Both the position numbers and the translations under genes were made by a program. This document shows, piece by piece, positions 1 to 64,000 of a stretch of DNA of 64,000 nucleotides. The DNA is from Gammaproteobacteria bacterium. Lineage in GTDB: Bacteria > Pseudomonadota > Gammaproteobacteria > UBA4575. The stretch is taken from contig CBDCUI010000007.1 in NCBI GenBank assembly GCA_965222615.1, positions 23,479 through 87,478 of the forward strand. The letters run 5' to 3'. Position 1 is the stretch's first letter; the number at the start of each line of letters is the position of its first letter. Below the pieces are notes generated by a model. The model did not search any database and was not told the origin of the DNA. It was given only the letters and a program-made list of their open reading frames with translations.

Positions 1-1
1 T

Positions 2-703
2 TCCAGAGCTGCACTTGAGGTAATCATTGCGCAGCGATTAGATTTATTACATCCCTTATCTGAGCGTATGGAATTAGTTTCTCCAGACCCAAATAATGCA
101 GAAGATTGGATCAACAAGGCACTGGAACAAAATTTAATCTTATTGTCTAGCGAATACACAACCGACATTGCTAAACAAGAAATTAAATTACAACAATCTC
201 GTCACTATCCCACGCTGGACATCGTCGCATCTCATACAGATACTGATACGGGCGGTTTAAGCGGTTCATTCGAAAGCGAAGATACACGTATCGGTTTACA
301 ACTAAATATCCCCCTAGTTGAAGGGGGTCGAACGTATTATCGAACCAAAGAGGCTCGTCATAACGCAGAACTTGCACAGGGCCAACACGAAAAAATTCGT
401 CGCGAAACCATCCAAAATGCACGTGATGCGTATCTAAATGTCATTGCCGGCATTAGTCGTGTTAAAGCTCTAGCCCAAGCACTTGAATCTACCCGGGCTG
501 CCGCAGAAGCGGCTGAGGCTGGGTTCCAAGTAGGGACACGCACTTCCGTCGATGTGTTACTCGCATTACAAGAGACTTTTGCAGCGCAACGGGATTATTC
601 ACGCGCCCGTTATGACTATCTGTTAAATACCCTGCGACTTAAGCAAGCAGTAGGCACCTTATCAATTGATGATTTACTACAGATCGATGGTTGGCTAAAT
701 TAG
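2..703 (+). CDS. tolC: Outer-membrane efflux channel, TolC family (C-terminal part; N-terminus lies upstream of the window)
   Basis: The frame is open from the window edge to the stop at 703, so the M at 68 is internal. The translation (QQSRHYPTLDIVASH, RIGLQLNIPLVEGGRTYYRTKEA, AQRDYSRARYDYLLNTLRLKQAVGTL) is typical of the second TolC/OMF repeat. Confidence 0.85.
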   Translation, partial: SRAALEVIIAQRLDLLHPLSERMELVSPDPNNAEDWINKALEQNLILLSSEYTTDIAKQEIKLQQSRHYPTLDIVASHTDTDTGGLSGSFESEDTRIGLQLNIPLVEGGRTYYRTKEARHNAELAQGQHEKIRRETIQNARDAYLNVIAGISRVKALAQALESTRAAAEAAEAGFQVGTRTSVDVLLALQETFAAQRDYSRARYDYLLNTLRLKQAVGTLSIDDLLQIDGWLN

Positions 704-1980
704 CCAACGCCATGTCAACTAAATCAAATTGCACGTCGTTGCGTTATAAATTACTTCTGTTCCTGCTTAGCCCGGTAGTTTTTGGTTATATTGTTTATCG
801 CACTTTTAAAGATGGTGGACGTAACTATTTTTCACAACGCCTGGGCTTCAATTACCCCTCAATATTATCAGAGCCAATATTGATCCATTGTGCATCGGTG
901 GGTGAATTTAACGCCGCCAAACCATTAATACAGGAACTTAACAAACAATATCCAAATACTAGCTTAGTGATATCTACTAATACCCCTACCGCTGCTCAGC
1001 TAGTATCAAAACTTCAACTTAACAACGTCTCACATGTCTATTTGCCATTGGACTATTCAGCTACTGTCAACGCCTTCTTAAAAAAAATCAATCCCAAATG
1101 CATATTAGTACTAGAAACAGAAATTTGGCCAAATTTATTTTTGTCAGCCGCTCAAAATAAAATTCCGCTAACAATCATCAATGGAAGACTGACTAAAAAA
1201 TCAATCAAGGCCAGCGCGATGATAAAACAGGATTATGAAGCCGCATTAAAAATGCTTACCGCTGTTCTCGCCAGGTCTGACCTAGACCGCTCTAAGTTTA
1301 TTGGTATCGGTGCTCACGAAAAGACCACTCACACCGCTGGCAATTTAAAATATGCAACTGCATTCATGAGCAGTACTAACTTAGCGTGCACTACTATTAA
1401 ACGTCCTTTTGTGTTAGCGGTATCGACACACGATGATGAAGAACAGCAGCTTGCACAACATATAACTGTTCTCAAAAAAAAGAATTACCTACTTGTAATT
1501 GCACCTCGTTATCCAGAACGTTGCAAGAAATTACAACAACAATTTCAACAAGAAAAAATCAATGTCGCGTTACGAAGCAATCAAAATGCGGCCGCGGATG
1601 ACTCAGATATTTATATTATTGACACTTTGGGAGAGTTAGAAATGTATCTCAATGAAGCTGCATTAGTATTTGTAGGCGGGTCACTGATCCCAAGAGGTGG
1701 ACACAATATACTAGAACCAGCCATTTTCGGTAAATGTACTATTGTAGGCCCACATACTGATAATTTTGCGCTTGAAACCAAAGAGCTATTAGAAGCTAAA
1801 GGCATAGTTCAAATAAAGGATACTCATGATTTAGGCGTGAAGTTTGTGCAACTGCTAAATAATGATCGAGAGCGAATACAATACGGATTAAACGCGCGAA
1901 AACTTATCGAAAAAAAATCAGCCGTACTAAAAAACTATTTTAAATTTCTAGAACCAATTATTAAAAACACAACTTCTTAG
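691..1980 (+). CDS. waaA: 3-deoxy-D-manno-octulosonic acid (Kdo) transferase
   Basis: 429 aa with an N-terminal membrane anchor. IHCASVGEFNAAKPLI, ETEIWPN and GGSLIPRGGHNILEPA are WaaA/KdtA (GT30) signatures. The start is ambiguous: 691 overlaps tolC by 13 nt, and there is an alternative ATG at 712. Confidence 0.9.
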   Translation: MAKLANAMSTKSNCTSLRYKLLLFLLSPVVFGYIVYRTFKDGGRNYFSQRLGFNYPSILSEPILIHCASVGEFNAAKPLIQELNKQYPNTSLVISTNTPTAAQLVSKLQLNNVSHVYLPLDYSATVNAFLKKINPKCILVLETEIWPNLFLSAAQNKIPLTIINGRLTKKSIKASAMIKQDYEAALKMLTAVLARSDLDRSKFIGIGAHEKTTHTAGNLKYATAFMSSTNLACTTIKRPFVLAVSTHDDEEQQLAQHITVLKKKNYLLVIAPRYPERCKKLQQQFQQEKINVALRSNQNAAADDSDIYIIDTLGELEMYLNEAALVFVGGSLIPRGGHNILEPAIFGKCTIVGPHTDNFALETKELLEAKGIVQIKDTHDLGVKFVQLLNNDRERIQYGLNARKLIEKKSAVLKNYFKFLEPIIKNTTS

Positions 1981-1983
1981 TTA

Positions 1984-2724
1984 CTAATTGTTATATCCTT
2001 CTAGCAGTAGAGAATAATCCTTTTCCGAGTAGTTAAACGTTGAATTAGTATTTTTTAACTTTAAAAGTGATCGTTGAAACCTTTCAAGATTACGTTGCCG
2101 CCAATTACTAGTTGATTTATCCACTTTAGATTTATCAAAGTCTATTAAAAATATATTATTCTTATCATCGATTAAAATATTATGTGCGTTTAAATCGGCA
2201 TGATTGATACTGTGATTGTGGAATTTCTGAATAACTAAACCAATTTTATGCCAATATTCCTTCTGTAAAGCATCTTGCTTTAGGAATGAGCTAATAGATT
2301 GTGTATTAGGAATGAGTTGGGTCACAATATCAGCTGTATAGGTTAACCCCATTTTTTTTATATGGGCGGCGATAGGAGTTGGTACTGGTAATTGTTTATT
2401 AAGCATTAACGATAATAAATCAAGCTCCTCAACGGCTCTGGTATTATGTAATCCTCTCCATACATAAGTATCTTTAGTAAATTTATGAATATGACCTCCT
2501 CGATAATAATGACGCAGTACTAGGTCGTACTGATTAAATTTAAATACATAAACAGCTCCCCTGCCATTAGAATCTCGAACGTTTAAATACTTTTGATGCA
2601 ATAGTGAATTATCGACTAAATACTTTGGATCAAATAAAGAAATAGGAAATGCGGAAAATAATGATTTGTTATGCGCAACAATATCGTTACCATAGTGTTT
2701 AAATTCAAAAGAATTCATATACAC
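1984..2724 (-). CDS. kdkA: Kdo kinase (3-deoxy-D-manno-octulosonic acid kinase)
   Basis: 246 aa kinase fold with LRHYYRGG and a catalytic-loop-like NHADLNAHNILIDDKNNIFLIDFDKS. It lies immediately downstream of and convergent with waaA. Confidence 0.8.
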   Translation of the reverse strand: MYMNSFEFKHYGNDIVAHNKSLFSAFPISLFDPKYLVDNSLLHQKYLNVRDSNGRGAVYVFKFNQYDLVLRHYYRGGHIHKFTKDTYVWRGLHNTRAVEELDLLSLMLNKQLPVPTPIAAHIKKMGLTYTADIVTQLIPNTQSISSFLKQDALQKEYWHKIGLVIQKFHNHSINHADLNAHNILIDDKNNIFLIDFDKSKVDKSTSNWRQRNLERFQRSLLKLKNTNSTFNYSEKDYSLLLEGYNN

Positions 2725-2763
2725 TGATTTTGCTGTCTATCAATTAAAAGTAATTTATTCAAC

Positions 2764-3825
2764 ATGAATAGTCCACCAAAGTCTATTTGTATATTACGCT
2801 TATCCGCAATTGGAGATATAACTCACATGGTGCCTGTGGTTCGCACCATACAAAAATATTGGCCTGATACAGAACTTACCTGGATTATTGGGAAAAATGA
2901 AGCACGGCTCATAAATGACATTCCTGAGATAGAATTTATAGAAGTTGATAAGTCTAATTTTATTCATAGTTGTAAAAATATAGTCAAAATAATGAAAAAT
3001 AGAAAATTTGATGCATTGTTATGCGCACAAGTTGCATTACGAGCCAATATCATTAGTGCCTTGATACCGGCCACCCAAAAAATAGGCTATGACAATACCA
3101 GATCCAAAGACTTTCATTCATTGTTCATAAAGCAGCACATCAAAACCACACCAAAGCAACATGTGCTCGATAGTTTCTTTAGTTTTATCGAATATATTGG
3201 CTTACTTGAACGTGAAATGGTATGGCAATATCACATCCCGAATGAAGCACAAGAATTTGCTAAGCAACATCTATCCGGTGATCAATTTAAGGTAATCATC
3301 AGCCCATGTTCGAGCCACCCGTTACGCAACTGGGACACTGAGAGATATGCCGCGGTGGCAGACTATGCAATTGAAACATATGAAGCGCAAGTAATACTTT
3401 GTGGTGGACCCTCTGTAATCGAGAGACAAATCGGTACCGCGATAGAACACCAAATGCAAAATTCGGCTACAAATTTGATTGGAAGAGATACTCTAAAAAA
3501 ATTTCTTGCACTGTTACAGCGGAGCCATGTCTTAATTTCACCTGATTCTGGCCCCGCACACATGGCCACAGGAATGGGTATCCCGGTGATTGGTTTATAC
3601 GCAGCAAGCAATCCCAAACGTAGCGGCCCCTATTTAAGTCAAAAATGGTGTGTGGACAAGTACGACGATGCGTCACGTTTATTTAGAAACAAACCCGCAA
3701 GTGAATTAAAATGGGGAACGAAATTAGAATTTGAAGGCGTGATGGATTTAATAAATGTCAAAGACGTAACCGAAAAATTAGATCAAGTTACACAACAATA
3801 TTTAAATAAACCTAAAAGTTACTAA
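2764..3825 (+). CDS. ADP-heptose:LPS heptosyltransferase (glycosyltransferase family 9)
   Basis: The N-terminus ILRLSAIGDITHMVPVVRTIQKYWPDTELTWIIGK and the C-terminal ISPDSGPAHMATGMGIPVIGLY are the classic GT9 motifs. I cannot tell which heptosyltransferase (I, II or III) it is. Confidence 0.85.
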   Translation: MNSPPKSICILRLSAIGDITHMVPVVRTIQKYWPDTELTWIIGKNEARLINDIPEIEFIEVDKSNFIHSCKNIVKIMKNRKFDALLCAQVALRANIISALIPATQKIGYDNTRSKDFHSLFIKQHIKTTPKQHVLDSFFSFIEYIGLLEREMVWQYHIPNEAQEFAKQHLSGDQFKVIISPCSSHPLRNWDTERYAAVADYAIETYEAQVILCGGPSVIERQIGTAIEHQMQNSATNLIGRDTLKKFLALLQRSHVLISPDSGPAHMATGMGIPVIGLYAASNPKRSGPYLSQKWCVDKYDDASRLFRNKPASELKWGTKLEFEGVMDLINVKDVTEKLDQVTQQYLNKPKSY

Positions 3826-3826
3826 T

Positions 3827-4216
3827 ATGGAAAATATCAAAGTACCTATTTCACCAGGTGAATTACTAGATAAAATTACTATCTTAGAAATAAAGACAGA
3901 AAAAATTCAAGATAAGGAAAAACTACTAAATATTAAATCTGAGTTAGGTTTATTAAATAATGTTTGGGAAAATTCCATTTCGAATAACGAAACCATGCTT
4001 CAATTAAAAAAGGAACTCAAATGTAATAACCAGAATTTATGGGATATCGAAGATAAAATCCGTATCAAAGAATCAAAACAAGAATTCGATCAAGAATTTA
4101 TCGAGTTAGCTCGCTCAGTGTATATTCAAAATGACAAACGCGCAGCAACAAAAAAAGAAATTAACCTTTTGCTTGGATCGCAAATAATCGAGGAAAAATC
4201 TTATGCAGATTATTGA
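3827..4216 (+). CDS. Small hypothetical protein, predicted helical/coiled-coil, Lys/Glu-rich
   Basis: 129-aa ORF starting 1 nt after the heptosyltransferase stop, which suggests coupling. It has no signal peptide or TM segment. I do not recognise a characterised family. Confidence 0.55.
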   Translation: MENIKVPISPGELLDKITILEIKTEKIQDKEKLLNIKSELGLLNNVWENSISNNETMLQLKKELKCNNQNLWDIEDKIRIKESKQEFDQEFIELARSVYIQNDKRAATKKEINLLLGSQIIEEKSYADY

Positions 4217-4905
4217 TTCGTTTTTACTATTCGATTCCGATACCAAAGCGATAACACATACAACATTATAAATAACGCCAATAAACTTTCTTTAACTTCG
4301 CCAGCTCGTATATCTAATACGTTTGGAATTTCTATATTTAAGCCCTCATAAATTTTCTCATTCCAACTAACTAGCAAAGAAAACAATGCAGCGGGCAAAC
4401 ACACATAAGTCGGCCAAAGCCAATATGCATTTGAGTTTTTGCTAGGATATTTCTTTGTCAACATCCGAAAAAGCGGCACTAACACACCACCAATCAATGC
4501 AGCAAGCGATAACAAAGTTCGAGGAATCTGATCAAAGATCGGACTGGTATTATGCAAATTGGTCTCATTTTGGTCATTAATATTCGACCAAGTTTCGGGC
4601 GTACTCCAACCGAAGAAATGTTGGCCCCAACTTATCTCTTCACCGGCAAAATATATACACCCTAATATCAATAGCACCATCCACCATTTAAACCAAGCAT
4701 GTTTTGAAAAATCATGGGTTTTAATAAAAATCACACTGAAAATAATTGCTATGATTAAATAAATAACCGTTGTCACCTCTACCCATCCAGTTTCCAGATA
4801 CATAAAGGTATATGCCTTGTCACTAACCGCCCTAGAAATATAAGGTGTTAGTAACATTGCTATCGGAAAAAATAGCCAAATCAATTTATGCAAATCTTTA
4901 TCCAT
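4210..4905 (-). CDS. Hypothetical polytopic inner-membrane protein (about 6 TM)
   Basis: The ORF 4210..4956 overlaps the upstream kinase gene by 46 nt. The internal ATG at 4905 (MDKDLHKLIWLFFPIAML...) removes the overlap and starts 5 nt after the kinase stop. Hydrophobic segments run throughout. Confidence 0.55.
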   Translation of the reverse strand: MDKDLHKLIWLFFPIAMLLTPYISRAVSDKAYTFMYLETGWVEVTTVIYLIIAIIFSVIFIKTHDFSKHAWFKWWMVLLILGCIYFAGEEISWGQHFFGWSTPETWSNINDQNETNLHNTSPIFDQIPRTLLSLAALIGGVLVPLFRMLTKKYPSKNSNAYWLWPTYVCLPAALFSLLVSWNEKIYEGLNIEIPNVLDIRAGEVKESLLALFIMLYVLSLWYRNRIVKTNQ

Positions 4906-4910
4906 ATAAG

Positions 4911-5570
4911 TTAATTTTTCCCAAGTCTGCGTTTTTGTTGACCTCGACGTTCCCAATTCTTCAAGCTTCGGTAATCTCTATGAGACTTGTTACGCAGGCC
5001 CAATTTAAACCCTAGAGCCATAAATGGGTTGGGCGGATTCATATGTTGTGGCAAAAGATTAAAATCATATAACTTTGGCATCCAATGATCCCCTTGTTTG
5101 TTTACTAGGATATTCCCGACACTGATATCCAAATCATGCACATTTACTGACTCTGCAGCGCGAACAATTTCATAGCCAATCTTAAGGACTTCATTTGGAA
5201 GATAACCTAACGTGGAAATCAGATTTTTAAGCGTAATTCCTTCCACATACTCCTGCACAAAAGAGTGTGTATAACCACAGCTCTTTGGAAATACTTTTAG
5301 CGGAGCTGCAATGTAATTTTGTATAGATTCAATATTATACAAAATAGAATTACGTTTAAACTCAAATTCAGCAATATCAATATTGCATTTGTCACTATAT
5401 TTTTCAATAAATTCCTTGCGATATATTTTAATGACGACTTCGTGATTTTTATATTTCCCTTTATAGGAAAACGATCGACGGCCTCTACCCAAAAAACTAA
5501 CAACTTGTATTTCTGGTGGTAAGTTTACAGGCTGCTGTAATTCTTGTTCTAGATCTTTGGCTAGCTGCAT
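4911..5570 (-). CDS. Protein-kinase-fold protein, probable LPS-core (heptose/sugar) kinase
   Basis: Kinase-fold motifs: Gly-rich loop LGRGRRSFSY, VVIKIY lysine, catalytic loop HDLDISVGNILV, and YDFN (DFG-like). Located in the LPS-core locus. Confidence 0.65.
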   Translation of the reverse strand: MQLAKDLEQELQQPVNLPPEIQVVSFLGRGRRSFSYKGKYKNHEVVIKIYRKEFIEKYSDKCNIDIAEFEFKRNSILYNIESIQNYIAAPLKVFPKSCGYTHSFVQEYVEGITLKNLISTLGYLPNEVLKIGYEIVRAAESVNVHDLDISVGNILVNKQGDHWMPKLYDFNLLPQHMNPPNPFMALGFKLGLRNKSHRDYRSLKNWERRGQQKRRLGKN

Positions 5571-5747
5571 TCTTCGATGTATCCGTTAAATGAAATTTAA
5601 AAGTGTTTTTTATAAGCAACGTATGCAAAAATGTACCATTAAATCAACCAATGAGAATAATTTAATAAAATTAACATACTAAGCAACTTAATCTGCTTCG
5701 TGAAACTCATACCACATTGTAACTGAGAAACCAAACTAGCTGTAACA

Positions 5748-6614
5748 GTGAACCTACAACAGTACAAACATGGAAAATATTCAGTAAATAAGAGTCTCTC
5801 ATACCATAGTGCGATTGAGAAATGGATACAAACAGGACAATTTTTAGAACGTGAGCAAGATGATCTACGGCTAAATAAAAAGACCAGAAAACGTAATAAG
5901 CTATATTGCTTTCATAGCGAACTCACGAATACAAATCTTGTGATGAAAGTTTCACAAATAAGTAAAGATTACAAATTCTGGAGAAAAGTAGATCTATACA
6001 TAACCAGTATATTTAAAGACTATAATTACAATAGTTATCATAATAGCATGGAACTGCGTGAAGCAGACATCGATACAATTAAGCCCATAGCATATTGGAC
6101 ATATGAATTCTCTTGGCTGAATCGCAAGAGTTATTTTCTATATGAAAAAATTGAAAGCGATTTAACGGTTACAGAACTTTGCAATAAAATCATTGCAACA
6201 AACATCCCTAATAAACGCGAACTAACCGAAGCAATAATCAATCGATGTATTAATATTGTAAAAAAAATCCATGCTGCAAATATTCGACACGATGATCCAC
6301 ACGGCGGCAATATATTAACAAGTCTAGAATTATCGAAGACAAATAAAATTAATGTAGAAGATATAAATAACTCAAGATTCATTTTAATCGACAATGATCG
6401 ATGCACCAAGGCTACTAGTTCAATACCATTTATAAAACAATTCTTTGATCTTAAATGCTTAACCAGATTTAATGTTTGTGAAATCTCACACCAAGATTTA
6501 TTACAACGTTATTTAGGTAAAGATTACAAAAAATATTGGCAATATGTTTTAAATTTTTGGTTATCGGGAGGGTTTAATATCAAAAAACGCATCAATTATC
6601 TATTTGACCGTTAG
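5748..6614 (+). CDS. Lipopolysaccharide kinase (Kdo/WaaP/InaA) family protein
   Basis: GTG start, 288 aa. IRHDDPHGGNILTS and FILIDNDR resemble the WaaP/Kdo-kinase catalytic and Mg-binding loops. Divergent from the previous kinase. Confidence 0.6.
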   Translation: MNLQQYKHGKYSVNKSLSYHSAIEKWIQTGQFLEREQDDLRLNKKTRKRNKLYCFHSELTNTNLVMKVSQISKDYKFWRKVDLYITSIFKDYNYNSYHNSMELREADIDTIKPIAYWTYEFSWLNRKSYFLYEKIESDLTVTELCNKIIATNIPNKRELTEAIINRCINIVKKIHAANIRHDDPHGGNILTSLELSKTNKINVEDINNSRFILIDNDRCTKATSSIPFIKQFFDLKCLTRFNVCEISHQDLLQRYLGKDYKKYWQYVLNFWLSGGFNIKKRINYLFDR

Positions 6615-7855
6615 GATTTCGATTGACTCATATCATGTGATAAAAACGCGGAATACAATAATGCACTAAGTACAGCAAAAAAAGTCCCCTGAGTATGGGT
6701 AGCTATTACTGAATTAACCAAACCACCTACTAATATGGTCACAATCATGCCTTTTGCAATTTGGTTATAAAGTGTAGGCAGTTGATTGCTTATCCTCCAC
6801 TGCTGGAAAAACAGCAAAAACAATAGCATTAAACCCAATAAACCCAATTGCACCCCAATGTTTACATATTCATTATGAGGATTTTGCGTTAACAAGCTTT
6901 TTTTATTTTTAATATTCTGTTCTTGGATATATTCTTTAAACTCTTCTCCAAAACTACCTGTCCCAGTTCCAAAAACTGGGTTTTGTTTAAAACTATCCCA
7001 ACCGCCTCGAGCCCAAATGATGCGCAATCCCAAGGAAGTTGCATAATTACCCTGTTGCATAAATGCCATATCGTCAAACAGCTCGATAATTCTTGTGCGG
7101 GTTATATCACTTGAAAATAAAATGGCTATCACGAAAGCGGGAACGATAATAGATCCGAGAACTGTAATTTTCCAACCCAAGTATTGATAAATCATCAGTA
7201 ACATTAAGGCGATCCATACCATTTGGCCAGAACGTGACGCAATCATCACCAAGGCGTTGTAACTTGCCAGCAAGGCTAAAAAAATAAATACATAGCGAAA
7301 GCGTTTATTGTTGACTGCGTGATGAATAAATAAATATGCTGCAAAAGCCACTAGCATTCCGTGAGCTATGCGACTGCGAAATACGATGTGCTCATCCCCT
7401 ACAGTTGCATAAGCACCAGAATAAATGCTTTCCGGCGACCAACCCGTTAAGGTTAAATAAGACATCAACATCATCAATGTCACTCCAGATAAAAAGGCCA
7501 TATAGCCAATTTTTTTCCATTGTGATTGATGAAATGCAGCTAATAATATTGGAATATATAAAAGCTTGCCGTACTTCTCGAGTACCGCGAGAGCATCATC
7601 TATTGATGCCGAGGTGTACAACAAGCCTATCACAAACATCATAAATAGACATAATGCAATCAGTGCAACCTTATTTTCAGCAATTAATTGATACTTGAAT
7701 TTATAATTACCAGCAATAATTGAAAAAATTAAAAATAATGCGAGAAAGATATTTGGAACTGCTGTGGGTAAAACAATGGCAAACAATGCAGCGCAAGCCA
7801 TTATCTTACTTGTTGATTCAGCAGCTTCAGCTAATTTAGTGTTATGCCATTTCAA
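6611..7855 (-). CDS. O-antigen ligase (WaaL/Wzy_C) family membrane protein
   Basis: 414 aa and about 10-12 TM. The periplasmic loop carries the Wzy_C-type motif NPHNEYVNIGVQLGLLGL. The gene sits between LPS kinase genes and hldE. Confidence 0.75.
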   Translation of the reverse strand: MKWHNTKLAEAAESTSKIMACAALFAIVLPTAVPNIFLALFLIFSIIAGNYKFKYQLIAENKVALIALCLFMMFVIGLLYTSASIDDALAVLEKYGKLLYIPILLAAFHQSQWKKIGYMAFLSGVTLMMLMSYLTLTGWSPESIYSGAYATVGDEHIVFRSRIAHGMLVAFAAYLFIHHAVNNKRFRYVFIFLALLASYNALVMIASRSGQMVWIALMLLMIYQYLGWKITVLGSIIVPAFVIAILFSSDITRTRIIELFDDMAFMQQGNYATSLGLRIIWARGGWDSFKQNPVFGTGTGSFGEEFKEYIQEQNIKNKKSLLTQNPHNEYVNIGVQLGLLGLMLLFLLFFQQWRISNQLPTLYNQIAKGMIVTILVGGLVNSVIATHTQGTFFAVLSALLYSAFLSHDMSQSKS

Positions 7856-7901
7856 GATTATTTACTTAACAAATCGGTAAGCTGCTTTAATACAGATAGT
7901 G

Positions 7902-9320
7902 TTAAGAATTTAGTATCGAATCAATAATTGTAGTCGTTGAGCAACCTTTAATATAGGGAGTGATTACAACCTCACCTCCATATTTACTAACAAGTTCATA
8001 TTCTGCTAGCTCTTCTTTCTTGTAATCTCCACCTTTAACATATACGTCCGGTTTTAATTCTTTAATTAACCGTAAAGGAGTATCCTCAGAAAACGGTATA
8101 ATCCAGTCTATACAACTCAACTCTTCTAAAACCGCAATACGATTTTGCAAACTACATATCGGGCGACTATCTCCCTTTAACTTTTTAACTGACATGTCGT
8201 CATTGATTGCGACAACTAATCGATCCCCTTTTGATTTTGCTTCTCGTAGACATGCGATGTGTCCCTGATGAATTAAATCAAAACAACCATTTGTAAAGAC
8301 TATTTTTTCATTATTTTCTTTAGCATCTAACAATGACTGCTTTAATTCACTTAGATCTGCAATGCTCTTGCCTCTACTTGTGAGCATTCTCAAAGCCGCA
8401 TCTAACTCATTTACTGTTACTGAAACCGTGCCTAACTTACCCACAGAGATACCAGCGCCAAGATTTGCGATTTTAACTGCATCGACAAGCCCATAACCCG
8501 CAGACATCGCGGCAGCCAACAAACCAACAACCGTATCACCAGCACCGGTTACATCATAAACTTCTTTGGCTTGAGTAGAAAAATGTCTAGGTTGCTCACC
8601 TTGCAAAAAAAGTGACATACCCTTTTCGCTGCGTGTAATTAGCAAGGCATCAAGATTAAGAGCTTGACACATTTTTACGGCTTGCTCCTCTAGTTCATCT
8701 TCATTATCACATTCACCCGAAACCTGTATAAATTCAGCATAATTTGGCGTGATAGCCGTTGCATTTTTATATTTTTTAAAATCATCGCCCTTGGGATCAA
8801 CAATTACCATTTTGTCCTTATCGCGGGCAATTTTGATTATTTTCTCAACTTGATTTACTGCGCCTTTACCATAATCAGATATAACCACCACATCGTGACT
8901 CGATATTAGCTCTTTACATAGTTTTATCAACTCAGAAATATCGACCTCGAAATCACTGCTCTCATAATCGAGCCTGAGTAATTGTTGGTTTCGACTTAAC
9001 ACTCGCAACTTGGCAGAAGTTTTACAATTTTTATTCTGGATAATATTAGATTTGATATCGGTTTTACTAAGTAAACTTATTAACTTTGTCGCATATTCAT
9101 CGTTTCCAACTGCTCCAATTAATGTGGCTGATGCACCAAGAGCACAAATATTCATTGCCACATTTGCCGCACCACCCAAACGCTCTTCTCTATTTTGAAT
9201 ATTAACAATAGGAACAGGTGCTTCAGGTGAAATACGTGCAGTGTCGCCATGCCAATATTGATCTAACATGACATCGCCAATTATTAGAACCTTAGCACTA
9301 CTGAGGTTACTTAAATTCAT
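7902..9320 (-). CDS. hldE: Bifunctional D-beta-D-heptose 7-phosphate kinase / heptose 1-phosphate adenylyltransferase
   Basis: 472 aa. The N-terminal ribokinase-like domain has VLIIGDVMLDQYWHG...ISPEAPVP and DVTGAGDT. The C-terminal cytidylyltransferase domain has VFTNGCFDLIHQGH. Confidence 0.95.
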   Translation of the reverse strand: MNLSNLSSAKVLIIGDVMLDQYWHGDTARISPEAPVPIVNIQNREERLGGAANVAMNICALGASATLIGAVGNDEYATKLISLLSKTDIKSNIIQNKNCKTSAKLRVLSRNQQLLRLDYESSDFEVDISELIKLCKELISSHDVVVISDYGKGAVNQVEKIIKIARDKDKMVIVDPKGDDFKKYKNATAITPNYAEFIQVSGECDNEDELEEQAVKMCQALNLDALLITRSEKGMSLFLQGEQPRHFSTQAKEVYDVTGAGDTVVGLLAAAMSAGYGLVDAVKIANLGAGISVGKLGTVSVTVNELDAALRMLTSRGKSIADLSELKQSLLDAKENNEKIVFTNGCFDLIHQGHIACLREAKSKGDRLVVAINDDMSVKKLKGDSRPICSLQNRIAVLEELSCIDWIIPFSEDTPLRLIKELKPDVYVKGGDYKKEELAEYELVSKYGGEVVITPYIKGCSTTTIIDSILNS

Positions 9321-9367
9321 TTAACCAAAAAATTAGCAACAGCAAGAGACATGTCAAAATATAGTGT

Positions 9368-10300
9368 TTATGCAATCAATGTTGTGTAAGTGAGCCACTC
9401 ATTATCGTAGGTGCGACGACCATAGACAGCATCAAAATACATTTCTTGAAGTTTTGTTGTAATTGGCCCAGGTGTACCTTCGCCAATCATGCGATTGTCA
9501 AGTTCACGAATAGGTGTCACTTCGGCAGCCGTTCCAGTAAAAAATGCTTCGTCTGCCGTATATACTTCATCCCGTGTAATTCTCTTTTCTATAACTTCAA
9601 CATTAACTAAATTTGCAAAAGTGACCAGCGTTTTACGCGTAATACCATCTAAGGCAGAAGTAAGTTCTGGAGTATAAATTTTTCCATCTTTAACAATAAA
9701 TATGTTTTCCCCACTACCTTCAGCAACAAATCCATCCACATCTAACAATAAGGCTTCATCATATCCATCATGTAAGGCCTCATGTAAGGCAAGCATGGAA
9801 TTTACGTAATTACCGTTAAGTTTTGCCTTACACATTGCAACATTTACATGGTGACGCGAAAAAGAAGAGGTCTTAACCCGAATTCCTTTCTTGATATTAT
9901 CTTCGCCCAAATAGGAGCCCCATTCCCAGGCAGCCACAATACAATGCACTTTTAAATTATCCGCTCTCAATCCCATTCCTTCCGAGCCATAAAAACACAT
10001 TGGTCGCATGTAACCGTAGCTCAAATTATTTTTATTAATTACATCGACTTGCGCCTGATTAATCTCTGCTGGGCTATATGGGATCGACATACCAATAATT
10101 TTTGCCGAATTAAATAATCGATTTGTATGATCATGTAGCCGAAATATTGCAGTACCTTGATCGGTTTTATATGCGCGCACACCTTCGAATACGCCTGCAC
10201 CATAATGCAAAGTATGCGTGAGCACATGGGTATTGGCTTCGCGCCAAGGCACAAATTCACCATCGTACCAAATGAAGCCATCCTTATCCGACATTGACAT
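9368..10300 (-). CDS. ilvE: Branched-chain amino acid aminotransferase (class IV)
   Basis: 310 aa. IWYDGEFVPWREANTHVLTHTLHYGAGVFEGVRAY and EVYTADEAFFTGTAAEVTPIRE closely resemble gammaproteobacterial IlvE. Confidence 0.93.
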   Translation of the reverse strand: MSMSDKDGFIWYDGEFVPWREANTHVLTHTLHYGAGVFEGVRAYKTDQGTAIFRLHDHTNRLFNSAKIIGMSIPYSPAEINQAQVDVINKNNLSYGYMRPMCFYGSEGMGLRADNLKVHCIVAAWEWGSYLGEDNIKKGIRVKTSSFSRHHVNVAMCKAKLNGNYVNSMLALHEALHDGYDEALLLDVDGFVAEGSGENIFIVKDGKIYTPELTSALDGITRKTLVTFANLVNVEVIEKRITRDEVYTADEAFFTGTAAEVTPIRELDNRMIGEGTPGPITTKLQEMYFDAVYGRRTYDNEWLTYTTLIA

Positions 10301-10360
10301 CTTTATTAATCTCCATTTAGTTGCAATTCAAAGTGCATGTAGACATATATAAGCAACAAC

Positions 10361-13237
10361 TCAGTGTAACAGACTTGTCCAATAATTTTGTACGGCCAGG
10401 CGTTCATTTGCAAATACACTCATTTCTACTGTCTCTGTATGCATTTGTAAACTCATTTGATGTAAGTGCTTGCGATATTGGAGATAAATTTTCTTAAGCT
10501 CTTCAGCCGTTTTCGCCTCGATGAGCTTGACCTGGCTACAAGCATCTAAAATTCTAACATTGTCGGTGTACGTACAAATTTCATTATATTTATTAGCGTA
10601 ACTTAATACGTAAAATTGTACGATAAATTCAATATCTACAATTCCACCTTTATCTTTTTTAATATCGAACTTGGTTTTGTCTTTACTGCCATGCTCTAAC
10701 GATATTTTTTCACGCATTTCCACAATGGAATCTCGCACTTTACTTATCTCCCTTGATTGACAAAGCACATTCTGACGAATACGTCCAAATTCATTCAAAA
10801 GCTTTGGGCTATTGGTGACAGGTCGTGCACGTATTAATGCTTGATGCTCCCATAACCAGGCATCGTTTTTTAAATATTTCTCGTAGGAACCAACGGCACT
10901 GACAATAGGACCAGATTCGCCATAGGGGCGAAGCCTGACATCCACATCAAATACTTTCCCAGTAGAAGTAACCGTAGATAAAATATGTATTGTGCGTTGC
11001 ACTAATCGCGTAAAAAATATTTCATTGCTTAATTTTTTTTCGCCATTTGTCTCACAGCTGCTACCCACACTATCATGTAAAAATACTAGATCTAAATCGG
11101 AGCCATAGCCCAACTCCAACCCACCCAACTTTCCATATTCGATTATCAGTATTTCGGGCTTAAAAATTTCTCCATCTTTTTCACAAGCTGGTTCTCCATG
11201 CTTATCAACCAAATCTTGATAAGCTTGTTTAACTGCACTTTCTATGCATACCTCAGCTAACCAAGACAAATGATCACTAACTCTCATTATTGGGAAAGCT
11301 TCAACAATATCTGCTGCCGCTATTTGCAAAACTTGAGCATGCTTAAATTCACGTAAACTCTCCATGTATTTTTCCAAATCGTTACATGAGTTCTGAATTG
11401 CAATTTTAAGTTGCTGTCGCATTTCTTCTAAACTTGGAGGTTCATAAGAACTTTCCATGCGCAAAAGCTCATCTAATAACAAAGGATGTGTTGCTATGTA
11501 TTCTGCAATCCAAGGACTGGCTTCGATCAAATTGAATAACTTTGACAGCTTGGATTGATTCTCCGTCAATAAAGAAACATATGTGGAACGCTGTACAATT
11601 TTATTAAGAATTTTTAAAAACCGTCCTAAAACTAAAGCCGGGCTTTCTAAAACAGTTGCTTGTTGAAGCATGATCGGAATGAATTGATCAAGTCTTTGTC
11701 TTGCAACTGGAACAAGTTGTTTTACTATTCCATTTAGGGAAAATGAATGTAGCAACTGATAAATTTCCTCAAAATCACCTGTGAACTTTTTCTTTAAAAT
11801 TTCCATGCTGTACTCTTGATCTTGAATCCGCTGCCACAAGTTCACAAAATCTTCACCATCTAAACTATCGTTCTCAGAATTGTCTTCTTGCAGAAGTGTT
11901 TGAAACTCTTTATTTACATTTAACGCATGACATTGGTACTCAGCATAAAAATCATCCCATGTAGCAAACCCCATTAAGTGTGCATAGAGATTTTTTTCTT
12001 CTTCATCTTTTGGTAAGGCATGAGTTTGTTGATCTTGTCGAATTTGTAGTCCATTCTCTGCTTTTCTTAAAAATAAATATGCTTTTGTCAAAAGAGTAAT
12101 AGTTTCACCTGATAATAAATTTGACTCACCTAAAACCTTGAGGGACCTTAAAGTACTTTTATTTTGCAAACGCGCATCTCTGCCCCCATAAATAAGTTGA
12201 AACATTTGTACAATAAATTCTATTTCACGTATTCCACCAAATCCAATTTTTAAATTTTCTTCAGATAGGTTTTGGCCCGCCTTTTGATCAACAAGTACTT
12301 TCATCTCCCGCAAAGACTGTGTAGCGCCATAATCAAAGTAACGACGATAAACAAATGGGGTTACCTCTTTTAAGAATTGCTCGCCAATTTTTTTATTACC
12401 TGCGACAGAACTTGCTTTGATCCAAGCATAACGTTCCCAGTCACGCCCATGAGTTTGAAAATATTGGTCTATAGCTGACAAACTTGGCAATAAAGTGCCT
12501 GAATTACCAAACGGCCTCAGTCTAGTATCGACACGAAAAACAAATCCATCTTCAGTTTGTTCAGCGAGTACTTTTATCAACAATTGTACTAGTTTTAAAT
12601 AAATACCAACTGCTTTGGTATTTTGGTCTTGTGAATAATTAGGATCATCGTGATAAGCAAATACTAAATCAACATCTGAAGAAAAATTGAGCTCACAACC
12701 ACCGAGTTTACCCAATGCAAAGACAACTACATTTTGCGGTAGTGATTGCTCAAACTCACTTAAACGTGGTTGTGACTTTAATCTTGCAAAACACCAACCC
12801 AGTGTTCGATCTATAGCGATTTCGGCAAAATTACTAAGCTCTTTTAATGTTTGCTCAACTGTTGAGTAGCCCTTTATCGCTCGCCATGCAATTCGCGCAA
12901 ACTCCGCAACCCTTAGTCTTCTCAATATGCGCTGACAATCTTCAATGTTGTGTGCCTTAGCAATTTCTGCATCGATTTTCTGGCTATAGATCTCCGCTTG
13001 ATAATCAACATACAGATCGTTGTTGAGTAACAGATTTTGTAACCATGTGGGTTGTGATACACACACACGTTTAACAAATGGACTGGCATACCAAATCTCG
13101 AAAATTTCGTCCCGATGTGCAATCAAGCCTTGATCCTGGTTTAGGCAAGCAAGGATTTCCTCAAATTCTTGCCTAAATAGAGGTAGTACCTGCTCGGGTA
13201 ACGCCATTTGCATAGAGTCAAAATGCCTTAAAACCAA
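10361..13237 (-). CDS. glnE: Bifunctional glutamine synthetase adenylyltransferase / adenylyl-removing enzyme
   Basis: 958 aa with two nucleotidyltransferase repeats (GKLGGCELNFSSDVDLVF and GKLGGLELGYGSDLDLVF). The start is uncertain within the first 10 codons. Confidence 0.93.
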   Translation of the reverse strand: MVLRHFDSMQMALPEQVLPLFRQEFEEILACLNQDQGLIAHRDEIFEIWYASPFVKRVCVSQPTWLQNLLLNNDLYVDYQAEIYSQKIDAEIAKAHNIEDCQRILRRLRVAEFARIAWRAIKGYSTVEQTLKELSNFAEIAIDRTLGWCFARLKSQPRLSEFEQSLPQNVVVFALGKLGGCELNFSSDVDLVFAYHDDPNYSQDQNTKAVGIYLKLVQLLIKVLAEQTEDGFVFRVDTRLRPFGNSGTLLPSLSAIDQYFQTHGRDWERYAWIKASSVAGNKKIGEQFLKEVTPFVYRRYFDYGATQSLREMKVLVDQKAGQNLSEENLKIGFGGIREIEFIVQMFQLIYGGRDARLQNKSTLRSLKVLGESNLLSGETITLLTKAYLFLRKAENGLQIRQDQQTHALPKDEEEKNLYAHLMGFATWDDFYAEYQCHALNVNKEFQTLLQEDNSENDSLDGEDFVNLWQRIQDQEYSMEILKKKFTGDFEEIYQLLHSFSLNGIVKQLVPVARQRLDQFIPIMLQQATVLESPALVLGRFLKILNKIVQRSTYVSLLTENQSKLSKLFNLIEASPWIAEYIATHPLLLDELLRMESSYEPPSLEEMRQQLKIAIQNSCNDLEKYMESLREFKHAQVLQIAAADIVEAFPIMRVSDHLSWLAEVCIESAVKQAYQDLVDKHGEPACEKDGEIFKPEILIIEYGKLGGLELGYGSDLDLVFLHDSVGSSCETNGEKKLSNEIFFTRLVQRTIHILSTVTSTGKVFDVDVRLRPYGESGPIVSAVGSYEKYLKNDAWLWEHQALIRARPVTNSPKLLNEFGRIRQNVLCQSREISKVRDSIVEMREKISLEHGSKDKTKFDIKKDKGGIVDIEFIVQFYVLSYANKYNEICTYTDNVRILDACSQVKLIEAKTAEELKKIYLQYRKHLHQMSLQMHTETVEMSVFANERLAVQNYWTSLLH

Positions 13238-13291
13238 TTAGTTAATTCACCGATATTGTAACTGACCTAGGTCAACAAGATGCTATAAATG

Positions 13292-13310
13292 CTAATGAGA
13301 ATTGCTATCA
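13292..13310. promoter_or_regulatory. Candidate Fur box upstream of the iron ABC transporter operon
   Basis: gctaatgagaattgctatc matches the 19-bp Fur consensus GATAATGATAATCATTATC at 14/19 positions by hand alignment. It lies 51 nt upstream of the GTG start at 13361. Confidence 0.45.
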
Positions 13311-13360
13311 TTTATATTATAATCTAGCTTTATGATCTTTTAAGTCTGGAGGATAGACGT

Positions 13361-14389
13361 GTGAAACTTTACCCTAGTATTCCGTTACGCTGTGCATACA
13401 TGGCCTTTTTATACTTGATATGTGCCATCGTCAGTGCCGCAGAAGTCAACGTCTACTCTGCTAGAAAAGAAGACTTAATAAAACCATTGTTGACGCAGTT
13501 TGAAACCAGCACAGGTATCAAAGTAAACCTAATTACTGGTAAAGCCGACGCCCTACTGCAACGCATTATCAGCGAAGGTAAAAATAGCCCTGCTGATATT
13601 TTAATCACTACGGATGCTGGCCGCTTGTATCGTGCCCAACAAGCAAATGTATTACAAGCCATTCAATCCGAAATTCTTGAAACTACAATTCCTAAACAAT
13701 ATCGTGAACCACAAGGCTATTGGTTTGGGTTGTCGCTCAGAGCACGCCCCATTGTGTATGCTATAGATCGAATTAAACCAGAGCAACTCTCAACCTATGA
13801 AGCACTCACCGATTCACAATGGAAAAATAAAATTTGTATTCGTTCCTCAGACAATATCTATAACCAATCTCTAGTTGCCTCATTACTTGCGCATCATGGC
13901 GAGGAAAAAGCTCTTAATTGGGCAACAACGTTCGTAACTAATTTTGCACGTCCTCCTCAAGGTGGAGACCGTGATCAAATTAAGGCCGTTGCGGCCGGTC
14001 AATGTGATATCGCAATTGTAAACAATTACTATCTAGGAAAAATGCTCACATCAAGCGATGCGTCAGAACATGAAGCTGCTAAACAAGTAAAGCTCTTTTG
14101 GCCAAATCAAGATGATCGAGGAACACATGTAAATATTAGCGGTGGTGCTGTTACAACTGCGGCAAAAAATAAAGATTCGGCAATTAAATTATTAGAATTT
14201 TTAGCCAGCGATTCTGCACAACAGTGGTATGCAGATACTAATCTTGAATATCCAATTAAGCCTGGGATTCAACCCAGTGAAATTTTAAAATCATGGGGAG
14301 AATTTAAGGCCGATACCCTAAGCTTACATCGCTTAGGTGAACTCAATGCTGAAGCTGTGATGATAATGGATCATGCGGCATGGAAATGA
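13361..14389 (+). CDS. Fe(3+) ABC transporter periplasmic substrate-binding protein (FbpA/AfuA-like)
   Basis: GTG start preceded by GGAGG (13349-13353), plus a signal peptide. VNVYSARKEDLIKPLL...ADILITTDAGRLY is typical of ferric-iron-binding proteins. Confidence 0.85.
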   Translation: MKLYPSIPLRCAYMAFLYLICAIVSAAEVNVYSARKEDLIKPLLTQFETSTGIKVNLITGKADALLQRIISEGKNSPADILITTDAGRLYRAQQANVLQAIQSEILETTIPKQYREPQGYWFGLSLRARPIVYAIDRIKPEQLSTYEALTDSQWKNKICIRSSDNIYNQSLVASLLAHHGEEKALNWATTFVTNFARPPQGGDRDQIKAVAAGQCDIAIVNNYYLGKMLTSSDASEHEAAKQVKLFWPNQDDRGTHVNISGGAVTTAAKNKDSAIKLLEFLASDSAQQWYADTNLEYPIKPGIQPSEILKSWGEFKADTLSLHRLGELNAEAVMIMDHAAWK

Positions 14390-14407
14390 TATTGAGAACT
14401 GATAAAG

Positions 14408-16099
14408 ATGAGCAGCAAAAGCGCCACGCTTATTGAGTCGCCTAATAAATATTTTATTTGGTTACAAAAAACAGATACTGGTTGGCTAGTATGTACATTA
14501 CTGCTAGCCCTTTTACTCAGTATCCCCGTTATTTCAGTATTGTCTTCCATGTTGCTGCCGACTAGCGAGGTTTGGCAACATTTAAAATCAACGGTACTTT
14601 CAAATTATATTTTTAATTCACTACTGTTAGTAGTTGGGGTAAGTATTGGTACACTGGTAATAGGAGTATCCACTGCATGGCTATGCAGTGTATTCGAGTT
14701 TACTGGACGTAAAATTTTAAGCTGGGCACTTTTGCTTCCATTAGCATTCCCACCTTACATCATTGCCTATACTTATACCGGCATGCTTGATTTTAGCGGA
14801 CCGCTACAAACCTATCTTAGAAATACATTTGCCTGGCAATATGGAGATTATTGGTTCCCCCAGGTACGTTCCTTAAGTGGCGCTATATTGATGTTATCTT
14901 TAGTGCTGTATCCCTATGTTTACTTGCTGACACGTAACGCTTTTTCCGAACAATCTGCAAGTTTTCGCGAAGCTAGCCATTCACTTGGCGTAAGCCTAGG
15001 AAAAACTTTTTTATCCATTGCAATTCCGTTGGCGCGCCCCACTATTGTTGCAGGACTAACACTTGTAACGATGGAAACCCTTGCGGACTACGGAACCGTA
15101 CAATATTTTGGCATTCCTACATTCACTACCGGTATATTTCGAACTTGGTTTGGGCTTGGCGATCGAATTGCAGCAACACAATTAGCTAGTATTTTATTAT
15201 TATGCGTATTTGCAGTCATTCTGATTGAGCGTTATTCGCGTAAATCGGCCAAATACCAACATCTAAATCATTCAAATAAAACTTGGAGATATCCTTTATC
15301 TGGCACGAAATCATTGCTCGCTTTAGTATTTTGTAGCGCTCCAATCATATTTGGATTTATCATCCCTGCAATTCAGTTAAGTGTGTGGAGTATTCAAACA
15401 GCGCCAAATATCATTGATAGCTCTTTCTTCACACTAATTTTTAACACTATTCTATTGGCGATAATCGTTGCATTGATTGTAATTATGGCCGCTGCTTTTC
15501 TCGCATATGGGAAACGCGTAAGCACTCATTATTTAATACCTTATACTGTAAACATCAGCGCCATGGGTTATGCAGTACCTGGAATTATTATTGCAGTTGG
15601 CGTGTTACTACCCTTTGCTTGGTTAGATAATACAATCGATGCCTGGTTGCAAAATAATTTTGGGATTTCTAGTGGTTTACTTTTTACCGGAACATTAGCC
15701 GCATTAGTCTTTGCTCATGTAGTGCGTTTTTTGGCCATTGGACTTAACTCAGTAGAAGCTAGCCTGACTAAAATTCACCGCAACATTGATGATGCGGCCC
15801 AATTACTAGGCCAAGGGACGTTTGACCGATTTAGAAACATCCATTTGCCGCTAATTTATACTGGCATACTCACCGCTGGACTATTTGTTTTTGTTGAAGT
15901 GATAAAAGAATTACCTGCCACACTTGTATTACGACCTTTTAATTTTAATACCCTCGCTGTGCGTACTTATGAACTCGCCTCTGATGAACGTTTAGCAGAT
16001 TCTGCCTGTAGTGCGCTGTTTATCGTAGCAGTAGGTATTCTTCCAATACTGATTTTAAATCGCTCTATCAGTAATCGTGGAGATCGATATGGCACTTAG
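14408..16099 (+). CDS. Iron ABC transporter permease (fused double-domain FbpB type)
   Basis: 563 aa and about 12 TM, with two internally repeated permease halves each carrying an EAA-like loop (EASHSLGVS... and DAAQLLGQG...). Confidence 0.85.
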   Translation: MSSKSATLIESPNKYFIWLQKTDTGWLVCTLLLALLLSIPVISVLSSMLLPTSEVWQHLKSTVLSNYIFNSLLLVVGVSIGTLVIGVSTAWLCSVFEFTGRKILSWALLLPLAFPPYIIAYTYTGMLDFSGPLQTYLRNTFAWQYGDYWFPQVRSLSGAILMLSLVLYPYVYLLTRNAFSEQSASFREASHSLGVSLGKTFLSIAIPLARPTIVAGLTLVTMETLADYGTVQYFGIPTFTTGIFRTWFGLGDRIAATQLASILLLCVFAVILIERYSRKSAKYQHLNHSNKTWRYPLSGTKSLLALVFCSAPIIFGFIIPAIQLSVWSIQTAPNIIDSSFFTLIFNTILLAIIVALIVIMAAAFLAYGKRVSTHYLIPYTVNISAMGYAVPGIIIAVGVLLPFAWLDNTIDAWLQNNFGISSGLLFTGTLAALVFAHVVRFLAIGLNSVEASLTKIHRNIDDAAQLLGQGTFDRFRNIHLPLIYTGILTAGLFVFVEVIKELPATLVLRPFNFNTLAVRTYELASDERLADSACSALFIVAVGILPILILNRSISNRGDRYGT

Positions 16100-17138
16100 G
16101 TTGGATGTGAGAAATGTAAGTGTGGCGCTACAAAACAAAGAAATTGTAAAAAACGTCTCCTTGCAGTTAGAACCTGGTCAAATTACCTCAATTTTAGGCC
16201 CTAGCGGGTGCGGCAAAACCACCCTATTACGTGCTCTAGCTGGCTTTCAGTCAATATCTAATGGCGAAATCTTTGTACATGAAAAATTATTAAATAACAG
16301 CACATATAAACTAGTACCAGAAAAACGCAATATAGGAATGATGTTTCAAGACCTTGCGCTGTTTCCTCACTTAACTGTAGAACAAAATATTCGTTTTGGT
16401 CTTAAGTCTTTAACCAAGCAAGAACAAATTGCAAGAATTCAACACGTTATTGAACTCACAGATCTAAACAAACAAGAACATAAATACCCACATCAACTAT
16501 CAGGCGGCCAACAACAACGTGTGGCTTTAGCACGTGCATTAGCTCCCAAACCTGAAATTCTGCTGCTTGATGAACCATTTTCTAGCTTAGACCCTGATTT
16601 GCGTGAACAGGTCGCTACCGAAGTACGCAAAATTCTTAAACATGAAAATGTCACTGCAATACTGGTTACACACGACCAACATGAGGCCTTTGCTTTGGCA
16701 GATGATATTGGAGTCATGGTAGATGGGAAAATCGCGCAATGGGATAGTGCTTACAATATTTACCATAAACCAAAAACGAGATTCGTTGCAGATTTCGTTG
16801 GACTCGGGACGATGATACCTGCCAAAGTTATCGATGCATCAACTGTAGAAACCGAATTTGGTCAAGTGAATGGAGTCATAAATTCAGATTTTAAGACTGG
16901 GGAAGAAGTGGATTTATTAGTACGACCCGATGATATTCCACATGATGACAGTAGCCCCATTACCGCATTGGTGGAAGAGAAGCGTTTTCGAGGAGCTGAG
17001 TTTCTCTATAAGTTGCGCTTGCGAAGTGGCAACTTTGTACAGTGTTATGCACCGAGCCACCATAACCACCAGTTAGGGGAACCGATTGGCATAAAGCTCG
17101 ATTTAGAGCATTTGGTCATATTTCCCAAAAACAGATAG
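16089..17138 (+). CDS. Iron ABC transporter ATP-binding protein (FbpC-like)
   Basis: Motifs: Walker A GPSGCGKTT, signature LSGGQQQRVALARAL, Walker B LLLDEPFSSLD. The ATG at 16089 has GGAG 6 nt upstream and is preferred over the GTG at 16077. Confidence 0.9.
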   Translation: MALRLDVRNVSVALQNKEIVKNVSLQLEPGQITSILGPSGCGKTTLLRALAGFQSISNGEIFVHEKLLNNSTYKLVPEKRNIGMMFQDLALFPHLTVEQNIRFGLKSLTKQEQIARIQHVIELTDLNKQEHKYPHQLSGGQQQRVALARALAPKPEILLLDEPFSSLDPDLREQVATEVRKILKHENVTAILVTHDQHEAFALADDIGVMVDGKIAQWDSAYNIYHKPKTRFVADFVGLGTMIPAKVIDASTVETEFGQVNGVINSDFKTGEEVDLLVRPDDIPHDDSSPITALVEEKRFRGAEFLYKLRLRSGNFVQCYAPSHHNHQLGEPIGIKLDLEHLVIFPKNR

Positions 17139-17523
17139 ATATCAAAGATTAAATTTAGACCACTTGGCCAATTCCCTAAAAGCCAATCGAAAAAGCTGAA
17201 TTGAGAAACAGAAAATAGCTTAATTCGGGATAAGATCGTGGGGTATACCCAAAATCCCGCTACAGGGCTGCATAGCATGAGCTCAAAGCGAGAATCCAAA
17301 ATTAGACTTGACCTTCATGACATAAACCCCAACAATATTAAGGTAGGATATCGACAATCTTTGGTGATTCCAGGGATTGTGGTGATACATGGATGCATCA
17401 CCCACACATATGAGTAAGTTCATATGTGTAGTGAGAAAAAAGAAAATTCAATTTTCTTTTTTTTGTCTTTGAAAAAGTCAGGACGGCTTTTTTCAGGGTA
17501 TTTCTAAACTAGAGGAGCCAAGC

Positions 17524-17895
17524 ATGAGAATTAGTAAAGCCTTAGTCTATGTATTAATGCTGTCTTTTACATTTATGCAAACCGCACCCGCCATTGCGGG
17601 GATCGTAGGCACAGACAGATTTTTATCCGAACAATCCATTCAACAAGATCGTGAAAATCTTCGTTCTTTGATGACACGGGATGAAGTGCGTTCACTATTA
17701 CAACAAAACGGTCTTACTGTTGAACAAGCGCAGCAACGTGTTGATTCGTTAACCGATTCAGAAGTGCGACAACTGGCTCAGAAATTTGAAGAACTACCTG
17801 CAGCTGGCGATGCGGCAGTGGTTATTTTAGTTATTGCTTTAGTCGTAATAATTCTAGAGCTGGCAGGAATCACAGATATCTTTACTGGTATTTAA
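17524..17895 (+). CDS. PA2779-like small exported protein, copy 1 (signal peptide + helical domain + C-terminal TM anchor)
   Basis: 123 aa with an RBS AGAGGAG upstream. The signal peptide ends AIA|GIVGT. Conserved core LTVEQAQQRVDSLTDSEVRQLAQKF, then PAAGD, a hydrophobic helix and a terminal ILELAGITDIFTGI. The family name is from memory. Confidence 0.75.
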   Translation: MRISKALVYVLMLSFTFMQTAPAIAGIVGTDRFLSEQSIQQDRENLRSLMTRDEVRSLLQQNGLTVEQAQQRVDSLTDSEVRQLAQKFEELPAAGDAAVVILVIALVVIILELAGITDIFTGI

Positions 17896-17896
17896 A

Positions 17897-18280
17897 GTGT
17901 CTTGTAAATTAATGCTGGGAAAACATTTATTACTGTGTTTACTATCGGTTTCGCTTGCCTTTTTACAGATATCCCCTGCTTACGCGGGCATTGTCGGCAC
18001 TGAAAAATCATTTGCCGAATATTCAGCGCAACATGATCGTCAAGTTTTACGCGACCTTATGGCACGCGATGAGGCACGTGAATTACTAGCCACTAATGGC
18101 TTAACTGTCGAACAAGCTCAACAAAGAGTAAATGCATTAACGGACAGTGAAGCACGTCAACTTGCAGAAAAATTCGATGAACAGCCAGCTGGTGGAATTT
18201 TGGTAGCCTTGCTGATTATTTTCCTCGTATTTATAATTCTAGAAATGGCAGGAGTAACCGACGTATTTACTGGAATTTGA
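17897..18280 (+). CDS. PA2779-like small exported protein, copy 2 (tandem paralog)
   Basis: 127 aa, GTG start 1 nt after the copy-1 stop (alternative ATG at 17912). It has the same architecture as copy 1 and is about two-thirds identical by eye: AYA|GIVGT, LTVEQAQQRVNALTDSEARQLAEKF, PAGG, TM helix, ILEMAGVTDVFTGI. Confidence 0.75.
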   Translation: MSCKLMLGKHLLLCLLSVSLAFLQISPAYAGIVGTEKSFAEYSAQHDRQVLRDLMARDEARELLATNGLTVEQAQQRVNALTDSEARQLAEKFDEQPAGGILVALLIIFLVFIILEMAGVTDVFTGI

Positions 18281-19290
18281 TTTTAACTAAGAAACTTACT
18301 TGTTTAGCAAATGCCCGCACTTGTGCGGGCATTTTTTTCTTTTGGCTTATACTTTTTGCCTGTGCAACCCCGCAAACCAAGCAATTAATGCTACAAAAAC
18401 CACAAGATCTACCTGATCAAGCATTAATTTCCGAGGTTCCTTTTTACCCACAAGAACAATTTCATTGTGGACCCGCCACTTTAGCGATGGCAATGAATTT
18501 TTATGGCGACACCTTATCTGCTGAAGAAATTGCTAAAGACGTGTTTACTCCTAACTTGAAAGGCAGCCTTCAAGTTGAAATGAAAGCAGCAGTTCGCAAA
18601 CGCGGTATGTTGGCTTATGAACTAACACCAGAACTAGTGTATCTGCTCGCCGAAGTATCTGTAGGACATCCAGTTATAGTTTTGCAGAATCTGTCTATAA
18701 AATGGTATCCAATTTGGCATTACGCTCTTGTAATTGGCTACAATTTAAAGCGAAATACTTTAATTTTACACACCGGGAAAAATTCTAACTATGAAGTTGC
18801 GATAGGTACATTCGAACTGACCTGGCAACGAGCAAACAATTGGGCATTAGTCATACTACCCAGTGATACTTTACCTAACGATCGCAATCTTATAAATGTA
18901 TTACAAGCCGCTGTTGATCTGGAAGAAGTGGGACAAATTGAACATGCGAATCGTGCCTATCAAGCAATAATTAAACGATGGCCAGAAAGTTTCGTCGCCT
19001 TAATGGGTGTAGCGAATACCCACCTACTCTTAAAACAACCAGAACAAGCAACGAAAAGTTACCTACGTGCAGCGGAGCTGAAACCTAATGAATCCGATAT
19101 CTACAATAACCTTGCTTACAGTCTACTTGCGCAATCCTGTTACAACGCGGCACTCAACTCAGTGCGCTGTGCCATTGCTCTACAGCCGAGCAATCTCGAA
19201 TACCAAAGTTCACTCAAAGAGATCACCGCTTTCGATGACAAGAATGATGAAAAAAATTGCCCCATCTTCAAATGTTCAAAACAAAAGTAA
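18277..19290 (+). CDS. PA2778-like C39-type cysteine peptidase with C-terminal TPR repeats, predicted lipoprotein
   Basis: The TTG start overlaps the upstream stop (aTTTGA). Lipobox LFAC (Cys29), nucleophile motif QFHCGPATLAMAMNFYG (Cys64), and a His candidate in IWHYALVIGY. The C-terminal half is TPR-like (YNNLAYSLLAQSCYNAAL...). Confidence 0.75.
   Translation: MILTKKLTCLANARTCAGIFFFWLILFACATPQTKQLMLQKPQDLPDQALISEVPFYPQEQFHCGPATLAMAMNFYGDTLSAEEIAKDVFTPNLKGSLQVEMKAAVRKRGMLAYELTPELVYLLAEVSVGHPVIVLQNLSIKWYPIWHYALVIGYNLKRNTLILHTGKNSNYEVAIGTFELTWQRANNWALVILPSDTLPNDRNLINVLQAAVDLEEVGQIEHANRAYQAIIKRWPESFVALMGVANTHLLLKQPEQATKSYLRAAELKPNESDIYNNLAYSLLAQSCYNAALNSVRCAIALQPSNLEYQSSLKEITAFDDKNDEKNCPIFKCSKQK
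18311..18338 (+). terminator. Intrinsic-terminator-like hairpin embedded in the 5' end of the peptidase gene (candidate attenuator)
   Basis: atgcccgc-acttgt-gcgggcat forms an 8-bp GC-rich stem and is followed by a T7 run. It lies inside codons 12-21 of the ORF starting at 18277. Confidence 0.5.
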
Positions 19291-19337
19291 TCACTTTAGG
19301 CTGACAGCATAATCAGAATCCATCTAAACTAGGCAGT

Positions 19338-21044
19338 TTGGTAATAAGCAGTTATGGTGTAGACGTGGCTAAGCAAACAAGAAAATTCTCATCTATGGTT
19401 GTCGATGGTATCGAACGAGCACCTAGTCGAGCCATGTTGCGTGCGGTTGGCTTTAAAGACGATGACTTCAGCAAACCCCAAATTGGCATCGCATCAACCT
19501 GGAGCATGGTCACGCCATGCAATATGCATATTGATACACTAGCCGATGAAGCCGCACTAGGTGTAAATCAAGCAGGCGGTAAAGCGGTAGTCTTTAATAC
19601 CATCACCATTTCCGATGGTATCTCGATGGGTACCGAAGGTATGAAATACTCATTGGTTTCACGTGAGGTAATTGCCGATTCGATAGAAACCGTTGTCGGC
19701 TGCGAAGGTTTTGACGGCATTGTTGCCATTGGTGGATGCGATAAAAATATGCCTGGCTGTTTGATTGCCCTAGCAAGGCTGAATCGACCCGCGGTGTTTG
19801 TATATGGCGGTACCATCCTGCCGGGAAGCTATAAAAATAAAAAAGTCGATGTCATCTCCGTATTTGAAGCCGTTGGTCAACACGCGCAACAGTTGTTATC
19901 AGACGATGATTTAAAACGAGTGGAATCTACTGCCATACCCGGTCCTGGCTCTTGTGGTGGTATGTATACTGCGAATACGATGGCATCTGCAATTGAAGCA
20001 CTGGGGATGAGTTTGCCAAATAGTTCGGCCCAAAATGCAATTTCAAAAGATAAAAAACAAGATTGCCTAGCTGCAGGACAAGCAGTGATAAAACTAATCG
20101 AAAAAGATATATGCCCTAAAGACATCATGACGAAAAAGGCGTTCCAAAATGCTATTACAGTCGTGACGGCCTTAGGTGGATCTACTAATGCGGTTTTACA
20201 CTTACTCGCCATGGCACATGCCATCGGAATAAAACTTAATATAGATGAATTTACTCGAATAGGAAAAAAAGTACCGGTGCTGGCTGATTTACGCCCAAGT
20301 GGCAAATATATGATGTCAGAACTGATCGAAATCGGTGGCATACAACCCTTGATGCGTATGTTATTGGATAGAGGTTTATTACATGGCGATTGTCTAACCG
20401 TTACTGGTAAATCATTAAAACAAAATTTGCGTGGGATTAAGCACTATCCGAAAACACAAAATATCGTTCACGATTTCAATGACCCAATTAAAAAAGATGG
20501 ACACTTAGTTGTGTTATATGGAAACCTCGCCCCTGAAGGAGCAGTGGCCAAAATCTCTGGCAAAGAAGGTTTGCGTTTTACTGGTAAAGCACGTGTGTTT
20601 GCATCGGAAGAAAAAGCTTTAGAAAAAATTTTGGATGGCGGAATAAAAAAAGGCGATGTCATCGTCATTCGTTATGAAGGACCGAAAGGGGGACCAGGCA
20701 TGCGCGAAATGTTATCGCCTACCTCGGCCATTATGGGTAAAGGTTTAGGTAAAGATGTAGCATTAATCACGGATGGTCGCTTTTCGGGTGGCAGCCATGG
20801 ATTTGTGGTAGGACATATCACCCCTGAGGCGGCAATTGGAGGACCCTTAGGTTTAATAAAAAATGGTGATCAAATAACCATCGATGCCGAAAAACGTGAG
20901 ATTAACGTTAAGCTCACTAAACAAGAACTCAAGCAACGCAAAAAGAAGTGGCGTCCACCAAAACCACGTTATAAGCATGGTGTTTTGGCAAAGTATGCAC
21001 AACAAGTATCCTCAGCTTCTTTGGGCGCAGTAACTGACTTATAA
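19338..21044 (+). CDS. ilvD: Dihydroxy-acid dehydratase
   Basis: ERAPSRAMLRAVGF, CDKNMPG, GSCGGMYTANTM and the C-terminal LITDGRFSGGSHGFVVGHITPEA are IlvD signatures. The start is uncertain: TTG 19338, GTG 19365 or ATG 19395. Confidence 0.93.
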   Translation: MVISSYGVDVAKQTRKFSSMVVDGIERAPSRAMLRAVGFKDDDFSKPQIGIASTWSMVTPCNMHIDTLADEAALGVNQAGGKAVVFNTITISDGISMGTEGMKYSLVSREVIADSIETVVGCEGFDGIVAIGGCDKNMPGCLIALARLNRPAVFVYGGTILPGSYKNKKVDVISVFEAVGQHAQQLLSDDDLKRVESTAIPGPGSCGGMYTANTMASAIEALGMSLPNSSAQNAISKDKKQDCLAAGQAVIKLIEKDICPKDIMTKKAFQNAITVVTALGGSTNAVLHLLAMAHAIGIKLNIDEFTRIGKKVPVLADLRPSGKYMMSELIEIGGIQPLMRMLLDRGLLHGDCLTVTGKSLKQNLRGIKHYPKTQNIVHDFNDPIKKDGHLVVLYGNLAPEGAVAKISGKEGLRFTGKARVFASEEKALEKILDGGIKKGDVIVIRYEGPKGGPGMREMLSPTSAIMGKGLGKDVALITDGRFSGGSHGFVVGHITPEAAIGGPLGLIKNGDQITIDAEKREINVKLTKQELKQRKKKWRPPKPRYKHGVLAKYAQQVSSASLGAVTDL

Positions 21045-21070
21045 ATAAACTATTAAAAGCATAAATTGTC

Positions 21071-21099
21071 GGCCTATCCTAAATAGTTTAGGATGGCCT
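21071..21099 (+). terminator. Possible terminator hairpin after ilvD
   Basis: ggcctatcctaaa-tag-tttaggatggcc is an imperfect stem of about 12 bp located 27 nt after the ilvD stop. There is no clear T-run. Confidence 0.3.
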
Positions 21100-21166
21100 C
21101 GCTTGATAATTACTACTTAAGTATTACCACTAAAAACAACGAAAAATTTCCCTGAAGGAGTTGTCG

Positions 21167-21805
21167 ATGGCGACATTACTATCCCCTGAAGAACTAGAAG
21201 CCATAATGGAACGTAAAAACAAGATGCGTCGTGAGGCCTATGACCGTCGTAATGCACAAGAAGATAAAGATGAGCTCAGTGCACGTGCTTGCGAGAAGTT
21301 TATGGCACTACCTGAATATCAAAATGCCAACGTAGCAATGTGGTATATCGATTGCAGATCCGAAACACGTACTAAACCCCACCTATTAGAAGAAGTCGCT
21401 AAAGGCGAGAAAAAAATTATCGTTCCTTATTGCACCGAAGACGAAAATGGTGAAAACAAGCTAGGTCTTTGGTGGATGGAAAGCTTAGAGGAAATGGTAG
21501 TAGGTAAATGGAATATTCTGGAGCCGCCAAAAGAACTGTGGGGCAACCCTGAAAAAGAGGTCGAGGCCGAAGAGCTCGACATCATCATGGTTCCTGGTGT
21601 CGGCTTTGATCGAAAAGGCGGACGTATGGGCAACGGACAGGGTTACTATGATCGTTTACTTGAAAAGGCACGACCGGATTGTCCTTTAATAGCATTATGC
21701 TATGAATCACAGTTGTTTGATGAGATTCTAGTCGCACCACATGATGTCTACATGGATAAAGTTATCACTGAAGATGCAGTCTATGATGGCATAGGCCGAG
21801 GATAA
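21167..21805 (+). CDS. 5-formyltetrahydrofolate cyclo-ligase family protein
   Basis: MVPGVGFDRKGGRMGNGQGYYDRLL is the family signature. The ATG at 21167 has GAAGGAG 6 nt upstream (the ORF track starts at TTG 21161). The charged N-terminus is longer than I remember for typical members. Confidence 0.8.
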   Translation: MATLLSPEELEAIMERKNKMRREAYDRRNAQEDKDELSARACEKFMALPEYQNANVAMWYIDCRSETRTKPHLLEEVAKGEKKIIVPYCTEDENGENKLGLWWMESLEEMVVGKWNILEPPKELWGNPEKEVEAEELDIIMVPGVGFDRKGGRMGNGQGYYDRLLEKARPDCPLIALCYESQLFDEILVAPHDVYMDKVITEDAVYDGIGRG

Positions 21806-21811
21806 TCGCTT

Positions 21812-22735
21812 ATGGCTGCAAAAATTGATGACACTTATGCAGAGGCGTTTAAAAGTTTATATACAGAATTTTTAATCACTGCACGCGATCGCAAATGGCT
21901 AGACCATGCTGTGAACGCAGCAACTGGGAATGCCTCAAGTTCAATTTTATGTGACTGCGAAGCAGGCATGGATCGTTATGTAGGCCCTGGTGGAGATGAG
22001 AGTTTTACAACACCAGATGGTCGCCCTGGTGCAATTGTGCAGTTACATGTTCCTCGTTTTCGTAAAGATCGCGTAGAAGCCCTAGAACGTTCGGCATTAG
22101 TTCGTATTAGTCAAAATGTATTAACCTGCCCAACTGCTTCTTGCTTTAATTTGATCGATTCAGAAGAGTATTATCACATGGGCCGTAAAGTAGCTTACTT
22201 TGGCAACGGCTATCAAAAACGCATTGAACGCTTTGGTCGCAAGATGTGGTGGATTCCGATTCTTGGTGGTGAATTTATTTTAGATCGTCGCTTGGGTTAC
22301 GCAGACGGCCTCATGGGTGGCAATTTATGGTTCTTTGGTGACAGTGTCGATTCCGCATTATTGGCTGCAGAAAAAGGGGTGGAAGCGATACTACCAATGC
22401 CGGGGGTCATAACCACCTTTCCAGGTGGCATTGCGGGCAGTGGTTCCAAGGCCGGCAGTAATTACGACTTCACGATTGCCAGCACTTACGAAAAATTTTG
22501 TCCTTTACTGCAAGATGATCCAACGGTAGAAGCAGGACTGCCTGAAGGTGTTAACTGTGTAATGGAGATCATTATGAATGGTCAAGGTATGCAACCTATT
22601 GTCGATGCCACCCAAGCAGCAATCAAAGCTTCTGTAGACACTCCGGGCTTAATTATGATCTCTGCGGGTAATTATGGTGGGCGTTTGGGGAAATCCTTTA
22701 TCTACCTAGATCCCTCCAAACAACCTACAGCTTAA
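21812..22735 (+). CDS. ftr: Formylmethanofuran:tetrahydromethanopterin N-formyltransferase (Ftr/FhcD family)
   Basis: 307 aa, collinear with archaeal Ftr as I remember it: DTYAEAF..LITA, TPDGRPG, LTCPTASCF, YFGNGYQ, IPILGGEF, GGNLWFFG, FPGGIAGSGSKAGS, ISAGNYGGRLGK. Confidence 0.85.
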   Translation: MAAKIDDTYAEAFKSLYTEFLITARDRKWLDHAVNAATGNASSSILCDCEAGMDRYVGPGGDESFTTPDGRPGAIVQLHVPRFRKDRVEALERSALVRISQNVLTCPTASCFNLIDSEEYYHMGRKVAYFGNGYQKRIERFGRKMWWIPILGGEFILDRRLGYADGLMGGNLWFFGDSVDSALLAAEKGVEAILPMPGVITTFPGGIAGSGSKAGSNYDFTIASTYEKFCPLLQDDPTVEAGLPEGVNCVMEIIMNGQGMQPIVDATQAAIKASVDTPGLIMISAGNYGGRLGKSFIYLDPSKQPTA

Positions 22736-22883
22736 GAAGCTCTGAGTTTATTCTTCTACTTCGTTAAAAAAGTATTTCGAAATGCTCATGTACTTAGTAT
22801 GTACACTGCGCTTTCGAAATATTTTTTGCCTCGTATAAGACGCTCATGTTATTGAGTAACATGAGCTAATAAATCAGAACTCC
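22736..22883. repeat. Long imperfect palindromic intergenic repeat, copy A (nested-hairpin element)
   Basis: The left arm gaagctctgagtttattcttctacttcgttaaaaaag pairs with the right arm ttttttgcctcgtataaga[..]aataaatcagaactcc. The right arm contains a nested perfect 10-bp hairpin gctcatgtta-ttgag-taacatgagc (22842-22866). The arms match copy B and the core matches copy C, in both cases in inverse orientation. Confidence 0.8.
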
Positions 22884-22895
22884 CTTTAATTTGTT

Positions 22896-23774
22896 ATGAC
22901 TTCGGAATTTGAAAAAACATCTGGTGGGGCCATCTTGATGGATGGAAAAGCTGTCGCTGAAGTACTGCAAACTAGAGTAGCCAACAAATTAGCACAGTCT
23001 CCCAACTCCAAAGTAACTCTTGCAACAGTATTAATTGGTAACGACCCTGCTAGTAATCTTTATGTAGAAATGAAGCAACGTCGTGCAACTGCGGTCGGTA
23101 TACAGTCTAAGCATATACAACTATCTAGCGATGTATCCATGCCTCAAGCATCTGAAGAAGTCTTAACACTGGTTGAAAATCCCCATGTACATGGAATTCT
23201 GATTCAGTTACCACTTCCTCCTCAACTCGATACTCACAAGATTATTGATTTGCTCCCAGCTGAAAAAGATGTGGATGGCTTAAGTAACAACAATCTTGGC
23301 AAGTTATTACGTGGAGAACCTGGACTAGTACCCTGTACACCCTTAGGGGTAATGTGTTTATTGGAGCACTATAATATTCCTACTGCTGGCCAACGAGCGG
23401 TGGTAATTGGCCGCTCCACATTAGTAGGACTACCACAAGTATTATTATTGGCACGCAAAGGAATCGATGCGACCGTTACGCTAGCGCATTCACGCAGTGG
23501 TGATTTAGTGGAAATTACAAAATCAGCAGACATCATTATTGCTGCAGCTGGCATGGCTCGTTTAGTTACCAAGAAACATGTCAAGCCTGGCGCCACCGTA
23601 ATTGATGTTGGGGTAACACGTACCGATGACGGTATTCAAGGTGATGTAGATTTTGATCAAGTACAATCCACTGCAGGCGCCATCACTCCCATGCCGGGCG
23701 GTACAGGACCGATGACCGTAGCATGTTTATTGGAAAACACATTGCATGCAGCCAAGTTGCAAAATGCGCTCTAA
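22896..23774 (+). CDS. folD: Bifunctional methylene-THF dehydrogenase / methenyl-THF cyclohydrolase
   Basis: 292 aa. LATVLIGNDPASNLYVEMKQR, GILIQLPLP, PCTPLGV, VVIGRSTLVG.P and PMPGGTGPMTVA are FolD signatures. Confidence 0.93.
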   Translation: MTSEFEKTSGGAILMDGKAVAEVLQTRVANKLAQSPNSKVTLATVLIGNDPASNLYVEMKQRRATAVGIQSKHIQLSSDVSMPQASEEVLTLVENPHVHGILIQLPLPPQLDTHKIIDLLPAEKDVDGLSNNNLGKLLRGEPGLVPCTPLGVMCLLEHYNIPTAGQRAVVIGRSTLVGLPQVLLLARKGIDATVTLAHSRSGDLVEITKSADIIIAAAGMARLVTKKHVKPGATVIDVGVTRTDDGIQGDVDFDQVQSTAGAITPMPGGTGPMTVACLLENTLHAAKLQNAL

Positions 23775-24005
23775 GATAAGTGCATTAACCCGGTTAAGTG
23801 CGATTTATTACCCTATAATATCCATCACGTAATATGCAAATTGCTTGAGCCGACTATAGGGCTTATGGCAAGATGCTGAACTTTTCGCGCAACTGTGTTG
23901 CTTGCGAATGTGGCAGCTCCGGCCGCTGATATAAAAACTGTGATAATAATCGGGGCTCATTCACTTTTTTAATTTTTAATAAAATTCAATAAAAGGGTTC
24001 ACGTT

Positions 24006-25274
24006 ATGCCTGGAGAAAAATTATCATTCCCTGGAAGAAATTATTTATTCGCGCCTGGTCCTACTCATATTCCTCAGGCAGTTCAAAACGCTATGATCTG
24101 CCCACAAGAAGATCACCGTGCTCCTGATTTTCCACAACTCGTTAAACCCTTACTCAAAGACGTTAAAAAAATATTTAAAACCACAAAAGGAACATGTTTT
24201 TTGTTCCCCGCAACGGGAACCGCTGGTTGGGAGGTTGCCTTAGCAAATACCATGTCTCCTGGCGACAAAATTCTGACTACACGTTTTGGACAATTTAGTC
24301 ATTTATGGTACGACCTGTCTTGCCGCATCGGTTTAGATGTACAACTTGTGGAGACACCATGGGGCGAAGGTGTACCCATCGACAAATTTAAAAAGATTTT
24401 ACAAGCCGACAAAAAACATCAAATTAAAGCAGTAGTCGTTTGTCATAATGAAACGGCCACGGGTGTAACTAGCGATATCGCTGCATTAGGTAAAATGCTG
24501 AAACAAATTAAGCACCCTGCACTACTCATGGTTGATGGCGTAAGCTCTATCGCTAGTATCGATTTTCGTATGGATCAGTGGGGAGTCGATGTGGCAGTGA
24601 GTGGTTCTCAAAAAGGATTCATGCTTCCTGCGGGCATGGCCATACTTGCATTTAGCCCTCGCGCAATGAATGCTCGCAAAAAAGCGAAATGCGCGCGTTG
24701 TTTTCTCGATATTCAAGATCATATTAATGCCAATAAAGATGGCTACTTTCCTTACACACCTTCTGTACCCATGTTACGTGGACTGCGTGCAGCACTTGAT
24801 TTGCTGATGGACGAAGGTCTGGAGAATGTATTTAAACGGCACCATCGCTTGGCCGAAGGTGTGCGTAAAGCAGTCAAGGCATGGGGTATGAAACCTTGTG
24901 CCAGAGCGCCTAAATGGTATTCCGATACGGTTACCGCAATTATGGTTCCATCTAGTGTCAATGCTGCGGAAGTTATCCATATTGCTTACCATCGCTACAA
25001 TATTTCACTCGGCGCAGGTTTATCCAAAGTTGCTGGCAAAGTGTTTCGCATTGGTCACTTAGGTGATAATAACGAAGCACGCATGATGGCAGTATTGGGC
25101 TCGGTTGAAATGGCGATGAACGATGCCGGCATGAAAATTAAACCTGGTAGTGGAGTAGCAGCGGCAGAAGAATATTATCGTAAGACTGCCAAAAAGATTA
25201 AAAAGTTTGGAGCTACTCAAGCACCGCGTGAAGCACGTACCGCTACTAAAAAGAAAAGAGCAAAAAGAAAATAA
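24006..25274 (+). CDS. sga: Serine-glyoxylate aminotransferase (class V) with an unusual basic C-terminal tail
   Basis: Collinear with methylotroph SGAT as remembered: FAPGPTHIP, EDHRAPDF, FGQFSHLW, VVCHNETATGVTSDI, GSQKGFMLPAG, GYFPYTP, GKVFRIGHLGD. There are about 30 extra Lys/Arg-rich residues after GSGVAAA. Confidence 0.9.
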   Translation: MPGEKLSFPGRNYLFAPGPTHIPQAVQNAMICPQEDHRAPDFPQLVKPLLKDVKKIFKTTKGTCFLFPATGTAGWEVALANTMSPGDKILTTRFGQFSHLWYDLSCRIGLDVQLVETPWGEGVPIDKFKKILQADKKHQIKAVVVCHNETATGVTSDIAALGKMLKQIKHPALLMVDGVSSIASIDFRMDQWGVDVAVSGSQKGFMLPAGMAILAFSPRAMNARKKAKCARCFLDIQDHINANKDGYFPYTPSVPMLRGLRAALDLLMDEGLENVFKRHHRLAEGVRKAVKAWGMKPCARAPKWYSDTVTAIMVPSSVNAAEVIHIAYHRYNISLGAGLSKVAGKVFRIGHLGDNNEARMMAVLGSVEMAMNDAGMKIKPGSGVAAAEEYYRKTAKKIKKFGATQAPREARTATKKKRAKRK

Positions 25275-25293
25275 ATTGAATAACTAAAACACG

Positions 25294-25512
25294 GGAGGCT
25301 ATGATTTATTAGCCATGTAAACATGGCGACTTAGACGAGGCAAAAAATGTTGAGACAAATCTGCTGGGAGCAGATTTGGGAAGCTCTGCTAGCCGCAGGC
25401 CGAGTACCAGGAAGGTACGAGTCAAAGCGGAGTTTACACGCTAGTTTGCGGCTTTGCCGCCCCGCATTTTGAAACATTTTTTAACGAAGTATAAGAATAA
25501 ATCAGAGCTTCC
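25294..25512. repeat. Palindromic intergenic repeat, copy B (same arms as copy A, inverted, with a larger GC-rich core)
   Basis: The reverse complement of the right arm (ggaagctctgatttattcttatacttcgttaaaaaatgtt) is nearly identical to the copy-A left arm: 1 indel and 1 substitution over about 36 nt. The left arm carries the homologous nested hairpin gccatgt-aa-acatggc. The core (25351-25472) is unrelated to the copy-A core. Confidence 0.8.
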
Positions 25513-25545
25513 ATATAACATTCACTAAAATTTAGGTAGAAGCTT

Positions 25546-26487
25546 ATGAGTTTTACTCAATACAAACCCGCACAACTCCGCGTACAACGTTGCGAATTGG
25601 CTGTTCCCGGATCGAATCCTAAAATGATGGAAAAAGCAGTCACATGTGCTGCGGATTATGTTTTTCTAGATTTGGAAGACGCCGTCGCACCGGACGATAA
25701 AGTCCAAGCACGAAAAAATGTAATTGCTGCGCTAAAAGAACATGACTGGAAAGGTAACGGCAAAACTGTATCCGTGCGTATCAATGGATTAGATACCCAT
25801 TATATGTACCGCGATGTGGTAGACGTGGTCGAACAAGCCGGCGATAAACTAGATACCATCTTGATTCCAAAAGTAGGTACAACCGGGGATGTGTATATGG
25901 TAGATGCCATGGTGACCCAGATTGAAGAAGCCATGGGACTCAACAATAAAATTGGCTTGGAGGCGTTGATTGAAACGGCATTAGGCATGGCTAATGTGGA
26001 AGCCATTGCCACTTCAAGTCCACGTATGGAGGCCATGCATTTTGGTGTGGCGGATTATGCTGCAAGTAATCGTGCCCGTACGGTGAATATCGGTGGTCTA
26101 AATCCCGATTACCCAGGCGATCAATGGCATGCGGCGATTTCGCGCATGACTGTGGCTTGCCGTGCCTATGGATTACGCCCTATTGATGGCCCGTTTGGCG
26201 ATTTCAATGACCCTGATGGTTATTTACTAGCCGCTCGACGTGCTGCCGCCCTTGGCTGTGAAGGTAAATGGGCCATTCACCCAAAACAAATCGAACTGGC
26301 TAACGAGGTATTCTCACCTCCTGAAGCAGAAGTAACCAAGGCAAAAAGAATCCTTGAGGAGCTAGAAAAGGCAGCCAAAGAAGGTAAAGGTGCTGCCTCT
26401 TTAGATGGAAAAATGATCGATGCGGCTTCGGCCCGAATGGCTGAAAATGTGGTTCGAGCTGCCGATGCGATTGCCGCAAAATCTTAA
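25546..26487 (+). CDS. mcl: L-malyl-CoA / beta-methylmalyl-CoA lyase (HpcH/HpaI-citrate lyase beta family)
   Basis: Very close to methylotroph MclA as remembered: SELAVPGSNP-like CELAVPGSNPKMMEK, FLDLEDAVAPDDK, INGLDTHYMYRDVVD, LIETALGMANVEAIATSS, ACRAYGLRPIDGPFGDF, GKWAIHPKQI. Confidence 0.92.
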   Translation: MSFTQYKPAQLRVQRCELAVPGSNPKMMEKAVTCAADYVFLDLEDAVAPDDKVQARKNVIAALKEHDWKGNGKTVSVRINGLDTHYMYRDVVDVVEQAGDKLDTILIPKVGTTGDVYMVDAMVTQIEEAMGLNNKIGLEALIETALGMANVEAIATSSPRMEAMHFGVADYAASNRARTVNIGGLNPDYPGDQWHAAISRMTVACRAYGLRPIDGPFGDFNDPDGYLLAARRAAALGCEGKWAIHPKQIELANEVFSPPEAEVTKAKRILEELEKAAKEGKGAASLDGKMIDAASARMAENVVRAADAIAAKS

Positions 26488-26561
26488 GTTATAGCGCTAA
26501 TGCTGAGCTAGAACAGATAACGCAGTTAATATTGCTTATTTTTTAAGCAATTATCCAACAA

Positions 26562-26652
26562 GAGGGTTTGTCGAGAGGCGACCGAATAGGCTATAAAAGG
26601 CCCTCGGTCCGACACATAAACTTCGACCGACGCTGATAAGAATAAATCATTT
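26562..26652. repeat. Degenerate/partial copy (D) of the repeat family upstream of mtkA
   Basis: It shares an identical 14-mer ataagaataaatca (26636-26649) with copy B (25491-25504). The preceding imperfect palindrome is gggtttgtcgagaggcgaccga...tcggtccgacacataaac. Similarity in the arms is weak. Confidence 0.4.
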
Positions 26653-26669
26653 TCTCGGGAGGGAATTAA

Positions 26670-27845
26670 GTGGATATCCATGAGTATCAAGCGAAAGAGC
26701 TATTGTCTGAATTTGGAGTGGGCATTGCGCCAGGGGGGCTAGCTTACAGCCCTGAACAAGCCGTTTACCGTGCTAAAGAAATTGGTGGCAATAAATGGGC
26801 AGTGAAGGCCCAAATTCATTCTGGTGCACGCGGCAAAGCCGGCGGTATTAAACTTTGCACCAATGATGAAGAAATTTGGCAAGCTGCAGATGAACTACTG
26901 GGCAAACGTCTGGTCACTCATCAGACCGGCCCTACAGGAAAAGTGGTTTATCGTCTATACGTTGAACAAGCAACCGATATAGAGAATGAAATTTATTTAG
27001 CACTTGTCCTTGACCGTAATAAACAACGGGTTGTGATTGTTACATCTTCTGAAGGTGGCATGGATATTGAAGAAGTTGCCGCAACCAAGCCTGATTCCAT
27101 TCACCGGCTAGAAGTTGAGCCAGCAGTGGGCTTACGCGATTTTCAAGCACGCGAACTCGCTTTCGCGCTTGGTATTAAACCTGAATTAATTAGCCAAGCC
27201 GTGCATTGTATTAAAGGTGCGTATCGCGCATTTCGTGATTTAGACGCCACCATGGTTGAGATTAATCCTTTAGTCATTACTAAAGACAATCATGTCTTAG
27301 CTTTAGATGCAAAAATGGGTTTTGATGATAATGCCTTATTCCGTCGCCCTAATATCTCTGAATTACGTGATAAATCTCAAGAAGATCCGCGCGAAACGGC
27401 TGCATCCGATCGTGGCTTAAGTTACGTGGGCTTGGATGGCGACATCGGCTGCATGATTAATGGTGCCGGCTTGGCGATGGCTACCATGGATATGATCAAA
27501 CACAAAGGTGGTGAGCCCGCAAACTTTTTAGATATTGGTGGTGGTGCATCTCCAGATCGAGTTACCAAGGCATTTAAATTAGTGCTCGATGATGAAAACG
27601 TTAAAGCCATGCTAGTAAATATCTTCGCAGGTATTAATCGTTGTGATTGGATTGCTGAAGGCGTAATACAAGCCTTCGGTAAACTAGATGTGAAGGTTCC
27701 GGTGGTAGTGCGCCTTTCTGGAACCAATGTCGAAAAAGGCATGCAAATGCTAAAAGACAGTGGTTACCCCATTATTACGGCTGATACGTTAGCAGAAGCG
27801 GCAGAAAAAGTAGTCGGTGAACGTAACCGCGTTGTCGGCTCATAA
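26670..27845 (+). CDS. mtkA: Malate thiokinase (malate-CoA ligase) large/beta subunit
   Basis: GTG start with GGGAGGG upstream. [68 protein letters not shown] and [11 protein letters not shown] closely resemble MtkA. Its position next to mcl and sga favours malate thiokinase over SucC. Confidence 0.88.
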
Positions 27846-27918
27846 AGTTTAGAAGAACTGTCGCAGATAAAGTAAAAGTAAGAAAATTGCGCGCGTAAAT
27901 TTCTAGGAGAATTCACAC

Positions 27919-28809
27919 ATGACAATAATGATTGATGAAAATACTAAAGTTTTAGTACAAGGTTTTACAGGGAAAATCGGAACCTTCCATGCCGAAGAAA
28001 TGCTTGAGTATGGTACTAAAGTTGTTGGTGGGGTAACGCCAGGCAAGGGTGGACAAACGCATATGGATTTACCTGTATTCAATACTATGAAAGAGGCCGT
28101 TGCGGAAACCGGAGCGGATGCCAGTATTGTATTTGTACCTGCGGCATTTGCTGCAGATGGTGTTATGGAAGCTGCGGATGCGGGAATTAAGACCTGTGTA
28201 TGCATCACTGATGGTATCCCTGCACAAGACATGATGCGTGTGAAACGTTATATGTTCCGTTATAAAAGAGAAGATCGTATGCGCCTTACCGGACCCAACT
28301 GCGCCGGATCAATTAGTCCAGGAAAATGTTTACTCGGAATCATGCCCGGTCATATTTATATGCAAGGAAATGTGGGTGTCGTTGCCCGCTCCGGGACACT
28401 CGGTTATGAAGGGGCTTCGCAGATGAAAGCCGCAGGAATTGGTATCACTACCAGCATTGGTATTGGTGGCGACCCGATTAATGGCTCGTCACATCGCGAC
28501 ATACTGGAGTTATTTGAAGCCGATCCTGAAACTAAAGCCGTTTTAATGATTGGTGAAATCGGCGGCCCTCAAGAAGCGGAAGCTGCTGAATACTTTAAGC
28601 ATCACATGAGCAAACCGTTAGTTGCTTACATTGCTGGCCTCACAGCACCGAAAGGTCGCCGTATGGGGCATGCGGGTGCAATTGTTTCTGGTAAAGGTGA
28701 AAGTGCAGCAGAAAAAGTGGAAATGTTAAAAGAGGCCGGCGTGACCGTTGCCCCTAATCCATCTGAATTAGGCTCAACCATGGAACGAGTAATGAAAGAA
28801 GTTGCTTAG
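27919..28809 (+). CDS. mtkB: Malate thiokinase small/alpha subunit
   Basis: VLVQGFTGKIGTFHAEEM, GPNCAGSISPG, the phosphohistidine loop RRMGHAGAIVSG, and an AGGAG RBS. It follows mtkA in the operon. Confidence 0.88.
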   Translation: MTIMIDENTKVLVQGFTGKIGTFHAEEMLEYGTKVVGGVTPGKGGQTHMDLPVFNTMKEAVAETGADASIVFVPAAFAADGVMEAADAGIKTCVCITDGIPAQDMMRVKRYMFRYKREDRMRLTGPNCAGSISPGKCLLGIMPGHIYMQGNVGVVARSGTLGYEGASQMKAAGIGITTSIGIGGDPINGSSHRDILELFEADPETKAVLMIGEIGGPQEAEAAEYFKHHMSKPLVAYIAGLTAPKGRRMGHAGAIVSGKGESAAEKVEMLKEAGVTVAPNPSELGSTMERVMKEVA

Positions 28810-28838
28810 GCGATAATTAGATCTAGGAGATAACAAAA

Positions 28839-29810
28839 ATGAGCAAGCTAAAAGTCATCGTCTCACGAGCCTGGCCTAAGGAGGTTGAAGCAACATTAAA
28901 AGAAAAGTATGACGTGCAACTTAATGAAAATGACGTTGCTATGACTAAAGATGAAATGAAAAATGCTTTAGGAAATTGTGATGCTTTTCTACCGACTGTA
29001 ACTGATCCAGTGGATGCAGAAGTATTAAGTGCGGAACCCTTACGTGCAAAATTTATCGGTAATTTTGGAGTTGGTTTTAACCACATCGATTTAGATGCTG
29101 CGAAAGCACGAGGTCTTACTGTTACCAACACACCAGAAGTACTAACTGACTGCACTGCAGATATTGCAATGACCTTATTGCTAACTGCTGCACGCCGTAC
29201 TAGCGAAGGTGAACGTCATTTACGTTCAAATTCATGGACGGGTTGGCGACCTACCCATATGTTAGCAACTAAAGTCACCGGTAAGACATTAGGACTTATT
29301 GGAATGGGGCGTATTGCTCAGGCCATGGCGCAACGCGCGCATTTTGGATTTGGAATGAAAATAATTTTTTCGGATCCATACCCTCCTCCCGCCGAAGTAA
29401 TTAAAAAGTTTAATGCGCAACAATGTGATTCCATTGATGAAGTACTGGCTAACTCAGATTTTGTTTCCATTCATTGCCCTGGCGGCAAGGACACCTACCA
29501 CTTATTAAGTGAAGAAAATCTTGCCAAAATGAAATCTACTGCTTTTTTAATAAATTCAGCTCGCGGCGATGTCGTTGACAACGAGGCCTTAATTGACGCA
29601 CTTAAGAACGGGGTAATCGCCGGTGCAGGTTTAGATGTATTTGAAGGTGAGCCAAACTTGGATGAACGCTTTATTGAGCTTGAAAATGCTGTGTTACTGC
29701 CGCATCTTGGAAGTGCCTCAACTGAAACTCGTGTGGCCATGGGAAATCGAGTGTTGGAGAACCTAGCAGCATTTGAAGCAGGCGAAACCCCAAGAGACAA
29801 ACTCGTTTAA
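28839..29810 (+). CDS. hprA: Hydroxypyruvate reductase / D-glycerate dehydrogenase (D-2-hydroxyacid dehydrogenase family)
   Basis: NAD fold GLIGMGRIAQAMAQRA, catalytic motifs LINSARGDVVDNEAL and LPHLGSAS, and an AGGAG RBS. The serine-cycle context supports the call. Confidence 0.85.
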   Translation: MSKLKVIVSRAWPKEVEATLKEKYDVQLNENDVAMTKDEMKNALGNCDAFLPTVTDPVDAEVLSAEPLRAKFIGNFGVGFNHIDLDAAKARGLTVTNTPEVLTDCTADIAMTLLLTAARRTSEGERHLRSNSWTGWRPTHMLATKVTGKTLGLIGMGRIAQAMAQRAHFGFGMKIIFSDPYPPPAEVIKKFNAQQCDSIDEVLANSDFVSIHCPGGKDTYHLLSEENLAKMKSTAFLINSARGDVVDNEALIDALKNGVIAGAGLDVFEGEPNLDERFIELENAVLLPHLGSASTETRVAMGNRVLENLAAFEAGETPRDKLV

Positions 29811-29939
29811 GCCCAGAAATGGGCTAAATATGCTCGTTTCGGGCATTCCAAAACTGCCTTACTCCCCCTATGATGGAAGGGGTCCAGTTATGGGCTCCTT
29901 CACACTACTCGACTAAAATTTAATTAGACTATCGATAAT

Positions 29940-32714
29940 ATGAATGACTCTTCTCCACTTTCTTGGACACAACTGACTAGAGTTGCTACGGGTCGCACAA
30001 TCATCGATCCGTCTGCTAGTTATGAAGACGGCCTCGTAGAGCTTCTTTATCAGCAATTTTTAAGTGTTATCCGCACTCGTCAACCGGATATCGAGGCGTA
30101 CTTGGAAGATGAGAAAGATATTCGTGACGTTACTGAATCACAAGCTTTATATGTACTTGAAGCTTATGGAATCTGGTATCAGCTTCTTAGCATTGCCGAA
30201 CAAAACGCAATGGTGCAGCAACGACGCCAAATTGAAAAAGAATACAGTCGCGATCGTGTACCAGGTACATTTGCTTATACTTTTTCTACGGCGGCACAAC
30301 GTGGCACTCAAGCACAAGAAATTCAAAAAATTCTGAACTATAGCTTCATTTGTCCAGTAATCACTGCACATCCAACCGAAGCCAAGCGTGTAACCGTTTT
30401 AGAAATTCACCGCCGCATTTATGTTTTACTCAAACAACTAGAGCTTGAGCGTTGGACACCACGAGAACGTGACGACTTAGCACATGAATTGCGTAACGAA
30501 ATCGACCTGCTTTGGTTAACCGGTGAAATCCGTCTGGAAAAACCCACGGTTGCACAAGAAGTAGCCTGGGGATTACATTTCTTTACCGAATCACTATTTG
30601 ATGGCGTAATGCAACTCTATGCGAGATTTGACCGAGCCTTAGAACAAGCTTATCCACATTTCGACTTTGAAGTACCACCACTATTTCGCTTTGGCACATG
30701 GATTGGTGGTGACCGTGACGGGAACCCAAACGTCACAGCCAAAGTTACTGCCTCTGCTATCCATGCTAACGCGAAGGCTTGCATAAAACGCTATCGGCAA
30801 AATATTTATGAGCTTGGTGCAAAATTAAGCATTGCCAGTCACTCAGTTACTATTCCTGAAAATTTTATGCAGGCATTGCAAAAGAAATTAGAATTCCATA
30901 GCAAAGCAGAAACATTTTCAAAACGTAATCCAGGAGAAGTGTTTCGCCAGTACTTACGGTGCATATTATTAAGTATTGATGCTACATTAAATAATCTAGA
31001 TAACCCTAACAAATCCACTATTGCTTATAAGCGCGCAGCAGACCTAGTAGCAGACCTGAAAACACTTGAGCAAGGTTTAGTTGAAGCCAAATGTGAACAC
31101 TTAGCAGCAAAGGATGTACGTCCTTTACGTCACATGGTGGATACCTTTGGTTTTCGTACAGCAAGCTTAGATCTACGTGAAAATACTACCGTTACAAATA
31201 GTGTACTTGCAGAAATTTGGCAAGTATTACATCAAAAAACTCACTTAGATCTTCCAGACTTTAAGTCCAACGAATGGAAAGAATGGATTTTACGCGAGCT
31301 AATGCAACCACTACGGGTAGTGCCACGAATTGACTATTTATCAGAACAAGCCCAATCCACATTAGCGATGCTTGAACAAGTTAAACATTATCAACGCAAG
31401 TTAGATCCAAAAACCTTCGGTGTTATTGTATTAAGCATGACCCAGACTTCGGCAGATGTGCTCGGTGTCTATTTGTTAGCAAAATATGTAGGTCTATTCA
31501 CAGATGCAGATGGATTAGAAGCGTGTCGAATTTTAGTGGTGCCCTTATTAGAAACGATTGAAGATCTGGAGAATGGACCTAATATCTTGCAAGAATTACT
31601 AGATCACGCTTTTGTTCGACGTACGATTCGAAAACATGGTGGCTGCCAGGAAATTATGGTCGGCTATTCTGATTCAAATAAAGACGGTGGGTTTCTTACT
31701 TCAAATTGGATCATTAGCAAAGCGCAATCTCAAATTCATGAAGCTGGCAAAAAATTAAATACACCTGTTTCTTTTTTCCATGGCCGTGGCGGTTCTGTTA
31801 GTCGTGGTGGTGCACCCAGCGGTCGTGCAATTGCTGCCCAACCTGTAGGTACCATCGATGGGCGTATGCGGGTCACAGAACAAGGTGAAGTGGTTTCTTA
31901 TAAATACGCTAACCGTGGCTTTGCCGAAGAGCAAATGGAAATCATTGCCGCAAGCGTTTTGACTCATACACTGATGTCAGGGAATGATCCTGCTTATCAA
32001 GTGAATGCGGAATTAGATGAAGCAATGGAAGCGCTCTCTGGTACTGCCTATGTTACCTATAGAAAATTTATCGAATCTCCAGGCTTAGTCGAGTTCTATC
32101 AGCAAGCTAGTCCGGTAGAAGAATTAGCGTTAATGAAAATTGGCTCCCGCCCGGCACGTAGATTTGGCGCAGCAACATTAGAAGATTTGCGAGCAATACC
32201 TTGGGTATTTGCATGGACACAGAATCGCATTTTAGTACCAGGTTGGTATGGTGTTGGCAGCAGCTTTGAACAGCTTATTAGTATACGTGGGGAATTTGGT
32301 AAAGATCTTTTACAACAGTTATATGAAAAACATTCACTGTTTAAATTAATTTTAGACGGTGTCGAAAAAACACTTTTGCTTGTTGATATGGAAGTTGCAG
32401 AAAAATACTCAGCGCTCGTTACTAACACAGATTTTAGAGAAAACATTTTCTCTAGCATAAAAAATGAATACGAACTAACGACAAAAATGGTTTTGCAAAT
32501 AACTGGAGAAGATCAGCTATGCGATCGATTTCCTAACTTTAAGCGACACTTTTACAGACGAAGTGATTCGTTAAACCAAGTAGGCATTGAGCAAGTTGAA
32601 CTAATAAAAAAGTTTCGTGACGATGAACCAAATGAAAAAAATATACAAGACGTATTGATTCCTCTGCTTTTATCCATCAACTGTGTAGCGGCAGGAATTG
32701 GAAGCACAGGTTAA
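29940..32714 (+). CDS. ppc: Phosphoenolpyruvate carboxylase
   Basis: 924 aa. VITAHPTE, FRFGTWIGGDRDGNPNVT, VGYSDSNKDGG, FHGRGGSVSRGG and the C-terminal NCVAAGIGSTG are PEPC signatures. Confidence 0.95.
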   Translation: MNDSSPLSWTQLTRVATGRTIIDPSASYEDGLVELLYQQFLSVIRTRQPDIEAYLEDEKDIRDVTESQALYVLEAYGIWYQLLSIAEQNAMVQQRRQIEKEYSRDRVPGTFAYTFSTAAQRGTQAQEIQKILNYSFICPVITAHPTEAKRVTVLEIHRRIYVLLKQLELERWTPRERDDLAHELRNEIDLLWLTGEIRLEKPTVAQEVAWGLHFFTESLFDGVMQLYARFDRALEQAYPHFDFEVPPLFRFGTWIGGDRDGNPNVTAKVTASAIHANAKACIKRYRQNIYELGAKLSIASHSVTIPENFMQALQKKLEFHSKAETFSKRNPGEVFRQYLRCILLSIDATLNNLDNPNKSTIAYKRAADLVADLKTLEQGLVEAKCEHLAAKDVRPLRHMVDTFGFRTASLDLRENTTVTNSVLAEIWQVLHQKTHLDLPDFKSNEWKEWILRELMQPLRVVPRIDYLSEQAQSTLAMLEQVKHYQRKLDPKTFGVIVLSMTQTSADVLGVYLLAKYVGLFTDADGLEACRILVVPLLETIEDLENGPNILQELLDHAFVRRTIRKHGGCQEIMVGYSDSNKDGGFLTSNWIISKAQSQIHEAGKKLNTPVSFFHGRGGSVSRGGAPSGRAIAAQPVGTIDGRMRVTEQGEVVSYKYANRGFAEEQMEIIAASVLTHTLMSGNDPAYQVNAELDEAMEALSGTAYVTYRKFIESPGLVEFYQQASPVEELALMKIGSRPARRFGAATLEDLRAIPWVFAWTQNRILVPGWYGVGSSFEQLISIRGEFGKDLLQQLYEKHSLFKLILDGVEKTLLLVDMEVAEKYSALVTNTDFRENIFSSIKNEYELTTKMVLQITGEDQLCDRFPNFKRHFYRRSDSLNQVGIEQVELIKKFRDDEPNEKNIQDVLIPLLLSINCVAAGIGSTG

Positions 32715-32734
32715 ATTTTACAAAAAAAATATTT

Positions 32735-33592
32735 ATGAAAAAACTTTTATACCATTTTGATACGGATCCAATCCCAAGTGTATTTGACTCCGTGGTAGCT
32801 TACGATGGTGGCGCAGATCACGTCACTCAACTTAGTGGTGTAAATGCAGAAAATTGCAGCGGCTTAGTTGAAGGAGCAATTTATACACGCGCACCTAAAG
32901 ACAAGAAAAACACTGCTATTTTCATCGGCGGCAGTGATTTAATCGCAGGACAAAACCTTTTTAAAGTAGTGCAAAGTCAGTTTTTTCAAAAATTCAGTGT
33001 ATCGGTAATGCTAGATAGTAATGGTTGTAATACCACTGCAGCTGCTGGTGTAGCACTGTTAAATAATGCATCATCATTAGCAGGAAAAATTGCCGTGGTC
33101 CTTGCTGGAACCGGACCCGTTGGTCAACGAGCAGCTGTTTTGCTTGCTAAAAGTGGCGCTGAAGTACGCTTGACTTCACGAAAACAATCTCGGTCCGTTG
33201 AGGCATGTGACGAAATGAAAGATAGATTTGGAGTTGACATGATTCCAATGCATGCAAGCGATACAGACTCAACAAACCAAGCACTGGATGGGGCTCATGT
33301 TGTATTTGCTGCCGCTAAAGCAGGCATTCAGTTACTTAATGCAGAACAATGGCAAAAGCACTCATCGCTTGAACTCATGGCAGATGTTGGCACCGCACAA
33401 ACATTAGGCTTTGAAGGCATTGATATGATGGACAAGGATACGATTCGACACGGCAAGAGAATATTTGGCGGCATTGGCATTGGTGCCTTAAAACTTAAAT
33501 TACATCGTGCATGTATTGCTAAGCTATTTGAATCCAATGACCAGGTTCTCGATGCCGAGACAATTTACAGTATTGCTCAAAAAATGGTGTAG
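32735..33592 (+). CDS. mtdA: NADP-dependent methylene-tetrahydromethanopterin / methylene-THF dehydrogenase
   Basis: 285 aa. FDTDPIPSVFDSVVAYDGGADH, MLDSNGCNTTAAAGVAL, VVLAGTGPVG and LKLKLHRACIAKLFES match MtdA of Methylobacterium as remembered. MtdB cannot be strictly excluded. Confidence 0.85.
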   Translation: MKKLLYHFDTDPIPSVFDSVVAYDGGADHVTQLSGVNAENCSGLVEGAIYTRAPKDKKNTAIFIGGSDLIAGQNLFKVVQSQFFQKFSVSVMLDSNGCNTTAAAGVALLNNASSLAGKIAVVLAGTGPVGQRAAVLLAKSGAEVRLTSRKQSRSVEACDEMKDRFGVDMIPMHASDTDSTNQALDGAHVVFAAAKAGIQLLNAEQWQKHSSLELMADVGTAQTLGFEGIDMMDKDTIRHGKRIFGGIGIGALKLKLHRACIAKLFESNDQVLDAETIYSIAQKMV

Positions 33593-33603
33593 TTAGTTTT
33601 TTA

Positions 33604-34761
33604 ATGAAAGCTTCACCAAAACTGCTTGAAATGATTGAGCAGCTAATTTCAATTCCATCGGTAAGCAGCACTCAAGCAGAATTTGACACCAGCAATCAAG
33701 CAATAATCGATTGCCTAGCAAACTGGTTAAATGACCTAGGCTTTCAAACCGAAATCATTCCAAGTTCTAAAGACAAAAGCAACTTAATTGCATGGATTGG
33801 CCCAGAAGATACTAAGGGAGACGATGGGCTTGTACTATCAGGGCATACAGATACCGTTAACTATGACCAAATAGGCTGGCATAGCGATCCCTTTAAGGCC
33901 ACTCATACCGATGACAAGTTATATGGGCTTGGCGCTGCCGATATGAAGTCATTTTTAGCAATAGCGATTGAAGCTGCGAAGGAATTTATCAATCAAGATC
34001 TCAAACAGCGCCTAACCATTGTTGCTACAGCTGACGAGGAATGCACCATGCAAGGTGCCCGCACCCTCTTTGAACGAGGCAAAAAACTCGGACGCTATTG
34101 CATCATTGGTGAACCTACTGAGCTAACTCCAGTAAATCAACACAAAGGCGTATTCATGGAATCCATTCATCTGCATGGACAAGCAGGACATTCGAGCAAT
34201 CCAAGTCTAGGCGTTAATGCCTTAGATGGCATGCGCGCTGTGTTAAATGAGCTGGAACTATTTAAACAAGGGCTTGCAAATAAATACACCAATCATGATT
34301 TTATCGTGCCCGTTCCAACACTAAATCTTGGACATATACATGGTGGGGATAATCCAAATCGAATTTGTGCTGAATGTGAGCTACATATTGATGTACGTCC
34401 TTTACCCGGCATGCAAATCGCCACCATTCGCAACGAGATCCATGAACGAGTAAGTAAGATTGCTAGTGAACTTGAATTGCGTTGCGAATTCACGTCTTTA
34501 TTTGAAGGGGTCCCGTCTTTTAAAACACCGAGTAATTCAAAAATTGTAGAACTAGCTAAACAACTAACAGGAAAACCGGAACAAGCCGTAGCATTTGGAA
34601 CTGAAGGCCCTTTTTTTAATGCCATGGGAATGGAAACCGTAATACTAGGACCTGGTTCGATTAATCAAGCTCATCAACCCAATGAATACCTGTCATTATC
34701 CATGCTCGATCCTACGATTAAATTATTACGCAATGTGATTCGTTCAGTTTGCATAGAATAA
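33604..34761 (+). CDS. argE: Acetylornithine deacetylase (M20 family)
   Basis: 385 aa, collinear with E. coli ArgE: IPSVSS, SNQAIIDCLANWLNDLGF, LSGHTDTV, GLGAADMKSF, EPT, QAHQPNEYL. Confidence 0.88.
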   Translation: MKASPKLLEMIEQLISIPSVSSTQAEFDTSNQAIIDCLANWLNDLGFQTEIIPSSKDKSNLIAWIGPEDTKGDDGLVLSGHTDTVNYDQIGWHSDPFKATHTDDKLYGLGAADMKSFLAIAIEAAKEFINQDLKQRLTIVATADEECTMQGARTLFERGKKLGRYCIIGEPTELTPVNQHKGVFMESIHLHGQAGHSSNPSLGVNALDGMRAVLNELELFKQGLANKYTNHDFIVPVPTLNLGHIHGGDNPNRICAECELHIDVRPLPGMQIATIRNEIHERVSKIASELELRCEFTSLFEGVPSFKTPSNSKIVELAKQLTGKPEQAVAFGTEGPFFNAMGMETVILGPGSINQAHQPNEYLSLSMLDPTIKLLRNVIRSVCIE

Positions 34762-34972
34762 TTTTATACTAGAGCGTTTACCCGCTTATCTTCTTTGCAT
34801 CTCTTTTAATCTAGTTTTTGATACCAATAAAGTATTACTTTTCATATATTTGGGCTTGATTGAACACAATCTTTTTCACAAGGATAATGAACTAATAGCA
34901 AAGGAATTGGGCATTTCTGCTCATTTAGAAAACGTGTCATTATTAACGGTTGAAAATAGTTGAGGAGGATTG

Positions 34973-35548
34973 ATGGAAAGCCTAATCGATGAACTTCATA
35001 ACGACCATATCAAGTGTAATAACGTCTTAGATTTGCTTGCTGAACAGCTCAATAAAATTCATAACGGAAAATCTGCAGATTATCGCTTAATGTTAGACGC
35101 GGTAAGTTATTTAGAAACCAATCTAGAATACGCGCTTATTCCCAAAGAAGATGTGATTTTTAAAGAATCAACTGAAAATTATGATATCGAAGAATTAAAT
35201 GACACTATCCAGCAATTTCGCTCAGAAAATCACGAAATCATGGTTTTAATTCATAATTTACGCAACTATATTGATGCCGCTTTAGAAGACAGTATTTTTG
35301 AAAAAAAACCTTTCGAACGACAACTAGAAAAATGTATCCAACGACAGCGGGAACATATGAATACGGAGGAAAATATTATCTTTCCACTTTTGAGAAAAAT
35401 AATGTCAGAGGAACAACTTAAAAAAATCAGTACAGATTTTGAATCCCAAACAAATATCATGAGTTCTGATAATACATCATACAAGTATACCGAATTTTAT
35501 CATCGCATTACCGACAACTCAGATCCAAACATACATAAGGCACATTGA
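34973..35548 (+). CDS. Hemerythrin-domain protein
   Basis: His/Glu-containing helices (LHNDHIKCNNVLDLL, ENHEIMVLIHNL, REHMNTEENIIFPLL) resemble the hemerythrin HHE cation-binding domain. ATG 34973 follows GAGGAGG; the ORF track starts at TTG 34970. Confidence 0.65.
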   Translation: MESLIDELHNDHIKCNNVLDLLAEQLNKIHNGKSADYRLMLDAVSYLETNLEYALIPKEDVIFKESTENYDIEELNDTIQQFRSENHEIMVLIHNLRNYIDAALEDSIFEKKPFERQLEKCIQRQREHMNTEENIIFPLLRKIMSEEQLKKISTDFESQTNIMSSDNTSYKYTEFYHRITDNSDPNIHKAH

Positions 35549-35656
35549 TATTATACTTTTTGAAAACTGCTCAAGGATATGGGCTTATTGAGTAGATACA
35601 AAGCCTCATGCAAAAATTACTAAAGCCAGTTTGCACACCATAAACTGGACAAAAAA

Positions 35657-35679
35657 AGCGGCATTAAATGCCGCTTTTT
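35657..35679. terminator. Bidirectional rho-independent terminator
   Basis: agcggcatt-aa-atgccgct is flanked by an A7 run upstream and TTTTT downstream. It sits between the convergent genes ending at 35548 (+) and 35696 (-). Confidence 0.8.
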
Positions 35680-35695
35680 ACTTAACAAAACATCT

Positions 35696-36091
35696 TTATT
35701 TTTTTTTCTTTTTAAATCGCTCAAAGCGCAATTTATAAATATTGCCTTGTGGCACCGCATCTTCTTCCACAATCAAGTCGTGTGACTTTTTCTTGTCTTC
35801 ACGTGTAGATAATATGCGCGCTTCCTCCTCGTCTTGACATGCTATCGGGTCATAATCCTGGTTGCGATAGTCTTCAGGTTCACATTTTCTAAATCCAGGA
35901 AATACTTTCGACTCATAGATGGTAATAGTCTCCATTTCAGTAGCTTGCTGTTTACTGGTTTCCCTATTTGCAGCTGGTGCATCTAAAACAATTTCTGGAG
36001 GCTCTTGTACATCACTGACTTCTTCAGCAAATACACAGCCAGGCCAATATATAATAACTAACAGTACACTAACAAATCTCTTCATACCCAA
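35696..36091 (-). CDS. Hypothetical secreted acidic protein with poly-Lys C-terminus
   Basis: 131 aa with a signal peptide (MGMKRFVSVLLVIIYWPGCVFA), an acidic body and a terminal FKKKKK. No recognisable family. Confidence 0.5.
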   Translation of the reverse strand: MGMKRFVSVLLVIIYWPGCVFAEEVSDVQEPPEIVLDAPAANRETSKQQATEMETITIYESKVFPGFRKCEPEDYRNQDYDPIACQDEEEARILSTREDKKKSHDLIVEEDAVPQGNIYKLRFERFKKKKK

Positions 36092-36149
36092 CTCCTTTAC
36101 TTTCTACAAGATTAAGCATATATGTATAACCTTAATACAAGCTTAGTCT

Positions 36150-36845
36150 CTATAACTCTGCATGTTTTCGCTTAGAAATTTCTTTATCAATTAATGCAAT
36201 GGCTTTTTCTAGCTCATCAGCCGAATAAATATTTTGTATCAGATATTTATCATGTTCGACTTTTGCATACGATTCATCTAATTCTTCACGATATCGGCCC
36301 ATGACGGTATTTGGATCTTTCAAGTCAGCAAGTATACGCTTATGAAATTCAGGGTTTTCATTAAATTTAAACATCATAGACATATAGACCGCTGAAAATC
36401 GAAAATCATACGATTTATAGTCATCTAATGAACTCACATTTTTACGTGCATTGCGTATATCTACATCAAATGTATTACTATAACCAAGTAACTGATCGCG
36501 AAATTCGCCTTGAATTTGATAATTCTCAACTAATTTGGGAATTACATGCACAATATTCAATCGCTTATCATCGTGTGCAAGAATAGTTTCAAGAAGCTTT
36601 TGTTTGGCTACCTCAGGATCATCATTTGCTTCTCGAATACGTTTCAAATCACGCTCGCGTTGTGCTTTCTCCACTTGTAATTGCTCCAAACTCAATGTAT
36701 CCATATTTTCCGGAGGCTTATAAAGCACCTCAACACGGTCCAGAATTGGTGATTTGATGGTTTCACCACCAGCCCAACATAGTGAACCCACAGCGACCAC
36801 CACAACGACTACTAAGCCCTTGAAAATAAGCTGATTTCTTCGCAT
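36150..36845 (-). CDS. Hypothetical membrane-anchored (single N-terminal TM) protein
   Basis: The ORF extends to 36881, but the likely start is M13 (MRRNQLIFKGLVVVVVVAVGSL...). The rest is charged and helical. No recognisable family. Confidence 0.5.
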   Translation of the reverse strand: MRRNQLIFKGLVVVVVVAVGSLCWAGGETIKSPILDRVEVLYKPPENMDTLSLEQLQVEKAQRERDLKRIREANDDPEVAKQKLLETILAHDDKRLNIVHVIPKLVENYQIQGEFRDQLLGYSNTFDVDIRNARKNVSSLDDYKSYDFRFSAVYMSMMFKFNENPEFHKRILADLKDPNTVMGRYREELDESYAKVEHDKYLIQNIYSADELEKAIALIDKEISKRKHAEL

Positions 36846-37025
36846 TCCTTGTTCCTTATGTATAAAATTCCACCAGTTCATTCATTGGTACTATCTAATG
36901 GTTTAAATCAAATTCATATTATATGGCTCTGATGACCACTAAGATAGCAAAGATTAAATAAAATAATTTATTAATTTTTCATTAACTTATCTCATAAAAA
37001 CCGAACCAAACCAAATTTACCACTA

Positions 37026-38351
37026 TTGAATCCGATCGCTGTGTCAGAAAATTATACATTTCAACTTGAGAGCTTTCGCCAAGCCACCCCCTATATATAT
37101 GCGCATCGTGGCAAGACTTTTGTCGTGTATTTAAGTGATGCTGTACTCAACAGCAAAAACCTGCCTTCACTTATACATGATTTAGCTCTGGTTCATACAC
37201 TTGGAGTAAAACTAGTTTTGGTTTTAGGCTTACGTAGACTTATCGATAAAAAACTAGGCAAAATCAAAAATACTTTCCACGGTGACTTACGCATCACAGA
37301 TTTAAATTCTATACAACAAATAAAAGAAGTTGCTGGCAGCGTGCGCTCAAACATTGAAGCACTGTTTTCTATTGGCCTGATCAACACACCCATGTCTGGG
37401 ATGAAATTAAGTGTTGTGTCTGGAAATTTTATTCGCGCCAAACCAGTAGGTGTGCGAGATGGTATCGATCATCAATTTACTGGTGAAATACGAAGTATTG
37501 CTTCTAAAGAAATACAGCAGCAGCTGGATGCAGATAATATTGTTCTACTAACACCGTTAGGATATTCAAAAACTGGAGATATTTTCAATTTACCAAGTGC
37601 GGATGTTGCTATGCATACTGCGTGTGCACTGCAAAGTGAAAAATTGATTTTTATGCTTGATAAATTTAAAGCACCAGAAAATAAAAAACAAAGCAGTAAC
37701 CATTTCAATATTAGCGAGGCGCGCGAGCTGGTTAAGAAACTGACCAAAAATAAACAATATATTAAACGTTTTCTTAATTTAGCAATTCAAGCTTGCTTAG
37801 CAAATGTAAAACGCGTGCATTTGATCGACACCTCTAAGCCCGGAGCGCTATTAGAAGAGCTCTATACACTTGATGGTGTTGCCACTTTAATTACGGCCGA
37901 GACCTATGATGAAATACGCCCAGCAACCTTAGATGACGTAGGCGGCATTTTAGAACTCATCCAACCATTAATCGATAAGGGTGCACTTGTATCTCGTACA
38001 AAGGAACAATTAGAGCTACAAATTGATAGCTTTAATGTAATCAAGCGTGATGGCATGGTATTAGCATGCGGCGCCTTACAAATTTTCTCAGACGAGAATG
38101 CCGCAGAAATAGCTTGCCTAGCCGTACACCCTGAGTATCAATCTAGTGGCCGCGGCAAAAAAATGCTGGAACATTTAGAAAAAGATGCATATGAAGCTGG
38201 TCTAAATAAGCTCTTTGTGTTGACTACACAGACTGCCCACTGGTTTAGAGAACATGGGTTTAAACCAACTAAAATCGAGTCTCTACCTATGAAAAGGCAG
38301 GCTCTATATAACTACCAGCGCAATTCAAAGGTTTACAGTAAAACTGTTTAA
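37026..38351 (+). CDS. argA: Amino-acid N-acetyltransferase (N-acetylglutamate synthase)
   Basis: 441 aa. The N-terminal AAK domain (FRQATPYIYAHRGKTFVVYL..., HTLGVKLVLVLG) plus a C-terminal GNAT domain (LAVHPEYQSSGRGKKML) is collinear with E. coli ArgA. The start (TTG 37026 or GTG 37041) is uncertain. Confidence 0.9.
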   Translation: MNPIAVSENYTFQLESFRQATPYIYAHRGKTFVVYLSDAVLNSKNLPSLIHDLALVHTLGVKLVLVLGLRRLIDKKLGKIKNTFHGDLRITDLNSIQQIKEVAGSVRSNIEALFSIGLINTPMSGMKLSVVSGNFIRAKPVGVRDGIDHQFTGEIRSIASKEIQQQLDADNIVLLTPLGYSKTGDIFNLPSADVAMHTACALQSEKLIFMLDKFKAPENKKQSSNHFNISEARELVKKLTKNKQYIKRFLNLAIQACLANVKRVHLIDTSKPGALLEELYTLDGVATLITAETYDEIRPATLDDVGGILELIQPLIDKGALVSRTKEQLELQIDSFNVIKRDGMVLACGALQIFSDENAAEIACLAVHPEYQSSGRGKKMLEHLEKDAYEAGLNKLFVLTTQTAHWFREHGFKPTKIESLPMKRQALYNYQRNSKVYSKTV

Positions 38352-38447
38352 TATATAACCTGAACGGTAGATATTATTAGCCAACATTGTAGAACTATAA
38401 TTAAAGGTAGATTTAAATATATTACGATCAAGGAGAAAACAAGAGCT

Positions 38448-38849
38448 ATGAAGATCGATTCACCTGTACTAATCAGCTTGGGTATTTTAATTGGTGTAAT
38501 TCTAGCCATGTACATCCAACCCGTTAACACGGCATTAATGATTGCTGCAGGCTTATTAATTGCAGCATTTCTGCTTAGTCTCATTAGAACCCTAGTTAGC
38601 AGGGCTTCTGGAAAAACCGGACACCGTAAAAAAGTCAGTTCCACAAAACAAACAAATGGTACGGTAAAATGGTTTAATAACAAAAAAGGGTTTGGCTTTA
38701 TTGAACATGAAAATGGCGGAGATGTATTCGTTCACCATCGATCTATTCTTGGTAGCGGGCGAAAATATCTTAGAGAAGGTCAAAAAGTAACCATGGATAT
38801 TGTGCAGAGTGCAAAAGGCCCACAAGCTGAAAATGTGAGCCCACATTAG
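38448..38849 (+). CDS. Cold-shock-domain protein with N-terminal two-helix membrane anchor
   Basis: AGGAG RBS 12 nt upstream. Residues 1-50 are hydrophobic ([32 protein letters not shown]), followed by a basic linker. The CSD has RNP1 KGFGFI and RNP2 VFVHH ([27 protein letters not shown]). Confidence 0.8.
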
Positions 38850-38854
38850 CCCTA

Positions 38855-39002
38855 CTAGAACCTATCTCAAAATTGAAGATTTTTATGTTTAGGCGAGGCC
38901 CGAGTTTTTCGAAAAGCACAGTGTACACGCCAGTACATGAGCATTTGAGAAAAACGAGAACAAAGCATAAGCGGAAAAGATTAATTTTGAGATAGGTTCT
39001 AG
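38855..39002. repeat. Palindromic intergenic repeat, copy C (core homologous to copy A, different outer arms)
   Basis: A perfect 20-bp terminal inverted repeat: ctagaacctatctcaaaatt (38855-38874) and aattttgagataggttctag (38983-39002). The core tttcgaaaagcacagtgtacacgccagtacatgagcatttgagaaa is about 80% identical by eye to the reverse complement of the copy-A core. Confidence 0.8.
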
Positions 39003-39091
39003 TTAATATTAATCCAGGCTAAATCATCTCGGTTCATAGTAAGAAAATATCGAAGATAAATATTATTTTCCTGCTTTGATTTATTTTAAAA

Positions 39092-40153
39092 TTGAAAATC
39101 TTAATTGTCGGCGCAGGACCAACTGGTTTAACCGCTGCGGTTGAACTCGCACGGCATGGAATAATTGCGGAAGTTATCGACTGTAAAGACGAAGCTTCTA
39201 CCCTATCTCGCGCAGTTGGAATTATACCCAGAAGCTTAAACTTATTAGACCCATCGGGCGTAAGCAAAAGATTGTTGAATGAAGGGATCAAAATTCGTCA
39301 AGCAAAAGGTTATCTGGACAATAAACTCACATTAACTTTACATATACAAGATGCCCATCCAGTCCATGATTACATACTCGCCTTGGCACAAGATCGCACA
39401 GAAGTAGCACTGCAAGATACATTTATTAAATATGGTGGAACGGTACGATACAAAACAGCACTCAAAGAACTACAGCAAAATGATGCTTATGTTATTGCGC
39501 AAACAAAAGATGGCAACAAAGTAAAATACGATTATGTCATTGGTGCTGATGGAGTTCGCAGTACCACAAGAAAATCACTTGGTCTTGAATATTCAGGTTT
39601 TGAGTTACCTGAAACCTGGTCAATTGCGGATGTAAATGCTAAGGACTGGCCCAATCCCGAGACTTTTACATTCTGTTTACTTTCAAATGGTCGTGTCGTT
39701 GTCGTTGTACCACTAGAACCTGACCGCTATCGAATAATCTCAAATACCGAAAATGCCTTAGCCACTTTACCACTTGACCTTAATATAATTAACATTAAAC
39801 GAGAGGGACAATTTAAGATTTCTATTCGCCAGGTTAACCAATATGGACTGGGGCATGTGTATTTAGCCGGTGATGCGGCCCATTGTCATTCTCCTGTTGG
39901 AGGTCGCGGTATGAATCTAGGCATTGCAGATGCAGCAGAGCTTGCTCAGAGGATGGTAGATGGAACACTTTCTGGCTATAGTGAATCCAGACATGCTGAA
40001 GGCGCTAAAATAATTGCTGGGAGCGAACACGCCCGCAAATTTCTCACTTCAAAAAATTTTATTACACGGCTCATTACCAAATCAGGTTTTAGATTAATCA
40101 ATGTATCGAGCACCTTACAAAGGCTTATCGCTAAAACATTACTTGGTAGTTAG
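39092..40153 (+). CDS. FAD-dependent monooxygenase (aromatic-ring hydroxylase-like)
   Basis: The TTG start sits directly at the Rossmann N-terminus MKILIVGAGPTGLTAAVELARHG. Also GADGVRSTTRK and YLAGDAAHCHSPVGGRGMNLG motifs. Confidence 0.85.
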   Translation: MKILIVGAGPTGLTAAVELARHGIIAEVIDCKDEASTLSRAVGIIPRSLNLLDPSGVSKRLLNEGIKIRQAKGYLDNKLTLTLHIQDAHPVHDYILALAQDRTEVALQDTFIKYGGTVRYKTALKELQQNDAYVIAQTKDGNKVKYDYVIGADGVRSTTRKSLGLEYSGFELPETWSIADVNAKDWPNPETFTFCLLSNGRVVVVVPLEPDRYRIISNTENALATLPLDLNIINIKREGQFKISIRQVNQYGLGHVYLAGDAAHCHSPVGGRGMNLGIADAAELAQRMVDGTLSGYSESRHAEGAKIIAGSEHARKFLTSKNFITRLITKSGFRLINVSSTLQRLIAKTLLGS

Positions 40154-40233
40154 CTGTTTTTACTCCTAGCAAAGCAATAATGTAATAAATTTAAGATATA
40201 ATTTTCGCTTAAATCTGCAACTGGAGAAAAAAT

Positions 40234-40662
40234 ATGTCTGATGTACGTGAAGCAAGCGGTACTTGCCTTTGTGGCAAAGTGCAAATATCTGTTAAATCCA
40301 TGAGCACTCATGCTGGAGCATGTCACTGCGGCATGTGTAGAAAATGGACAGGTGGGCCATTAATGGCTGTTGAATGTGGCACTGATGTTACGTTTACCGG
40401 TGAAGAATACATAAAAGTTTATAATTCTTCAGATTGGGCAGAACGTGGATTTTGTAGTGTTTGTGGAAGTCATCTTTTCTACAGACTAAAAGAAAATCAT
40501 CTACATATTATGCCCGTTGGAATTTTCGACCATGGCGATGATATTAAATTTGATCATCAAGTTTTTATTGATGACAAACCGGATTATTATGAATTCGCCA
40601 ATAAAACTAAAAACATGACAGGAGCAGAAGTTTTTGCTCAATTTTCACCTACATCTGACTGA
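40234..40662 (+). CDS. GFA family protein (glutathione-dependent formaldehyde-activating enzyme / CENP-V fold)
   Basis: 142 aa with zinc-binding Cys clusters: CLCGKV, ACHCGMCRKWTGGP, CSVCGSHLFY. Confidence 0.8.
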   Translation: MSDVREASGTCLCGKVQISVKSMSTHAGACHCGMCRKWTGGPLMAVECGTDVTFTGEEYIKVYNSSDWAERGFCSVCGSHLFYRLKENHLHIMPVGIFDHGDDIKFDHQVFIDDKPDYYEFANKTKNMTGAEVFAQFSPTSD

Positions 40663-40699
40663 ATAATTATTTATAAATATTAGAAACATAAAGTTATAC

Positions 40700-40948
40700 G
40701 TGAAAAGCAAACAAAACATTATTCAATCCCCTCTCATCTGGTTGGTGCTCAGCTTGACACTAGGATTAGCACCTTTCTTACCTGAACCTCATGTCTGGGA
40801 AAAACTTAAGTGGATTCTAGCAGGTGCTAAAGGGATGCGGCCAATTGATTGGTTTGATTTCGTTTTACATGGAACACCGTGGTTGCTATTGATAATTTCT
40901 GTACTCAGTAAATTTAAATCGACTAAAACAGATTTGACTAAGGATTAA
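40700..40948 (+). CDS. Small hypothetical membrane protein (2 TM)
   Basis: 82-aa ORF with a GTG start and two hydrophobic segments. It overlaps the convergent ORF 40938..41390 by 11 nt. Whether it is coding is unverified. Confidence 0.4.
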   Translation: MKSKQNIIQSPLIWLVLSLTLGLAPFLPEPHVWEKLKWILAGAKGMRPIDWFDFVLHGTPWLLLIISVLSKFKSTKTDLTKD

Positions 40949-41390
40949 GCCAATCTTTGTATGTTGTATGAATTTCCTCGATTAAATCAGGCAAAGATTG
41001 ATTAATTTGCAAGTCAAAGGGTTCGCCAAAATATTGCTTTAACCGACTGACAATAAGATCTTCTTCAAGATCAAAGCACTCAGTGAGGCTTTCACTGATC
41101 CGTTTAGTACTAGGCTGAAATTTAGGATCTGGTTGCACGATATTGAATAACAATTGGATCTCTCTTTGGTAAGAATTTGAGCGTTGTTTACGATTTTCTT
41201 TATCAATTTCCCTCTGCATTGGATCATCACTAGAAAAAAATTTAACCGCTATTCTTCCAGCGATTACAGTAGCAACTACAGCCACAAAAAGTAATAAATA
41301 TCCCGAGCCAAGTGAATAATTCTCAAACAAAAACAACAGACCAATTGTTATACCAATAAATGAGAATCCATATATAAGTACTGGATGCAT
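40938..41390 (-). CDS. Hypothetical membrane protein (2 N-terminal TM + cytoplasmic domain)
   Basis: 150 aa with two N-terminal hydrophobic helices followed by a charged soluble region. No recognisable family. Confidence 0.5.
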   Translation of the reverse strand: MHPVLIYGFSFIGITIGLLFLFENYSLGSGYLLLFVAVVATVIAGRIAVKFFSSDDPMQREIDKENRKQRSNSYQREIQLLFNIVQPDPKFQPSTKRISESLTECFDLEEDLIVSRLKQYFGEPFDLQINQSLPDLIEEIHTTYKDWLNP

Positions 41391-41467
41391 AGTCGTTAGA
41401 ATCTATTTCACGTTTTTTTATAAAATGAGTATAATCAAATCAGTTCATCTAAAAAAAGGCATAAATA

Positions 41468-41875
41468 ATGCTTAAGCAATTAGTTTACCTCAGTATGGCA
41501 TTATTAATTTTGTTTCAACCTGTGTTTTCAGCATCGATTAATGACTATATAGAAGCTTGTACATCAAACCAGAAAAATAATATGGGCCCCGAATTATGCG
41601 AATGCATGGCTAACAAGGGCAAGGATTTATCCGAAGAAGAATTTGACTTTTTTTACGCTATCGCAGCAAAAGATCAGGATAAAGTAAATAAAGGTCATGT
41701 TACTCTTGATGCAAATCAGAAAATGAATGTAATGCAATTATCCATGATGGGACCATCAAAATGCACAAATGAGTTAGCGCAGAAAAAAAATAACAGCGAA
41801 ACTCAAGATTCACCATCAAATTCATCTTCTTCTGCGACGTCTACAACTGAAGCAGATAGTACTCTATCACAGTGA
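41468..41875 (+). CDS. Hypothetical secreted Cys-containing protein with Ser-rich tail
   Basis: 135 aa with a signal peptide (LILFQPVFSA|S), four Cys residues (EACTS..ELCECM..SKCTNE) and a low-complexity tail SPSNSSSSATSTTEADS. Confidence 0.5.
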   Translation: MLKQLVYLSMALLILFQPVFSASINDYIEACTSNQKNNMGPELCECMANKGKDLSEEEFDFFYAIAAKDQDKVNKGHVTLDANQKMNVMQLSMMGPSKCTNELAQKKNNSETQDSPSNSSSSATSTTEADSTLSQ

Positions 41876-41920
41876 CGCATTATATTTTTTTTAATAGTTA
41901 TTATATGCCCTCTAAATAAT

Positions 41921-42646
41921 GTGCTAACTTTATATCAGTTTCCAATCTCACACTATTGCGAAAAAGCTCGTTGGACACTTGAATACAAAAAATTAGAATA
42001 TAAAAAAGTTAATTTACTACCTGGACCACACATAAAAAAAGCAAAAAAGCTAGCAAATAAGCCTTCCCTGCCAATACTCGTGCATAATGGCAAAGTTATC
42101 AATGAATCACGGAAAATAATAACTTACCTAGATCATATATTCCCTAATAATAAACTAACACCCGAGAATGAAGATTTAAAAAAATCTGCAATGGATTGGG
42201 AGCATTTTGCTGATAAAGAAATTGGACCTGATGTGCGTAGTTTATGCTATCACACCTTGCTTGATCATCCAGATATTACGATTCCATTTTTCACAGTAGA
42301 TGGACCTTGGTATGGAAACTTATTTATGAAATATAACTATCCAAGACTAAGTAAAAATATGCGCACATTAATGCAACTCAATGATAAAACCGTTGGACTT
42401 ATTCAACAACGACTAACAAAAGCAATCAATAAGTTATATGCACATATTAAGACAAGAGAATTTTTTGTAGGCAACACCTTCACGCGTGCAGATCTTGCAA
42501 TAGCATCCTTATTAGCACCCTTATGCAAACCTGCTAAATATGGCTTAGATTGGCCCAAGCAATATCCTGAACCACTACACAGCACCATAAAAGAATATAA
42601 AGATAAACTGAACTGGGTAACGAATATGTATAACCAGTTCAGATAA
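41921..42646 (+). CDS. Glutathione S-transferase family protein
   Basis: GTG start. The N-terminal thioredoxin-like motif LYQFPISHYCEKARWTLEYK...LPIL..NGKVINESRKI is followed by a helical C-terminal domain. Confidence 0.7.
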   Translation: MLTLYQFPISHYCEKARWTLEYKKLEYKKVNLLPGPHIKKAKKLANKPSLPILVHNGKVINESRKIITYLDHIFPNNKLTPENEDLKKSAMDWEHFADKEIGPDVRSLCYHTLLDHPDITIPFFTVDGPWYGNLFMKYNYPRLSKNMRTLMQLNDKTVGLIQQRLTKAINKLYAHIKTREFFVGNTFTRADLAIASLLAPLCKPAKYGLDWPKQYPEPLHSTIKEYKDKLNWVTNMYNQFR

Positions 42647-42681
42647 ATTTTTACACATAAGCAGATATACAGCTCATTAAT

Positions 42682-43011
42682 ATGAGTCATACCATGTCAC
42701 TTACGAATACATTAAGAATAATAGCAATACTTTTGATATTAGCATCGGTATATCAATATATAACATTGGATCTGCTACCTATAAAAACCATCGTAGTTGC
42801 TCATATCCTTTTTATATTAAGTTTCTTTAGTGATGGTCATGCACAACGTGTTTCAGTGGTATCACTTGGACTTGCACTAGTAGTTCCAATCGGTGCATGG
42901 CGTATGTATAAAACAGGAGATGTTGCACTTGGTTTTTTTATATTTAATCTGGTAGTTTTTACATATCTTGCTTACATTGCATACAAAACACTCATTAGCA
43001 AATCTGCATGA
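42682..43011 (+). CDS. Small hypothetical membrane protein (about 4 TM)
   Basis: 109 aa, almost entirely hydrophobic helices. No recognisable family. Confidence 0.45.
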   Translation: MSHTMSLTNTLRIIAILLILASVYQYITLDLLPIKTIVVAHILFILSFFSDGHAQRVSVVSLGLALVVPIGAWRMYKTGDVALGFFIFNLVVFTYLAYIAYKTLISKSA

Positions 43012-43049
43012 ATAATAGTGATGGCAGTTAACAGCCATATTTAACCAAT

Positions 43050-44027
43050 ATGAATTCAGACCCACGACTGACTCAGTTACATGAGTGGATAAGAGATATT
43101 TTAGGAAAAGTTGATTATTCACTTATACCAGTGTCTGGTGATGCAAGCTTTCGTCGCTATTTTCGCTTTACCTCAAAACAACAGCAATTTATAGCTGTAG
43201 ATGCTCCACCTGATAAAGAAAACAATGCATCTTTTATAAATATTACACATTTATTAGAAGCTGAAGGTTTACCAGTACCTCATATTTATTTTAGTACACT
43301 AGATTTTGGCTTCTTTTTGTTAAGCGATCTTGGCGACACAATATTTCTAGACATCTTGGAAAACAACAACGCAGATTCTTTATATAGCAAAGCACTCAAT
43401 GCACTAGCAGTTATTCAACAAACATCAGCGAATAGTTTGCCAGATTATGATCAATCACTATTATTGACTGAAATGGAGCTTTTTAGAAATTGGTTTTTAA
43501 ATTCGCATTTGAAAATCGAGTTATCGAATCAGGAAAATAAATTTTTTGACCAAGTTTTTACTTTTCTCATTAAAAATGCATTACAACAACCTCAGGTTTT
43601 CGTACATCGTGATTATCACTCACGCAACCTGATGAAAATAGATAATATGTATCCTGGTATTATTGACTACCAAGATGCTGTTCGCGGACCAGTAACATAT
43701 GATTTAGTTTCTTTATTACGAGACTGTTATATTGATTGGCCGATTTCTGATGTAGAAAAATGGGCACTTTCTTATAGAAAAAATATTATTAACAAAGACA
43801 TTATTAAAAATGTAGACGAAGAAACTTTTTTACGTTGGTTTGATTTAATGGGAATTCAACGACACCTAAAAGCTATCGGTATATTCTCACGTTTAAATAT
43901 TCGCGATAAAAAGTCAAACTACTTAGAGGATATCCCACGAGCCTTAAATTACATTAAGACTATTGCCCCAAAATACCCTGAAACATGCTCTTTAGCAGAA
44001 TTTGTTCATAATAAGGTATCTATTTGA
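43050..44027 (+). CDS. amgK: Anomeric MurNAc/GlcNAc kinase (aminoglycoside-phosphotransferase fold)
   Basis: 325 aa. SGDASFRRYFR, VFVHRDYHSRNLM and IIDYQDA are APH-fold motifs. It is coupled (4-nt overlap region) to a MurU-like nucleotidyltransferase, the known AmgK-MurU pair. Confidence 0.8.
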   Translation: MNSDPRLTQLHEWIRDILGKVDYSLIPVSGDASFRRYFRFTSKQQQFIAVDAPPDKENNASFINITHLLEAEGLPVPHIYFSTLDFGFFLLSDLGDTIFLDILENNNADSLYSKALNALAVIQQTSANSLPDYDQSLLLTEMELFRNWFLNSHLKIELSNQENKFFDQVFTFLIKNALQQPQVFVHRDYHSRNLMKIDNMYPGIIDYQDAVRGPVTYDLVSLLRDCYIDWPISDVEKWALSYRKNIINKDIIKNVDEETFLRWFDLMGIQRHLKAIGIFSRLNIRDKKSNYLEDIPRALNYIKTIAPKYPETCSLAEFVHNKVSI

Positions 44028-44029
44028 AA

Positions 44030-44701
44030 ATGATGAAATGTATGCTACTCGCAGCAGGTTTAGGTGAACGATTGCGACCCCTTACTAACGAAGTACCTAA
44101 ACCACTTATCAAAATTGCTGGCAAGCCTTTAATTGATCACCATTTAGATAGACTGAAGTCTGCAGGTTATCGCGAAATTGTCATAAACCTCTCGTATCTA
44201 GGAGATCAGATTCGAGAATATCTCAAAGACGGGCATCGATTTGGTCTTGATATTAAATATTCAGACGAAGGCCAAGAACCACTTGAAACAGCTGGTGGAA
44301 TTATTCGAGCCTTGCCTTTACTTGGTGATCAACCTTTTTTAGTAATAAATGCAGATATTTGGTGTGATCATACACTTTCATTTCCAAAGTTAACCCAAAA
44401 TAAACATGCACATATCGTTCTTGTTAACAACCCTTCTCACAATCCTGGTGGTGATTTTGTGTATGAATTTGGAAAGATCTATAACACAGGAAATCACTTT
44501 CTAACCTACAGTGGTATCGGCATCTATAGTCCGAAACTATTCCAACAACACAAACCAGGCAAACTTGCACTTGCACCCATTTTGCGCGATGCAATAGATA
44601 AAGAGACTGTTAGTGGCGAGTACCACGCTGGCACATGGTTTGATGTTGGAACAAAAGAGCGTTTAGATGAAGTTGAGAAGTATATTTCTAAAATCAGTTA
44701 A
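44030..44701 (+). CDS. murU: N-acetylmuramate alpha-1-phosphate uridylyltransferase
   Basis: The sugar-nucleotidyltransferase N-terminus is LLAAGLGERLRPLT..VPKPL. It pairs with amgK. The start is ambiguous: TTG 44024, or ATG 44030, 44033 or 44042. Confidence 0.8.
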   Translation: MMKCMLLAAGLGERLRPLTNEVPKPLIKIAGKPLIDHHLDRLKSAGYREIVINLSYLGDQIREYLKDGHRFGLDIKYSDEGQEPLETAGGIIRALPLLGDQPFLVINADIWCDHTLSFPKLTQNKHAHIVLVNNPSHNPGGDFVYEFGKIYNTGNHFLTYSGIGIYSPKLFQQHKPGKLALAPILRDAIDKETVSGEYHAGTWFDVGTKERLDEVEKYISKIS

Positions 44702-44716
44702 TTCTAGAATAGCATT

Positions 44717-45481
44717 TTAAATCACAAAATATTTATACCAAAGTTTCCCAAAATATTCATGCAAAGCAATTTTTGTATGCCTTAGAGCGGATACTTTAGG
44801 TAAGTAATCTTGATAGTTGGGAGTATGGGTATTGCGTTTATAAAAAACGGTAGGTGCTGGTGTAGGCTCAAGCCCAACTTTTTCAAAACACCAAACTGCT
44901 CTTGGCATATGGTAAGCATGCGTTACAAGTAAAAAACTTGAAATCGAATTATCGTCGAGAATTGATTTCGAAAACTTCGCATTTTCAAAAGTATTTTTGC
45001 TTTTGTGTTCCATCCAAGTTACTTGAACACCAAAATAAATTTCAAAAATATGCTTCATTAAAGTGGCTTCAGAACGCCTTTCATCGTTCACTGTGCCACC
45101 TACTGCCAAAATAGGAAGTTCAGTAGCTTTGGCTAATTTGGCAGCATAACGTAAACGCTGTAATGTGGTTGCATTAACCGTATCCAAACTATCATACTCA
45201 CGTGCAATCGGAAGTCGGCCACCTGAAAGTACTACAATTGCTTGGATATCGGATGGAATCTCTTTTAAGACTTCATGCTCATATTGCAGTGGATCTAAAA
45301 GCTGGCGTGCAAAATATGGAATGCTAGCTAAATACAACAGTACAGCACCAAGCAATATACAAAATGCAGCAAATTTAGGCATTCGAAATAACCACACCAA
45401 TAACCCAAGGGTGATTAAAATCAAAGGTCCCATGGGTGGTAGTAATAAATCTAGAATCGTTCTAAAGACTTCAGAACTCAT
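44717..45481 (-). CDS. DUF218 / YdcF-ElyC family envelope protein
   Basis: 254 aa with two N-terminal TM helices, then the DUF218-type core (IVVLSGG..., LVTHAYHMPRA). Confidence 0.7.
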   Translation of the reverse strand: MSSEVFRTILDLLLPPMGPLILITLGLLVWLFRMPKFAAFCILLGAVLLYLASIPYFARQLLDPLQYEHEVLKEIPSDIQAIVVLSGGRLPIAREYDSLDTVNATTLQRLRYAAKLAKATELPILAVGGTVNDERRSEATLMKHIFEIYFGVQVTWMEHKSKNTFENAKFSKSILDDNSISSFLLVTHAYHMPRAVWCFEKVGLEPTPAPTVFYKRNTHTPNYQDYLPKVSALRHTKIALHEYFGKLWYKYFVI

Positions 45482-45484
45482 TTA

Positions 45485-46447
45485 CTAAGAATAACTCAGT
45501 GCTTGTTGTGCTTGAAGATCTGCATGATAAGAAGAACGTACCAGTGGACCGCTGGCGACATGATCAAAGCCCAAATCTTTTCCAGCTGCATGCAATTCAT
45601 CAAATTCACTTGGAGAGAGATATCGTTGTACAGAAAGATGATGTGGACTAGGTTGCAAATACTGTCCCAATGTGAGCATATTTACATCATGGTCACGCAG
45701 ATCTTGCATTACGCTTAACACTTCATCGATCTCCTCACCCAATCCTAACATCAATCCAGATTTAGTTGGCACATGCGGAAGATGCATTTTATGAAGTTGC
45801 AAAAGATTTAGTGAGTGCAGGTAATCCGCTCCAGGTCGAACAAATGGATATAAACGCGGCACAGTTTCCAGATTGTGGTTAAACACATCCGCAGGGCTTT
45901 TAGACATAATTTCCACTGCATGTTCTAACCGCCCACGGAAATCAGGAACCAATACTTCAATCTTAATTCCTGCACATCGATTACGTACCTGTTGAATGCA
46001 AGCAATAAAATGCTTTGCTCCGCCATCATGCAAATCATCACGGTCCACTGAGGTAATCACTACATATTTTAAGCCCAAACGTTTAATGGTTTCAGCTAAA
46101 TGCTTGGGTTCCTGTTTATCCAAAGGTAATGGCCGGCCATGTGCGACATCACAAAATGAGCACCGCCTGGTGCAAACATCGCCCATGATCATAAAGGTTG
46201 CTGTGCCACTATTAAAACACTCTGTCAAATTAGGGCAAGACGCCTCTTCACAAACAGTATGCAATTTTTGCTCTCTTAGTAATTTCTTCAGCTCTTTTAC
46301 TTCTGCTGTAAGCGGCACTTTCACACGAATCCAACTTGGTTTCAGTAAACGTGATGTAGAACTTTTAATTGCCACCGGAATTTTAGTGACTTTTTCACTG
46401 CCACGCTGTTTAACTCCAAGCTTATTAAGATGTGATTTATTAGCCAA
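45485..46447 (-). CDS. lipA: Lipoyl synthase
   Basis: The radical-SAM motif [10 protein letters not shown] plus the auxiliary cluster [12 protein letters not shown]. 320 aa. Confidence 0.95.
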
Positions 46448-47078
46448 AGGTTTTTACTTCTGTAGGTTTATATTGAAGATGAGTACATAATTGTAAAAAC
46501 AAGTCTTTTTGGATCTGTTCAAAATCTAGTTCTACTTCATAATTTTTTAACTGGGTGACTTCTAAGTCTGAAAACCCACATGGATTGATATAGGTAAATG
46601 GTGTTAGATCCATATCTACATTTAGTGCCACACCATGATAACTACAACCTTTGTAGACACGCAAACCCAACGATGCAATTTTAGCACTATTAACATATAC
46701 ACCATGTGCTTCTGCACGAGCTTCAGATTCAATACTATAACTATCCAATAATGCCACAACAGCTTGTTCTATGCCCTGCACAAATTGTTTTACACCGAAA
46801 TTTTTACGACGCAGATCTACAAGTAGATACACAATGATTTGTCCTGGACCATGATAAGTAACTTGCCCACCTCGATCTGACTGTACAATTGGAATATTTG
46901 AATGCCTGAGGATGTGTTTTTCGTCAGCATTTGCGCCAAGAGTAAAGACTGCTGGATGCTGCAAACACCAAAACTCATCTGTAGTTTCTACATCACGCTT
47001 ATTGGTAAACTCACGCATTCTTGCAAGCGTCAAAGAATATTCCTGCGTGCCTAATTCACGTATCAATAACTTAGACAT
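46440..47078 (-). CDS. lipB: Octanoyltransferase (lipoyl(octanoyl) transferase)
   Basis: [12 protein letters not shown] and the active-site region PCG in INPCGF. It overlaps lipA by 8 nt. Confidence 0.92.
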
Positions 47079-47087
47079 GAATAAGCT

Positions 47088-47351
47088 TTAAAGTGCCATA
47101 ATTACCCAATCACTAGCAGTTAAATCGATATAAATACCGTCTAGGTGTTTTTGACTAACTGCATTCACATGCACAGTAATACTGCAATAGTTTTTTTGCC
47201 TACTTTCTACTTCTCTTATTTTTGTTGTTTCAAAATCATCCAAATGTTTTCTTAGTATCTCGATTACTGCTTGGTGAAATCCATGATGGTTTTTCCCCAT
47301 TACCTTGATTGGAAACTCACATGGAAAAGAAAGCAGGGACTCATCTGACAT
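47088..47351 (-). CDS. ybeD: YbeD/DUF493 family protein
   Basis: 87 aa. FPCEFPIKVMGK is the family N-terminal signature. It occupies the conserved position between dacA and lipB. Confidence 0.85.
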   Translation of the reverse strand: MSDESLLSFPCEFPIKVMGKNHHGFHQAVIEILRKHLDDFETTKIREVESRQKNYCSITVHVNAVSQKHLDGIYIDLTASDWVIMAL

Positions 47352-47390
47352 AGCTAAGAATCGTTGTTAATGGAGCTCTGATTATCAGGT

Positions 47391-48233
47391 CTAGACTTTA
47401 CGTTGTTGATATAGAGTATAAACCTTACGCCATAGTTCCCCTGGAACACCCGCTCCAACGGTTTTTCCATCTATTTGAGTGGCCGCTAACACCTCTTTAG
47501 TAGAGCTAGTAATCCACAATTCATCTGATGAATACAACCATTGTTTTGGAATAGATTGCTCTGTGTATCCTATACCCAATTCGCTGAGCAGCTCTAATAC
47601 AAAATCACGTGTTATGCCAGGCAGAATTAAATTATCTTTTGGATGGGTAAACACTTCGCCATCCCGTATTACAAATAAATTACTGGCCGCTCCTTCTAGC
47701 ACAAATTCATCTCTCACCATAATTGCTTCGACTGCAGATGCCTGTAGAGCATCTTGCTTTGACAAAATATTCGCTAATAAACTAATAACTTTAATATCAC
47801 ACCTTTGCCAACGCATATCTTCCGAAGTAATCAACGCCACACCTCTTTGCAGCTGCTCTTGTGGTATTGGGGCTAGCGGATTAGCCATGGCAAAAATGGT
47901 AGGACCCACATCTTGTGGAAAAACATGGTCGCGAGGTGCAACACCTCTAGTGACTTGAATGTAGATCGCTAGATTTTCCTCGCTGGACTGTTCAATCAAT
48001 GTTTCAACAATAATTTCCCATTCAGCACGAGAATAAGGATTTTCAATGCGAATTTCATTAATGCTGCGCTCCAACCGAGTTAAATGTTGTGCTAAATAAA
48101 AAGGCTTGCTTTTGTAGACTGGTATTAATTCATAAATACCGTCGCCAAAAATAAAACCTCGATCCAAAGGCGAAACCTTGCACTCCTGAAGAGACATATA
48201 TTCACCGTTAAGAAAAGCTTGGGTTTGTGTCAC
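47391..48233 (-). CDS. dat: D-amino-acid transaminase (class IV aminotransferase)
   Basis: GTG start. LNGEYMSLQECKVSPLDRGFIFGDGIYELIPVY and LPGITRD are class IV motifs. At 280 aa, its length and N-terminus fit Dat better than IlvE or PabC, although PabC is not excluded. Confidence 0.7.
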   Translation of the reverse strand: MTQTQAFLNGEYMSLQECKVSPLDRGFIFGDGIYELIPVYKSKPFYLAQHLTRLERSINEIRIENPYSRAEWEIIVETLIEQSSEENLAIYIQVTRGVAPRDHVFPQDVGPTIFAMANPLAPIPQEQLQRGVALITSEDMRWQRCDIKVISLLANILSKQDALQASAVEAIMVRDEFVLEGAASNLFVIRDGEVFTHPKDNLILPGITRDFVLELLSELGIGYTEQSIPKQWLYSSDELWITSSTKEVLAATQIDGKTVGAGVPGELWRKVYTLYQQRKV

Positions 48234-48248
48234 GAAATGCAGCGCATG

Positions 48249-49388
48249 CTAATAAAATAATTTCACAAAGAAATCCACTATACGTCGCCACAATCCTCCT
48301 GATGGATTATCCTGCAAAGTTACGAGGGGCTTCTCAAGATAATCTTTACCACCCAAAGTAACTTTAACTGTACCAACCTGATGACCTTGCTCCACCGGCG
48401 CCATAATATCGGAATTAATATCCATAGATGCTTTTAGCAAATCGTATTGACCACGAGGTATTGTGACATTTAAATCTTCATCTACACCCAGCGGAATTAA
48501 TTTCGACTCACCATTCCACATGCGCTGTTCAACTAAAGTCTCGCCTGCTTTATATAAACTATGCGATTCATAATATCTAAATCCGTAATTAAGCAATGCC
48601 TGAGTATTTACCGTACGAGACTTATCACTATCTGTACCCATCACAGCAGAAATTAGTCGCATATCATTACGTATAGCAGACGCAGCTAGACAATAACCCG
48701 CGGCTTCGGTATGCCCTGTTTTTAAGCCATCAACCGCACTATCTCTCCATAACAATCGATTTCGATTATGTTGTTTGATGTCATTAAATGTAAATTCTTT
48801 TTGAGCATAGCGTTTATATTCTTCCGGAAATTCAGCGATTACGGCTCGCGATAGCAACGCAATGTCATATGCGGTTGTATAATGATCTACATCGGGCAAT
48901 CCGGTTGCATTTATAAAGTGTGTATCTTTAAGCCCTAAACGTTGAGCATGTGCATTCATGACATCAGCAAAGGCTTCTTCAGTACCGGCAACATGTTCTG
49001 CTAGCGCAACACTGGCATCATTACCAGACTGAATAATTAAACCAAGCAATAAATCTTCAAGTAGAATTCTATTGCCGACCTCAACAAACATTCTTGAACC
49101 AATACTACGCCAGGCCTTTTCACTAATGAGCACTTGATCAGTCAGAGAAGCATCATTGGCCGCTAAGGCATGGTAAACCACATAAGCTGTCATAATTTTG
49201 GTAATACTTGCAGGATCAACACGCTCATGAGCATTGTATTCAGCAAGTATTGCGCCACTTGCGTAGTCCATTAATACATAACTTGAGGCATCAAACTTTG
49301 GCGGTGCAGGAATAGGTTGTGACTCTGCGAATAGGCTTGTGTAGCCAAACATCAATGCAAAAATAAGTACAATTGTTTTAATGTTCAT
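48249..49388 (-). CDS. dacA: D-alanyl-D-alanine carboxypeptidase (PBP5/6 class)
   Basis: Signal peptide plus the SxxK motif PASITKIMT, the SGN motif (IIQSGND) and the KTG motif (LKTGHT). Confidence 0.9.
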   Translation of the reverse strand: MNIKTIVLIFALMFGYTSLFAESQPIPAPPKFDASSYVLMDYASGAILAEYNAHERVDPASITKIMTAYVVYHALAANDASLTDQVLISEKAWRSIGSRMFVEVGNRILLEDLLLGLIIQSGNDASVALAEHVAGTEEAFADVMNAHAQRLGLKDTHFINATGLPDVDHYTTAYDIALLSRAVIAEFPEEYKRYAQKEFTFNDIKQHNRNRLLWRDSAVDGLKTGHTEAAGYCLAASAIRNDMRLISAVMGTDSDKSRTVNTQALLNYGFRYYESHSLYKAGETLVEQRMWNGESKLIPLGVDEDLNVTIPRGQYDLLKASMDINSDIMAPVEQGHQVGTVKVTLGGKDYLEKPLVTLQDNPSGGLWRRIVDFFVKLFY

Positions 49389-49424
49389 CTAACACTAACC
49401 TCATCAATAATTTAACTACAGTGA

Positions 49425-50339
49425 CTATTCAATCACTACACGATGTTCCTTCATGCCCATATCGCTGAGTCTGGCTACTGTGTCATCAGCTAACTGAACA
49501 GTAGACAATGGCCCAATGCGTACCCGGTGCAATTCCTTCGCGTCTTTTACAATAGAAGATATGGAAACTATTCCTATATTTAAAGGTTTTAACTGATTGA
49601 GTAATTGATCTGCATTGGCACGATCTCCAAATGCCCCGACCTGTACAAAAACTTGTGGACTCGCCTCAGTAGAAACAATTGTTGACTCTAGTGAATCATC
49701 AGTTTGAGAATTGATCTCTTCAGTAACAGGAATCTTTTCTTTGGCTGTAGAAACTTGCGAATCCTGTTTAGAGTTTTTAGTGACTTGGTAGCTGACTGGA
49801 TCAATGGCTTGAATCTCAACCAAACCTGTGCCTTCGCTTATTATGCCAAGTTTTCTTGCCGCTGAGTAAGATAGATCGATAACACGATTTTGATGAAATG
49901 GCCCGCGATCATTGACGCGCACGACAATTTGTCTGCCATTTTTCAAATTGGTAACTTGAACATAGGTTGGTAACGGTAATCGCGTGTGGGCTGCCGTCAT
50001 CGCATACATATCATAAGTCTCCCCACTAGAAGTTCGACGTCCATGAAACTTTTTACCATACCAAGAAGCAATGCCTCTTTCAGAAAACCCATCGCTACTC
50101 GCCAGAGTGTAATAACGTTTCCCAAACACAACATAAGAACTAGGATTACCATAGCGACTACGTGGCTCAACACGTGGGGTAGCATCAGGAGGTAACTCGC
50201 GAGGAATATGTTTTGTTTCTGGCGGAGCATCCTCTACGGTTGGCTTGAACAAGGAACAAGCACCTTGCCCAATTAATAAAATGGCAAATACCCAAACACT
50301 AAATCTACGGGTAGTTTTGGTTAGATTAATTTTGCGCAA
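49425..50339 (-). CDS. rlpA: Septal ring lytic transglycosylase RlpA (DPBB domain + C-terminal SPOR domain)
   Basis: GIASWYGKKFHGRRTSSGETYDMYAMTAAHTRLPLPTYVQVTNL..GRQIVVRVNDRGPF is the RlpA DPBB core. The C-terminal FVQVGAFGDRANADQL is SPOR-like. Confidence 0.9.
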   Translation of the reverse strand: MRKINLTKTTRRFSVWVFAILLIGQGACSLFKPTVEDAPPETKHIPRELPPDATPRVEPRSRYGNPSSYVVFGKRYYTLASSDGFSERGIASWYGKKFHGRRTSSGETYDMYAMTAAHTRLPLPTYVQVTNLKNGRQIVVRVNDRGPFHQNRVIDLSYSAARKLGIISEGTGLVEIQAIDPVSYQVTKNSKQDSQVSTAKEKIPVTEEINSQTDDSLESTIVSTEASPQVFVQVGAFGDRANADQLLNQLKPLNIGIVSISSIVKDAKELHRVRIGPLSTVQLADDTVARLSDMGMKEHRVVIE

Positions 50340-51327
50340 CGTAGTCTTTGATATCTTGTTTAATCTTTTGACTTAATTGATGAACGGCCATCGCATACAT
50401 ATGACTATGGTTATAACGCGTAATGACATAAAAATTATTAAATCCAGCCCAATATTCGTTTGAATTGTCATTATTTAGTTCAAGTAATGCAACTTTTTCT
50501 TGCGAAAAAGAATCCGCTTCAACATCTATATCATATTTTGCTAAATCTGAAACAACTATTGATGGCTTTATGCCTTTATCTAGTAATTTCATATAAGCTG
50601 AGCCATTAATATTAACAGGCAAAGTAACAGGTTTATTTTCACGCCATCCGTGCCGTTTAAAATAATTTGCCACACTACCTATAACATCCTCATTACTACC
50701 CCATAAATCACGCTTGCCATTATCATCAAAATCCACGGCATATCGTCGATAGCTACTTGAAATAAACTGACTTTTCCCCATCGCTCCAGCATATGAACCT
50801 TTAAGTTCTACCGGATCCAAATTTTCCTCATTTGCCAATAATAAAAATTGTTCAAGCTCACTACGGAAAAACTTTTGTCGTGGCGGATAATCAAAACCCA
50901 AAGTCACTAAAGAATCCAGTACTGGATATTTGCCCTCATATCTTCCATAAAAAGTTTCTACACCAAGAATCGCGACAATAATTTCCGGCGGCACACCAAA
51001 TTCACGCTCTGCCGCAGCCAACGTCTGAGCATTCTCTGACCAAAACTGCAATCCTTCTTTAATACGTTTGGGCGTAATAAAAATTTTTCGATATTCTTGC
51101 CAATTCTTCTTTTTTTCTGCTGGTCGCTGAATAGCCTCTAAAACTTCAGTTTGAGTTTTAACCTTATCAAATAACTTTGTTAATGTTTCTTTAGGATATT
51201 GATGTTGCTCAGAAAACTCATCAATAAAACTCTTCACATCTTTTCGATTGAGATAATTTTCGCTTGCATAAGTATTGCTAACAAACACAAATACTAAAAC
51301 AAGTTTTATTAACCAAACTTTTAACAT
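50326..51327 (-). CDS. mltB: Lytic murein transglycosylase B
   Basis: 333 aa with a signal peptide. GVPPEIIVAILGVETFYG, GSYAGAMGKSQFISSSY and the EF-hand-like DFDDNGKRDLW are MltB/Slt35 signatures. Confidence 0.88.
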   Translation of the reverse strand: MLKVWLIKLVLVFVFVSNTYASENYLNRKDVKSFIDEFSEQHQYPKETLTKLFDKVKTQTEVLEAIQRPAEKKKNWQEYRKIFITPKRIKEGLQFWSENAQTLAAAEREFGVPPEIIVAILGVETFYGRYEGKYPVLDSLVTLGFDYPPRQKFFRSELEQFLLLANEENLDPVELKGSYAGAMGKSQFISSSYRRYAVDFDDNGKRDLWGSNEDVIGSVANYFKRHGWRENKPVTLPVNINGSAYMKLLDKGIKPSIVVSDLAKYDIDVEADSFSQEKVALLELNNDNSNEYWAGFNNFYVITRYNHSHMYAMAVHQLSQKIKQDIKDYVAQN

Positions 51328-51331
51328 AGCT

Positions 51332-52462
51332 CTATGGTGATAATAACGACCGATGCGAATTGATAGACATTAATATTCCAAATGCCGCCATGATGGTTAC
51401 AGCCGAGGTCCCACCATAACTAATCAAAGGCAGTGGTACACCAACAACAGGAAGCAAACCACTAACCATACCGATGTTAACCAAAAAATAAGCAAAAAAA
51501 GATAAACTTAAACTACCTGCCAACAACCTAGAGTAAGTATCTTTTGCACTGACAGCAATACTCAACCCTCGCATTACAACAAAACTATACAAAAATAATA
51601 AAAATACCACCCCTAAAAATCCAAATTCCTCGCTGAATACTGCAAAAATAAAGTCAGTTGTACGTTCTGGAATGAAATCAAGTTGAGATTGTGTGCCATT
51701 TAACCAACCTTTCCCGTAAACACCGCCTGAACCTATAGCAATTTTCGACTGGATTATATGATATCCCGTGCCTAAAGGATCACTTTCTGGATTTAACAAA
51801 GTGAGTATCCGTTGCCGTTGATAATCATGCAGATAGAACCAAAATAATGGCATACACGCCAATGCCAACCCACCAAAAACAGCCAATAAGCGCCAAGTAA
51901 TCCCAGCTAAAAAAATAACAAAAACACCAGATAGAATAATTAAAATTGCTGTGCCCAAATCTGGCTGTAAAACGACGAGCCCAGCGGGTATCGCAATAAT
52001 AAGTATCGCCACGATGATCTGAGTTAACGAGGGTGGCATATGTTTATCACGAAAATACCAAGCAATCATCATTGGCAGAAATATTTTCATTACTTCTGAC
52101 GGTTGAAATCGAAAAATACCAAGATCCAACCAGCGCTGCGCACCTTTACCACTATACCCTATCGCCATCACTACAAATAACAATACCAAACCTAGCAGAA
52201 ATAACCATGGTGACCAATTCGATAATTGCTTACTTGGAATTTGCGCTAAAAAAACTAACGCAACAAATCCCAACGCGAAACGAATAGACTGGCGAGTTAC
52301 AGCCGCCATTTCACCGCTAGTAGCGCTATACAATACAGTTAGTCCAATACCACAAAGCAAAATTAACGCACCCATTAATGCTGGATCAATATTTAATAAA
52401 TGCCTTTCATTTTTAATAGGCGAAGACATTATTATGCCTTTGGAAGAAAATACGGTGCTCAT
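51332..52462 (-). CDS. mrdB: Peptidoglycan glycosyltransferase RodA (SEDS family)
   Basis: About 10 TM. QPSEVMKI, PDLGTA and the C-terminal PLPLISYGGTS are SEDS motifs. It overlaps mrdA by 4 nt; the alternative start is 52429. Confidence 0.92.
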   Translation of the reverse strand: MSTVFSSKGIIMSSPIKNERHLLNIDPALMGALILLCGIGLTVLYSATSGEMAAVTRQSIRFALGFVALVFLAQIPSKQLSNWSPWLFLLGLVLLFVVMAIGYSGKGAQRWLDLGIFRFQPSEVMKIFLPMMIAWYFRDKHMPPSLTQIIVAILIIAIPAGLVVLQPDLGTAILIILSGVFVIFLAGITWRLLAVFGGLALACMPLFWFYLHDYQRQRILTLLNPESDPLGTGYHIIQSKIAIGSGGVYGKGWLNGTQSQLDFIPERTTDFIFAVFSEEFGFLGVVFLLFLYSFVVMRGLSIAVSAKDTYSRLLAGSLSLSFFAYFLVNIGMVSGLLPVVGVPLPLISYGGTSAVTIMAAFGILMSINSHRSLLSP

Positions 52463-54327
52463 GGTTTATTTGCAGCCAATAGTTCTTCTTTACTCAATAA
52501 GTAATTATCCATTACTGCTTTTGCCACAGGTGCAGCAGCACGACTACCACTACCACCATTTTCAACAATTACCGCGATTGCAATTTTGGGATCATTCGCA
52601 GGTGCAAAGGCAATAAATAAACCGTGGTCACGCAATTTTTCTTCAATATTTTCCTCTTCATATTCTTCGTCTTCTGCCAATCCAAATACCTGCGCGGTAC
52701 CAGTTTTACCAGCAATTTTATATTTAGCGTCCTTACCTATTCTAAATGCCGTTCCATTAGGCTTATGCACAGCATCTATCATCGCAGAAATAATCTGGTC
52801 CCAATAATATTCATTGGTTACTTCAATATAGGGCATTGCGGTTGCATGCGCCATTTCTTCTACGTTACCTTGTGTGCGTATAGCGCGTAAAAATCTTGGC
52901 TGCACGCCCTGACCTCGCATCGCTAATGCACTCGCTGCTGTTGCCAGTTGCAAGGGTGTGGTTAACATATATCCTTGACCAATTCCGGTAATAATCGTTT
53001 CACCTGGATACCAGGGCTGTCCATACATACCCTTTTTCCACTCCTGTGACGGCATAATCCCTTTGGCTTCTCCCCATGTATCTAAAGCAGTTTTTTGACC
53101 CAGATTAAATTTAGAAAGAAACTCCGACATTCGATCAATACCGAGATCATTTGCTAGAGTGTAAAAATAAACATCGCATGACTGAGTGATTGCTTTAAAC
53201 ATATCAACTCGGCCATGTCCGCCTTTTTTCCAATCTCGGTATTTACGCTTATGTCCTGGCAATTGATAGTATGGCCCTGCATACATGGTTTTTTCTGCCC
53301 AAGTCACACCATAGTGCAAACCCGCTAGTGCCAACATTGGCTTTATAGTTGAACCTGGTGGATATTGACCAGTCAATGCTCGATTAAATAATGGTCGCTT
53401 TGGATTGTTGCGTAATAAAGAATACTGTTTGCGACTGATGCCATTTACAAAAAGGTTCGGATCAAAAGTTGGAGTACTAACGAAAACTAAAACTTCACCT
53501 GTAACAGGATCCATTGCAACCACAGAGCCATTGCGTTCCCCTAGACTATCTTGAGCAATTTTTTGTAAGCGTGCATCTAAAGTTAATACCAAGTCCGAAC
53601 CTGGCGTAGGAGGTACAGTCTCTAATACACGTAATTTACGACCCTGGGCATTAATTTCAATGTGCTGATATCCTACTTCACCATGCAAAACATCTTCATA
53701 GTGCTTTTCAACTCCTAGTTTACCGATATGCGAAGTTCCACTGTAATTTTGTTTATCTAACTTTTTTACTTCTTGAGCATTGATACGGCCAACATAGCCC
53801 AAAGCATGCGAACTAACACCAGATAAAGGATAGTATCGATTTGCACGTGCGGTAACTTCTACACCAGGATAACGGTGACGATTTACAGAAAAACGTGCTA
53901 CTTCATCTTCAGTTAAGTTTATTTTTAAAGGAATCGATTCAAAAGCTTGTTTACGTTTAATATCGTCATAAAATTTTTTGAGATGATGTTCTTCCAGCTC
54001 CACATACTGACTGATTTCAGAAATAGTCTGTTCAATATCATCAACTTGTACTGGAGTAATTTCGATTTGATAGCTAGGTTTATTATCAGCAAGTAATTTC
54101 AAATTTCGGTCATAAATTAAACCCCGTATAGGTGGTGTTGGGACAACCCTAACTCTATTCTCTTGAGATAAGGTTGTGTAATGCTCATTACTAGTAATCT
54201 GCAAATAAAATAAACGTAGACCAAGCATCACTACGCATAACATCACAAACAGCGCCGCAAAATATACGCGCACTTTAAAATAACGTATTTCTACTTTTGG
54301 ATTTTTTAAAAAGTCGCGCGCTGCCAC
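52459..54327 (-). CDS. mrdA: Penicillin-binding protein 2 (elongasome transpeptidase)
   Basis: GTG start, 622 aa, N-terminal TM. Motifs: SxxK (PPGSTIKP), SxD/SxN region (ITQSCDVYFY), KTG (AGKTGTAQ). Confidence 0.92.
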   Translation of the reverse strand: MAARDFLKNPKVEIRYFKVRVYFAALFVMLCVVMLGLRLFYLQITSNEHYTTLSQENRVRVVPTPPIRGLIYDRNLKLLADNKPSYQIEITPVQVDDIEQTISEISQYVELEEHHLKKFYDDIKRKQAFESIPLKINLTEDEVARFSVNRHRYPGVEVTARANRYYPLSGVSSHALGYVGRINAQEVKKLDKQNYSGTSHIGKLGVEKHYEDVLHGEVGYQHIEINAQGRKLRVLETVPPTPGSDLVLTLDARLQKIAQDSLGERNGSVVAMDPVTGEVLVFVSTPTFDPNLFVNGISRKQYSLLRNNPKRPLFNRALTGQYPPGSTIKPMLALAGLHYGVTWAEKTMYAGPYYQLPGHKRKYRDWKKGGHGRVDMFKAITQSCDVYFYTLANDLGIDRMSEFLSKFNLGQKTALDTWGEAKGIMPSQEWKKGMYGQPWYPGETIITGIGQGYMLTTPLQLATAASALAMRGQGVQPRFLRAIRTQGNVEEMAHATAMPYIEVTNEYYWDQIISAMIDAVHKPNGTAFRIGKDAKYKIAGKTGTAQVFGLAEDEEYEEENIEEKLRDHGLFIAFAPANDPKIAIAVIVENGGSGSRAAAPVAKAVMDNYLLSKEELLAANKP

Positions 54328-54589
54328 AATGAATCGTATTGCTAATCTGATGAATTATTATACAAAATAACCATTTGAAAATTCCTGTTATAGTGTATAT
54401 TACCTGATTGCTATTGCTACTAACATTGAGATTGTTCACTACGAAATAGGCAGAAAGCCTATATAATTGCCGCCGGTGCTGTCTGGGCTAAATATATATT
54501 TGGGTGAAGCATCAGTAACAGTCGATCAACATACAAGCTACATAAAAGCATAAAAACAACCACATTTGTGATCTTTTAGGAGAAGATTC

Positions 54590-56593
54590 ATGACAATTCA
54601 TCACTTACCCATCGCTCTTGGTGTGCTGGGTCTTATTGCTGCATTCGTTATTTATCAATTTGTACTACGCTATTCGCAAGGTACTGGTAAAGTTGTCGAA
54701 ATATCTGATGCGATACACACCGGCGCAATGACTTTTATGCGCCGTGAATACACTATTTTATTTATATTTGCAGCTTTCGTTGTCATTGCAATCTGGTTCT
54801 CAGATCTGGGTCAAAATACCGCGATCGCATTTATCGTTGGGGCACTATGTTCATCGGCTGCCGGTTATATCGGTATGTATACCGCTACACGTGCCAATGT
54901 CCGCACCACGGTTGCAGCGCATGAAAAAGGTGCCGATGCAGCACTTGGTGTTGCATTTTTTGGCGGCTCGATTATGGGTCTTACCGTTGCTGCAATGGGC
55001 CTACTCGGCCTTGGCAGCTTGTATCTATTTTTTGGCCGTGATCCAGCTACTGCAAATGTCATTCATGGATTTGGCATGGGGGCTTCCACCGTTGCGCTAT
55101 TCTCACGTGTCGGAGGTGGTATCTATACAAAGAGCGCAGATGTGGGCGCCGATTTGGTGGGTAAAGTCGAAGCCGGTATTCCAGAAGACGATCCTCGTAA
55201 TCCCGGAGTGATTGCAGATAATGTAGGTGACAATGTAGGGGATGTGGCTGGTATGGGCTCAGACATCTTTGAATCATATTGTGGTTCCATCATCGCTACG
55301 ATCGCAATTGCTGCAACCCTTGCCCCGGCTATTGTAGAAAAACTCGGTGAAAAACAAACACTGATGTTTTTACCATTGGGATTAGCATCAGTCGGAATCG
55401 TATGTTCATTACTCGGCATTCTTTTAGTAAAACTTACATCTGGAAAATCTCCAGCAACGGCATTACGCATAGGTACATTTTCTGCAGCAGTATTATTTAT
55501 AATTGCTGCATACTTTGTAATTAAATCACTTGGCTTAAGCACTGGTATATGGGTGTCCGTACTTGCTGGAGCCGTGGGCGGAATCATAATAGGTTTAGTT
55601 ACGGAGTATTACACCGGTGGCAGTCCGGTAAGAAAGATTGCCAAAGGTGGTGAAACCGGTCCCGCTACGGTAATGATCTCCGGCTTGGCCATTGGTATGC
55701 AATCAGTAGTAGTGCCGGTATTAAGTCTTGCTGCGATTATTTTCTTTGCGAATTATTTTGCCAGTTTATATGGCGTTGGTATTGCTGCAGTTGGCATGTT
55801 AGCCACGGTTGGTATCACTATGGCAATCGATGCCTATGGTCCGGTTGCGGATAACGCCGGCGGGATTGCGGAAATGGCTGAACTCGGTGAAGATGTGCGT
55901 AAAATTACTGATGAATTAGATGAAGTCGGTAACACTACAGCCGCAATTGGTAAAGGCTTTGCAATTGGTGCCGCGGCATTGGCTGCATTAGCGATCATCA
56001 CAGCCTTTCTTGCCGAAGTAAGCCATGGCAAAGAATCTATTGTTTTAGACTTAAGTGATCCTAAGGTGTTAATTGGATTATTTATTGGAGGCGTGTTTCC
56101 TTTCATTGTGGCCTCCTTGACCATGACGGCTGTAGGAGATGCCGCATTCGATATGATTAAAGAGATTCGTAGGCAGTTCAAAGAAATACCTGGGCTTTTA
56201 GAAGGCAAGGCCAAGCCGGATACGGTTCGCTGTGTCGATATCGCAACTACTGCAGCTTTAAAGCGTATGGTACCTCCAGGTTTATTGGCCGTGATTGCAC
56301 CAGTAGTAGTCGGCTTTGGATTCGGGGCCGAAACCTTAGGTGGAATGCTAGGTGGCGCACTATTAGGCTGTGTGTTGCTAGCCTTGATGATGGCAAATGC
56401 CGGTGGTGCATGGGATAACGCAAAAAAGTATGTTGAAAAAGGCAATTTAGGTGGCAAAGGCTCCGATGTTCACAAAGCCGCGGTTGTAGGTGACACCGTG
56501 GGAGACCCATTTAAAGACACGTCAGGCCCTTCGATGAACATACTTATCAATGTAATGGCAATCGTGAGTTTGGTAATAGCGCCACTTTTATAA
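54590..56593 (+). CDS. hppA: Membrane-integral pyrophosphate-energised cation pump (M-PPase), K+-dependent-type motif
   Basis: 667 aa, about 16 [90 protein letters not shown] and [16 protein letters not shown] are family signatures. Confidence 0.95.
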
Positions 56594-56701
56594 ATATACC
56601 TAAGTATTAAAAAATTTCTTCATTCTACTAATGCTTAACTCTCTAGGTTTAGCCCAGAACGAATTGTTATTTATTTAATTCTAATCTATTTCGTCTAAAA
56701 T

Positions 56702-58450
56702 TTAATTTGGTATTACTGGAACCTGTATGTGAGTAGGGGTATCTACTCCAAAACAAATTTTCTGCATTGCACTAATTGGTCTAGTTTCGTAAGGAATGGG
56801 ATTGCCAGTATTTGGATTTCGATCAAATCTCGGAAAGCTGCTGCTTGTGATATGAACCCTTATCTGATGCCCTTTCTTGAAAACATAGCTTGTAGGCCAT
56901 AGTTTTATTTCAATCTTATTCGCTCCTGTACAACTTTGATTTCCTAACTTATACCCTGCTCTTTTAGTACCATCAGTAACATTGTAGGAATCACCATTTT
57001 CAAAAACATCTGTAATTCTCACAACAAAGTCTGTGTTAGTTACATTTGTTTGAACAAAAAGAATTGCTGTTATTGGGCCCGTAAGCTCTATATCTGAATC
57101 AAGAAATTCGCTTGTATAAACTAAAACATCATCTCTTATCTCAATTTCATTTTGTAGAGCGATACCAGCACGCGGACCCAGAACTACTCCACCCTTTGAT
57201 GGTACTGGATCATTCGGATCATACAAATATTGATCAAAACCAATAATTTCAGGCTTATTCCAATTTAGTTTGCCTGAAGAGATTGATGAGTTTGCCGTTC
57301 CATTGCTAGAAATATATAAATTCCTAAATTTAGTCCTTGCTAATGGCCATTCATTTTCGTATCTCCATTTATTAATACCTAAAACAAATAATTTAATTTT
57401 TCCTGCATTACTATTTTGATTGTTTTTAGGCTTTAAAAGTTGTTTATCAAACCAATTTAGTCCTTCCTTAATACTTGTTTTTCTATATGTTGGTACTTTA
57501 CTTGTACCTGGTATTTTTACTTCTCTTGCATGTGACCAAGGACCAATAATTATTTCTGATTGAGTAGAAACAGTTTTAGATTCTGATTGTTTTAATTGCA
57601 TAAAATCATCAAGTTGAGAGGGTAAAAAAGGGTCAAACCAACCAGCAAGCATTTGTACAGGTGCATTAATGGATTTGGCCCTGTCTATACCATCAATATT
57701 TATCCAGTACTTATTGTTAGTATTGTTCAGCACCCAATCGTTAAAAAACTGAATATCTTTACCAGCACGTTCATCTGCGCTTATTAAAGGGAATCCCCAA
57801 AATCCTTTTTCCATATCCTTTATTTTAGGTTCGAAGTCTTCCTTGCCACTGCTTTGCAGTGACCATCTAAGTGCACTTTCAAGGGAAAAAGCCCCGCCAG
57901 GGTAAAACATGTCATAGAAGCTAGTACTAACGATATGTAGATGGTAAGCGCTGATATTCGGATTAGTTTGATCAGAGATTGCTAGTTGTGTGTATCCAAA
58001 GGCAGACCCTCCCCACATGCCAAGTTGTCCACTGAACCATGGTTGTTTGTTCAGCCATTGTAATGTTTCGATTCCATCTCCTCTTTCATTTATTAAAGGA
58101 TAGTATTCACCCTGAGATTTATAGCGTCCACGTGTTCCTTGGATAACAACATTGTACCCACGAGATGCCCAATATCTTGCAACTGCATCTGATTTCAAAC
58201 GATTTGGAAATGTATTTGTAAACGGAATTCTTATTAGAATTGTAGGTACCGGTTTATTGGCGACAGGTCTGTAAACATCGGAGACAAGAGTAATATTATC
58301 TGAAGTAATTAAACTATAATCTTCATGTTTAACTACTTTATATTCTCTGGATCGGACACCCTCATTCGGGAGAAAGAACTCCTGTGTAATAGTTTGACAA
58401 CCACATAAGAGAAGAATTAACAAAAACGAAAGATTTTTGATAAGTTTCAT
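56702..58450 (-). CDS. CocE/NonD family alpha/beta hydrolase (peptidase S15-like), predicted lipoprotein
   Basis: 582 aa. Lipoprotein-type N-terminus MKLIKNLSFLLILLLCGC, RGYNVVIQGTRGRYKSQGEY, the nucleophile elbow MWGGSAFGY, and a C-terminal beta-jelly-roll (PepX_C-like) region with IRVHITSSSFPRFDRNPN. Confidence 0.8.
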   Translation of the reverse strand: MKLIKNLSFLLILLLCGCQTITQEFFLPNEGVRSREYKVVKHEDYSLITSDNITLVSDVYRPVANKPVPTILIRIPFTNTFPNRLKSDAVARYWASRGYNVVIQGTRGRYKSQGEYYPLINERGDGIETLQWLNKQPWFSGQLGMWGGSAFGYTQLAISDQTNPNISAYHLHIVSTSFYDMFYPGGAFSLESALRWSLQSSGKEDFEPKIKDMEKGFWGFPLISADERAGKDIQFFNDWVLNNTNNKYWINIDGIDRAKSINAPVQMLAGWFDPFLPSQLDDFMQLKQSESKTVSTQSEIIIGPWSHAREVKIPGTSKVPTYRKTSIKEGLNWFDKQLLKPKNNQNSNAGKIKLFVLGINKWRYENEWPLARTKFRNLYISSNGTANSSISSGKLNWNKPEIIGFDQYLYDPNDPVPSKGGVVLGPRAGIALQNEIEIRDDVLVYTSEFLDSDIELTGPITAILFVQTNVTNTDFVVRITDVFENGDSYNVTDGTKRAGYKLGNQSCTGANKIEIKLWPTSYVFKKGHQIRVHITSSSFPRFDRNPNTGNPIPYETRPISAMQKICFGVDTPTHIQVPVIPN

Positions 58451-59187
58451 CTTGGTTTTTTTCTCTTAACACCTAGCAATCTTGCAAACCCCCATTTCCT
58501 AAAACCCAACATCATTGCAACCCCATTACGCTTGTTTGCAGGAATTTTTAAGTCATCGCTAATTAATTGGTCAAAATATCTTGCAACTTCGTCTAATTTC
58601 TCATGCATTTTATGAATCGCTCCATCAGTAAGCATTCCACCAACAAAGTGAAGTTTCTCGTCAGGATCAGAAAATTTTGTTTCTAAAAATTCAGTTAAAA
58701 TTTCTTGATTGAAAAACTTTTGTACCGGACCATCATCGGACCATTTAAAGTTTCGAGCTGTTAATAAACGAATACGATTAAATGGTAATAATTCAATTAG
58801 ACCAATTTTTTCAAGCTTTATAAAATGCTTGTTGAGTTCGGCTTCTGAGAAATCAAACGTATCCTTAATTTCATGCTCCTTCCAATGATTAAGAATAAGG
58901 TAGGTAACTAATAACAACCTATGATCATTCACAAATTCTTTTTCTTGTTGCAATGTAAGTTGTGTAACTAAAGGTTGCTGTTGTTCTGATTCCAATACAA
59001 CTTCTTTGATGTCTATCCCAAGCCAATTGCACAAAGTCTCTAGTCGCTTTAATGATAAGTCAGCCTTTGAGAATAAGCGCTTTACACTTGCTTCACTCAA
59101 ATCAAGAATTTCGGCAGCTTCAGCATAGGACTTTCCCTTCTTACGCATGATTTTCTTCAGTGCTATATGTATTGATTTACTCTGCAT
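58447..59187 (-). CDS. XRE-family HTH transcriptional regulator with uncharacterised C-terminal domain
   Basis: N-terminal HTH: LKKIMRKKGKSYAEAAEILDLSEASVKRLFS. Its stop overlaps the hydrolase start by 4 nt (ATGA). It is divergent from the GH3 operon. Confidence 0.75.
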   Translation of the reverse strand: MQSKSIHIALKKIMRKKGKSYAEAAEILDLSEASVKRLFSKADLSLKRLETLCNWLGIDIKEVVLESEQQQPLVTQLTLQQEKEFVNDHRLLLVTYLILNHWKEHEIKDTFDFSEAELNKHFIKLEKIGLIELLPFNRIRLLTARNFKWSDDGPVQKFFNQEILTEFLETKFSDPDEKLHFVGGMLTDGAIHKMHEKLDEVARYFDQLISDDLKIPANKRNGVAMMLGFRKWGFARLLGVKRKKPR

Positions 59188-59209
59188 AAACTTGAAGGTA
59201 TCAATTTAT

Positions 59210-59223
59210 AATACTTAAGTATT
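59210..59223. promoter_or_regulatory. Perfect 14-bp palindrome in divergent promoter region (candidate operator)
   Basis: AATACTTAAGTATT is self-complementary. A second palindrome AATATTA-C-TAATATT lies at 59225-59239, and a further AATACTT half-site at 59261-59267. The surrounding DNA is very AT-rich, so chance occurrence is not negligible. Confidence 0.35.
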
Positions 59224-59423
59224 AAATATTACTAATATTTTTATATTTATTGCATTATATAATACTTTTAGAGATTCTTACACTAATTCGTAGCAATTAT
59301 TGGCTATCAATCAATATCAAGGGGAGGATTATTTTGAGCCAAACACAGCTGTTCATAACTTTATTTTTGATCATTTGTCTTTCTCTACTTTGATTGAAAT
59401 TTCTGAAGAGGAGTATTGGATTT

Positions 59424-59891
59424 ATGAACTCAGTGAAAGAAATAAATACTTACCAGGGAACTTACGGAGCAATTCTTTGGAGCCTACTGGGTCTATTTTG
59501 CTTCCGAGTTGTAGCGCAATTAATTCAATCTAATTTCTCAATAGATTTCTTACCTGCATTTGAAGCTTGGCATAGTGGAGCGCTGCCATATCACTACTTA
59601 GTCATCACTCAGATTTTCATTATCTTTTTATATAGCTACATATGCATTCGTTTTACAAGTAGGAAAGTAGTTCCCAATAGAAAACTGGGAAATATATTTT
59701 TATATTCAGGGTTAATTTATGCAGTAGCTATGTTAGCGCGATTATTAATTGGAGTATTTGGAATTTCTTCAGCATGGTTCCATGCATATTTGCCAATATT
59801 TTTTCATTTCGTACTTGCTGCTTTTTTAATTGTAGTTGGTCTGTTTCATCTGAAATTTTATAAACACTATGAAAAATTACTTCACTCATAG
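59424..59891 (+). CDS. Hypothetical small integral membrane protein (about 4 TM), first gene of the GH3 operon
   Basis: The ATG at 59424 is preceded by GAGGAG (59408-59413, 10-nt spacer); the ORF track starts at TTG 59394. Hydrophobic helices throughout. It overlaps the next gene by 23 nt. Confidence 0.6.
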   Translation: MNSVKEINTYQGTYGAILWSLLGLFCFRVVAQLIQSNFSIDFLPAFEAWHSGALPYHYLVITQIFIIFLYSYICIRFTSRKVVPNRKLGNIFLYSGLIYAVAMLARLLIGVFGISSAWFHAYLPIFFHFVLAAFLIVVGLFHLKFYKHYEKLLHS

Positions 59892-62457
59892 TTTATTACC
59901 ATGGGTTGCATACCCGATTGGTATTGGGATAGGAATCTACTTGCATATAGTAATGCTTTCATGGGGCATTGATCTTCAAATTAGCACATACGTTCCTATA
60001 TTTTTTGCAGCCGGGATGATCACGTTGTTTGAGCTTTATTTTCCACATTTACATCAATGGAAACCCAATATTAAAGATGTAAAAAATGATGCAATGTACA
60101 TGCTTATTGTACAAACGATTTTGCCAAAAGTATTGGCATTTTTTACTGCATTAGTACTGTTACGCTATTCAAACGAAAGTAGTTTATTTAATTTAAACCT
60201 TTGGCCACATTACTTACCTGTATGGATTCAGGCAATGATAATGATTTTAGTGGCTGATTTTTTTCGTTATTGGCTTCATGTTGCTTCTCATAAAAATAGT
60301 TTCTTATGGAGATTTCATGCAGTTCACCATTCCCCTAAAAAATTGTATTGGATAAATACAGGAAGATTTCATCCTATTGAAGAAGTCGCTCAGTTTTTAT
60401 TCGATGCATTACCTTTCATTCTACTAGGTGTCAGTGAATATGTTCTGGCATTTTATTTTGTTTTCTACGCCATAAATGGTTTTTTTCAGCATTCCAATAT
60501 AAAACTGAAGTTTGGTGTATTGAATTATTTAATTAGTACTGCAGAACTACATCGTTGGCATCATTCACGTATTGAGAATGAATCAAATTCAAATTATGGA
60601 AATAATACAATTATTTGGGATCTAATCTTTGGTACTAGATACTTACCAAATAATAGAAGCATCGAAAATATAGGGCTTATCAATTCCAAATATCCGACTA
60701 CATTTATCGATCAACTTAAAACTCCATTTGTTGGAGGATTAGATAAAAAGAATTTGCCTTTACCTAGCATTAAACAGCTAATTGTGAATGGCCTAATCAA
60801 ACTTCAAATGAAAATTACCAAATATACTATTTGGAAACCCATGATGAAGGCTGCTAAAGACCCTATGCATGCGCAATTTAGTTTCCTCAAACAACTCATG
60901 GAAGAAAATGCAAAGACAAAATTTGGAAAAGAACATCAATTTAATAACATAAATTCTTATGAAGATTATTGTAGGCTTGTGCCTATTCAAACATATGAGA
61001 CGTTAAGCCCATATTTTACAAAACAAGATAAATCAAAAGAATCTTTGATAAACAATGAGCAACCGTTTATGTATGCAGTTACAAGCGGGACTACAGGAGC
61101 ATCAAAATTTATACCGATTTTAGATAAGACAATAAAACAAAATAAAAAGCACCAGAAGCTTTTTACCTATATTCAATATAGAGATAATCCTGGAACATTT
61201 AGCGGCAAAATGCTAGGAATAGTTAGCCCAGCAATTGAAGGATATACAGAGCCGGGCACTCCATTCGGCTCTGTATCTGGTGTTCTATATAAAAATATGC
61301 CTTCGATTATGAGATCGAAATATGTACTTCCATTTGAAATATTTTCAATTGAAAACTATGAGCTTAAATATCAACTAATTCTAAGAATCGCCCTTACCTA
61401 TAAAGATATTACCTATTTTGTTACAGCAAATCCGTCAACTTTACTAATGCTTAACAAAATACTAAATGAGGATATTTCTGTATTAGCAAATGAAATTGAG
61501 CATGGAGGATTTAGAGAATACGAAGTCTTACCAAAGAGTATCCAAACATTTATTACAAAAAATTTGAAGCCAAATCCAAAACGTGCAGATGAACTACGTC
61601 AGCTAATATTTAATAAACAAGAAATTACTTTTGCAGATGTATGGCCACAGTTACAAACCGTTGTTACATGGACTGGCGGTAGTTGTGGAATCGTATTAGA
61701 CACAGTTAAGCAAAAATTACCAGCCACGACAAAAATTATTGAACTAGGGTATATGGCTACTGAAGTGAGAGGAACAATAACAATTGATGCAGAAAATAAT
61801 CTTGGTCTTCCTACTATTGAGGATAATTTTTTTGAATTTGTAGAAAGAGATGATTGGGAAAATGATAAACATAATTTTCTAACAATCGATCAGCTATCTA
61901 AAAACAAAGAGTACTATATATTCATCACAACAAATTCTGGCCTTTATAGATATTTCATTAATGACATAGTTAGAGTAACTGGAAAAGTAGAAAATACTCC
62001 TACTCTTCAATTTATACAAAAGGGAAAAGGTGTTACTAGTATTACAGGTGAAAAATTATATGAATCTCAAGTTATTGAAGCGATGAAATTAACTGAGAAA
62101 GAGTTTAATTTTACAAATATCTTCTTCATTATGCTAGCAAATAAAAAATTCTCAAACTATGAATTATTTATTGAGAATTTCGATAATTTTGAACCCCCAT
62201 TAGAACTAATAAGAGACTATGTTGAGTCTTGTCTTTGTAGATTAAATATTGAATATGAAAACAAACTTGCAAGTGGGAGGATTAAACCACTATCTTTACA
62301 TCTTATTCAAAGTGGAACAAGAGAAATATTTAAAAAGTATTTCATCGAAAAAGGACAAAAAGAAAGTCAATTTAAAATTGTGGCTCTTCAATATAAAGAT
62401 GAATTGGACTTTGATTTTGAAAATCACGTTCTAAGATTTTTTGAAAAAGCGAGTTAA
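59869..62457 (+). CDS. Fusion protein: N-terminal membrane fatty-acid hydroxylase/sterol-desaturase-type di-iron domain + C-terminal GH3 (acyl-acid amido synthetase, ANL superfamily) domain
   Basis: One 862-aa ORF. The N-terminal about 260 aa has TM helices and three His boxes: HVASH (aa 137-141), HAVHH (150-154), HRWHH (228-232). The C-terminal about 540 aa has the GH3 nucleotide motif TSGTTGASKFIP (aa 405-416, nt 61081-61116), GYMATE, and GLYRYFINDIVRVTG...TPTLQFIQKGKG. Confidence 0.8.
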   Translation: MKNYFTHSLLPWVAYPIGIGIGIYLHIVMLSWGIDLQISTYVPIFFAAGMITLFELYFPHLHQWKPNIKDVKNDAMYMLIVQTILPKVLAFFTALVLLRYSNESSLFNLNLWPHYLPVWIQAMIMILVADFFRYWLHVASHKNSFLWRFHAVHHSPKKLYWINTGRFHPIEEVAQFLFDALPFILLGVSEYVLAFYFVFYAINGFFQHSNIKLKFGVLNYLISTAELHRWHHSRIENESNSNYGNNTIIWDLIFGTRYLPNNRSIENIGLINSKYPTTFIDQLKTPFVGGLDKKNLPLPSIKQLIVNGLIKLQMKITKYTIWKPMMKAAKDPMHAQFSFLKQLMEENAKTKFGKEHQFNNINSYEDYCRLVPIQTYETLSPYFTKQDKSKESLINNEQPFMYAVTSGTTGASKFIPILDKTIKQNKKHQKLFTYIQYRDNPGTFSGKMLGIVSPAIEGYTEPGTPFGSVSGVLYKNMPSIMRSKYVLPFEIFSIENYELKYQLILRIALTYKDITYFVTANPSTLLMLNKILNEDISVLANEIEHGGFREYEVLPKSIQTFITKNLKPNPKRADELRQLIFNKQEITFADVWPQLQTVVTWTGGSCGIVLDTVKQKLPATTKIIELGYMATEVRGTITIDAENNLGLPTIEDNFFEFVERDDWENDKHNFLTIDQLSKNKEYYIFITTNSGLYRYFINDIVRVTGKVENTPTLQFIQKGKGVTSITGEKLYESQVIEAMKLTEKEFNFTNIFFIMLANKKFSNYELFIENFDNFEPPLELIRDYVESCLCRLNIEYENKLASGRIKPLSLHLIQSGTREIFKKYFIEKGQKESQFKIVALQYKDELDFDFENHVLRFFEKAS

Positions 62458-62465
62458 CTATAATC

Positions 62466-63590
62466 GTGCGGGTTAAAAATACTATATTAAAAAAAATAGA
62501 TATTCCTTTTACAGTGTCCTTCAAACACTCCTCTGCTAAACGATCACAAACTGAGAGTGTTCTTGTAGAGATGACATCTAATAGAGGAATAACAGGTTAT
62601 GGAGAATCATGTCCAAGAGATTACGTAACTTCCGAAAACATTAATAGTGTAAAAGCATTTTTCAATGAAAATATTTTCTCCTTTAAAAATGAAGTGATCA
62701 ACTTATTTAGTCTAAATAATTGGATGGACAAAAATGCTAAAAAAATTGATGCAAATCCAGCTGCTATGTGTGCAATCGAAATGGCATTTCTAGATTTGCT
62801 TTCAAGAAACAATAGTGTGTCAATAGAAAACCTAATCGGGCTACCTGAATTACACGGTCATTTTAAATATACAGCCGTAATTGGAGATAGTAGTGCAGAA
62901 ATATTTCATAGCATTCTTAAAAAATATTTAGAAATGGGCTTTGATGACTACAAGGTTAAACTCTCTGGCGACATTGAAAAGGATCAAGAAAAATGTCAAA
63001 TAATAAATCGTAACGTCAATTCTCCTATACGATTGCGATTTGACGCTAACAACCTATGGGATAACTATAAAATTGCGATTAACTATTTATCTAAATTAAA
63101 TATAGATTATTTTGCAGTTGAAGAACCGCTTGCCCCAAATGACTTTGTAGATTTATCCAAAATCTCAAATGAGCTAAACAAACAAATCATTTTAGATGAA
63201 AGTTTTTTGAGAGTTAGTCAATTTGAAAATCTCATTGATCATCCTGAAATGTGGATAATAAATCTTCGCATATCAAAGATGGGTGGTTTATTAAGGTCAA
63301 AGAAAATTGTCGATGAAGCAAAAGCCCACGGAGTTAAGATAATCATAGGTGCTCAGGTTGGTGAAACTAGCCTTCTCTCTAGAGCTGCTTTAGTTATCGC
63401 TAATTCTGCAAGAGACATACTTATTGCTCAAGAAGGTGCATATGGAAATTTACTACTAAAAACAGACCTTTGTGAGCCACCAATTATGTTTAGCAAATCA
63501 GGTGTTCTCAATTCTTCCAATCTACCAATATCCTCAAATGGATTTGGATTTGAATTAAAAAATCATGATAATTTCGAGATAATTAACTAG
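62466..63590 (+). CDS. Enolase-superfamily enzyme, muconate-lactonizing-enzyme (MLE) subgroup (racemase/epimerase/OSBS-like)
   Basis: GTG start, 374 aa. KxK motif K163-V-K165; metal ligands D193 (RFDAN), E219 (VEEP), D244 (ILDES); second catalytic Lys K271 (ISKMGG). Confidence 0.75.
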   Translation: MRVKNTILKKIDIPFTVSFKHSSAKRSQTESVLVEMTSNRGITGYGESCPRDYVTSENINSVKAFFNENIFSFKNEVINLFSLNNWMDKNAKKIDANPAAMCAIEMAFLDLLSRNNSVSIENLIGLPELHGHFKYTAVIGDSSAEIFHSILKKYLEMGFDDYKVKLSGDIEKDQEKCQIINRNVNSPIRLRFDANNLWDNYKIAINYLSKLNIDYFAVEEPLAPNDFVDLSKISNELNKQIILDESFLRVSQFENLIDHPEMWIINLRISKMGGLLRSKKIVDEAKAHGVKIIIGAQVGETSLLSRAALVIANSARDILIAQEGAYGNLLLKTDLCEPPIMFSKSGVLNSSNLPISSNGFGFELKNHDNFEIIN

Positions 63591-63637
63591 GAAAATTTAT
63601 TGACCATTATTGAGATTTAACCTGTTTGTTATTTCGT

Positions 63638-63659
63638 TCGGTTGAAATAGCAACCGAAA
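63638..63659. terminator. Hairpin between convergent genes (weak terminator candidate)
   Basis: ttcggttg-aaatag-caaccgaa forms an 8-bp stem. There is no T-run on either strand. Confidence 0.25.
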
Positions 63660-63677
63660 GTGGTTCTCCAGATGTTC

Positions 63678-64000
63678 TTATACAGTACTTGCGCGCATTT
63701 CTCTAAATCTTGAAAAAGTATAATTACGCAAATCATCTGCAATCATGTAAAAACATGGCAATACCACTAAAATAAGCACAGTGGCAAAGATTAAACCGAA
63801 TCCAAGGCTCACTGCCATGGGTGATAAAAATGCAGTTTGGCCACTGGCAAAAAAGATTAATGGCGAAATTCCTAAAAATGTCGTTACCGTAGTAAGTAAA
63901 ATTGGGCGAATACGTACTCTTCCCGCATCCACTAATGCATCAAAACAAGTTGCCCCTTGTGCGCGTCGTTTTTTAGCAAAATCTATAAGAATCAAAGAAT
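63678..64000 (-). CDS. RND efflux transporter permease (AcrB/HAE family), C-terminal end only; gene continues past the window
   Basis: The translated C-terminus RIRPILLTTVTTFLGISPLIF...AVSLGFGLIFATVLILVVLPCFY is the typical last TM bundle of RND pumps. The frame stays open to the window edge. Confidence 0.8.
   Translation of the reverse strand, partial: SLILIDFAKKRRAQGATCFDALVDAGRVRIRPILLTTVTTFLGISPLIFFASGQTAFLSPMAVSLGFGLIFATVLILVVLPCFYMIADDLRNYTFSRFREMRASTV

Follow-up and report, generated by a model that had tools for sequence, protein, structure and literature searches.

A candidate substrate–protease module of the PA2779/PA2778 type in a gammaproteobacterial genome

A three-gene locus in the window (the whole stretch of 64,000 nucleotides that was analysed) was identified as a PA2779/PA2778-type module of the cell envelope, complete in itself and made up of two small exported membrane proteins (g1 and g2) and a cysteine peptidase lipoprotein (g3). 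According to the best-supported reading, to which a probability of roughly 0.5 is assigned from sequence comparison and structural modelling, g3-type peptidases cut the small proteins at a juxtamembrane P-A-G-G element and shed their ectodomain. The locus belongs to an already named, widespread gene pair, of which it is an ordinary and slightly atypical member, with two copies of the small gene and a truncated tail. A literature search for PA2778, PA2779 or DUF6627 returned passing mentions only and no functional study, bearing out the original prediction that the pair was named yet without functional characterisation.

Gene organization of the locus

All three ORFs that had been placed at 17524-19290 were found at those positions. 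The features considered below are as follows (window coordinates or residue numbers).

17512..17517, + strand: Shine-Dalgarno sequence GAGGAG, 6 nt before the g1 ATG, read from the sequence
17524..17895, + strand: g1, PA2779-family small protein of 123 aa (ORF list and profile matches)
g1 residues 1-25, + strand: predicted signal peptide, ending AIA before GIVGT
17797..17808, + strand: g1 PAAG element
g1 about residues 97-116, + strand: predicted transmembrane (TM) helix, followed by the C-terminus ITDIFTGI
17897..18280, + strand: g2, second PA2779-family paralogue, 127 aa from GTG 17897
18185..18196, + strand: g2 PAGG element, with the TM helix directly after it and the C-terminus VTDVFTGI
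18277..19290, + strand: g3, PA2778-family cysteine peptidase lipoprotein of 337 aa, TTG start
18309..18344, + strand: intrinsic-terminator-like hairpin, stem AAATGCCCGCA-CTTG-TGCGGGCATTT, then the T-run TTTTTTCTTTT
18361..18363, + strand: Cys29 of the g3 lipobox LFAC
g3 about residues 47-196, + strand: C39-like domain
18466..18468, + strand: g3 Cys64, CGP nucleophile
18718..18720, + strand: g3 His148
18889..19227, + strand: g3 TPR domain with three repeats, about residues 205-317

The ribosome-binding site of g1 is the sole strong one of the three-gene unit, g2 and g3 having no comparable site. The GTG start of g2 lies 1 nt past the g1 stop (the public gene call uses ATG 17912 instead, giving 122 aa), and the g3 TTG overlaps the TGA stop of g2 in the sequence ATTTGA, the arrangement from which translational coupling had been proposed; such coupling is general in the family. 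TTG 18277 is also the only in-frame start that gives g3 a signal peptide, as the next one, ATG 18388, falls beyond the lipobox Cys29. The same g1-g2 tandem pair was present in a syntenic relative (L162), and two small-gene copies were counted in 4/81 genome-derived loci, the window included, and in 2/80 metagenome loci, tandem duplication being a minority trait of PA2779/PA2778 loci.

Family assignment, pairing and distribution

Profile searches assigned g1 (E 3.2e-29, 101.6 bits) and g2 (E 4.9e-29, 101.0 bits) to NF033919 (cutoff 40) and g3 to NF033920 (E 1.2e-95, 319.7 bits, cutoff 150), the g3 match spanning model positions 2-255 of 255; the two models are named after PA2779 and PA2778 of P. 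aeruginosa, respectively. In Pfam, the small proteins matched DUF6627 (PF20332; g1 E 2e-25; 89.6 bits for g1 and 88.6 for g2 against a cutoff of 27), and g3 matched Peptidase_C39_2 (E 4e-11, the best), Peptidase_C39 (E 7e-7) and TPR, so the family names given in the original prediction were right. The window thus shows the gene order and tight coupling of the NF033920/NF033919 pair at scores far above the curated cutoffs, and orthologues were collected for both g1 (P0011-P0029) and g2 (P0002-P0010).

The pairing of PA2779 with PA2778 is general. A small gene was located directly upstream and co-directional in 79 of the 80 genomes found through the peptidase, which span beta-, gamma- and zetaproteobacteria and Desulfobacterota, and, conversely, of 74 informative metagenome loci recovered with a single small-protein query (P0031), 66 had a peptidase directly downstream, leaving about 11% of small genes without an adjacent peptidase. 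In most loci the peptidase start falls about -8 to +22 nt from the small-gene stop, and RefSeq annotates the same pair in Azoarcus. For the small protein, 3369 clusters at 50% identity were found, and the peptidase is encoded in at least 597 species-level genomes, P. aeruginosa among them. Only two plasmid matches were obtained, both to megaplasmids, so that the module is not mobile-element cargo, and a long upstream ORF in one locus (L035), considered as a Rosetta-stone fusion, was not a fused small protein. Moreover, neighbour clustering revealed no conserved third neighbour in the 80 loci, a result that rejects transporter-linked, Fap-like, LapD/LapG-like and T6SS-immunity readings of the module.

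Architecture of the small proteins

The two small proteins share 64% identity over 107 residues (E 2e-48), in agreement with the two-thirds previously judged by eye, and the shared features that the original prediction had listed were located in both, namely signal peptides ending AxA before GIVGT, the block LTVEQAQQRV...LTDSE.RQLA.KF, a single TM helix, and PAAGD in g1 or PAGG in g2 (with GG at 18191-18196). Both have the PA2779 architecture of a signal peptide, a helical domain with L(T/S)DxE, a PAGG-type element and one C-terminal TM helix, which is kept across 150 family representatives, the window copies deviating in the last 10 or so residues only. They are predicted to be Sec-exported, to lose the AxA signal peptide and to be anchored by the C-terminal TM helix, with a helical ectodomain of about 70 residues that would face the periplasm. 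The AF2 model of the small protein was of low confidence (pLDDT 52, pTM 0.22).

The C-terminal (I/V)TD(I/V)FTGI, which had been described as invariant, is present in both window copies, but FTGI proved invariant in the near clade only, the family consensus being F-P-F followed by a basic tail. Compared with the usual NF033919 members, the window is therefore distinguished by two tandem small genes, by an FTGI end without F-P-F and a basic tail, by L-E at the TM end where the family has T-D, and by PAAG instead of PAGG in g1. Across the family, the mature N-terminus and the TM/cytoplasmic motif F..L..TD..G.T(D/K/N)(V/I)F(P)F match PAGG in their degree of conservation, suggesting that these parts have functions beyond anchoring; such conservation would be unexpected for a disposable anchor.

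Conservation of the PAGG element

Few parts of the small protein are conserved as well as the PAGG-type element. In 150 representatives at 50% identity, drawn from 3369 family matches, P is conserved at 97%, A at 96%, the first G at 94% and the second G at 80% (A 11%), with L preceding the element, which lies 0-6 residues ahead of the TM helix. PAGG itself occurs in 109 of 152 sequences, and the remainder includes PAGA (16), PAAG (6), PAGQ (5) and PAGS (4); conservation of a GG-type element in orthologues, which had been proposed as a check of the cleavage idea, was hence confirmed. C39 peptidases have been reported to cleave at GG and GA motifs (PMC5557850). In 125 of 144 family sequences, the motif is followed by a TM helix of about 20 residues and a tail containing one or more K or R residues.

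Likeness to double-glycine leaders (LSxxELxxI) was also considered and is weak. The L(T/S)DxE(V)xxL block lies at -20 to -12 from GG, compared with -12 to -1 in true leaders, an offset of 8 residues, and it may be read as an ordinary helix N-cap. Bacteriocin-leader models gave no match to the small proteins at E up to 1, and whereas a double-glycine leader is N-terminal without a Sec signal, a Sec signal is present here. GlyGly-CTERM and PEP-CTERM models likewise gave no match to the small proteins at E up to 1.

The peptidase and its predicted localisation

The sequence and a confident AF2 model (pLDDT 92, pTM 0.86) identify in g3 a cysteine peptidase domain of predicted C39 fold, joined to three TPR repeats, in which Gln59, Cys64 and His148 stand as the oxyanion Gln, nucleophile Cys and general-base His of that fold. 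Cys64 and His148 were invariant in two alignments of 18 (A2) and 62 (A3) sequences, and Gln59 was at least 90% conserved. The CGP nucleophile motif and TPR repeats had been anticipated, and the catalytic dyad, whose absence from a structural model would have spoken against the cleavage idea, is kept in the C39-fold model. Foldseek matched this model to 3erv, ComA (3k8u), LahT150 (6mpz), PeiR and TPR proteins, with TM-scores on target length of 0.82 for ComA, 0.74-0.80 for LahT150 with bound leader and 0.52 for PeiR. In the alignment with ComA and LahT, Cys64 falls on the CGP motif of ComA and His148 on its HY motif, which hold the active-site Cys17 and His96 of that enzyme. The third catalytic Asp of MEROPS C39 was not found in g3: the position of the third catalytic residue of ComA, Asp112, falls opposite Thr166 when extrapolated by eye from the alignment, and Ser or Thr occupies it across the family. 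The nearby position 156 is Asp in at least 90% of the 62-sequence alignment and Asn in the window.

The leader peptidases ComA, LahT150 and PCAT1 thus share with g3 the papain-like C39 fold and Gln/Cys/His at the expected positions, and their partners likewise carry Gly-Gly, Gly-Ala, Ala-Gly or Gly-Ser after an amphipathic helix. They differ from PA2778 in several respects, as PA2778 is a stand-alone periplasmic lipoprotein with TPR repeats and without an ABC transporter, its "leader" would be a Sec-exported domain of 70 residues with GG 8 residues further from the L-S-x-x-E-L-like block, and the third Asp is apparently Thr or Ser. The N-terminal, cytoplasmic C39 layout of ABC exporters does not apply to g3, a stand-alone exported lipoprotein, and no transporter gene was conserved nearby in the 80 loci.

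Lipoprotein status, as previously proposed, is predicted from the lipobox Cys29, which was invariant in the 18-sequence alignment, at least 90% conserved in the 62-sequence alignment and present in nearly all of the 80 loci. In about 78 lipoboxes, position +2 was never Asp, so an outer-membrane anchor is predicted by the E. coli Lol rule, and a linker of about 20-25 residues follows the predicted lipid anchor. The peptidase therefore looks outer-membrane-sorted, whereas PAGG would sit at the inner membrane surface.

A terminator-like hairpin within the signal-peptide codons

The intrinsic-terminator-like hairpin at 18309-18344, with its T-run, had not been part of the original prediction. It lies within the signal-peptide codons of g3, where it encodes ...NARTCAGIFFFW..., is built from minority codons, and was recovered in a hairpin scan as a GC-rich stem of 11 pairs (dG -17.5 kcal/mol, z -3.3). 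A hairpin occurred at the same place in 48/80 genome loci and 42/76 metagenome loci, against a background expectation of about 0.015 hairpins per 120 nt (about 1.5%), and a compensatory stem change was observed in the orthologue of the syntenic relative L162. Conservation was judged by this positional enrichment and the orthologous compensatory change, since formal covariation is uninformative for hairpins picked by a pairing criterion, which covary by construction. The hairpin probably ensures that less enzyme than small protein is made. In P. stutzeri, a PA2779-family gene is among the strong constitutive promoter candidates. A terminator hairpin dual-coded with a signal peptide is a regulatory feature for which no description was found in the literature, and it is new here.

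Proposed cleavage of the small proteins by the peptidase

In the reading favoured here, the TPR and peptidase unit would dock the ectodomain together with the amphipathic helix at its end (L-T/S-D-x-E...L), and the enzyme would then cut past the juxtamembrane P-A-G-G of g2 or P-A-A-G of g1, so that the ectodomain is shed and a TM stub of 27-35 residues is left. Most transcripts would end after the small genes, placing the substrate far above the enzyme, an excess that resembles precursor/processing-enzyme operons. Consistent with this reading are the scores of both families far above cutoffs, the tight linkage, the conserved GG/GA-type site, the invariant Cys64/His148 in a confident model near the double-glycine proteases ComA and LahT150, and the stoichiometry suggested by the terminator enrichment together with the P. 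stutzeri promoter candidate. Several observations point the other way, namely the predicted outer-membrane anchor set against a site 0-6 residues from an inner-membrane helix, Thr166 at the third catalytic position of ComA, the strongly conserved TM end and N-terminus, the roughly 11% of lone small genes, and a best Pfam match, Peptidase_C39_2, that is annotated in phage cell-wall lysins too.

Two periplasmic systems offer partial analogies. LapG, from a different peptidase family, cleaves LapA at a (T/P)AAG di-alanine site, and it resembles the proposed scheme as a periplasmic Cys protease that frees a protein from a membrane-proximal retention element, the P-A-A-G of g1 being alike; however, the family-wide motif is PAGG rather than PAAG, and LapD/LapA-type genes were not found near the 80 loci. 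A precedent for a stand-alone periplasmic C39 peptidase is FapD of the Pseudomonas Fap amyloid system, a Sec-exported, active periplasmic C39-type enzyme presumed to target a co-encoded protein at GG/GA motifs (PMC5557850). FapD differs in belonging to a six-gene amyloid secretion operon and in having no TPR, with no lipoprotein anchor described, and no Fap genes were present among the neighbours of the 80 PA2779/PA2778 loci. Under the cleavage reading, what had been an annotation by name alone becomes a concrete model with a defined scissile site, defined catalytic residues and a predicted size shift; if cleavage is confirmed, the pair would clearly exemplify a periplasmic C39 protease whose dedicated substrate is known, compared with FapD, for which the target was still unclear in the 2017 study.

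Alternative explanations

The strong conservation of the TM end and mature N-terminus would also fit a stable partner, and the small protein might accordingly be a regulator, inhibitor or tether anchored in the inner membrane, in which PAGG forms a hinge or pseudo-substrate, the peptidase acting on other envelope targets, possibly peptidoglycan peptides. The TPR-peptidase lipoprotein would then be the single-chain counterpart of a pair, the outer-membrane TPR lipoprotein NlpI and the cysteine peptidase MepS, and the presentation or regulation of envelope proteases by TPR lipoproteins such as NlpI is established. The lipobox without an inner-membrane retention signal agrees with this scheme, as do the best Pfam match to Peptidase_C39_2, annotated in endolysins too, and the Foldseek match to the pseudomurein endoisopeptidase PeiR. 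Nevertheless, we regard it as unlikely. PAGG is conserved at 80-97% with C39-type variants only, and, as Gram-negative peptidoglycan has no Gly-Gly, the element would have no catalytic role; furthermore, the g3 model is closer to the double-glycine proteases (0.74-0.82, TM-score on target length) than to PeiR (0.52), and a large surplus of the small protein is more readily understood for a substrate than for a regulator needed at 1:1.

A bolder extension of the cleavage reading, which we consider decidedly improbable, is that P-A-G-G, TM helix and tail together form a dedicated C-terminal processing signal, from which a C39-derived PA2778 would release the ectodomain or transfer it to an envelope acceptor. 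This would represent an unrecognised protein-maturation or sorting system shared by some 600 or more species of proteobacteria, P. aeruginosa among them, with the enzyme:substrate ratio hard-wired by a terminator doubling as signal-peptide codons.

The transfer reaction taken by itself, in which an acyl-enzyme formed at Gly-Gly would pass the ectodomain to a peptidoglycan or lipid acceptor instead of water, appears still more improbable. The family does share with C-terminal sorting signals (GlyGly-CTERM/rhombosortase, PEP-CTERM/exosortase and LPXTG/sortase) the layout of motif, TM helix and basic tail (K or R in the tail of 125/144), along with a dedicated adjacent enzyme, here with a Cys nucleophile. 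In contrast to those signals, the enzyme belongs to another family, the signal sits on one dedicated small protein instead of varied cargo, the TM segment shows much stronger conservation, the window copies end in FTGI without a basic tail, and the GlyGly-CTERM and PEP-CTERM models gave no match, as noted above. No rhombosortase, exosortase or sortase was present in the locus, and we know of no C39 transpeptidase.

It is very unlikely that the module follows a bacteriocin or peptide logic, with the ectodomain as an oversized leader and a hydrophobic C-terminal peptide of 27-35 residues, freed after Gly-Gly, as the product. The canonical C39 product is indeed the part after GG, the C-terminal segment is highly conserved, and the order of structural gene, leaky terminator and processing enzyme resembles peptide-biosynthesis operons; these points are opposed by the Sec signal peptide in front, by the lack of conserved transporter, immunity or modification genes near the 80 loci, and by the missing leader-model match and the offset, N-cap-like LSxxELxxI block described above.

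Finally, a TraDIS screen of P. aeruginosa listed PA2778 among candidate toxins upstream of small CDSs that are insertion-depleted when the H1-T6SS is active, with no follow-up in that paper (bioRxiv 10.1101/733030). An effector role of PA2778 in the H1-T6SS, with immunity conferred by a small gene downstream, is given next to no weight. It is largely refuted by the lipoprotein signal peptide, which is conserved family-wide, and by the lack of an immunity gene (no downstream gene was conserved in the 80 loci); in addition, the conserved partner is upstream and exported, and the module occurs in many lineages with unrelated flanks.

Organization and family assignment of the three genes

All three ORFs of the original prediction, namely two tandem small genes (g1 and g2) and a peptidase gene (g3), were present as described, with the following features (window coordinates):

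17512-17517, forward strand: Shine-Dalgarno sequence GAGGAG, the good site present at g1 only
17524-17895, forward strand: g1, small exported membrane protein, confirmed ORF, 123 aa
17897-18280, forward strand: g2, second small protein, 127 aa with the GTG start; public annotation starts it at ATG 17912
18277-19290, forward strand: g3, cysteine peptidase lipoprotein, 337 aa
18309-18334, forward strand: hairpin of 11 pairs, then a T-run, within the g3 signal-peptide codons

Profile searches assigned g1 (101.6 bits) and g2 (101.0 bits; cutoff 40) to NF033919, 'PA2779 family protein', and to Pfam DUF6627, while g3 matched NF033920, 'PA2778 family cysteine peptidase', over the full model length (319.7 bits, cutoff 150), as well as Peptidase_C39_2, Peptidase_C39 and TPR families; the family names given in the original prediction were correct. 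RefSeq gives the same names to this gene pair in Azoarcus sp. KH32C. Both families have already been catalogued under these names, the window locus being one member, and no experimental characterisation of either was found in the literature.

Since only g1 has a good Shine-Dalgarno site, g2 begins 1 nt past the g1 stop, and the TTG of g3 shares bases with the TGA stop of g2, as predicted (ATTTGA), the genes look like a single translationally coupled unit. The overlapping TTG is the sole in-frame g3 start 5' of the lipobox. The two small proteins are 64% identical (E 2e-48), close to the two-thirds estimated by eye, and share signal peptides ending in AxA before GIVGT, the block LTVEQAQQRV..LTDSE.RQLA.KF, a short element (PAAGD in g1; PAGG in g2, its GG at 18191-18196), and a TM helix.

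Conservation of the P-A-G-G element

A small-protein profile search of 1.84 billion representatives returned 3369 matches at E up to 1e-3, and conservation was scored on the best 150 of these plus g1 and g2. In this set, the signal peptide ended in A-x-A (A at -1 in 96%), followed by a conserved mature N-terminus, (A/G)(M/L/I)(V/I)xT (T 94%), Arg, Gly and Arg positions (96%, 99% and 100%), and an L(T/S)DxE block (E 97%). The candidate cleavage element read L-P(97%)-A(96%)-G(94%)-G(80%, A 11%), with the TM helix beginning 0-6 residues behind it. Among the 152 sequences, PAGG occurred in 109, PAGA in 16, PAAG in 6, PAGQ in 5, and PAGS in 4, so the GG-type element, at which the original prediction had placed a possible cut, is conserved in orthologues and now has quantitative support. 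Both GG and GA have been reported as cleavage motifs of C39 peptidases (PMC5557850).

The TM helix end was also conserved, as T(84%)D(88%)..G(97%).T(98%)(D/K/N)(V/I)F(90%)(P)(F), usually followed by a basic tail, 125/144 small proteins having one or more K or R there. The predicted (I/V)TD(I/V)FTGI end holds for both g1 and g2 but not for the family, these two being atypical in having L-E in place of T-D, an FTGI terminus, and no basic tail. The Azoarcus small protein lacks the TD..G.T..F motif and stops right behind the TM helix. For g2, the AF2 model was of low confidence (pLDDT 52), with four short helices and the TM helix only.

Active site and fold of the peptidase

The lipoprotein, CGP nucleophile and TPR repeats proposed for g3 were all recovered. 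Lipobox Cys29, Cys64 (CGP), and His148 (WHYA) were invariant in an 18-sequence alignment; in a 62-sequence alignment, Cys64 and His148 remained invariant, with Cys29 and Gln59 at ≥90%. The AF2 model was confident (pLDDT 92, pTM 0.86) and placed the Cys64/His148 dyad in a C39-like fold; this predicted structure supports an active enzyme of the C39 type. Its peptidase domain matched the C39-like peptidase 3erv, ComA PEP (3k8u; TM-score on target length 0.82), and leader-bound LahT150 (6mpz; 0.74-0.80), and more weakly the pseudomurein endoisopeptidase PeiR (0.52), the remainder resembling TPR proteins. In sequence alignment, Cys64 and His148 lay opposite the CGP and HY motifs of ComA, which we take to be its active-site Cys17 and His96. 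One apparent departure from canonical C39 peptidases is Thr166, the position that falls opposite the third catalytic Asp of ComA when the alignment is extrapolated; the family has Ser or Thr. A precedent for a stand-alone C39 peptidase in the periplasm is FapD (PMC5557850). In addition, the Cys pairs C289/C298 (19141-19170; SC…RC) and C328/C333 (19258-19275; CPxxxC), in the TPR region and C-terminal tail, are kept in the near clade and missing from distant homologues; they are consistent with a periplasmic protein and may form disulfides there.

Linkage of the two genes

Scanning the peptidase alignment against one genome per GTDB species gave at least 597 relatives, of which 80 loci were kept, spanning beta-, gamma- and zetaproteobacteria and Desulfobacterota. 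A same-strand PA2779-family ORF lay directly upstream in 79/80, with two small-gene copies in 4/81 loci (window counted) and about -8 to +22 nt from small-gene stop to peptidase start in most. Conversely, starting from the small protein, the peptidase was directly downstream in 66/74 informative metagenome loci and absent there in 8, leaving about 11% of small genes orphan. Clustering of all neighbouring ORFs in the 80 loci revealed no third conserved gene, so the module is self-contained.

Among the orphans, the small genes of L088, L090 and L150 were immediately preceded by similar small ORFs with two TM segments, those of L088 and L150 being confirmed as LapA_dom (PF06305). In L145 (470-1400), the small gene precedes a different exported protein, by eye resembling a lytic transglycosylase N-terminus, whose start overlaps the small-gene stop (ATGA); a GC-rich hairpin is again present within its signal peptide. 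On the Azoarcus sp. KH32C plasmid pAZKH (L081:2890-3100), the RefSeq peptidase CDS starts 185 nt past the small gene, probably too far downstream, since a GTG in the same frame, just behind the stop of the small gene, would extend the protein by a lipoprotein signal peptide (…LSLAAC).

A putative terminator within signal-peptide codons

The hairpin, absent from the original prediction, folds at -17.5 kcal/mol (z -3.3), and with its T-run encodes NARTCAGIFFF using the minority codons GCC, CGC, GCG and GGC (joint probability ~0.002 given the amino acids). By a fixed, self-defined terminator criterion, terminator-like sites at -10 to +110 nt, counted from the stop of the small gene, were detected in 48/80 genome-derived loci (window included) and 42/76 metagenome loci, against a same-strand background in the same loci of ~0.015 per 120 nt. 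Stem sequences were highly varied among lineages; in the L162 orthologue, a compensatory change (GCCCGC/GCGGGC to GCCCGT/ACGGGC) replaces Ala with Thr and leaves the stem intact. Some orphan small genes also keep the hairpin (L085, L088, L090, L150). We interpret it as a leaky terminator of the small gene that also serves as coding sequence for the peptidase signal peptide. The small protein would then be made in large excess relative to the enzyme, in keeping with the inclusion of a PA2779-family gene among candidates for strong constitutive promoters in P. stutzeri (PMC10155442).

Proposed mechanism and alternatives

Alongside the architecture, location signals, catalytic residues and fold, linkage, conserved site, and expression design documented here, the most likely mechanism (probability about 0.5) is ectodomain shedding, in which the C39/TPR lipoprotein would dock the small-protein ectodomain, cut after P-A-G-G (P-A-A-G in g1), and shed a ~70-residue domain, leaving a TM stub behind. 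This model applies widely and can be tested directly, the window locus itself being unexceptional. Several points count against it. No Asp was found at lipobox +2 in any of the 80 loci, nearly all with a visible lipobox, and the E. coli +2 rule predicts outer-membrane sorting, yet the candidate cut would be made at the surface of the inner membrane, a topological caveat added here. Shedding does not explain why the TM end and mature N-terminus are conserved, and about 11% of small genes are orphans.

A less likely explanation casts the small protein as a partner or regulator and gives the enzyme different targets in the envelope, perhaps peptidoglycan, a logic that would resemble NlpI-MepS and fits the occurrence of Peptidase_C39_2 in endolysins. 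Sortase-like transfer of the ectodomain appears improbable, and a hydrophobic C-terminal peptide as the product is more doubtful still. A T6SS toxin, floated from a TraDIS screen, is very improbable, being contradicted by the conserved lipobox and by the lack of an immunity gene at the loci.

Genomic context of the window lineage

The gene order in the window lineage is Fe3+ ABC transporter, DUF6627, peptidase, ilvD, 5-FTHF cyclo-ligase and Ftr. L162 keeps it with two DUF6627 copies through ilvD, cyclo-ligase and the FTR gene, whereas L163-L166 have one copy and ilvD after the peptidase, indicating a lineage-specific duplication; orthologues were found for each of g1 and g2. In the window, the upstream flank (13361-17138) holds an Fe3+-type importer (binding protein, permease, ATPase), and the downstream flank (19338-23774) holds ilvD, 5-formyl-THF cyclo-ligase, an ORF (21812-22735) whose counterpart in syntenic L162 is the Pfam FTR/FTR_C gene, and another ORF that by eye looks like FolD, a context judged by eye to be methylotroph-like. 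The closest species-representative genome (L001:3800-4100; peptidase 63% identical) shares ilvD and cyclo-ligase and is arranged differently, with a single small gene, a separate hairpin right behind it, a ~185 nt spacer, and then the peptidase TTG start. Elsewhere in the window, 2001-8000, 40001-44000 and 58001-64000 have 32-35% G+C versus 39-45% in the rest and could be islands of different origin.

Follow-up and report, generated by a model that had tools for sequence, protein, structure and literature searches.

A conserved bacterial gene module of a GH3 ligase, a di-iron hydroxylase and an MLE-subgroup enolase-superfamily enzyme that may build a modified N-acyl amino acid

Dipeptide epimerases and the N-succinyl-Arg/Lys racemase take as substrates N-acylated amino acids whose carboxylate is free and epimerise them at the alpha-carbon, and the GH3 enzymes of plants act on non-lipid acids. 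A bacterial GH3-like amide ligase, OlsH, was described in 2025; it uses ATP and Mg2+ to join a free fatty acid to ornithine, giving N-acyl-ornithine, and its gene lies in a small operon beside lipid-modifying genes, flanked by those of the methyltransferase OlsG and the alpha/beta-hydrolase OlsI (PMC12493201). The membrane hydroxylase OlsE (Rhizobium tropici, Agrobacterium), with its di-iron FA_hydroxylase fold, targets the ornithine head group at C4 and not the acyl chain (PMC12971839). In the window (the whole 64,000-nt stretch of gammaproteobacterial DNA analysed here), relatives of these enzymes are encoded side by side, in an uncharacterised module that is spread over many bacterial phyla and is best read as a system for GH3-dependent aminolipid synthesis. 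No published description of a module of GH3, hydroxylase, enolase and the four-helix membrane protein TM4 was found in the searchable literature. The first-pass annotation of this DNA knew of no characterised bacterial pathway of this kind; this is now superseded for the GH3 step and still stands for the combination with the enolase and TM4. The amide-forming step is the only one of the module with an experimentally studied bacterial relative, namely OlsH.

The locus is made of two divergent units, with the following features:

56702-58450, minus strand: CocE/NonD-family hydrolase gene, 582 aa ORF
58447-59187, minus strand: XRE-type regulator gene, 246 aa ORF
59188-59423, no strand: AT-rich control region between the divergent units, with putative operators (25% GC, palindrome, repeats)
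59424-59891, plus strand: TM4, four-helix inner-membrane protein, 155 aa gene call (longer ORF 59394-59891)
59869-62457, plus strand: hydroxylase::GH3 fusion gene, 862 aa ORF
59869-60768, plus strand: di-iron hydroxylase domain (OlsE-like), N-terminal in the fusion, PF04116
60844-62457, plus strand: GH3 acyl-acid amido synthetase domain (OlsH-like), C-terminal in the fusion, PF03321, PF23571 and PF23572
62466-63590, plus strand: MLE-subgroup enolase-superfamily gene, 374 aa, GTG start, MR_MLE_N and MR_MLE_C
63637-63660, no strand: hairpin TTCGGTTG-N8-CAACCGAA in the enolase/RND intergenic region, from direct sequence reading

Direct reading and profile matches confirm the five reading frames, their junctions and their family assignments as earlier described: the XRE and CocE/NonD genes share an ATGA stop/start overlap, TM4 and the fusion gene overlap by 23 nt, and the enolase gene follows the fusion after 8 nt. 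The locus has hppA upstream, and 3' of it lies the C-terminal end of a convergent RND-type pump gene, whose identity comes from its translation alone. Its GC content is 33.0%, against 39.5% in the remainder of the window, and only 3 of 229 windows of equal size have a GC content as low. As had been claimed for the locus, no tRNA gene was found, here within 50000-64000. The hairpin at 63637-63660 could possibly serve as a bidirectional terminator for the enolase and RND genes, which converge on it; the terminator scan made no call there.

To what extent these genes belong together was assessed in the 80 best-matching loci, taken from species-representative genomes of many phyla (some counts are over 82 loci). 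An MLE-type enolase gene lies directly 3' of the GH3 gene in 79 of the 80, with a median gap of 3 nt and with 54 of 62 gaps overlapping or not exceeding 30 nt, and such an order in independent genomes is beyond chance. In 34 loci hydroxylase and GH3 form one protein, and in 42 the hydroxylase has a separate neighbouring frame, a pattern which indicates that the two activities are linked, and hydroxylase and enolase are kept together in 76/80. Starting from the enolase side, all three independently picked homologues were also found in the module, according to database gene calls. TM4 is present in about 77% of loci (63/82), mostly immediately upstream of the hydroxylase, and is missing from about 15 loci with adequate flanks, whereas a CocE/NonD gene adjoins the module in only about 12% (10-11/80) and is lacking in about 88%. 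The roles proposed below for TM4 and CocE/NonD are thus dispensable or replaceable ones. The plus-strand genes are thus a true, tightly conserved functional unit, and the minus-strand genes are accessory to it. The five genes had been proposed to form one set, which a lack of co-occurrence outside this genome would have refuted: the GH3-enolase core does recur (79/80), but the five do not form a single conserved group, CocE/NonD being found with few modules and the XRE gene in 6 gammaproteobacterial loci only.

Both domains of the fusion resemble ornithine lipid enzymes, OlsE and OlsH being their only NCBIfam matches, and each of 16 diverse homologues matches both models. The FA_hydroxylase domain (aa 123-256; PF04116, 109 bits) carries complete His boxes H137xxxH141, H150xxHH154 and H228xxHH232, invariant across the 16 homologues, and matches the OlsE model NF052566 over its full length (positions 29-284 of 293), but at 177.6 bits, well below the cut-off of 475, so that it is not an equivalog; a further difference from OlsE is its covalent attachment to the synthetase in many genomes. 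The GH3 N, M and C domains span aa 326-840, with PF03321, PF23571 and PF23572 all above cut-off; plant GH3.6, JAR1 and GH3.12 match aa 336-838 with E of about 1e-21, while the OlsH model NF052613 is matched at 116 bits against a cut-off of 620. The GH3 nucleotide-binding motifs, also kept in OlsH, are invariant among the same homologues (T405-S-G-T408...K413, Y628...E632, Y693-R-Y...N698-D699). Since both OlsE and OlsH scores are far under the equivalog cut-offs, we cannot take either the fatty acid or the amino acid for granted. The genomic setting also differs from that of OlsH: this GH3 adjoins or is fused to a di-iron hydroxylase, has no flanking OlsG and OlsI, and is trailed by an enolase gene and mostly preceded by TM4, neither of which appears in the OlsH papers.

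In the enolase-superfamily protein, the full MLE catalytic set (K163-x-K165, D193, E219, D244, K271) is invariant. Profile and fold searches both rank epimerases and racemases first, the closest solved structures being the N-succinyl-Arg/Lys racemase BC0371 (2p88), dipeptide epimerases (YkfB 1jpm, 3jva, 3r0k) and L-Ala-D/L-Glu epimerase, which share the subgroup and the KxK/D/E/D/K set and superpose with TM-scores of 0.83-0.86. Like BC0371, which lacks the residues typical of L-Ala-D/L-Glu epimerases, the protein lacks the ammonium-binding DxD motif of YkfB. In contrast to these relatives, to which its identity is just 22-25%, it has invariant motifs of its own (H21, R26, C49-P-R51-x-Y-V-T55, R191, N195-N196, R268, R306, E323-G-A-F-G) and a dedicated genomic partner, the GH3 ligase. 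A plain o-succinylbenzoate synthase (OSBS) or muconate cycloisomerase, an outcome that the first-pass annotation had named as refuting its proposal, was considered and rejected, because the protein scores under both cut-offs and its nearest structures are epimerases and racemases; its best NCBIfam match is the OSBS model menC_lowGC (120 bits against a cut-off of 200). We predict that the enzyme epimerises an N-acyl amino acid, although epimerisation and beta-elimination are indistinguishable by sequence, as dehydratases and OSBS of the MLE subgroup share the same catalytic residues.

TM4 has 59 homologues, every one unnamed. A Pfam search returned nothing even at E <= 10, and a PDB fold search with its AF2 model (pLDDT 94, pTM 0.88) gave no match (best E = 0.25). 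The longer frame begins with TTG at 59394; in view of the 155 aa database gene call, the likely start is ATG 59424, after a GAGGAG ribosome-binding site. The four hydrophobic helices are predicted by the positive-inside rule to be arranged N-in/C-in, and the conserved residues R38, Q42, Q73, R116 and H138 lie inside or at the ends of predicted helices. In L002, L004 and L040, TM4 is fused in frame to CocE/NonD, and in L002 a fifth TM helix separates the two parts.

The hydrolase belongs to the CocE/NonD family (TIGR00976, 333 bits against a cut-off of 66; Peptidase_S15 and PepX_C are also matched). It aligns with Rhodococcus cocaine esterase, a relative of the alpha-amino acid ester hydrolases, over aa 50-580, across the catalytic and jelly-roll domains (E = 4e-82), and keeps the aligned active-site motifs DVYRP, GGSAFG, GWFDPF and GPWSH, which we take to be the sites of Tyr44, Ser117, Asp259 and His287 of that enzyme. 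Unlike cocaine esterase, it accompanies a lipid-type module as an accessory protein and has either a lipoprotein signal peptide or a TM4 fusion: here the signal peptide is MKLIKNLSFLLILLLCGC, whose Cys lines up with that of the lipobox in homologues, and lipobox-like signal peptides occur in all CocE/NonD homologues except the three fused to TM4. The hydrolase is thus probably periplasmic and membrane-anchored. In nine of ten clustered loci, the window included, its gene is on the same strand as the module, the window being the exception.

Taken together, these data are in agreement with a module that builds a modified N-acyl amino acid, of the lipoamino acid or lyso-aminolipid type, by ligation, hydroxylation and epimerisation at the alpha-carbon, a reading to which we give about an even chance of being right. 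The product would be a fatty-acyl amino acid, most likely hydroxylated and possibly stereo-inverted; an N-acyl amino acid, as first suggested, is still the most economical reading. The cytoplasmic GH3 domain would adenylate a free fatty acid or other lipophilic carboxylic acid and use it to acylate an amino acid at its alpha-amino group, in the way that OlsH acylates ornithine; we infer the substrates of this and all later steps. The membrane hydroxylase would then act on the membrane-bound product, before or after epimerisation, and by analogy with OlsE its target would probably be the head group (PMC12971839), contrary to the acyl chain initially envisaged. The soluble MLE-type enzyme would take the alpha-proton from this N-acylated residue, L to D inversion being the most likely outcome. 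TM4 may bind or translocate the lipid in the inner membrane and, where CocE/NonD is present, may pass it to this serine hydrolase at the periplasmic face, which could process or recycle it by deacylation or transacylation. A complete acyloxyacyl aminolipid is unsupported, since no OlsI-like O-acyltransferase is conserved among the module's neighbour genes.

Other schemes would use the same genes differently. The hydroxylase might place a beta-hydroxyl on the head group and the enolase act as a dehydratase, in the manner of OSBS and cis-3-hydroxy-L-proline dehydratase, leading to an N-acyl alpha,beta-dehydroamino acid and not to a D-amino acid. Dehydratases of the MLE subgroup use the KxK/D/E/D/K set conserved here, OSBS and cis-3-hydroxy-L-proline dehydratase are among the sub-threshold NCBIfam matches, and hydroxylase and enolase are co-conserved. 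However, L047 and L065 hold GH3-enolase pairs without any hydroxylase, from which it follows that the enolase step needs the GH3 product and not hydroxylation; moreover, no dehydratase is among the nearest structures by profile and fold, and OlsE works at C4, not C3 (PMC12971839). We infer epimerase chemistry and consider dehydration unlikely, if still worth keeping in mind. Somewhat harder to sustain is a stereo-inversion or salvage route, in which GH3 acylates, the enolase racemises and CocE/NonD deacylates, with net L/D interconversion and the acyl amino acid as a transient carrier. This scheme follows the N-succinyl amino acid racemase pathway and is close to the make/epimerise/hydrolyse cycle first imagined for the locus. 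It agrees with the enolase's nearest relatives, with the BC0371 precedent (PMC2948282) and with the intact-triad hydrolase that neighbours the module here and in about 12% of loci, but it leaves most modules without their hydrolase and gives no role to a membrane hydroxylase so often fused to GH3. The predicted export of the hydrolase, either as a lipoprotein or with a fifth TM helix ahead of it, also sets it apart from the GH3 and enolase proteins, which have no signal peptides, so that it cannot simply close a cytoplasmic cycle.

Two further readings appear very improbable, and to a similar degree. The enolase could work ahead of GH3, in the manner of OSBS or a cycloisomerase, and make a signal-type acid other than a fatty acid (aromatic or cyclic, for instance) that GH3 would then conjugate, which recalls plant hormone conjugation. 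In this scheme an enolase and an adenylating enzyme would be paired as are menC and menE, which are often neighbours; this adjacency offers a parallel, the best NCBIfam match is menC_lowGC, and solved GH3 relatives conjugate IAA, jasmonate and benzoates. Yet the OSBS score is under its cut-off, N-acyl amino acid and dipeptide epimerases top both searches, the other two domains match no curated bacterial families but those of ornithine lipid enzymes, and no other men-type gene is conserved near the module. Those same family matches would also suit an ordinary ornithine lipid pathway, with the fusion acting as OlsH plus OlsE to give a hydroxylated (lyso-)ornithine lipid and with enolase, TM4 and CocE/NonD as unrelated neighbours. 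Against it are the low scores of both domains, the lack of a conserved OlsI-like acyltransferase and the constancy of the enolase, whose overlapping or near-abutting frames exclude coincidence.

Within the aminolipid reading, the divergent XRE regulator would control both units in this gammaproteobacterial clade. The protein (HTH_26, 28.9 bits against a cut-off of 22; HTH_3 is also matched) is probably a local regulator of the XRE/Cro-C1 type, translationally coupled to the hydrolase gene through the ATGA overlap. Its gene was seen only in gammaproteobacterial loci, with homologues in L001, L014, L068, L082 and L083 alone, always divergent from the module. The intervening region is AT-rich, as first described, and a scan of it saw no promoter enrichment. 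It contains GTAT-N9-ATAC (59198-59214), a perfect 14-bp palindrome, AATACTTAAGTATT (59210-59223), and a third half-site (59258-59267); these short AT-rich repeats are putative operators. The exact 14-mer occurs once in the window, all four relatives compared retain GTAT-N9-ATAC, and the whole region is about 85% identical to its counterpart in L082.

The locus holds five genes on two divergent strands, all of which were found again in the ORF list of the window:

56702-58450, minus strand: CocE/NonD hydrolase gene, 582 aa
58447-59187, minus strand: XRE regulator gene, 246 aa
59424 (probable ATG start) to 59891, plus strand: gene of the small four-helix membrane protein (TM4), 155 aa in the database call
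59869-62457, plus strand: hydroxylase::GH3 fusion gene, 862 aa
62466-63590, plus strand: gene of the MLE-type enolase-superfamily enzyme, 374 aa

The five open reading frames proposed in the first-pass annotation are thus real, and direct reading of the sequence confirmed each junction reported there, namely the ATGA stop/start overlap, the 23-nt overlap and the 8-nt gap. The families assigned to the hydrolase, the regulator, the fusion and the enolase were also supported by the Pfam and NCBIfam scores. ATG 59424 is the probable start of the TM4 gene, since the database gene call has 155 aa and a GAGGAG ribosome-binding site precedes that codon.

To describe the conservation of these genes, homologues of the fusion were collected, and at least 712 were found at E <= 1e-10; in each of the best 120, which span many phyla at 44-88% identity, the four Pfam domains of the fusion extend over the full length. 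When one genome per GTDB species was scanned, at least 560 stretches encoding a relative were obtained, of which the best 80 were fetched with 10-kb flanks. These 80 loci belong to Gamma-, Beta- and Alphaproteobacteria, Dehalococcoidia, Acidimicrobiia, Nitrospirota, Nitrospinota, Acidobacteriota, Bdellovibrionota, Bacteroidota, Poribacteria, Binatia and Methylomirabilia, and the partner genes were located in them by tblastn with the proteins of the window. The enolase gene lies directly 3' of GH3 in 79 of the 80 loci, the single exception stopping at the locus boundary, and the median distance from the GH3 stop to the enolase start is 3 nt (among 62 gaps, 27 are overlaps and 27 measure 0-30 nt). 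Hydroxylase and GH3 share one frame in 34/80 loci and occupy neighbouring separate frames in 42/80, GH3 alone being found in 4/80. TM4 is present in 61/80 loci by tblastn and in 63/82 by profile HMM, usually directly upstream, and just downstream of the enolase gene in nine loci. CocE/NonD was found at full length in 10/80 loci and as a contig-edge fragment in an eleventh (about 12%), always adjoining the module, and XRE in 3/80 loci by tblastn and in 6 loci overall.

About 1170 neighbouring ORFs, predicted with a caller trained on the codon usage of each locus, were subjected to unbiased clustering, which recovered CocE/NonD in 10 loci (on the same strand in 9) and XRE in 4 loci (always divergent). 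No further conserved partner appeared in this clustering, the other families found being generic (ABC ATPase, SDR, ADH, amidase, Rieske). In the reverse test, which relied on database gene calls, three enolase homologues (about 50% identical) were picked without reference to the GH3 matches, and all three sit in the module, where a small unannotated protein comes first, then FA_hydroxylase (284-294 aa), GH3 (548 aa) and enolase; in one case CocE/NonD follows. A chance juxtaposition of the module genes is ruled out by the adjacency in 79/80 loci together with this reverse test. The co-occurrence expected for all five genes therefore stands for the plus-strand core and fails for CocE/NonD and XRE, whose low frequencies rule out a single conserved set of five; these two genes are accessories specific to certain lineages and not core steps. 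A reduced module is encoded by two MAGs of Bacteriovoracaceae and Bdellovibrionaceae (Bdellovibrionota-type loci L047:10010-12873 and L065:9019-12007), in which a soluble GH3 of 576-616 aa is paired with the enolase and neither hydroxylase nor TM4 was found nearby.

In the fusion, the GH3 N-terminal, middle and C-terminal domains (aa 326-840) scored 198.8, 70.5 and 49.6 bits, respectively, against a Pfam cut-off of 23.6, and the structures of the plant enzymes GH3.6, JAR1 and GH3.12 matched aa 336-838 with E of about 1e-21. Nucleotide binding by GH3 enzymes involves a P-loop resembling (S/T)SGTTxGxxK, a YxxxE motif and a motif resembling YRxGD (in part PMC12493201). The fusion has all three, as T405-S-G-T-T-G-x-x-K413, Y628-M-A-T-E632 and G-L-Y693-R-Y-x-x-N-D699, which are invariant across 16 diverse homologues and align with the motifs of GH3.6. 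The definitions of these motifs are partly general knowledge of the family. Compared with the equivalog model NF052613 of OlsH, the GH3-type N-acyl-ornithine synthetase, the fusion reached 116.1 bits against a curated cut-off of 620, the better of two matched stretches joining aa 327-532 to positions 33-240 of the 524 in the model. OlsH of Singulisphaera acidiphila, a GH3-like enzyme characterised in 2025, converts a free fatty acid and ornithine to N-acyl-ornithine with ATP and Mg2+, and the second acyl chain is added by OlsI, an alpha/beta-hydrolase (PMC12493201). OlsH showed no activity in living E. coli. The link of bacterial GH3-like enzymes to lipid synthesis dates only from that report, whose authors state explicitly that a function and a specificity have yet to be assigned to the thousands of bacterial GH3-like homologues outside planctomycetes (PMC12493201). 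When a partner equivalent to OlsI was sought by clustering of the neighbours, no conserved neighbour was found but CocE/NonD, in the minority of loci already mentioned, and the CocE/NonD protein of the window matches only TIGR00976 in NCBIfam.

The N-terminal part of the fusion contains an FA_hydroxylase domain (PF04116, 109.3 bits against a cut-off of 31, aa 123-256) with the His boxes H137/H141, H150/H153/H154 and H228/H231/H232 (HxxxH, HxxHH and HxxHH), invariant among homologues. The equivalog NF052566 of OlsE, the ornithine lipid headgroup hydroxylase, gave 177.6 bits against a curated cut-off of 475, in a match that spans the full model. OlsE and OlsH are the only NCBIfam matches of the fusion, and the same pair was obtained for 16/16 diverse homologues; both scores fall far short of the cut-offs, which places the module outside these two equivalog families. 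OlsE puts its hydroxyl group on C4 of the ornithine head group (PMC12971839). Neither PMC12493201 nor PMC12971839 refers to a fused hydroxylase, to an enolase as a partner or to a small membrane protein.

The enolase contains MR_MLE_N and MR_MLE_C domains (Pfam). The MLE subgroup is defined by KxK at strand 2, Asp/Glu/Asp metal ligands at strands 3-5 and Lys at strand 6, and the enolase shows this set as K163-x-K165, D193, E219, D244 and K271, residues that align with those of the L-Ala-D/L-Glu epimerase YkfB (1jpm), are invariant in 33 sequences and at least 90% conserved in 56. Its scores stay below the cut-offs of the muconate/chloromuconate cycloisomerase TIGR02534 (88.6 bits vs 334.95) and of the dipeptide epimerases NF041118 (65.7 vs 500) and NF011708 (52.7 vs 343), and the same holds for the OSBS equivalogs TIGR01928, TIGR01927 and NF002739 (120, 67.4 and 55.2 bits vs 200.65, 130.55 and 259). 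No conserved men genes were found near the module by clustering of the neighbouring ORFs, and a position of the enolase upstream in the pathway, with an OSBS-like role, is the less likely reading.

In dipeptide epimerases, a DxD motif binds the ammonium group of the dipeptide. The corresponding FDFDAP of YkfB is aligned to EGAYGN in the enolase of the window, the DxD being replaced, and E323-G-A-F-G327 is conserved across the enolase family, which also has invariant residues of its own in the specificity loops (H21, R26 and C49-P-R51-x-Y-V-T55); R191, R268 and R306 are invariant as well. When the family profile was compared with solved structures, 2p88, described in the PDB as the N-succinyl Arg/Lys racemase of Bacillus cereus, came first (E = 5.5e-41), followed by dipeptide epimerases. 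The AF2 model of the enolase (pLDDT 90) superposed best on L-Ala-D/L-Glu epimerase, dipeptide epimerases and 2p88, with TM-scores of 0.83-0.86 (0.83 for 2p88). All of these nearest structures epimerise the alpha-carbon of an N-acylated amino acid with a free carboxylate. The replaced DxD recalls the 2p88 enzyme, BC0371, which clusters with the epimerases, is likewise missing family-typical residues and acts as an N-succinyl-Arg racemase (PMC2948282). Since the family misses the equivalog cut-offs and is devoid of the DxD of YkfB, the label of L-Ala-D/L-Glu epimerase is probably wrong for thousands of sequences of this subfamily. This label is the one given to the subfamily by JGI-named sources among proteins P0217-P0303.

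TM4 has four hydrophobic helices and no match in Pfam, and the 59 homologues found are all unnamed. Its four-helix AF2 model (pLDDT 94) gave no match in a PDB fold search, and the positive-inside rule puts both predicted termini in the cytoplasm. Five polar residues (R, Q, Q, R, H) are conserved and are located inside the predicted helices or at helix ends. A function as a cytochrome-b-type electron donor to the hydroxylase was ruled out, TM4 having one fully invariant His and no Pfam or PDB fold match; a second His, near the C-terminus, is about 90% conserved.

The hydrolase consists of Peptidase_S15 and PepX_C domains and scored 333.3 bits with TIGR00976 (CocE_NonD), against a cut-off of 66.3. 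It matches cocaine esterase at 4e-82, with alignment of the active-site motifs DVYRP, GGSAFG, GWFDPF and GPWSH, which contain the Ser-Asp-His triad and the oxyanion Tyr. Lipobox-type signal peptides start six CocE/NonD homologues, including that of the window. In three other loci (L002:790-2898, L004:13699-15960 and L040:13679-15940), TM4 and CocE/NonD are fused in frame in proteins of 702-753 aa, which links the two functionally. In the L002 protein a fifth TM helix separates TM4 from the CocE/NonD part, and therefore the hydrolase domain would face the periplasm; both the fusions and this helix suggest a periplasmic location.

Taken together, we propose that the GH3 domain would synthesise an N-acyl amino acid on the cytoplasmic side of the membrane, that the OlsE-like domain would hydroxylate it, that the enolase would act on its alpha-carbon, that TM4 would handle the lipid within the membrane and that, in some genomes, a periplasmic CocE/NonD would process it. 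This five-part model, for substrates that we infer throughout, is the most economical one for the module. A route by hydroxylation and dehydration to dehydroamino acid lipids would also employ both the hydroxylase and the enolase, but L047 and L065 pair GH3 with the enolase in the absence of any hydroxylase. The enolase step would therefore be tied to the GH3 product and not to hydroxylation, which favours epimerisation over dehydration of a hydroxylated intermediate and makes the dehydration route less likely. Also less likely than the five-part model is a transient cycle in which acylation, racemisation and deacylation would serve a stereo-inversion. The module resembles the OlsH route completed by an OlsE-type modification, whereas its MLE-type epimerase-like enzyme and its TM4 family have no counterpart in any described aminolipid pathway, and a plain ornithine lipid pathway is again the less likely explanation.

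The module is spread over Proteobacteria, Nitrospirota, Acidobacteriota, Chloroflexota, Actinomycetota, Bdellovibrionota, Bacteroidota, Poribacteria and other phyla, and full-text searches of the literature gave no description of a GH3 and enolase (and hydroxylase) module. Cultivable carriers of the module include Bdellovibrio sp. HCB185ZH and HCB337, Gracilimonas and Kaarinaea lacus. The undescribed N-acyl amino acid pathway suggested in the first-pass annotation holds for the plus-strand core, and its support is now much firmer thanks to the conservation across phyla, the fused and split forms of hydroxylase and GH3 and the OlsH precedent of 2025. A more specific reading, which we offer tentatively and with more doubt than confidence, is that (TM4), OlsE-like hydroxylase, GH3 and MLE epimerase constitute an unrecognised broad pathway to a new class of hydroxylated N-acyl-D-amino acids, either lipids or signals, where the enolase epimerase would set the stereochemistry of the head group after ligation and the new four-helix family would make the lipid available on the periplasmic side.

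The locus points to one large coherent subgroup of bacterial GH3 homologues, whose obligatory partners, a head-group-type hydroxylase and an epimerase-like enolase, predict a specific and testable chemistry. If true, this would be a fourth enzymatic logic for the biosynthesis of aminolipids and N-acyl amino acids, would explain the physiological role of a large branch of orphan enolase-superfamily proteins, automatically annotated as L-Ala-D/L-Glu epimerase, and would establish TM4 as a new family of membrane proteins. Among the groups concerned would be Nitrospira, Dehalococcoidia and Acidimicrobiia, which matter in the environment and are for the most part uncultured. N-acyl amino acids also attract interest as biosurfactants and signalling molecules, and the locus offers a concrete starting point, accessible to experiment, for work on the unexplained radiation of bacterial GH3 proteins and on the orphan enolase branch.

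The closest relatives of the locus are found in MAGs of uncultured Gammaproteobacteria. Loci L082 and L083, with fusions about 87% identical, keep the layout of the window, CocE and XRE being divergent from TM4, fusion and enolase, and L001 (89% identical) has no CocE/NonD. An extra block lies between XRE and TM4 in two of these loci (L001:7093-9545 and L083:5161-7572) and comprises a second, stand-alone FA_hydroxylase, 34% identical to the domain of the fusion, one or two proteins without Pfam match and a DCC1-like thiol-disulfide oxidoreductase; the possibility that the small proteins beside the second hydroxylase of L001 are TM4 paralogues was ruled out. Two further loci, L036 and L037, also have a second hydroxylase, located between the enolase and CocE genes.

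The flanks of the module differ among the window, L001, L082 and L083. In the window it is bordered by hppA and an RND-type gene, in L001 by sspB and a macro-domain gene on one side and by FAD-linked oxidase, SIS-domain and LppC-family genes on the other, and in L082 by phosphonate-binding protein, methyltransferase and carbamoyltransferase genes. In L083 a phage-type integrase (Arm-DNA-bind_3 and Phage_integrase, 11939-13234), itself followed by an HTH_17 protein, comes directly after the enolase gene, and seven tRNA genes are clustered on the other side of the module (11-1387); this integrase probably belongs to a neighbouring element. The GC content of the locus is 33.0%, against 39.5% in the remaining window, and just 3 of 229 windows of the same size are as low. 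The low GC and the different flanks mark the locus as an accessory module, probably horizontally mobile, and the flanks in the four loci suggest that the module moves. The ORF list of the window showed no integrase and the scan of 50000-64000 no tRNA, which rules out an integrative mobile element there, and an Rfam search of the window matched no RNA family. Further low-GC stretches of the window are located at about 2001-3000 (31%) and at 41001-44000 (33%).

Other neighbours of the module were observed in single genomes. In L081:2771-7160 (fusion 70% identical), genes for an MMPL/sterol-sensing-domain transporter, a DUF1329/TP_0789-like (LolA-like) protein and a 420-aa protein without assignment come before the module and may encode a lipid export system. 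On a Vicinamibacterales-type contig (L084:6110-7077), a GNAT acetyltransferase and an OsmC protein come after the enolase in overlapping or abutting frames, and in another genome (L086:522-2003) an apolipoprotein N-acyltransferase (Lnt) gene immediately precedes TM4; both cases may reflect coincidence or additions specific to a lineage. In the window, a hairpin with an 8-bp stem, TTCGGTTG...CAACCGAA, lies at 63637-63660 between the convergent enolase and RND-type genes, where the terminator scan made no call.

The XRE regulator has an N-terminal HTH of the Cro/C1 type, which scored 28.9 bits with HTH_26 (cut-off 22) and 22.1 bits with HTH_3, slightly below 23; its C-terminal 180 aa have no family assignment. 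The region between the XRE and TM4 genes is about 85% identical in the window and L082. It contains in the window a perfect 14-bp palindrome, AATACTTAAGTATT, at 59210-59223, unique within the window and included in overlapping inverted repeats built from GTAT/ATAC half-sites (59198-59267). The palindrome is not kept in L001 or L083, which rules it out as a shared operator, and a GTAT-N9-ATAC repeat beside the start codon of the regulator is kept in the window, L082, L083 and L001. Judged from these sequences, the palindrome and the GTAT-N9-ATAC repeats are candidate operators.

Follow-up and report, generated by a model that had tools for sequence, protein, structure and literature searches.

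The plant GH3 acyl-acid amido synthetases, such as JAR1, GH3.5/3.6, GH3.12 and GH3.15, are soluble, stand-alone, hormone-acting enzymes with an established two-step mechanism of adenylation followed by amidation. The preliminary description of the DNA studied here took all characterised GH3 proteins to be of this kind, a view which is out of date: in 2025 a bacterial GH3 was tied to membrane-lipid synthesis for the first time, via a single planctomycete enzyme, OlsH (Sinac_1599 of Singulisphaera acidiphila), which uses ATP and Mg2+ to join a free fatty acid to ornithine, yielding N-acyl-ornithine (PMC12493201). The genes for OlsH and OlsI are invariably found in one operon in planctomycetes, and the authors of that study, who pointed to thousands of uncharacterised homologues, expect other amino acids to be used by the GH3s outside this group. 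The second closely related system is OlsE, the C4 head-group hydroxylase of Rhizobium tropici and Agrobacterium, a di-iron enzyme of the FA_hydroxylase superfamily that works on ornithine lipids (PMC12971839).

In the 64,000-nucleotide stretch of gammaproteobacterial DNA analysed here (the window), relatives of these two enzymes are joined in a single polypeptide (Table 1). The fusion gene starts with ATG and contains no internal stops; its 5' end shares 23 nt with the gene for a small membrane protein, here termed TM165, and the start of a gene for an MLE-type enzyme of the enolase superfamily lies 9 nt past its end.

Table 1. Features of the hydroxylase-GH3 locus, in positions of the window
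Feature	Position (nt)	Strand	Residues and remarks
CocE/NonD-family (Peptidase_S15) alpha/beta-hydrolase	56702..58450	-	TIGR00976, Pfam S15 + PepX_C
XRE/Cro-type HTH protein	58447..59187	-	246 aa; Pfam HTH_26 + HTH_3
TM165, small 4-helix membrane protein	59394..59891	+	longest ORF, from TTG 59394
Hydroxylase-GH3 fusion protein	59869..62457	+	862 aa; ORF, Pfam FA_hydroxylase + GH3 N/M/C
OlsE-like membrane di-iron hydroxylase domain	59869..60753	+	aa 1 to about 295; PF04116, OlsE profile
His box HVASH	60277-60291	+	aa137-141
His box HAVHH	60316-60330	+	aa150-154
H168	60370-60372	+	invariant in alignment
H208	60490-60492	+	invariant in alignment
His box HRWHH	60550-60564	+	aa228-232
GH3 acyl-acid amido synthetase part	60754..62457	+	aa about 296-862; Pfam GH3 N/M/C, fold
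GH3 conserved N-terminal helix		+	aa301-330; confidently modelled, conserved
GH3 P-loop TSGTTGxxKxxP (TSGTTGASKFIP)	61081-61116	+	aa405-416
GH3 motif LGYxxxE	61744-61764	+	aa626-632; invariant
GH3 motif YRYxxxD	61945-61965	+	aa693-699; invariant
GH3 stretch YRYFINDIVRVTG	61945-61983	+	aa693-705; opens with YRYxxxD
GH3 motif GEK		+	aa727-729
Enolase-superfamily MLE-subgroup enzyme	62466..63590	+	374 aa; Pfam MR_MLE_N + MR_MLE_C
MLE K163-x-K165	62952-62960	+	part of the catalytic set

The earlier claim that one uninterrupted 862-codon frame carries both domains is borne out by ORF, profile and fold comparisons (the AF2 model of the whole protein has a mean pLDDT of 79.7). Over 120 cluster representatives, at 44–88% identity, are full-length fusions with the four Pfam domains found here; their spread over several phyla shows that no assembly artefact is involved. 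A single ORF is also retained in three independently assembled close relatives (87–89% identity), one of them a closed 2.41-Mb chromosome. Across the junction (nt 60600-60850) both alternative frames are full of stops, and the junction is conserved in the protein alignment, as are the catalytic motifs of both domains, which are invariant in 12 diverse homologues. The linker of about 60 residues given in the preliminary description does not exist: residues 301-330 are a conserved helix of the GH3 protein itself, and the gene break of loci with separate genes projects to about residues 290-300 of the window protein.

The hydroxylase half is recognised by the FA_hydroxylase model PF04116 over aa123-256 (E 2.4e-31, 109.3 bits against a gathering cut-off of 31), and its three His boxes (HxxxH, HxxHH and HxxHH), located correctly in the preliminary description at nt 60277-60564, adjoin transmembrane helices by hydropathy analysis and in the AF2 model, which is moderately confident in this part (pLDDT 41–90). 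Ten histidines (H137, H141, H150, H153, H154, H168, H208, H228, H231 and H232) are invariant in the alignment; H168 and H208 had escaped earlier notice. The OlsE model NF052566 is matched over positions 29-284 of 293 (E 3.4e-52) at 177.6 bits, short of its equivalog cut-off of 475, and the two proteins have the multi-TM di-iron His-box fold, and likely a similar class of substrate, namely N-acyl amino-acid lipids, in common. The hydroxylase in the window differs from OlsE in being physically coupled to a predicted lipid-forming ligase. No electron donor for it is encoded near the module.

The GH3 N, M and C domains (PF03321/PF23571/PF23572) together cover aa326-840 with E-values of 1.5e-58, 1.3e-19 and 7.7e-13 (198.8, 70.5 and 49.6 bits against a cut-off of 23.6), and a complete GH3-like domain with its P-loop and hinge stretch is thus found where it had been described. 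The nucleotide-binding residues, namely TSGTTG (aa405-410) with K413, LGY..E and YRY...D, are invariant in the 12 homologues. Plant GH3.6, JAR1 and GH3.12 are matched at E about 1e-21 (phmmer), and the two-domain GH3/ANL fold is recovered by Foldseek at E 1e-25 to 1e-28 against plant GH3 structures, with a TM-score of 0.84 and an rmsd of 3.0 A to AtGH3.15 (6avh) for the AF2 model. In common with the plant enzymes are therefore motifs and fold (TM 0.81–0.84 to GH3.15), at only about 20% identity, whereas the bacterial version is membrane-tethered and carries the extra N-terminal helix. The GH3 half has three nucleotide-binding motifs in common with OlsH, as well as the predicted chemistry, in which a free acid and an amino acid would be joined with ATP/Mg2+ to an N-acyl amino acid. 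It differs from OlsH in that a di-iron hydroxylase is joined to it or encoded next to it, and in having an MLE enzyme and TM165 as partners in place of the OlsI acyltransferase and the OlsG methyltransferase. The OlsH model NF052613 is matched at 116.1 bits against an equivalog cut-off of 620 (E 1.5e-33), the best stretch spanning positions 33-240 of 524, the N-terminal 40%. The two halves match no NCBIfam models besides OlsE and OlsH, and orthologues from modules with separate genes behave likewise (100.9 bits to OlsH for the GH3 from locus L033). Because these scores fall far below the equivalog cut-offs, the substrates of OlsE and OlsH are not transferable to the halves of the fusion.

Members of the MLE subgroup are characterised by a KxK motif on strand 2, D/E/D metal ligands and a second catalytic lysine on strand 6; in the dipeptide epimerases, a DxD motif after strand 8 binds the free ammonium group of the dipeptide. 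The enzyme in the window belongs to this subgroup, as K163/K165, D193/E219/D244 and K271 fall on catalytic residues in the alignments to 1jpm and 3r0k, each being conserved in 90% or more of 34 module orthologues. Its nearest sequences in the PDB are dipeptide epimerases (3r0k, 1jpm/1tkk, 3jva), 2p88 and N-acylamino acid racemases (1sja and others). The KxK motif, the three metal ligands and the second lysine are common to it and 1tkk, 3jva, 3r0k, 2p88 and 1sja, all of which deprotonate the C-alpha of an amino acid with an acylated amine; a two-lysine mechanism and a role of the amide carbonyl have been described for enolase-type racemases (PMC8142540). The DxD of the dipeptide epimerases is absent from the window enzyme, the 'FDFDAP' of Bacillus subtilis aligning with 'AQEGAYG' (family motif A321-Q-E-G-A-x-G327, conserved in the module family). 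No NCBIfam equivalog cut-off is reached, including those for o-succinylbenzoate synthases and N-succinyl-amino-acid racemases, the best score being 120 bits against 200.65 for menC (TIGR01928), with 80.8 against 400 for DgcA. Unlike the known racemases and epimerases of the subgroup, whose partners are peptidoglycan-recycling or succinyl-transferase genes, this one is accompanied by lipid enzymes. Taken together, its sequence features suggest that it is probably an N-acyl-amino-acid racemase/epimerase or a dehydratase; the reaction may be an epimerisation, a dehydration or a cycloisomerisation.

TM165, which gene callers start at Met 59424 to give 155 aa, has no match in Pfam or NCBIfam profile searches, and its AF2 model (pLDDT 94.4) has no fold match in the PDB. 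All of its 59 homologues are unnamed or 'hypothetical', and a profile search extends the family to 1,192 representatives. Q32, L43, P44, W49, Y56, Q63, Y99, R106 and H128 (155-aa numbering) are invariant, and H142 is conserved in at least 90%. Other lineages have TM165 as part of a larger protein, together with the hydroxylase, with the whole hydroxylase-GH3 protein, or with a CocE/NonD (S15) hydrolase (P0205, P0266 and P0272). The eukaryotic Scs7p/FA2H proteins, in which cytochrome b5 is fused N-terminally to the FA_hydroxylase domain, provide a precedent for an accessory module N-terminal to this hydroxylase fold, a position that TM165 occupies in several lineages. However, TM165, an integral 4-TM protein, does not resemble cytochrome b5. 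It has just a single invariant histidine and a single near-invariant one, and it is also fused to a hydrolase, which requires no electrons.

Comparison of gene neighbourhoods reveals a conserved module of TM165, hydroxylase, GH3 and MLE-type enzyme, which can be arranged in several ways, the fusion being one of them. Of 49 loci, 18 have the hydroxylase and GH3 in one gene and 29 have them split, and since split adjacent genes are commoner, the fusion as such is not the essential feature. The MLE gene stands directly 3' of GH3 in 36/38 loci and TM165 lies 5' of the hydroxylase in 25/37, while a look-up from the MLE side placed all four of the subfamily members concerned behind hydroxylase-GH3. 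The module occurs in Gammaproteobacteria, Bacteroidota, Balneolota, Gemmatimonadota, Latescibacterota, Myxococcota and Acidobacteriota-type MAGs, and at other loci it is found with a P450 and a CAT-fold acyltransferase-like protein, typical lipid-tailoring enzymes. The preliminary description had overlooked the four-part module with its flanking MLE and 4-TM genes. Its judgement that the architecture is uncharacterised agrees with the searchable literature, in which we found no description of the hydroxylase-GH3 fusion or of the four-gene module.

Two further genes lie upstream of the module in the window. The XRE-type protein, which is encoded divergently 5' of the module at seven loci (the window, L001-L003, L012, L016 and L034), is probably a dedicated regulator, to judge from its domains and position. 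The S15 hydrolase matches the CocE/NonD model TIGR00976 over its full length (333.3 bits against a cut-off of 66.3), and because it bears a lipoprotein signal (MKLIKNLSFLLILLLCGC), with lipoboxes in three lineages, it is taken to be extracytoplasmic.

Given the above observations, we lean, by a modest margin, towards the view that the fusion gene is one, fused, version of a conserved aminolipid module at the membrane; we infer the individual steps of this module, and its product is probably a hydroxylated, possibly mirror-image, amino-acid lipid. The cytoplasmic GH3 part, which the hydroxylase would anchor to the inner membrane face, would adenylate a free fatty acid with ATP/Mg2+ and pass the acyl group to the alpha-amine of an amino acid, a ligation modelled on chemistry shown for OlsH only; that OlsH makes N-acyl-ornithine renders a lipid role for this half less surprising. 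The di-iron hydroxylase would oxidise the membrane-bound N-acyl amino acid in the head group or the acyl chain. The co-transcribed MLE enzyme would then grip the free carboxylate via Mg2+, strip the alpha-proton with its two lysines and epimerise the head group to the D-form, or, where a beta-hydroxyl is present, could eliminate it instead. TM165 would be a membrane partner (a scaffold, flippase or redox partner) that might physically connect the cytoplasmic enzymes to the periplasmic CocE/NonD lipoprotein hydrolase, which might process or turn over the lipid. The acyl substrate may be other than a fatty acid, because plant GH3s take small aromatic or jasmonoyl acids. Of the two parts of the preliminary proposal, a lipophilic acyl substrate at the membrane remains the most reasonable reading, while hydroxylation before conjugation finds no support over the reverse order, as judged from OlsE and OlsH. 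An extended version, in which the amino acid is modified throughout while on a fatty-acyl membrane handle, is rather unlikely. Under it, the GH3 would ligate, the di-iron domain would hydroxylate and a lipid-specific enolase-superfamily racemase would invert to the D-form; TM165 would stand for a new protein family, acting either as a flippase that hands the lipid to a CocE/NonD deacylase in the periplasm or as the electron source of the hydroxylase, and the outcome would be a new class of D-/hydroxy-aminolipids or a released D-/hydroxy-amino acid, in at least six phyla.

A related but unlikely scheme treats the acyl group as transient: an L-amino acid would be N-acylated by the GH3, hydroxylated and epimerised while lipid-anchored, carried across the membrane with TM165's aid and, in the periplasm, deacylated by the CocE/NonD enzyme, to give a free D-/hydroxy-amino acid outside the cytoplasm. 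Its logic resembles that of the N-succinyl-amino-acid racemase pathway, in which the substrate is acylated, racemised and deacylated. Consistent with it, the S15 gene adjoins the module at seven loci of different lineages (the window, L002, L003, L006, L019, L023 and L090), its product carries lipoprotein signals, and it is joined to TM165 via an extra transmembrane helix, which places the S15 domain across the membrane from the TM165 termini, while other lineages fuse TM165 straight to the cytoplasm-facing hydroxylase. Moreover, enolase-type racemases require an amide carbonyl to acidify the C-alpha proton (PMC8142540). Against this, S15 is near the module in a minority of the loci counted (6/49), every amino acid handled would cost the cycle one ATP (to AMP + PPi), and no fold or sequence relative was found to support a transport role for TM165. 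Furthermore, CocE/NonD enzymes are not known to act as N-acyl-amino-acid amidases.

Some FA_hydroxylase members work on free fatty acids, and the hydroxylase could act first, on a free fatty acid or another lipid that would be hydroxylated or desaturated before the GH3 conjugates it to an amino acid. The N-terminal position of the hydroxylase and the tethering of the two active sites are compatible with this order, as is the requirement of acyloxyacyl aminolipids for a hydroxy-acyl chain (PMC12493201). Nevertheless, it appears distinctly unlikely: OlsE, the nearest curated relative, takes a completed aminolipid; OlsH favours non-hydroxylated fatty acids, its signal with hydroxypalmitate being very weak (PMC12493201); and domain order is uninformative on reaction order because the split forms are commoner.

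It is also quite improbable that the fusion simply unites true OlsH and OlsE orthologues that make lyso-ornithine lipid and 4-hydroxy-ornithine lipid, with the neighbouring genes irrelevant. The absence of matches to other NCBIfam models and the almost end-to-end match to OlsE speak for it, but the low scores and the partial OlsH alignment given above do not, and a separate group of stand-alone hydroxylases without GH3 sits much closer to OlsE, at about 360 bits. In addition, the core module contains no O-acyltransferase of the OlsI, OlsA or OlsF type, and hence lacks the alpha/beta-hydrolase OlsI partner that marks the planctomycete operon; the MLE enzyme, a near-universal partner, plays no part in ornithine-lipid synthesis; and the OlsH authors' expectation for non-planctomycete GH3s points to other amino acids.

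Finally, an assembly or frameshift error that joined two adjacent genes, as might be suspected from the many metagenomic loci where they are separate neighbours, has a negligible probability and is effectively refuted by the close relatives, the fused homologues, the conserved junction and the closed alternative frames.

The aminolipid module as favoured here delineates a well-defined and widespread subset of the uncharacterised bacterial GH3 homologues, whose gene partners predict hydroxylation of an N-acyl amino acid together with its epimerisation or dehydration. If this is true, it would represent a new class of aminolipid together with its pathway, the first lipid to be recognised as a physiological substrate of an MLE-type racemase of the enolase superfamily, and a source of ACP- and CoA-independent enzymes for chiral N-acyl amino-acid surfactants. 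It would also give a role to TM165, an unannotated family of small membrane proteins, and should TM165 prove to be the supplier of electrons, it would answer the question of what reduces the di-iron hydroxylases in bacteria.

The single frame of 862 codons proposed for the hydroxylase-GH3 protein contains no internal stops, the two other reading frames across the junction are full of them, and the same single ORF is kept in three independent gammaproteobacterial MAG assemblies (87–89% identity), one of them a 2.41-Mb chromosome. A search of the protein database with the fusion protein recovered 712 matches, the best 120 of which are all ~840–1010 aa long and share the same four Pfam domains; the source names among these matches include Cytophagaceae, Chryseolinea, Gracilimonas, Gammaproteobacteria, Gemmatimonadetes, Latescibacteria and Myxococcota. 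These closed junction frames, close-relative ORFs and numerous fused homologues rule out an assembly or frameshift artefact, leaving the artefactual joining of two adjacent genes vanishingly improbable. Two different fusion proteins in the database (P0066 and P0081) carry the name 'Kaarinaea lacus', which is a Nostocales cyanobacterium; each lies on a ~5-kb contig and is similar to proteobacterial or Bacteroidota versions, and they probably originate from heterotrophs whose DNA was assembled along with that of a culture that was not axenic.

Pfam profiles match both FA_hydroxylase and GH3, upholding the domain assignments of the preliminary description, and the three His boxes, the TSGTTGASKFIP P-loop and the YRYFINDIVRVTG motif lie exactly where it had placed them. 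An alignment of 12 homologues at 44–70% identity shows ten invariant hydroxylase histidines (H137, H141, H150, H153, H154, H168, H208, H228, H231 and H232) and equally invariant GH3 nucleotide motifs. The AlphaFold2 model of the fusion has a mean pLDDT of 79.7, with the GH3 part mostly at 85–95. AtGH3.15 superposes on this model with a TM-score of 0.84 and an rmsd of 3.0 Å, plant GH3.6, JAR1 and GH3.12 are sequence matches of the GH3 half (E ~1e-21), and Foldseek, queried with the whole model, returned exclusively GH3/ANL matches; the hydroxylase half had no relative among PDB sequences when these were searched. The supposed linker of 60 aa between the halves is instead a conserved helix at the N-terminus of the GH3 protein (301–330 in the model, pLDDT 79–93), because the hydroxylase end and GH3 start of loci with split genes project to residues ~290–300 of the window's protein. 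One homologue (P0017; 712 aa, 65% identity, on a 3.77-Mb contig) has an internal deletion that cuts the hydroxylase after about residue 190, with loss of H208 and the third His box; the truncated hydroxylase runs straight into the GH3 part, an arrangement suggestive of a hydroxylase in decay beside a GH3 that is intact.

Features of the module and its surroundings in the window
Feature	Position	Strand	Remarks
Cell-wall and lipoate cluster	45485-54327	-	PBP2 transpeptidase, RodA, SLT_2 lytic transglycosylase, RlpA-like DPBB+SPOR protein, DacA-type carboxypeptidase, class IV aminotransferase, lipoyl synthase
Multi-pass membrane ORF	54590-56593	+	667 aa
S15 (CocE/NonD) hydrolase	56702-58450	-	333 bits on TIGR00976
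XRE-type HTH gene	58447-59187		
TM165	59394/59424-59891	+	4-TM membrane protein
Hydroxylase-GH3 fusion	59869-62457	+	862 aa
FA_hydroxylase	aa123-256		Pfam E 2.4e-31
GH3 domain 1	aa326-617		Pfam E 1.5e-58
GH3 domain 2	aa651-718		Pfam E 1.3e-19
GH3 domain 3	aa734-840		Pfam E 7.7e-13
MLE, enolase superfamily	62466-63590	+	
AcrB/RND pump, C-terminal end	63678-64000	-	

Ninety-two loci were fetched, and the ORFs in the first 88 were classified against the window's proteins. By this classification the fused hydroxylase-GH3 gene represents one arrangement of a module that is itself conserved. A GH3 gene is present in 49 loci, with hydroxylase and GH3 forming one ORF in 18 and separate adjacent ORFs, commonly overlapping by a few bases, in 29. 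The enolase-superfamily gene (MLE) lies directly downstream in 36 of the 38 loci with room for it, and the gene for the small membrane protein TM165 directly upstream in 25 of 37; a single locus, L008, has TM165 downstream of MLE. The association is reciprocal: all four members of the MLE subfamily looked up in reverse, at ~50% identity and selected solely for a long contig, lie directly behind an array of a ~150-aa Pfam-less protein, an FA_hydroxylase of 284–294 aa and a GH3 protein of 548 aa.

The only NCBIfam models matched by the fusion protein are those of the ornithine-lipid hydroxylase OlsE (E 3.4e-52, 177.6 bits against a cut-off of 475, positions 29–284 of 293) and the GH3-type lyso-ornithine-lipid synthetase OlsH (E 1.5e-33, 116.1 bits against a cut-off of 620, partial), and one split-module hydroxylase and one split-module GH3 behave in the same way. 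Stand-alone hydroxylase relatives without an adjoining GH3 occur in loci L055–L088 (e.g. L072:5845-6759, L076:5575-6423 and L082:5869-6714). Three stand-alone hydroxylases reach ~360 bits on the OlsE model, far closer than the fusion, and to judge from these scores are probably genuine ornithine-lipid-type hydroxylases; others, at ~205–240 bits, make up further uncharacterised groups. OlsH, characterised in 2025, converts free fatty acid and ornithine, with ATP/Mg2+, to N-acyl-ornithine, favours non-hydroxylated acids and is partnered by the O-acyltransferase OlsI of the same operon; its authors count more than 7,500 bacterial homologues, possibly using other amino acids (PMC12493201). Straight orthology to an OlsH-OlsE pair was rejected on the sub-cut-off NCBIfam scores, the lack of an OlsI gene and the MLE partner.

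The nearest solved relatives of MLE are dipeptide epimerases (3r0k, 1jpm/1tkk, 3jva), 2p88 and N-acylamino acid racemases. [quoted passage not shown] In N-succinylamino acid racemases the amide carbonyl of the substrate contributes to the acidity of its C-alpha (PMC8142540).

TM165 has no relative in Pfam, NCBIfam or PDB folds, though its model reaches a pLDDT of 94.4. Its family comprises 1,192 representatives at 50% identity, with Q32, L43, P44, W49, Y56, Q63, Y99, R106 and H128 invariant. A role as a di-haem cytochrome b electron donor was dropped as the leading idea, given one invariant and one near-invariant His on the same helix, no Pfam or fold match, and fusions to a hydrolase that needs no electrons; a haem may lie at a TM165 dimer interface. 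The domain is joined to the whole hydroxylase-GH3 protein in P0074 (1009 aa; BLASTP 45% identity to the window's TM165, E 2e-25), to the hydroxylase alone, directly at its N-terminus, in L012, L035, L044, L054, P0196, P0238, P0309, P0321 and P0324, and to a Peptidase_S15/CocE-NonD hydrolase in P0205, P0266 and P0272, with an extra hydrophobic helix between the two parts. These last fusions tie the window's divergently transcribed S15 hydrolase to the module, which an S15 hydrolase also adjoins in L002, L003, L006, L019, L023 and L090. Lipoprotein signals on S15 proteins in three lineages indicate an extracytoplasmic location, and an OlsI-type O-acyltransferase role is unlikely for such a CocE/NonD family member. 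The hydropathy and helix pattern would put the His boxes and the ATP-using GH3 in the cytoplasm, and the hydroxylase N-terminus must then be cytoplasmic too; on that premise the lipoprotein signals, the extra helix and the TM165-hydroxylase joint imply a periplasmic hydrolase and cytoplasm-facing synthetic enzymes. A 484-aa MurB (P0204; FAD_binding_4 and MurB_C) bears a C-terminal TM165 domain, which may be gene-calling read-through or a real fusion and is consistent with a cytoplasmic TM165 N-terminus. In two related contigs (L091:1522-3469 and L092:1541-3476) the module immediately follows lnt (apolipoprotein N-acyltransferase), and the last few bases of lnt overlap the TM165 gene; the synteny may be due to chance or may connect the module with the acylation of envelope lipids.

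An XRE-type HTH gene lies divergently upstream of the module in seven loci. A cytochrome P450 in five loci (L005:5844-7995; also L004, L017, L018 and L021, cited for the P450/CAT-fold set) and, in four, a 256–261-aa protein weakly matching 2-oxoacid_dh (CAT-fold acyltransferase) precede the module mostly where upstream TM165 is missing, which suggests an alternative tailoring set for a second hydroxylation plus O-acylation. In a Vicinamibacterales-type contig (L089:7110-9720) genes for a GNAT acetyltransferase, an OsmC protein and an FAD/NAD/2Fe-2S reductase (PF00970, PF00175, PF00111) come after the module; the reductase, seen at this one locus, may supply the di-iron hydroxylase with electrons. 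An RND pump converges on the module just downstream in the window, and L006:14205-18586 carries a complete OEP-MFP-RND set after the module and S15; the pump could be a product exporter or a coincidence. The multi-pass ORF directly upstream of the S15 gene looks, by its sequence, like a membrane-bound proton-translocating pyrophosphatase. The neighbouring housekeeping cluster (mrdA-rodA-mltB-rlpA-dacA-lipA) shows that the module belongs to the core chromosome of its host, an uncultured gammaproteobacterium. G+C is 0.32–0.34 across window 58001-64000, against 0.35–0.45 for most of the window with a maximum of 0.45 at 26–30 kb; AT-rich membrane genes or horizontal acquisition may account for the lower value. 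Within 58400-64000 promoter-like sites were fewer than in shuffled sequence and no convincing terminator was found; Rfam and tRNA scans of the window found nothing.

From the domain identities and gene associations, which are what was observed, we infer the steps of a general aminolipid module, a model that we favour by a modest measure. GH3, at the cytoplasmic membrane face, would use ATP to join a free fatty acid to an amino acid, giving an N-acyl amino acid; the OlsE-like di-iron domain would then oxidise this lipid; and MLE would abstract the head-group alpha-proton to give the D-epimer or, with a beta-hydroxyl, perhaps a dehydro product. TM165 would connect these enzymes to the periplasmic CocE/NonD lipoprotein, where lipid processing or recycling is possible. 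A cycle in which the acyl chain is a transient handle and a modified free amino acid is released in the periplasm would also employ that hydrolase, and seems unlikely. Hydroxylation before conjugation, the order first proposed, agrees with the joining of both activities in one protein and is rather improbable; the characterised OlsH prefers unhydroxylated acids. Plain ornithine-lipid synthesis plus hydroxylation, to which the two NCBIfam matches would point, is likewise rather improbable beside the near-constant MLE.

The component families are already known, and since OlsH a bacterial GH3 with a role in lipids is no longer unexpected. The hydroxylase-GH3 fusion, thought uncharacterised in the preliminary description, indeed has no prior description in the searched literature, being mentioned neither by the OlsH authors (PMC12493201) nor in a 2026 review; the same literature describes no bacterial GH3 together with a racemase, no near-obligatory pairing with an enolase-superfamily racemase-like enzyme, and neither the TM165 family nor its fusions. 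For the biochemistry of bacterial lipids the module is a good lead and open to test.
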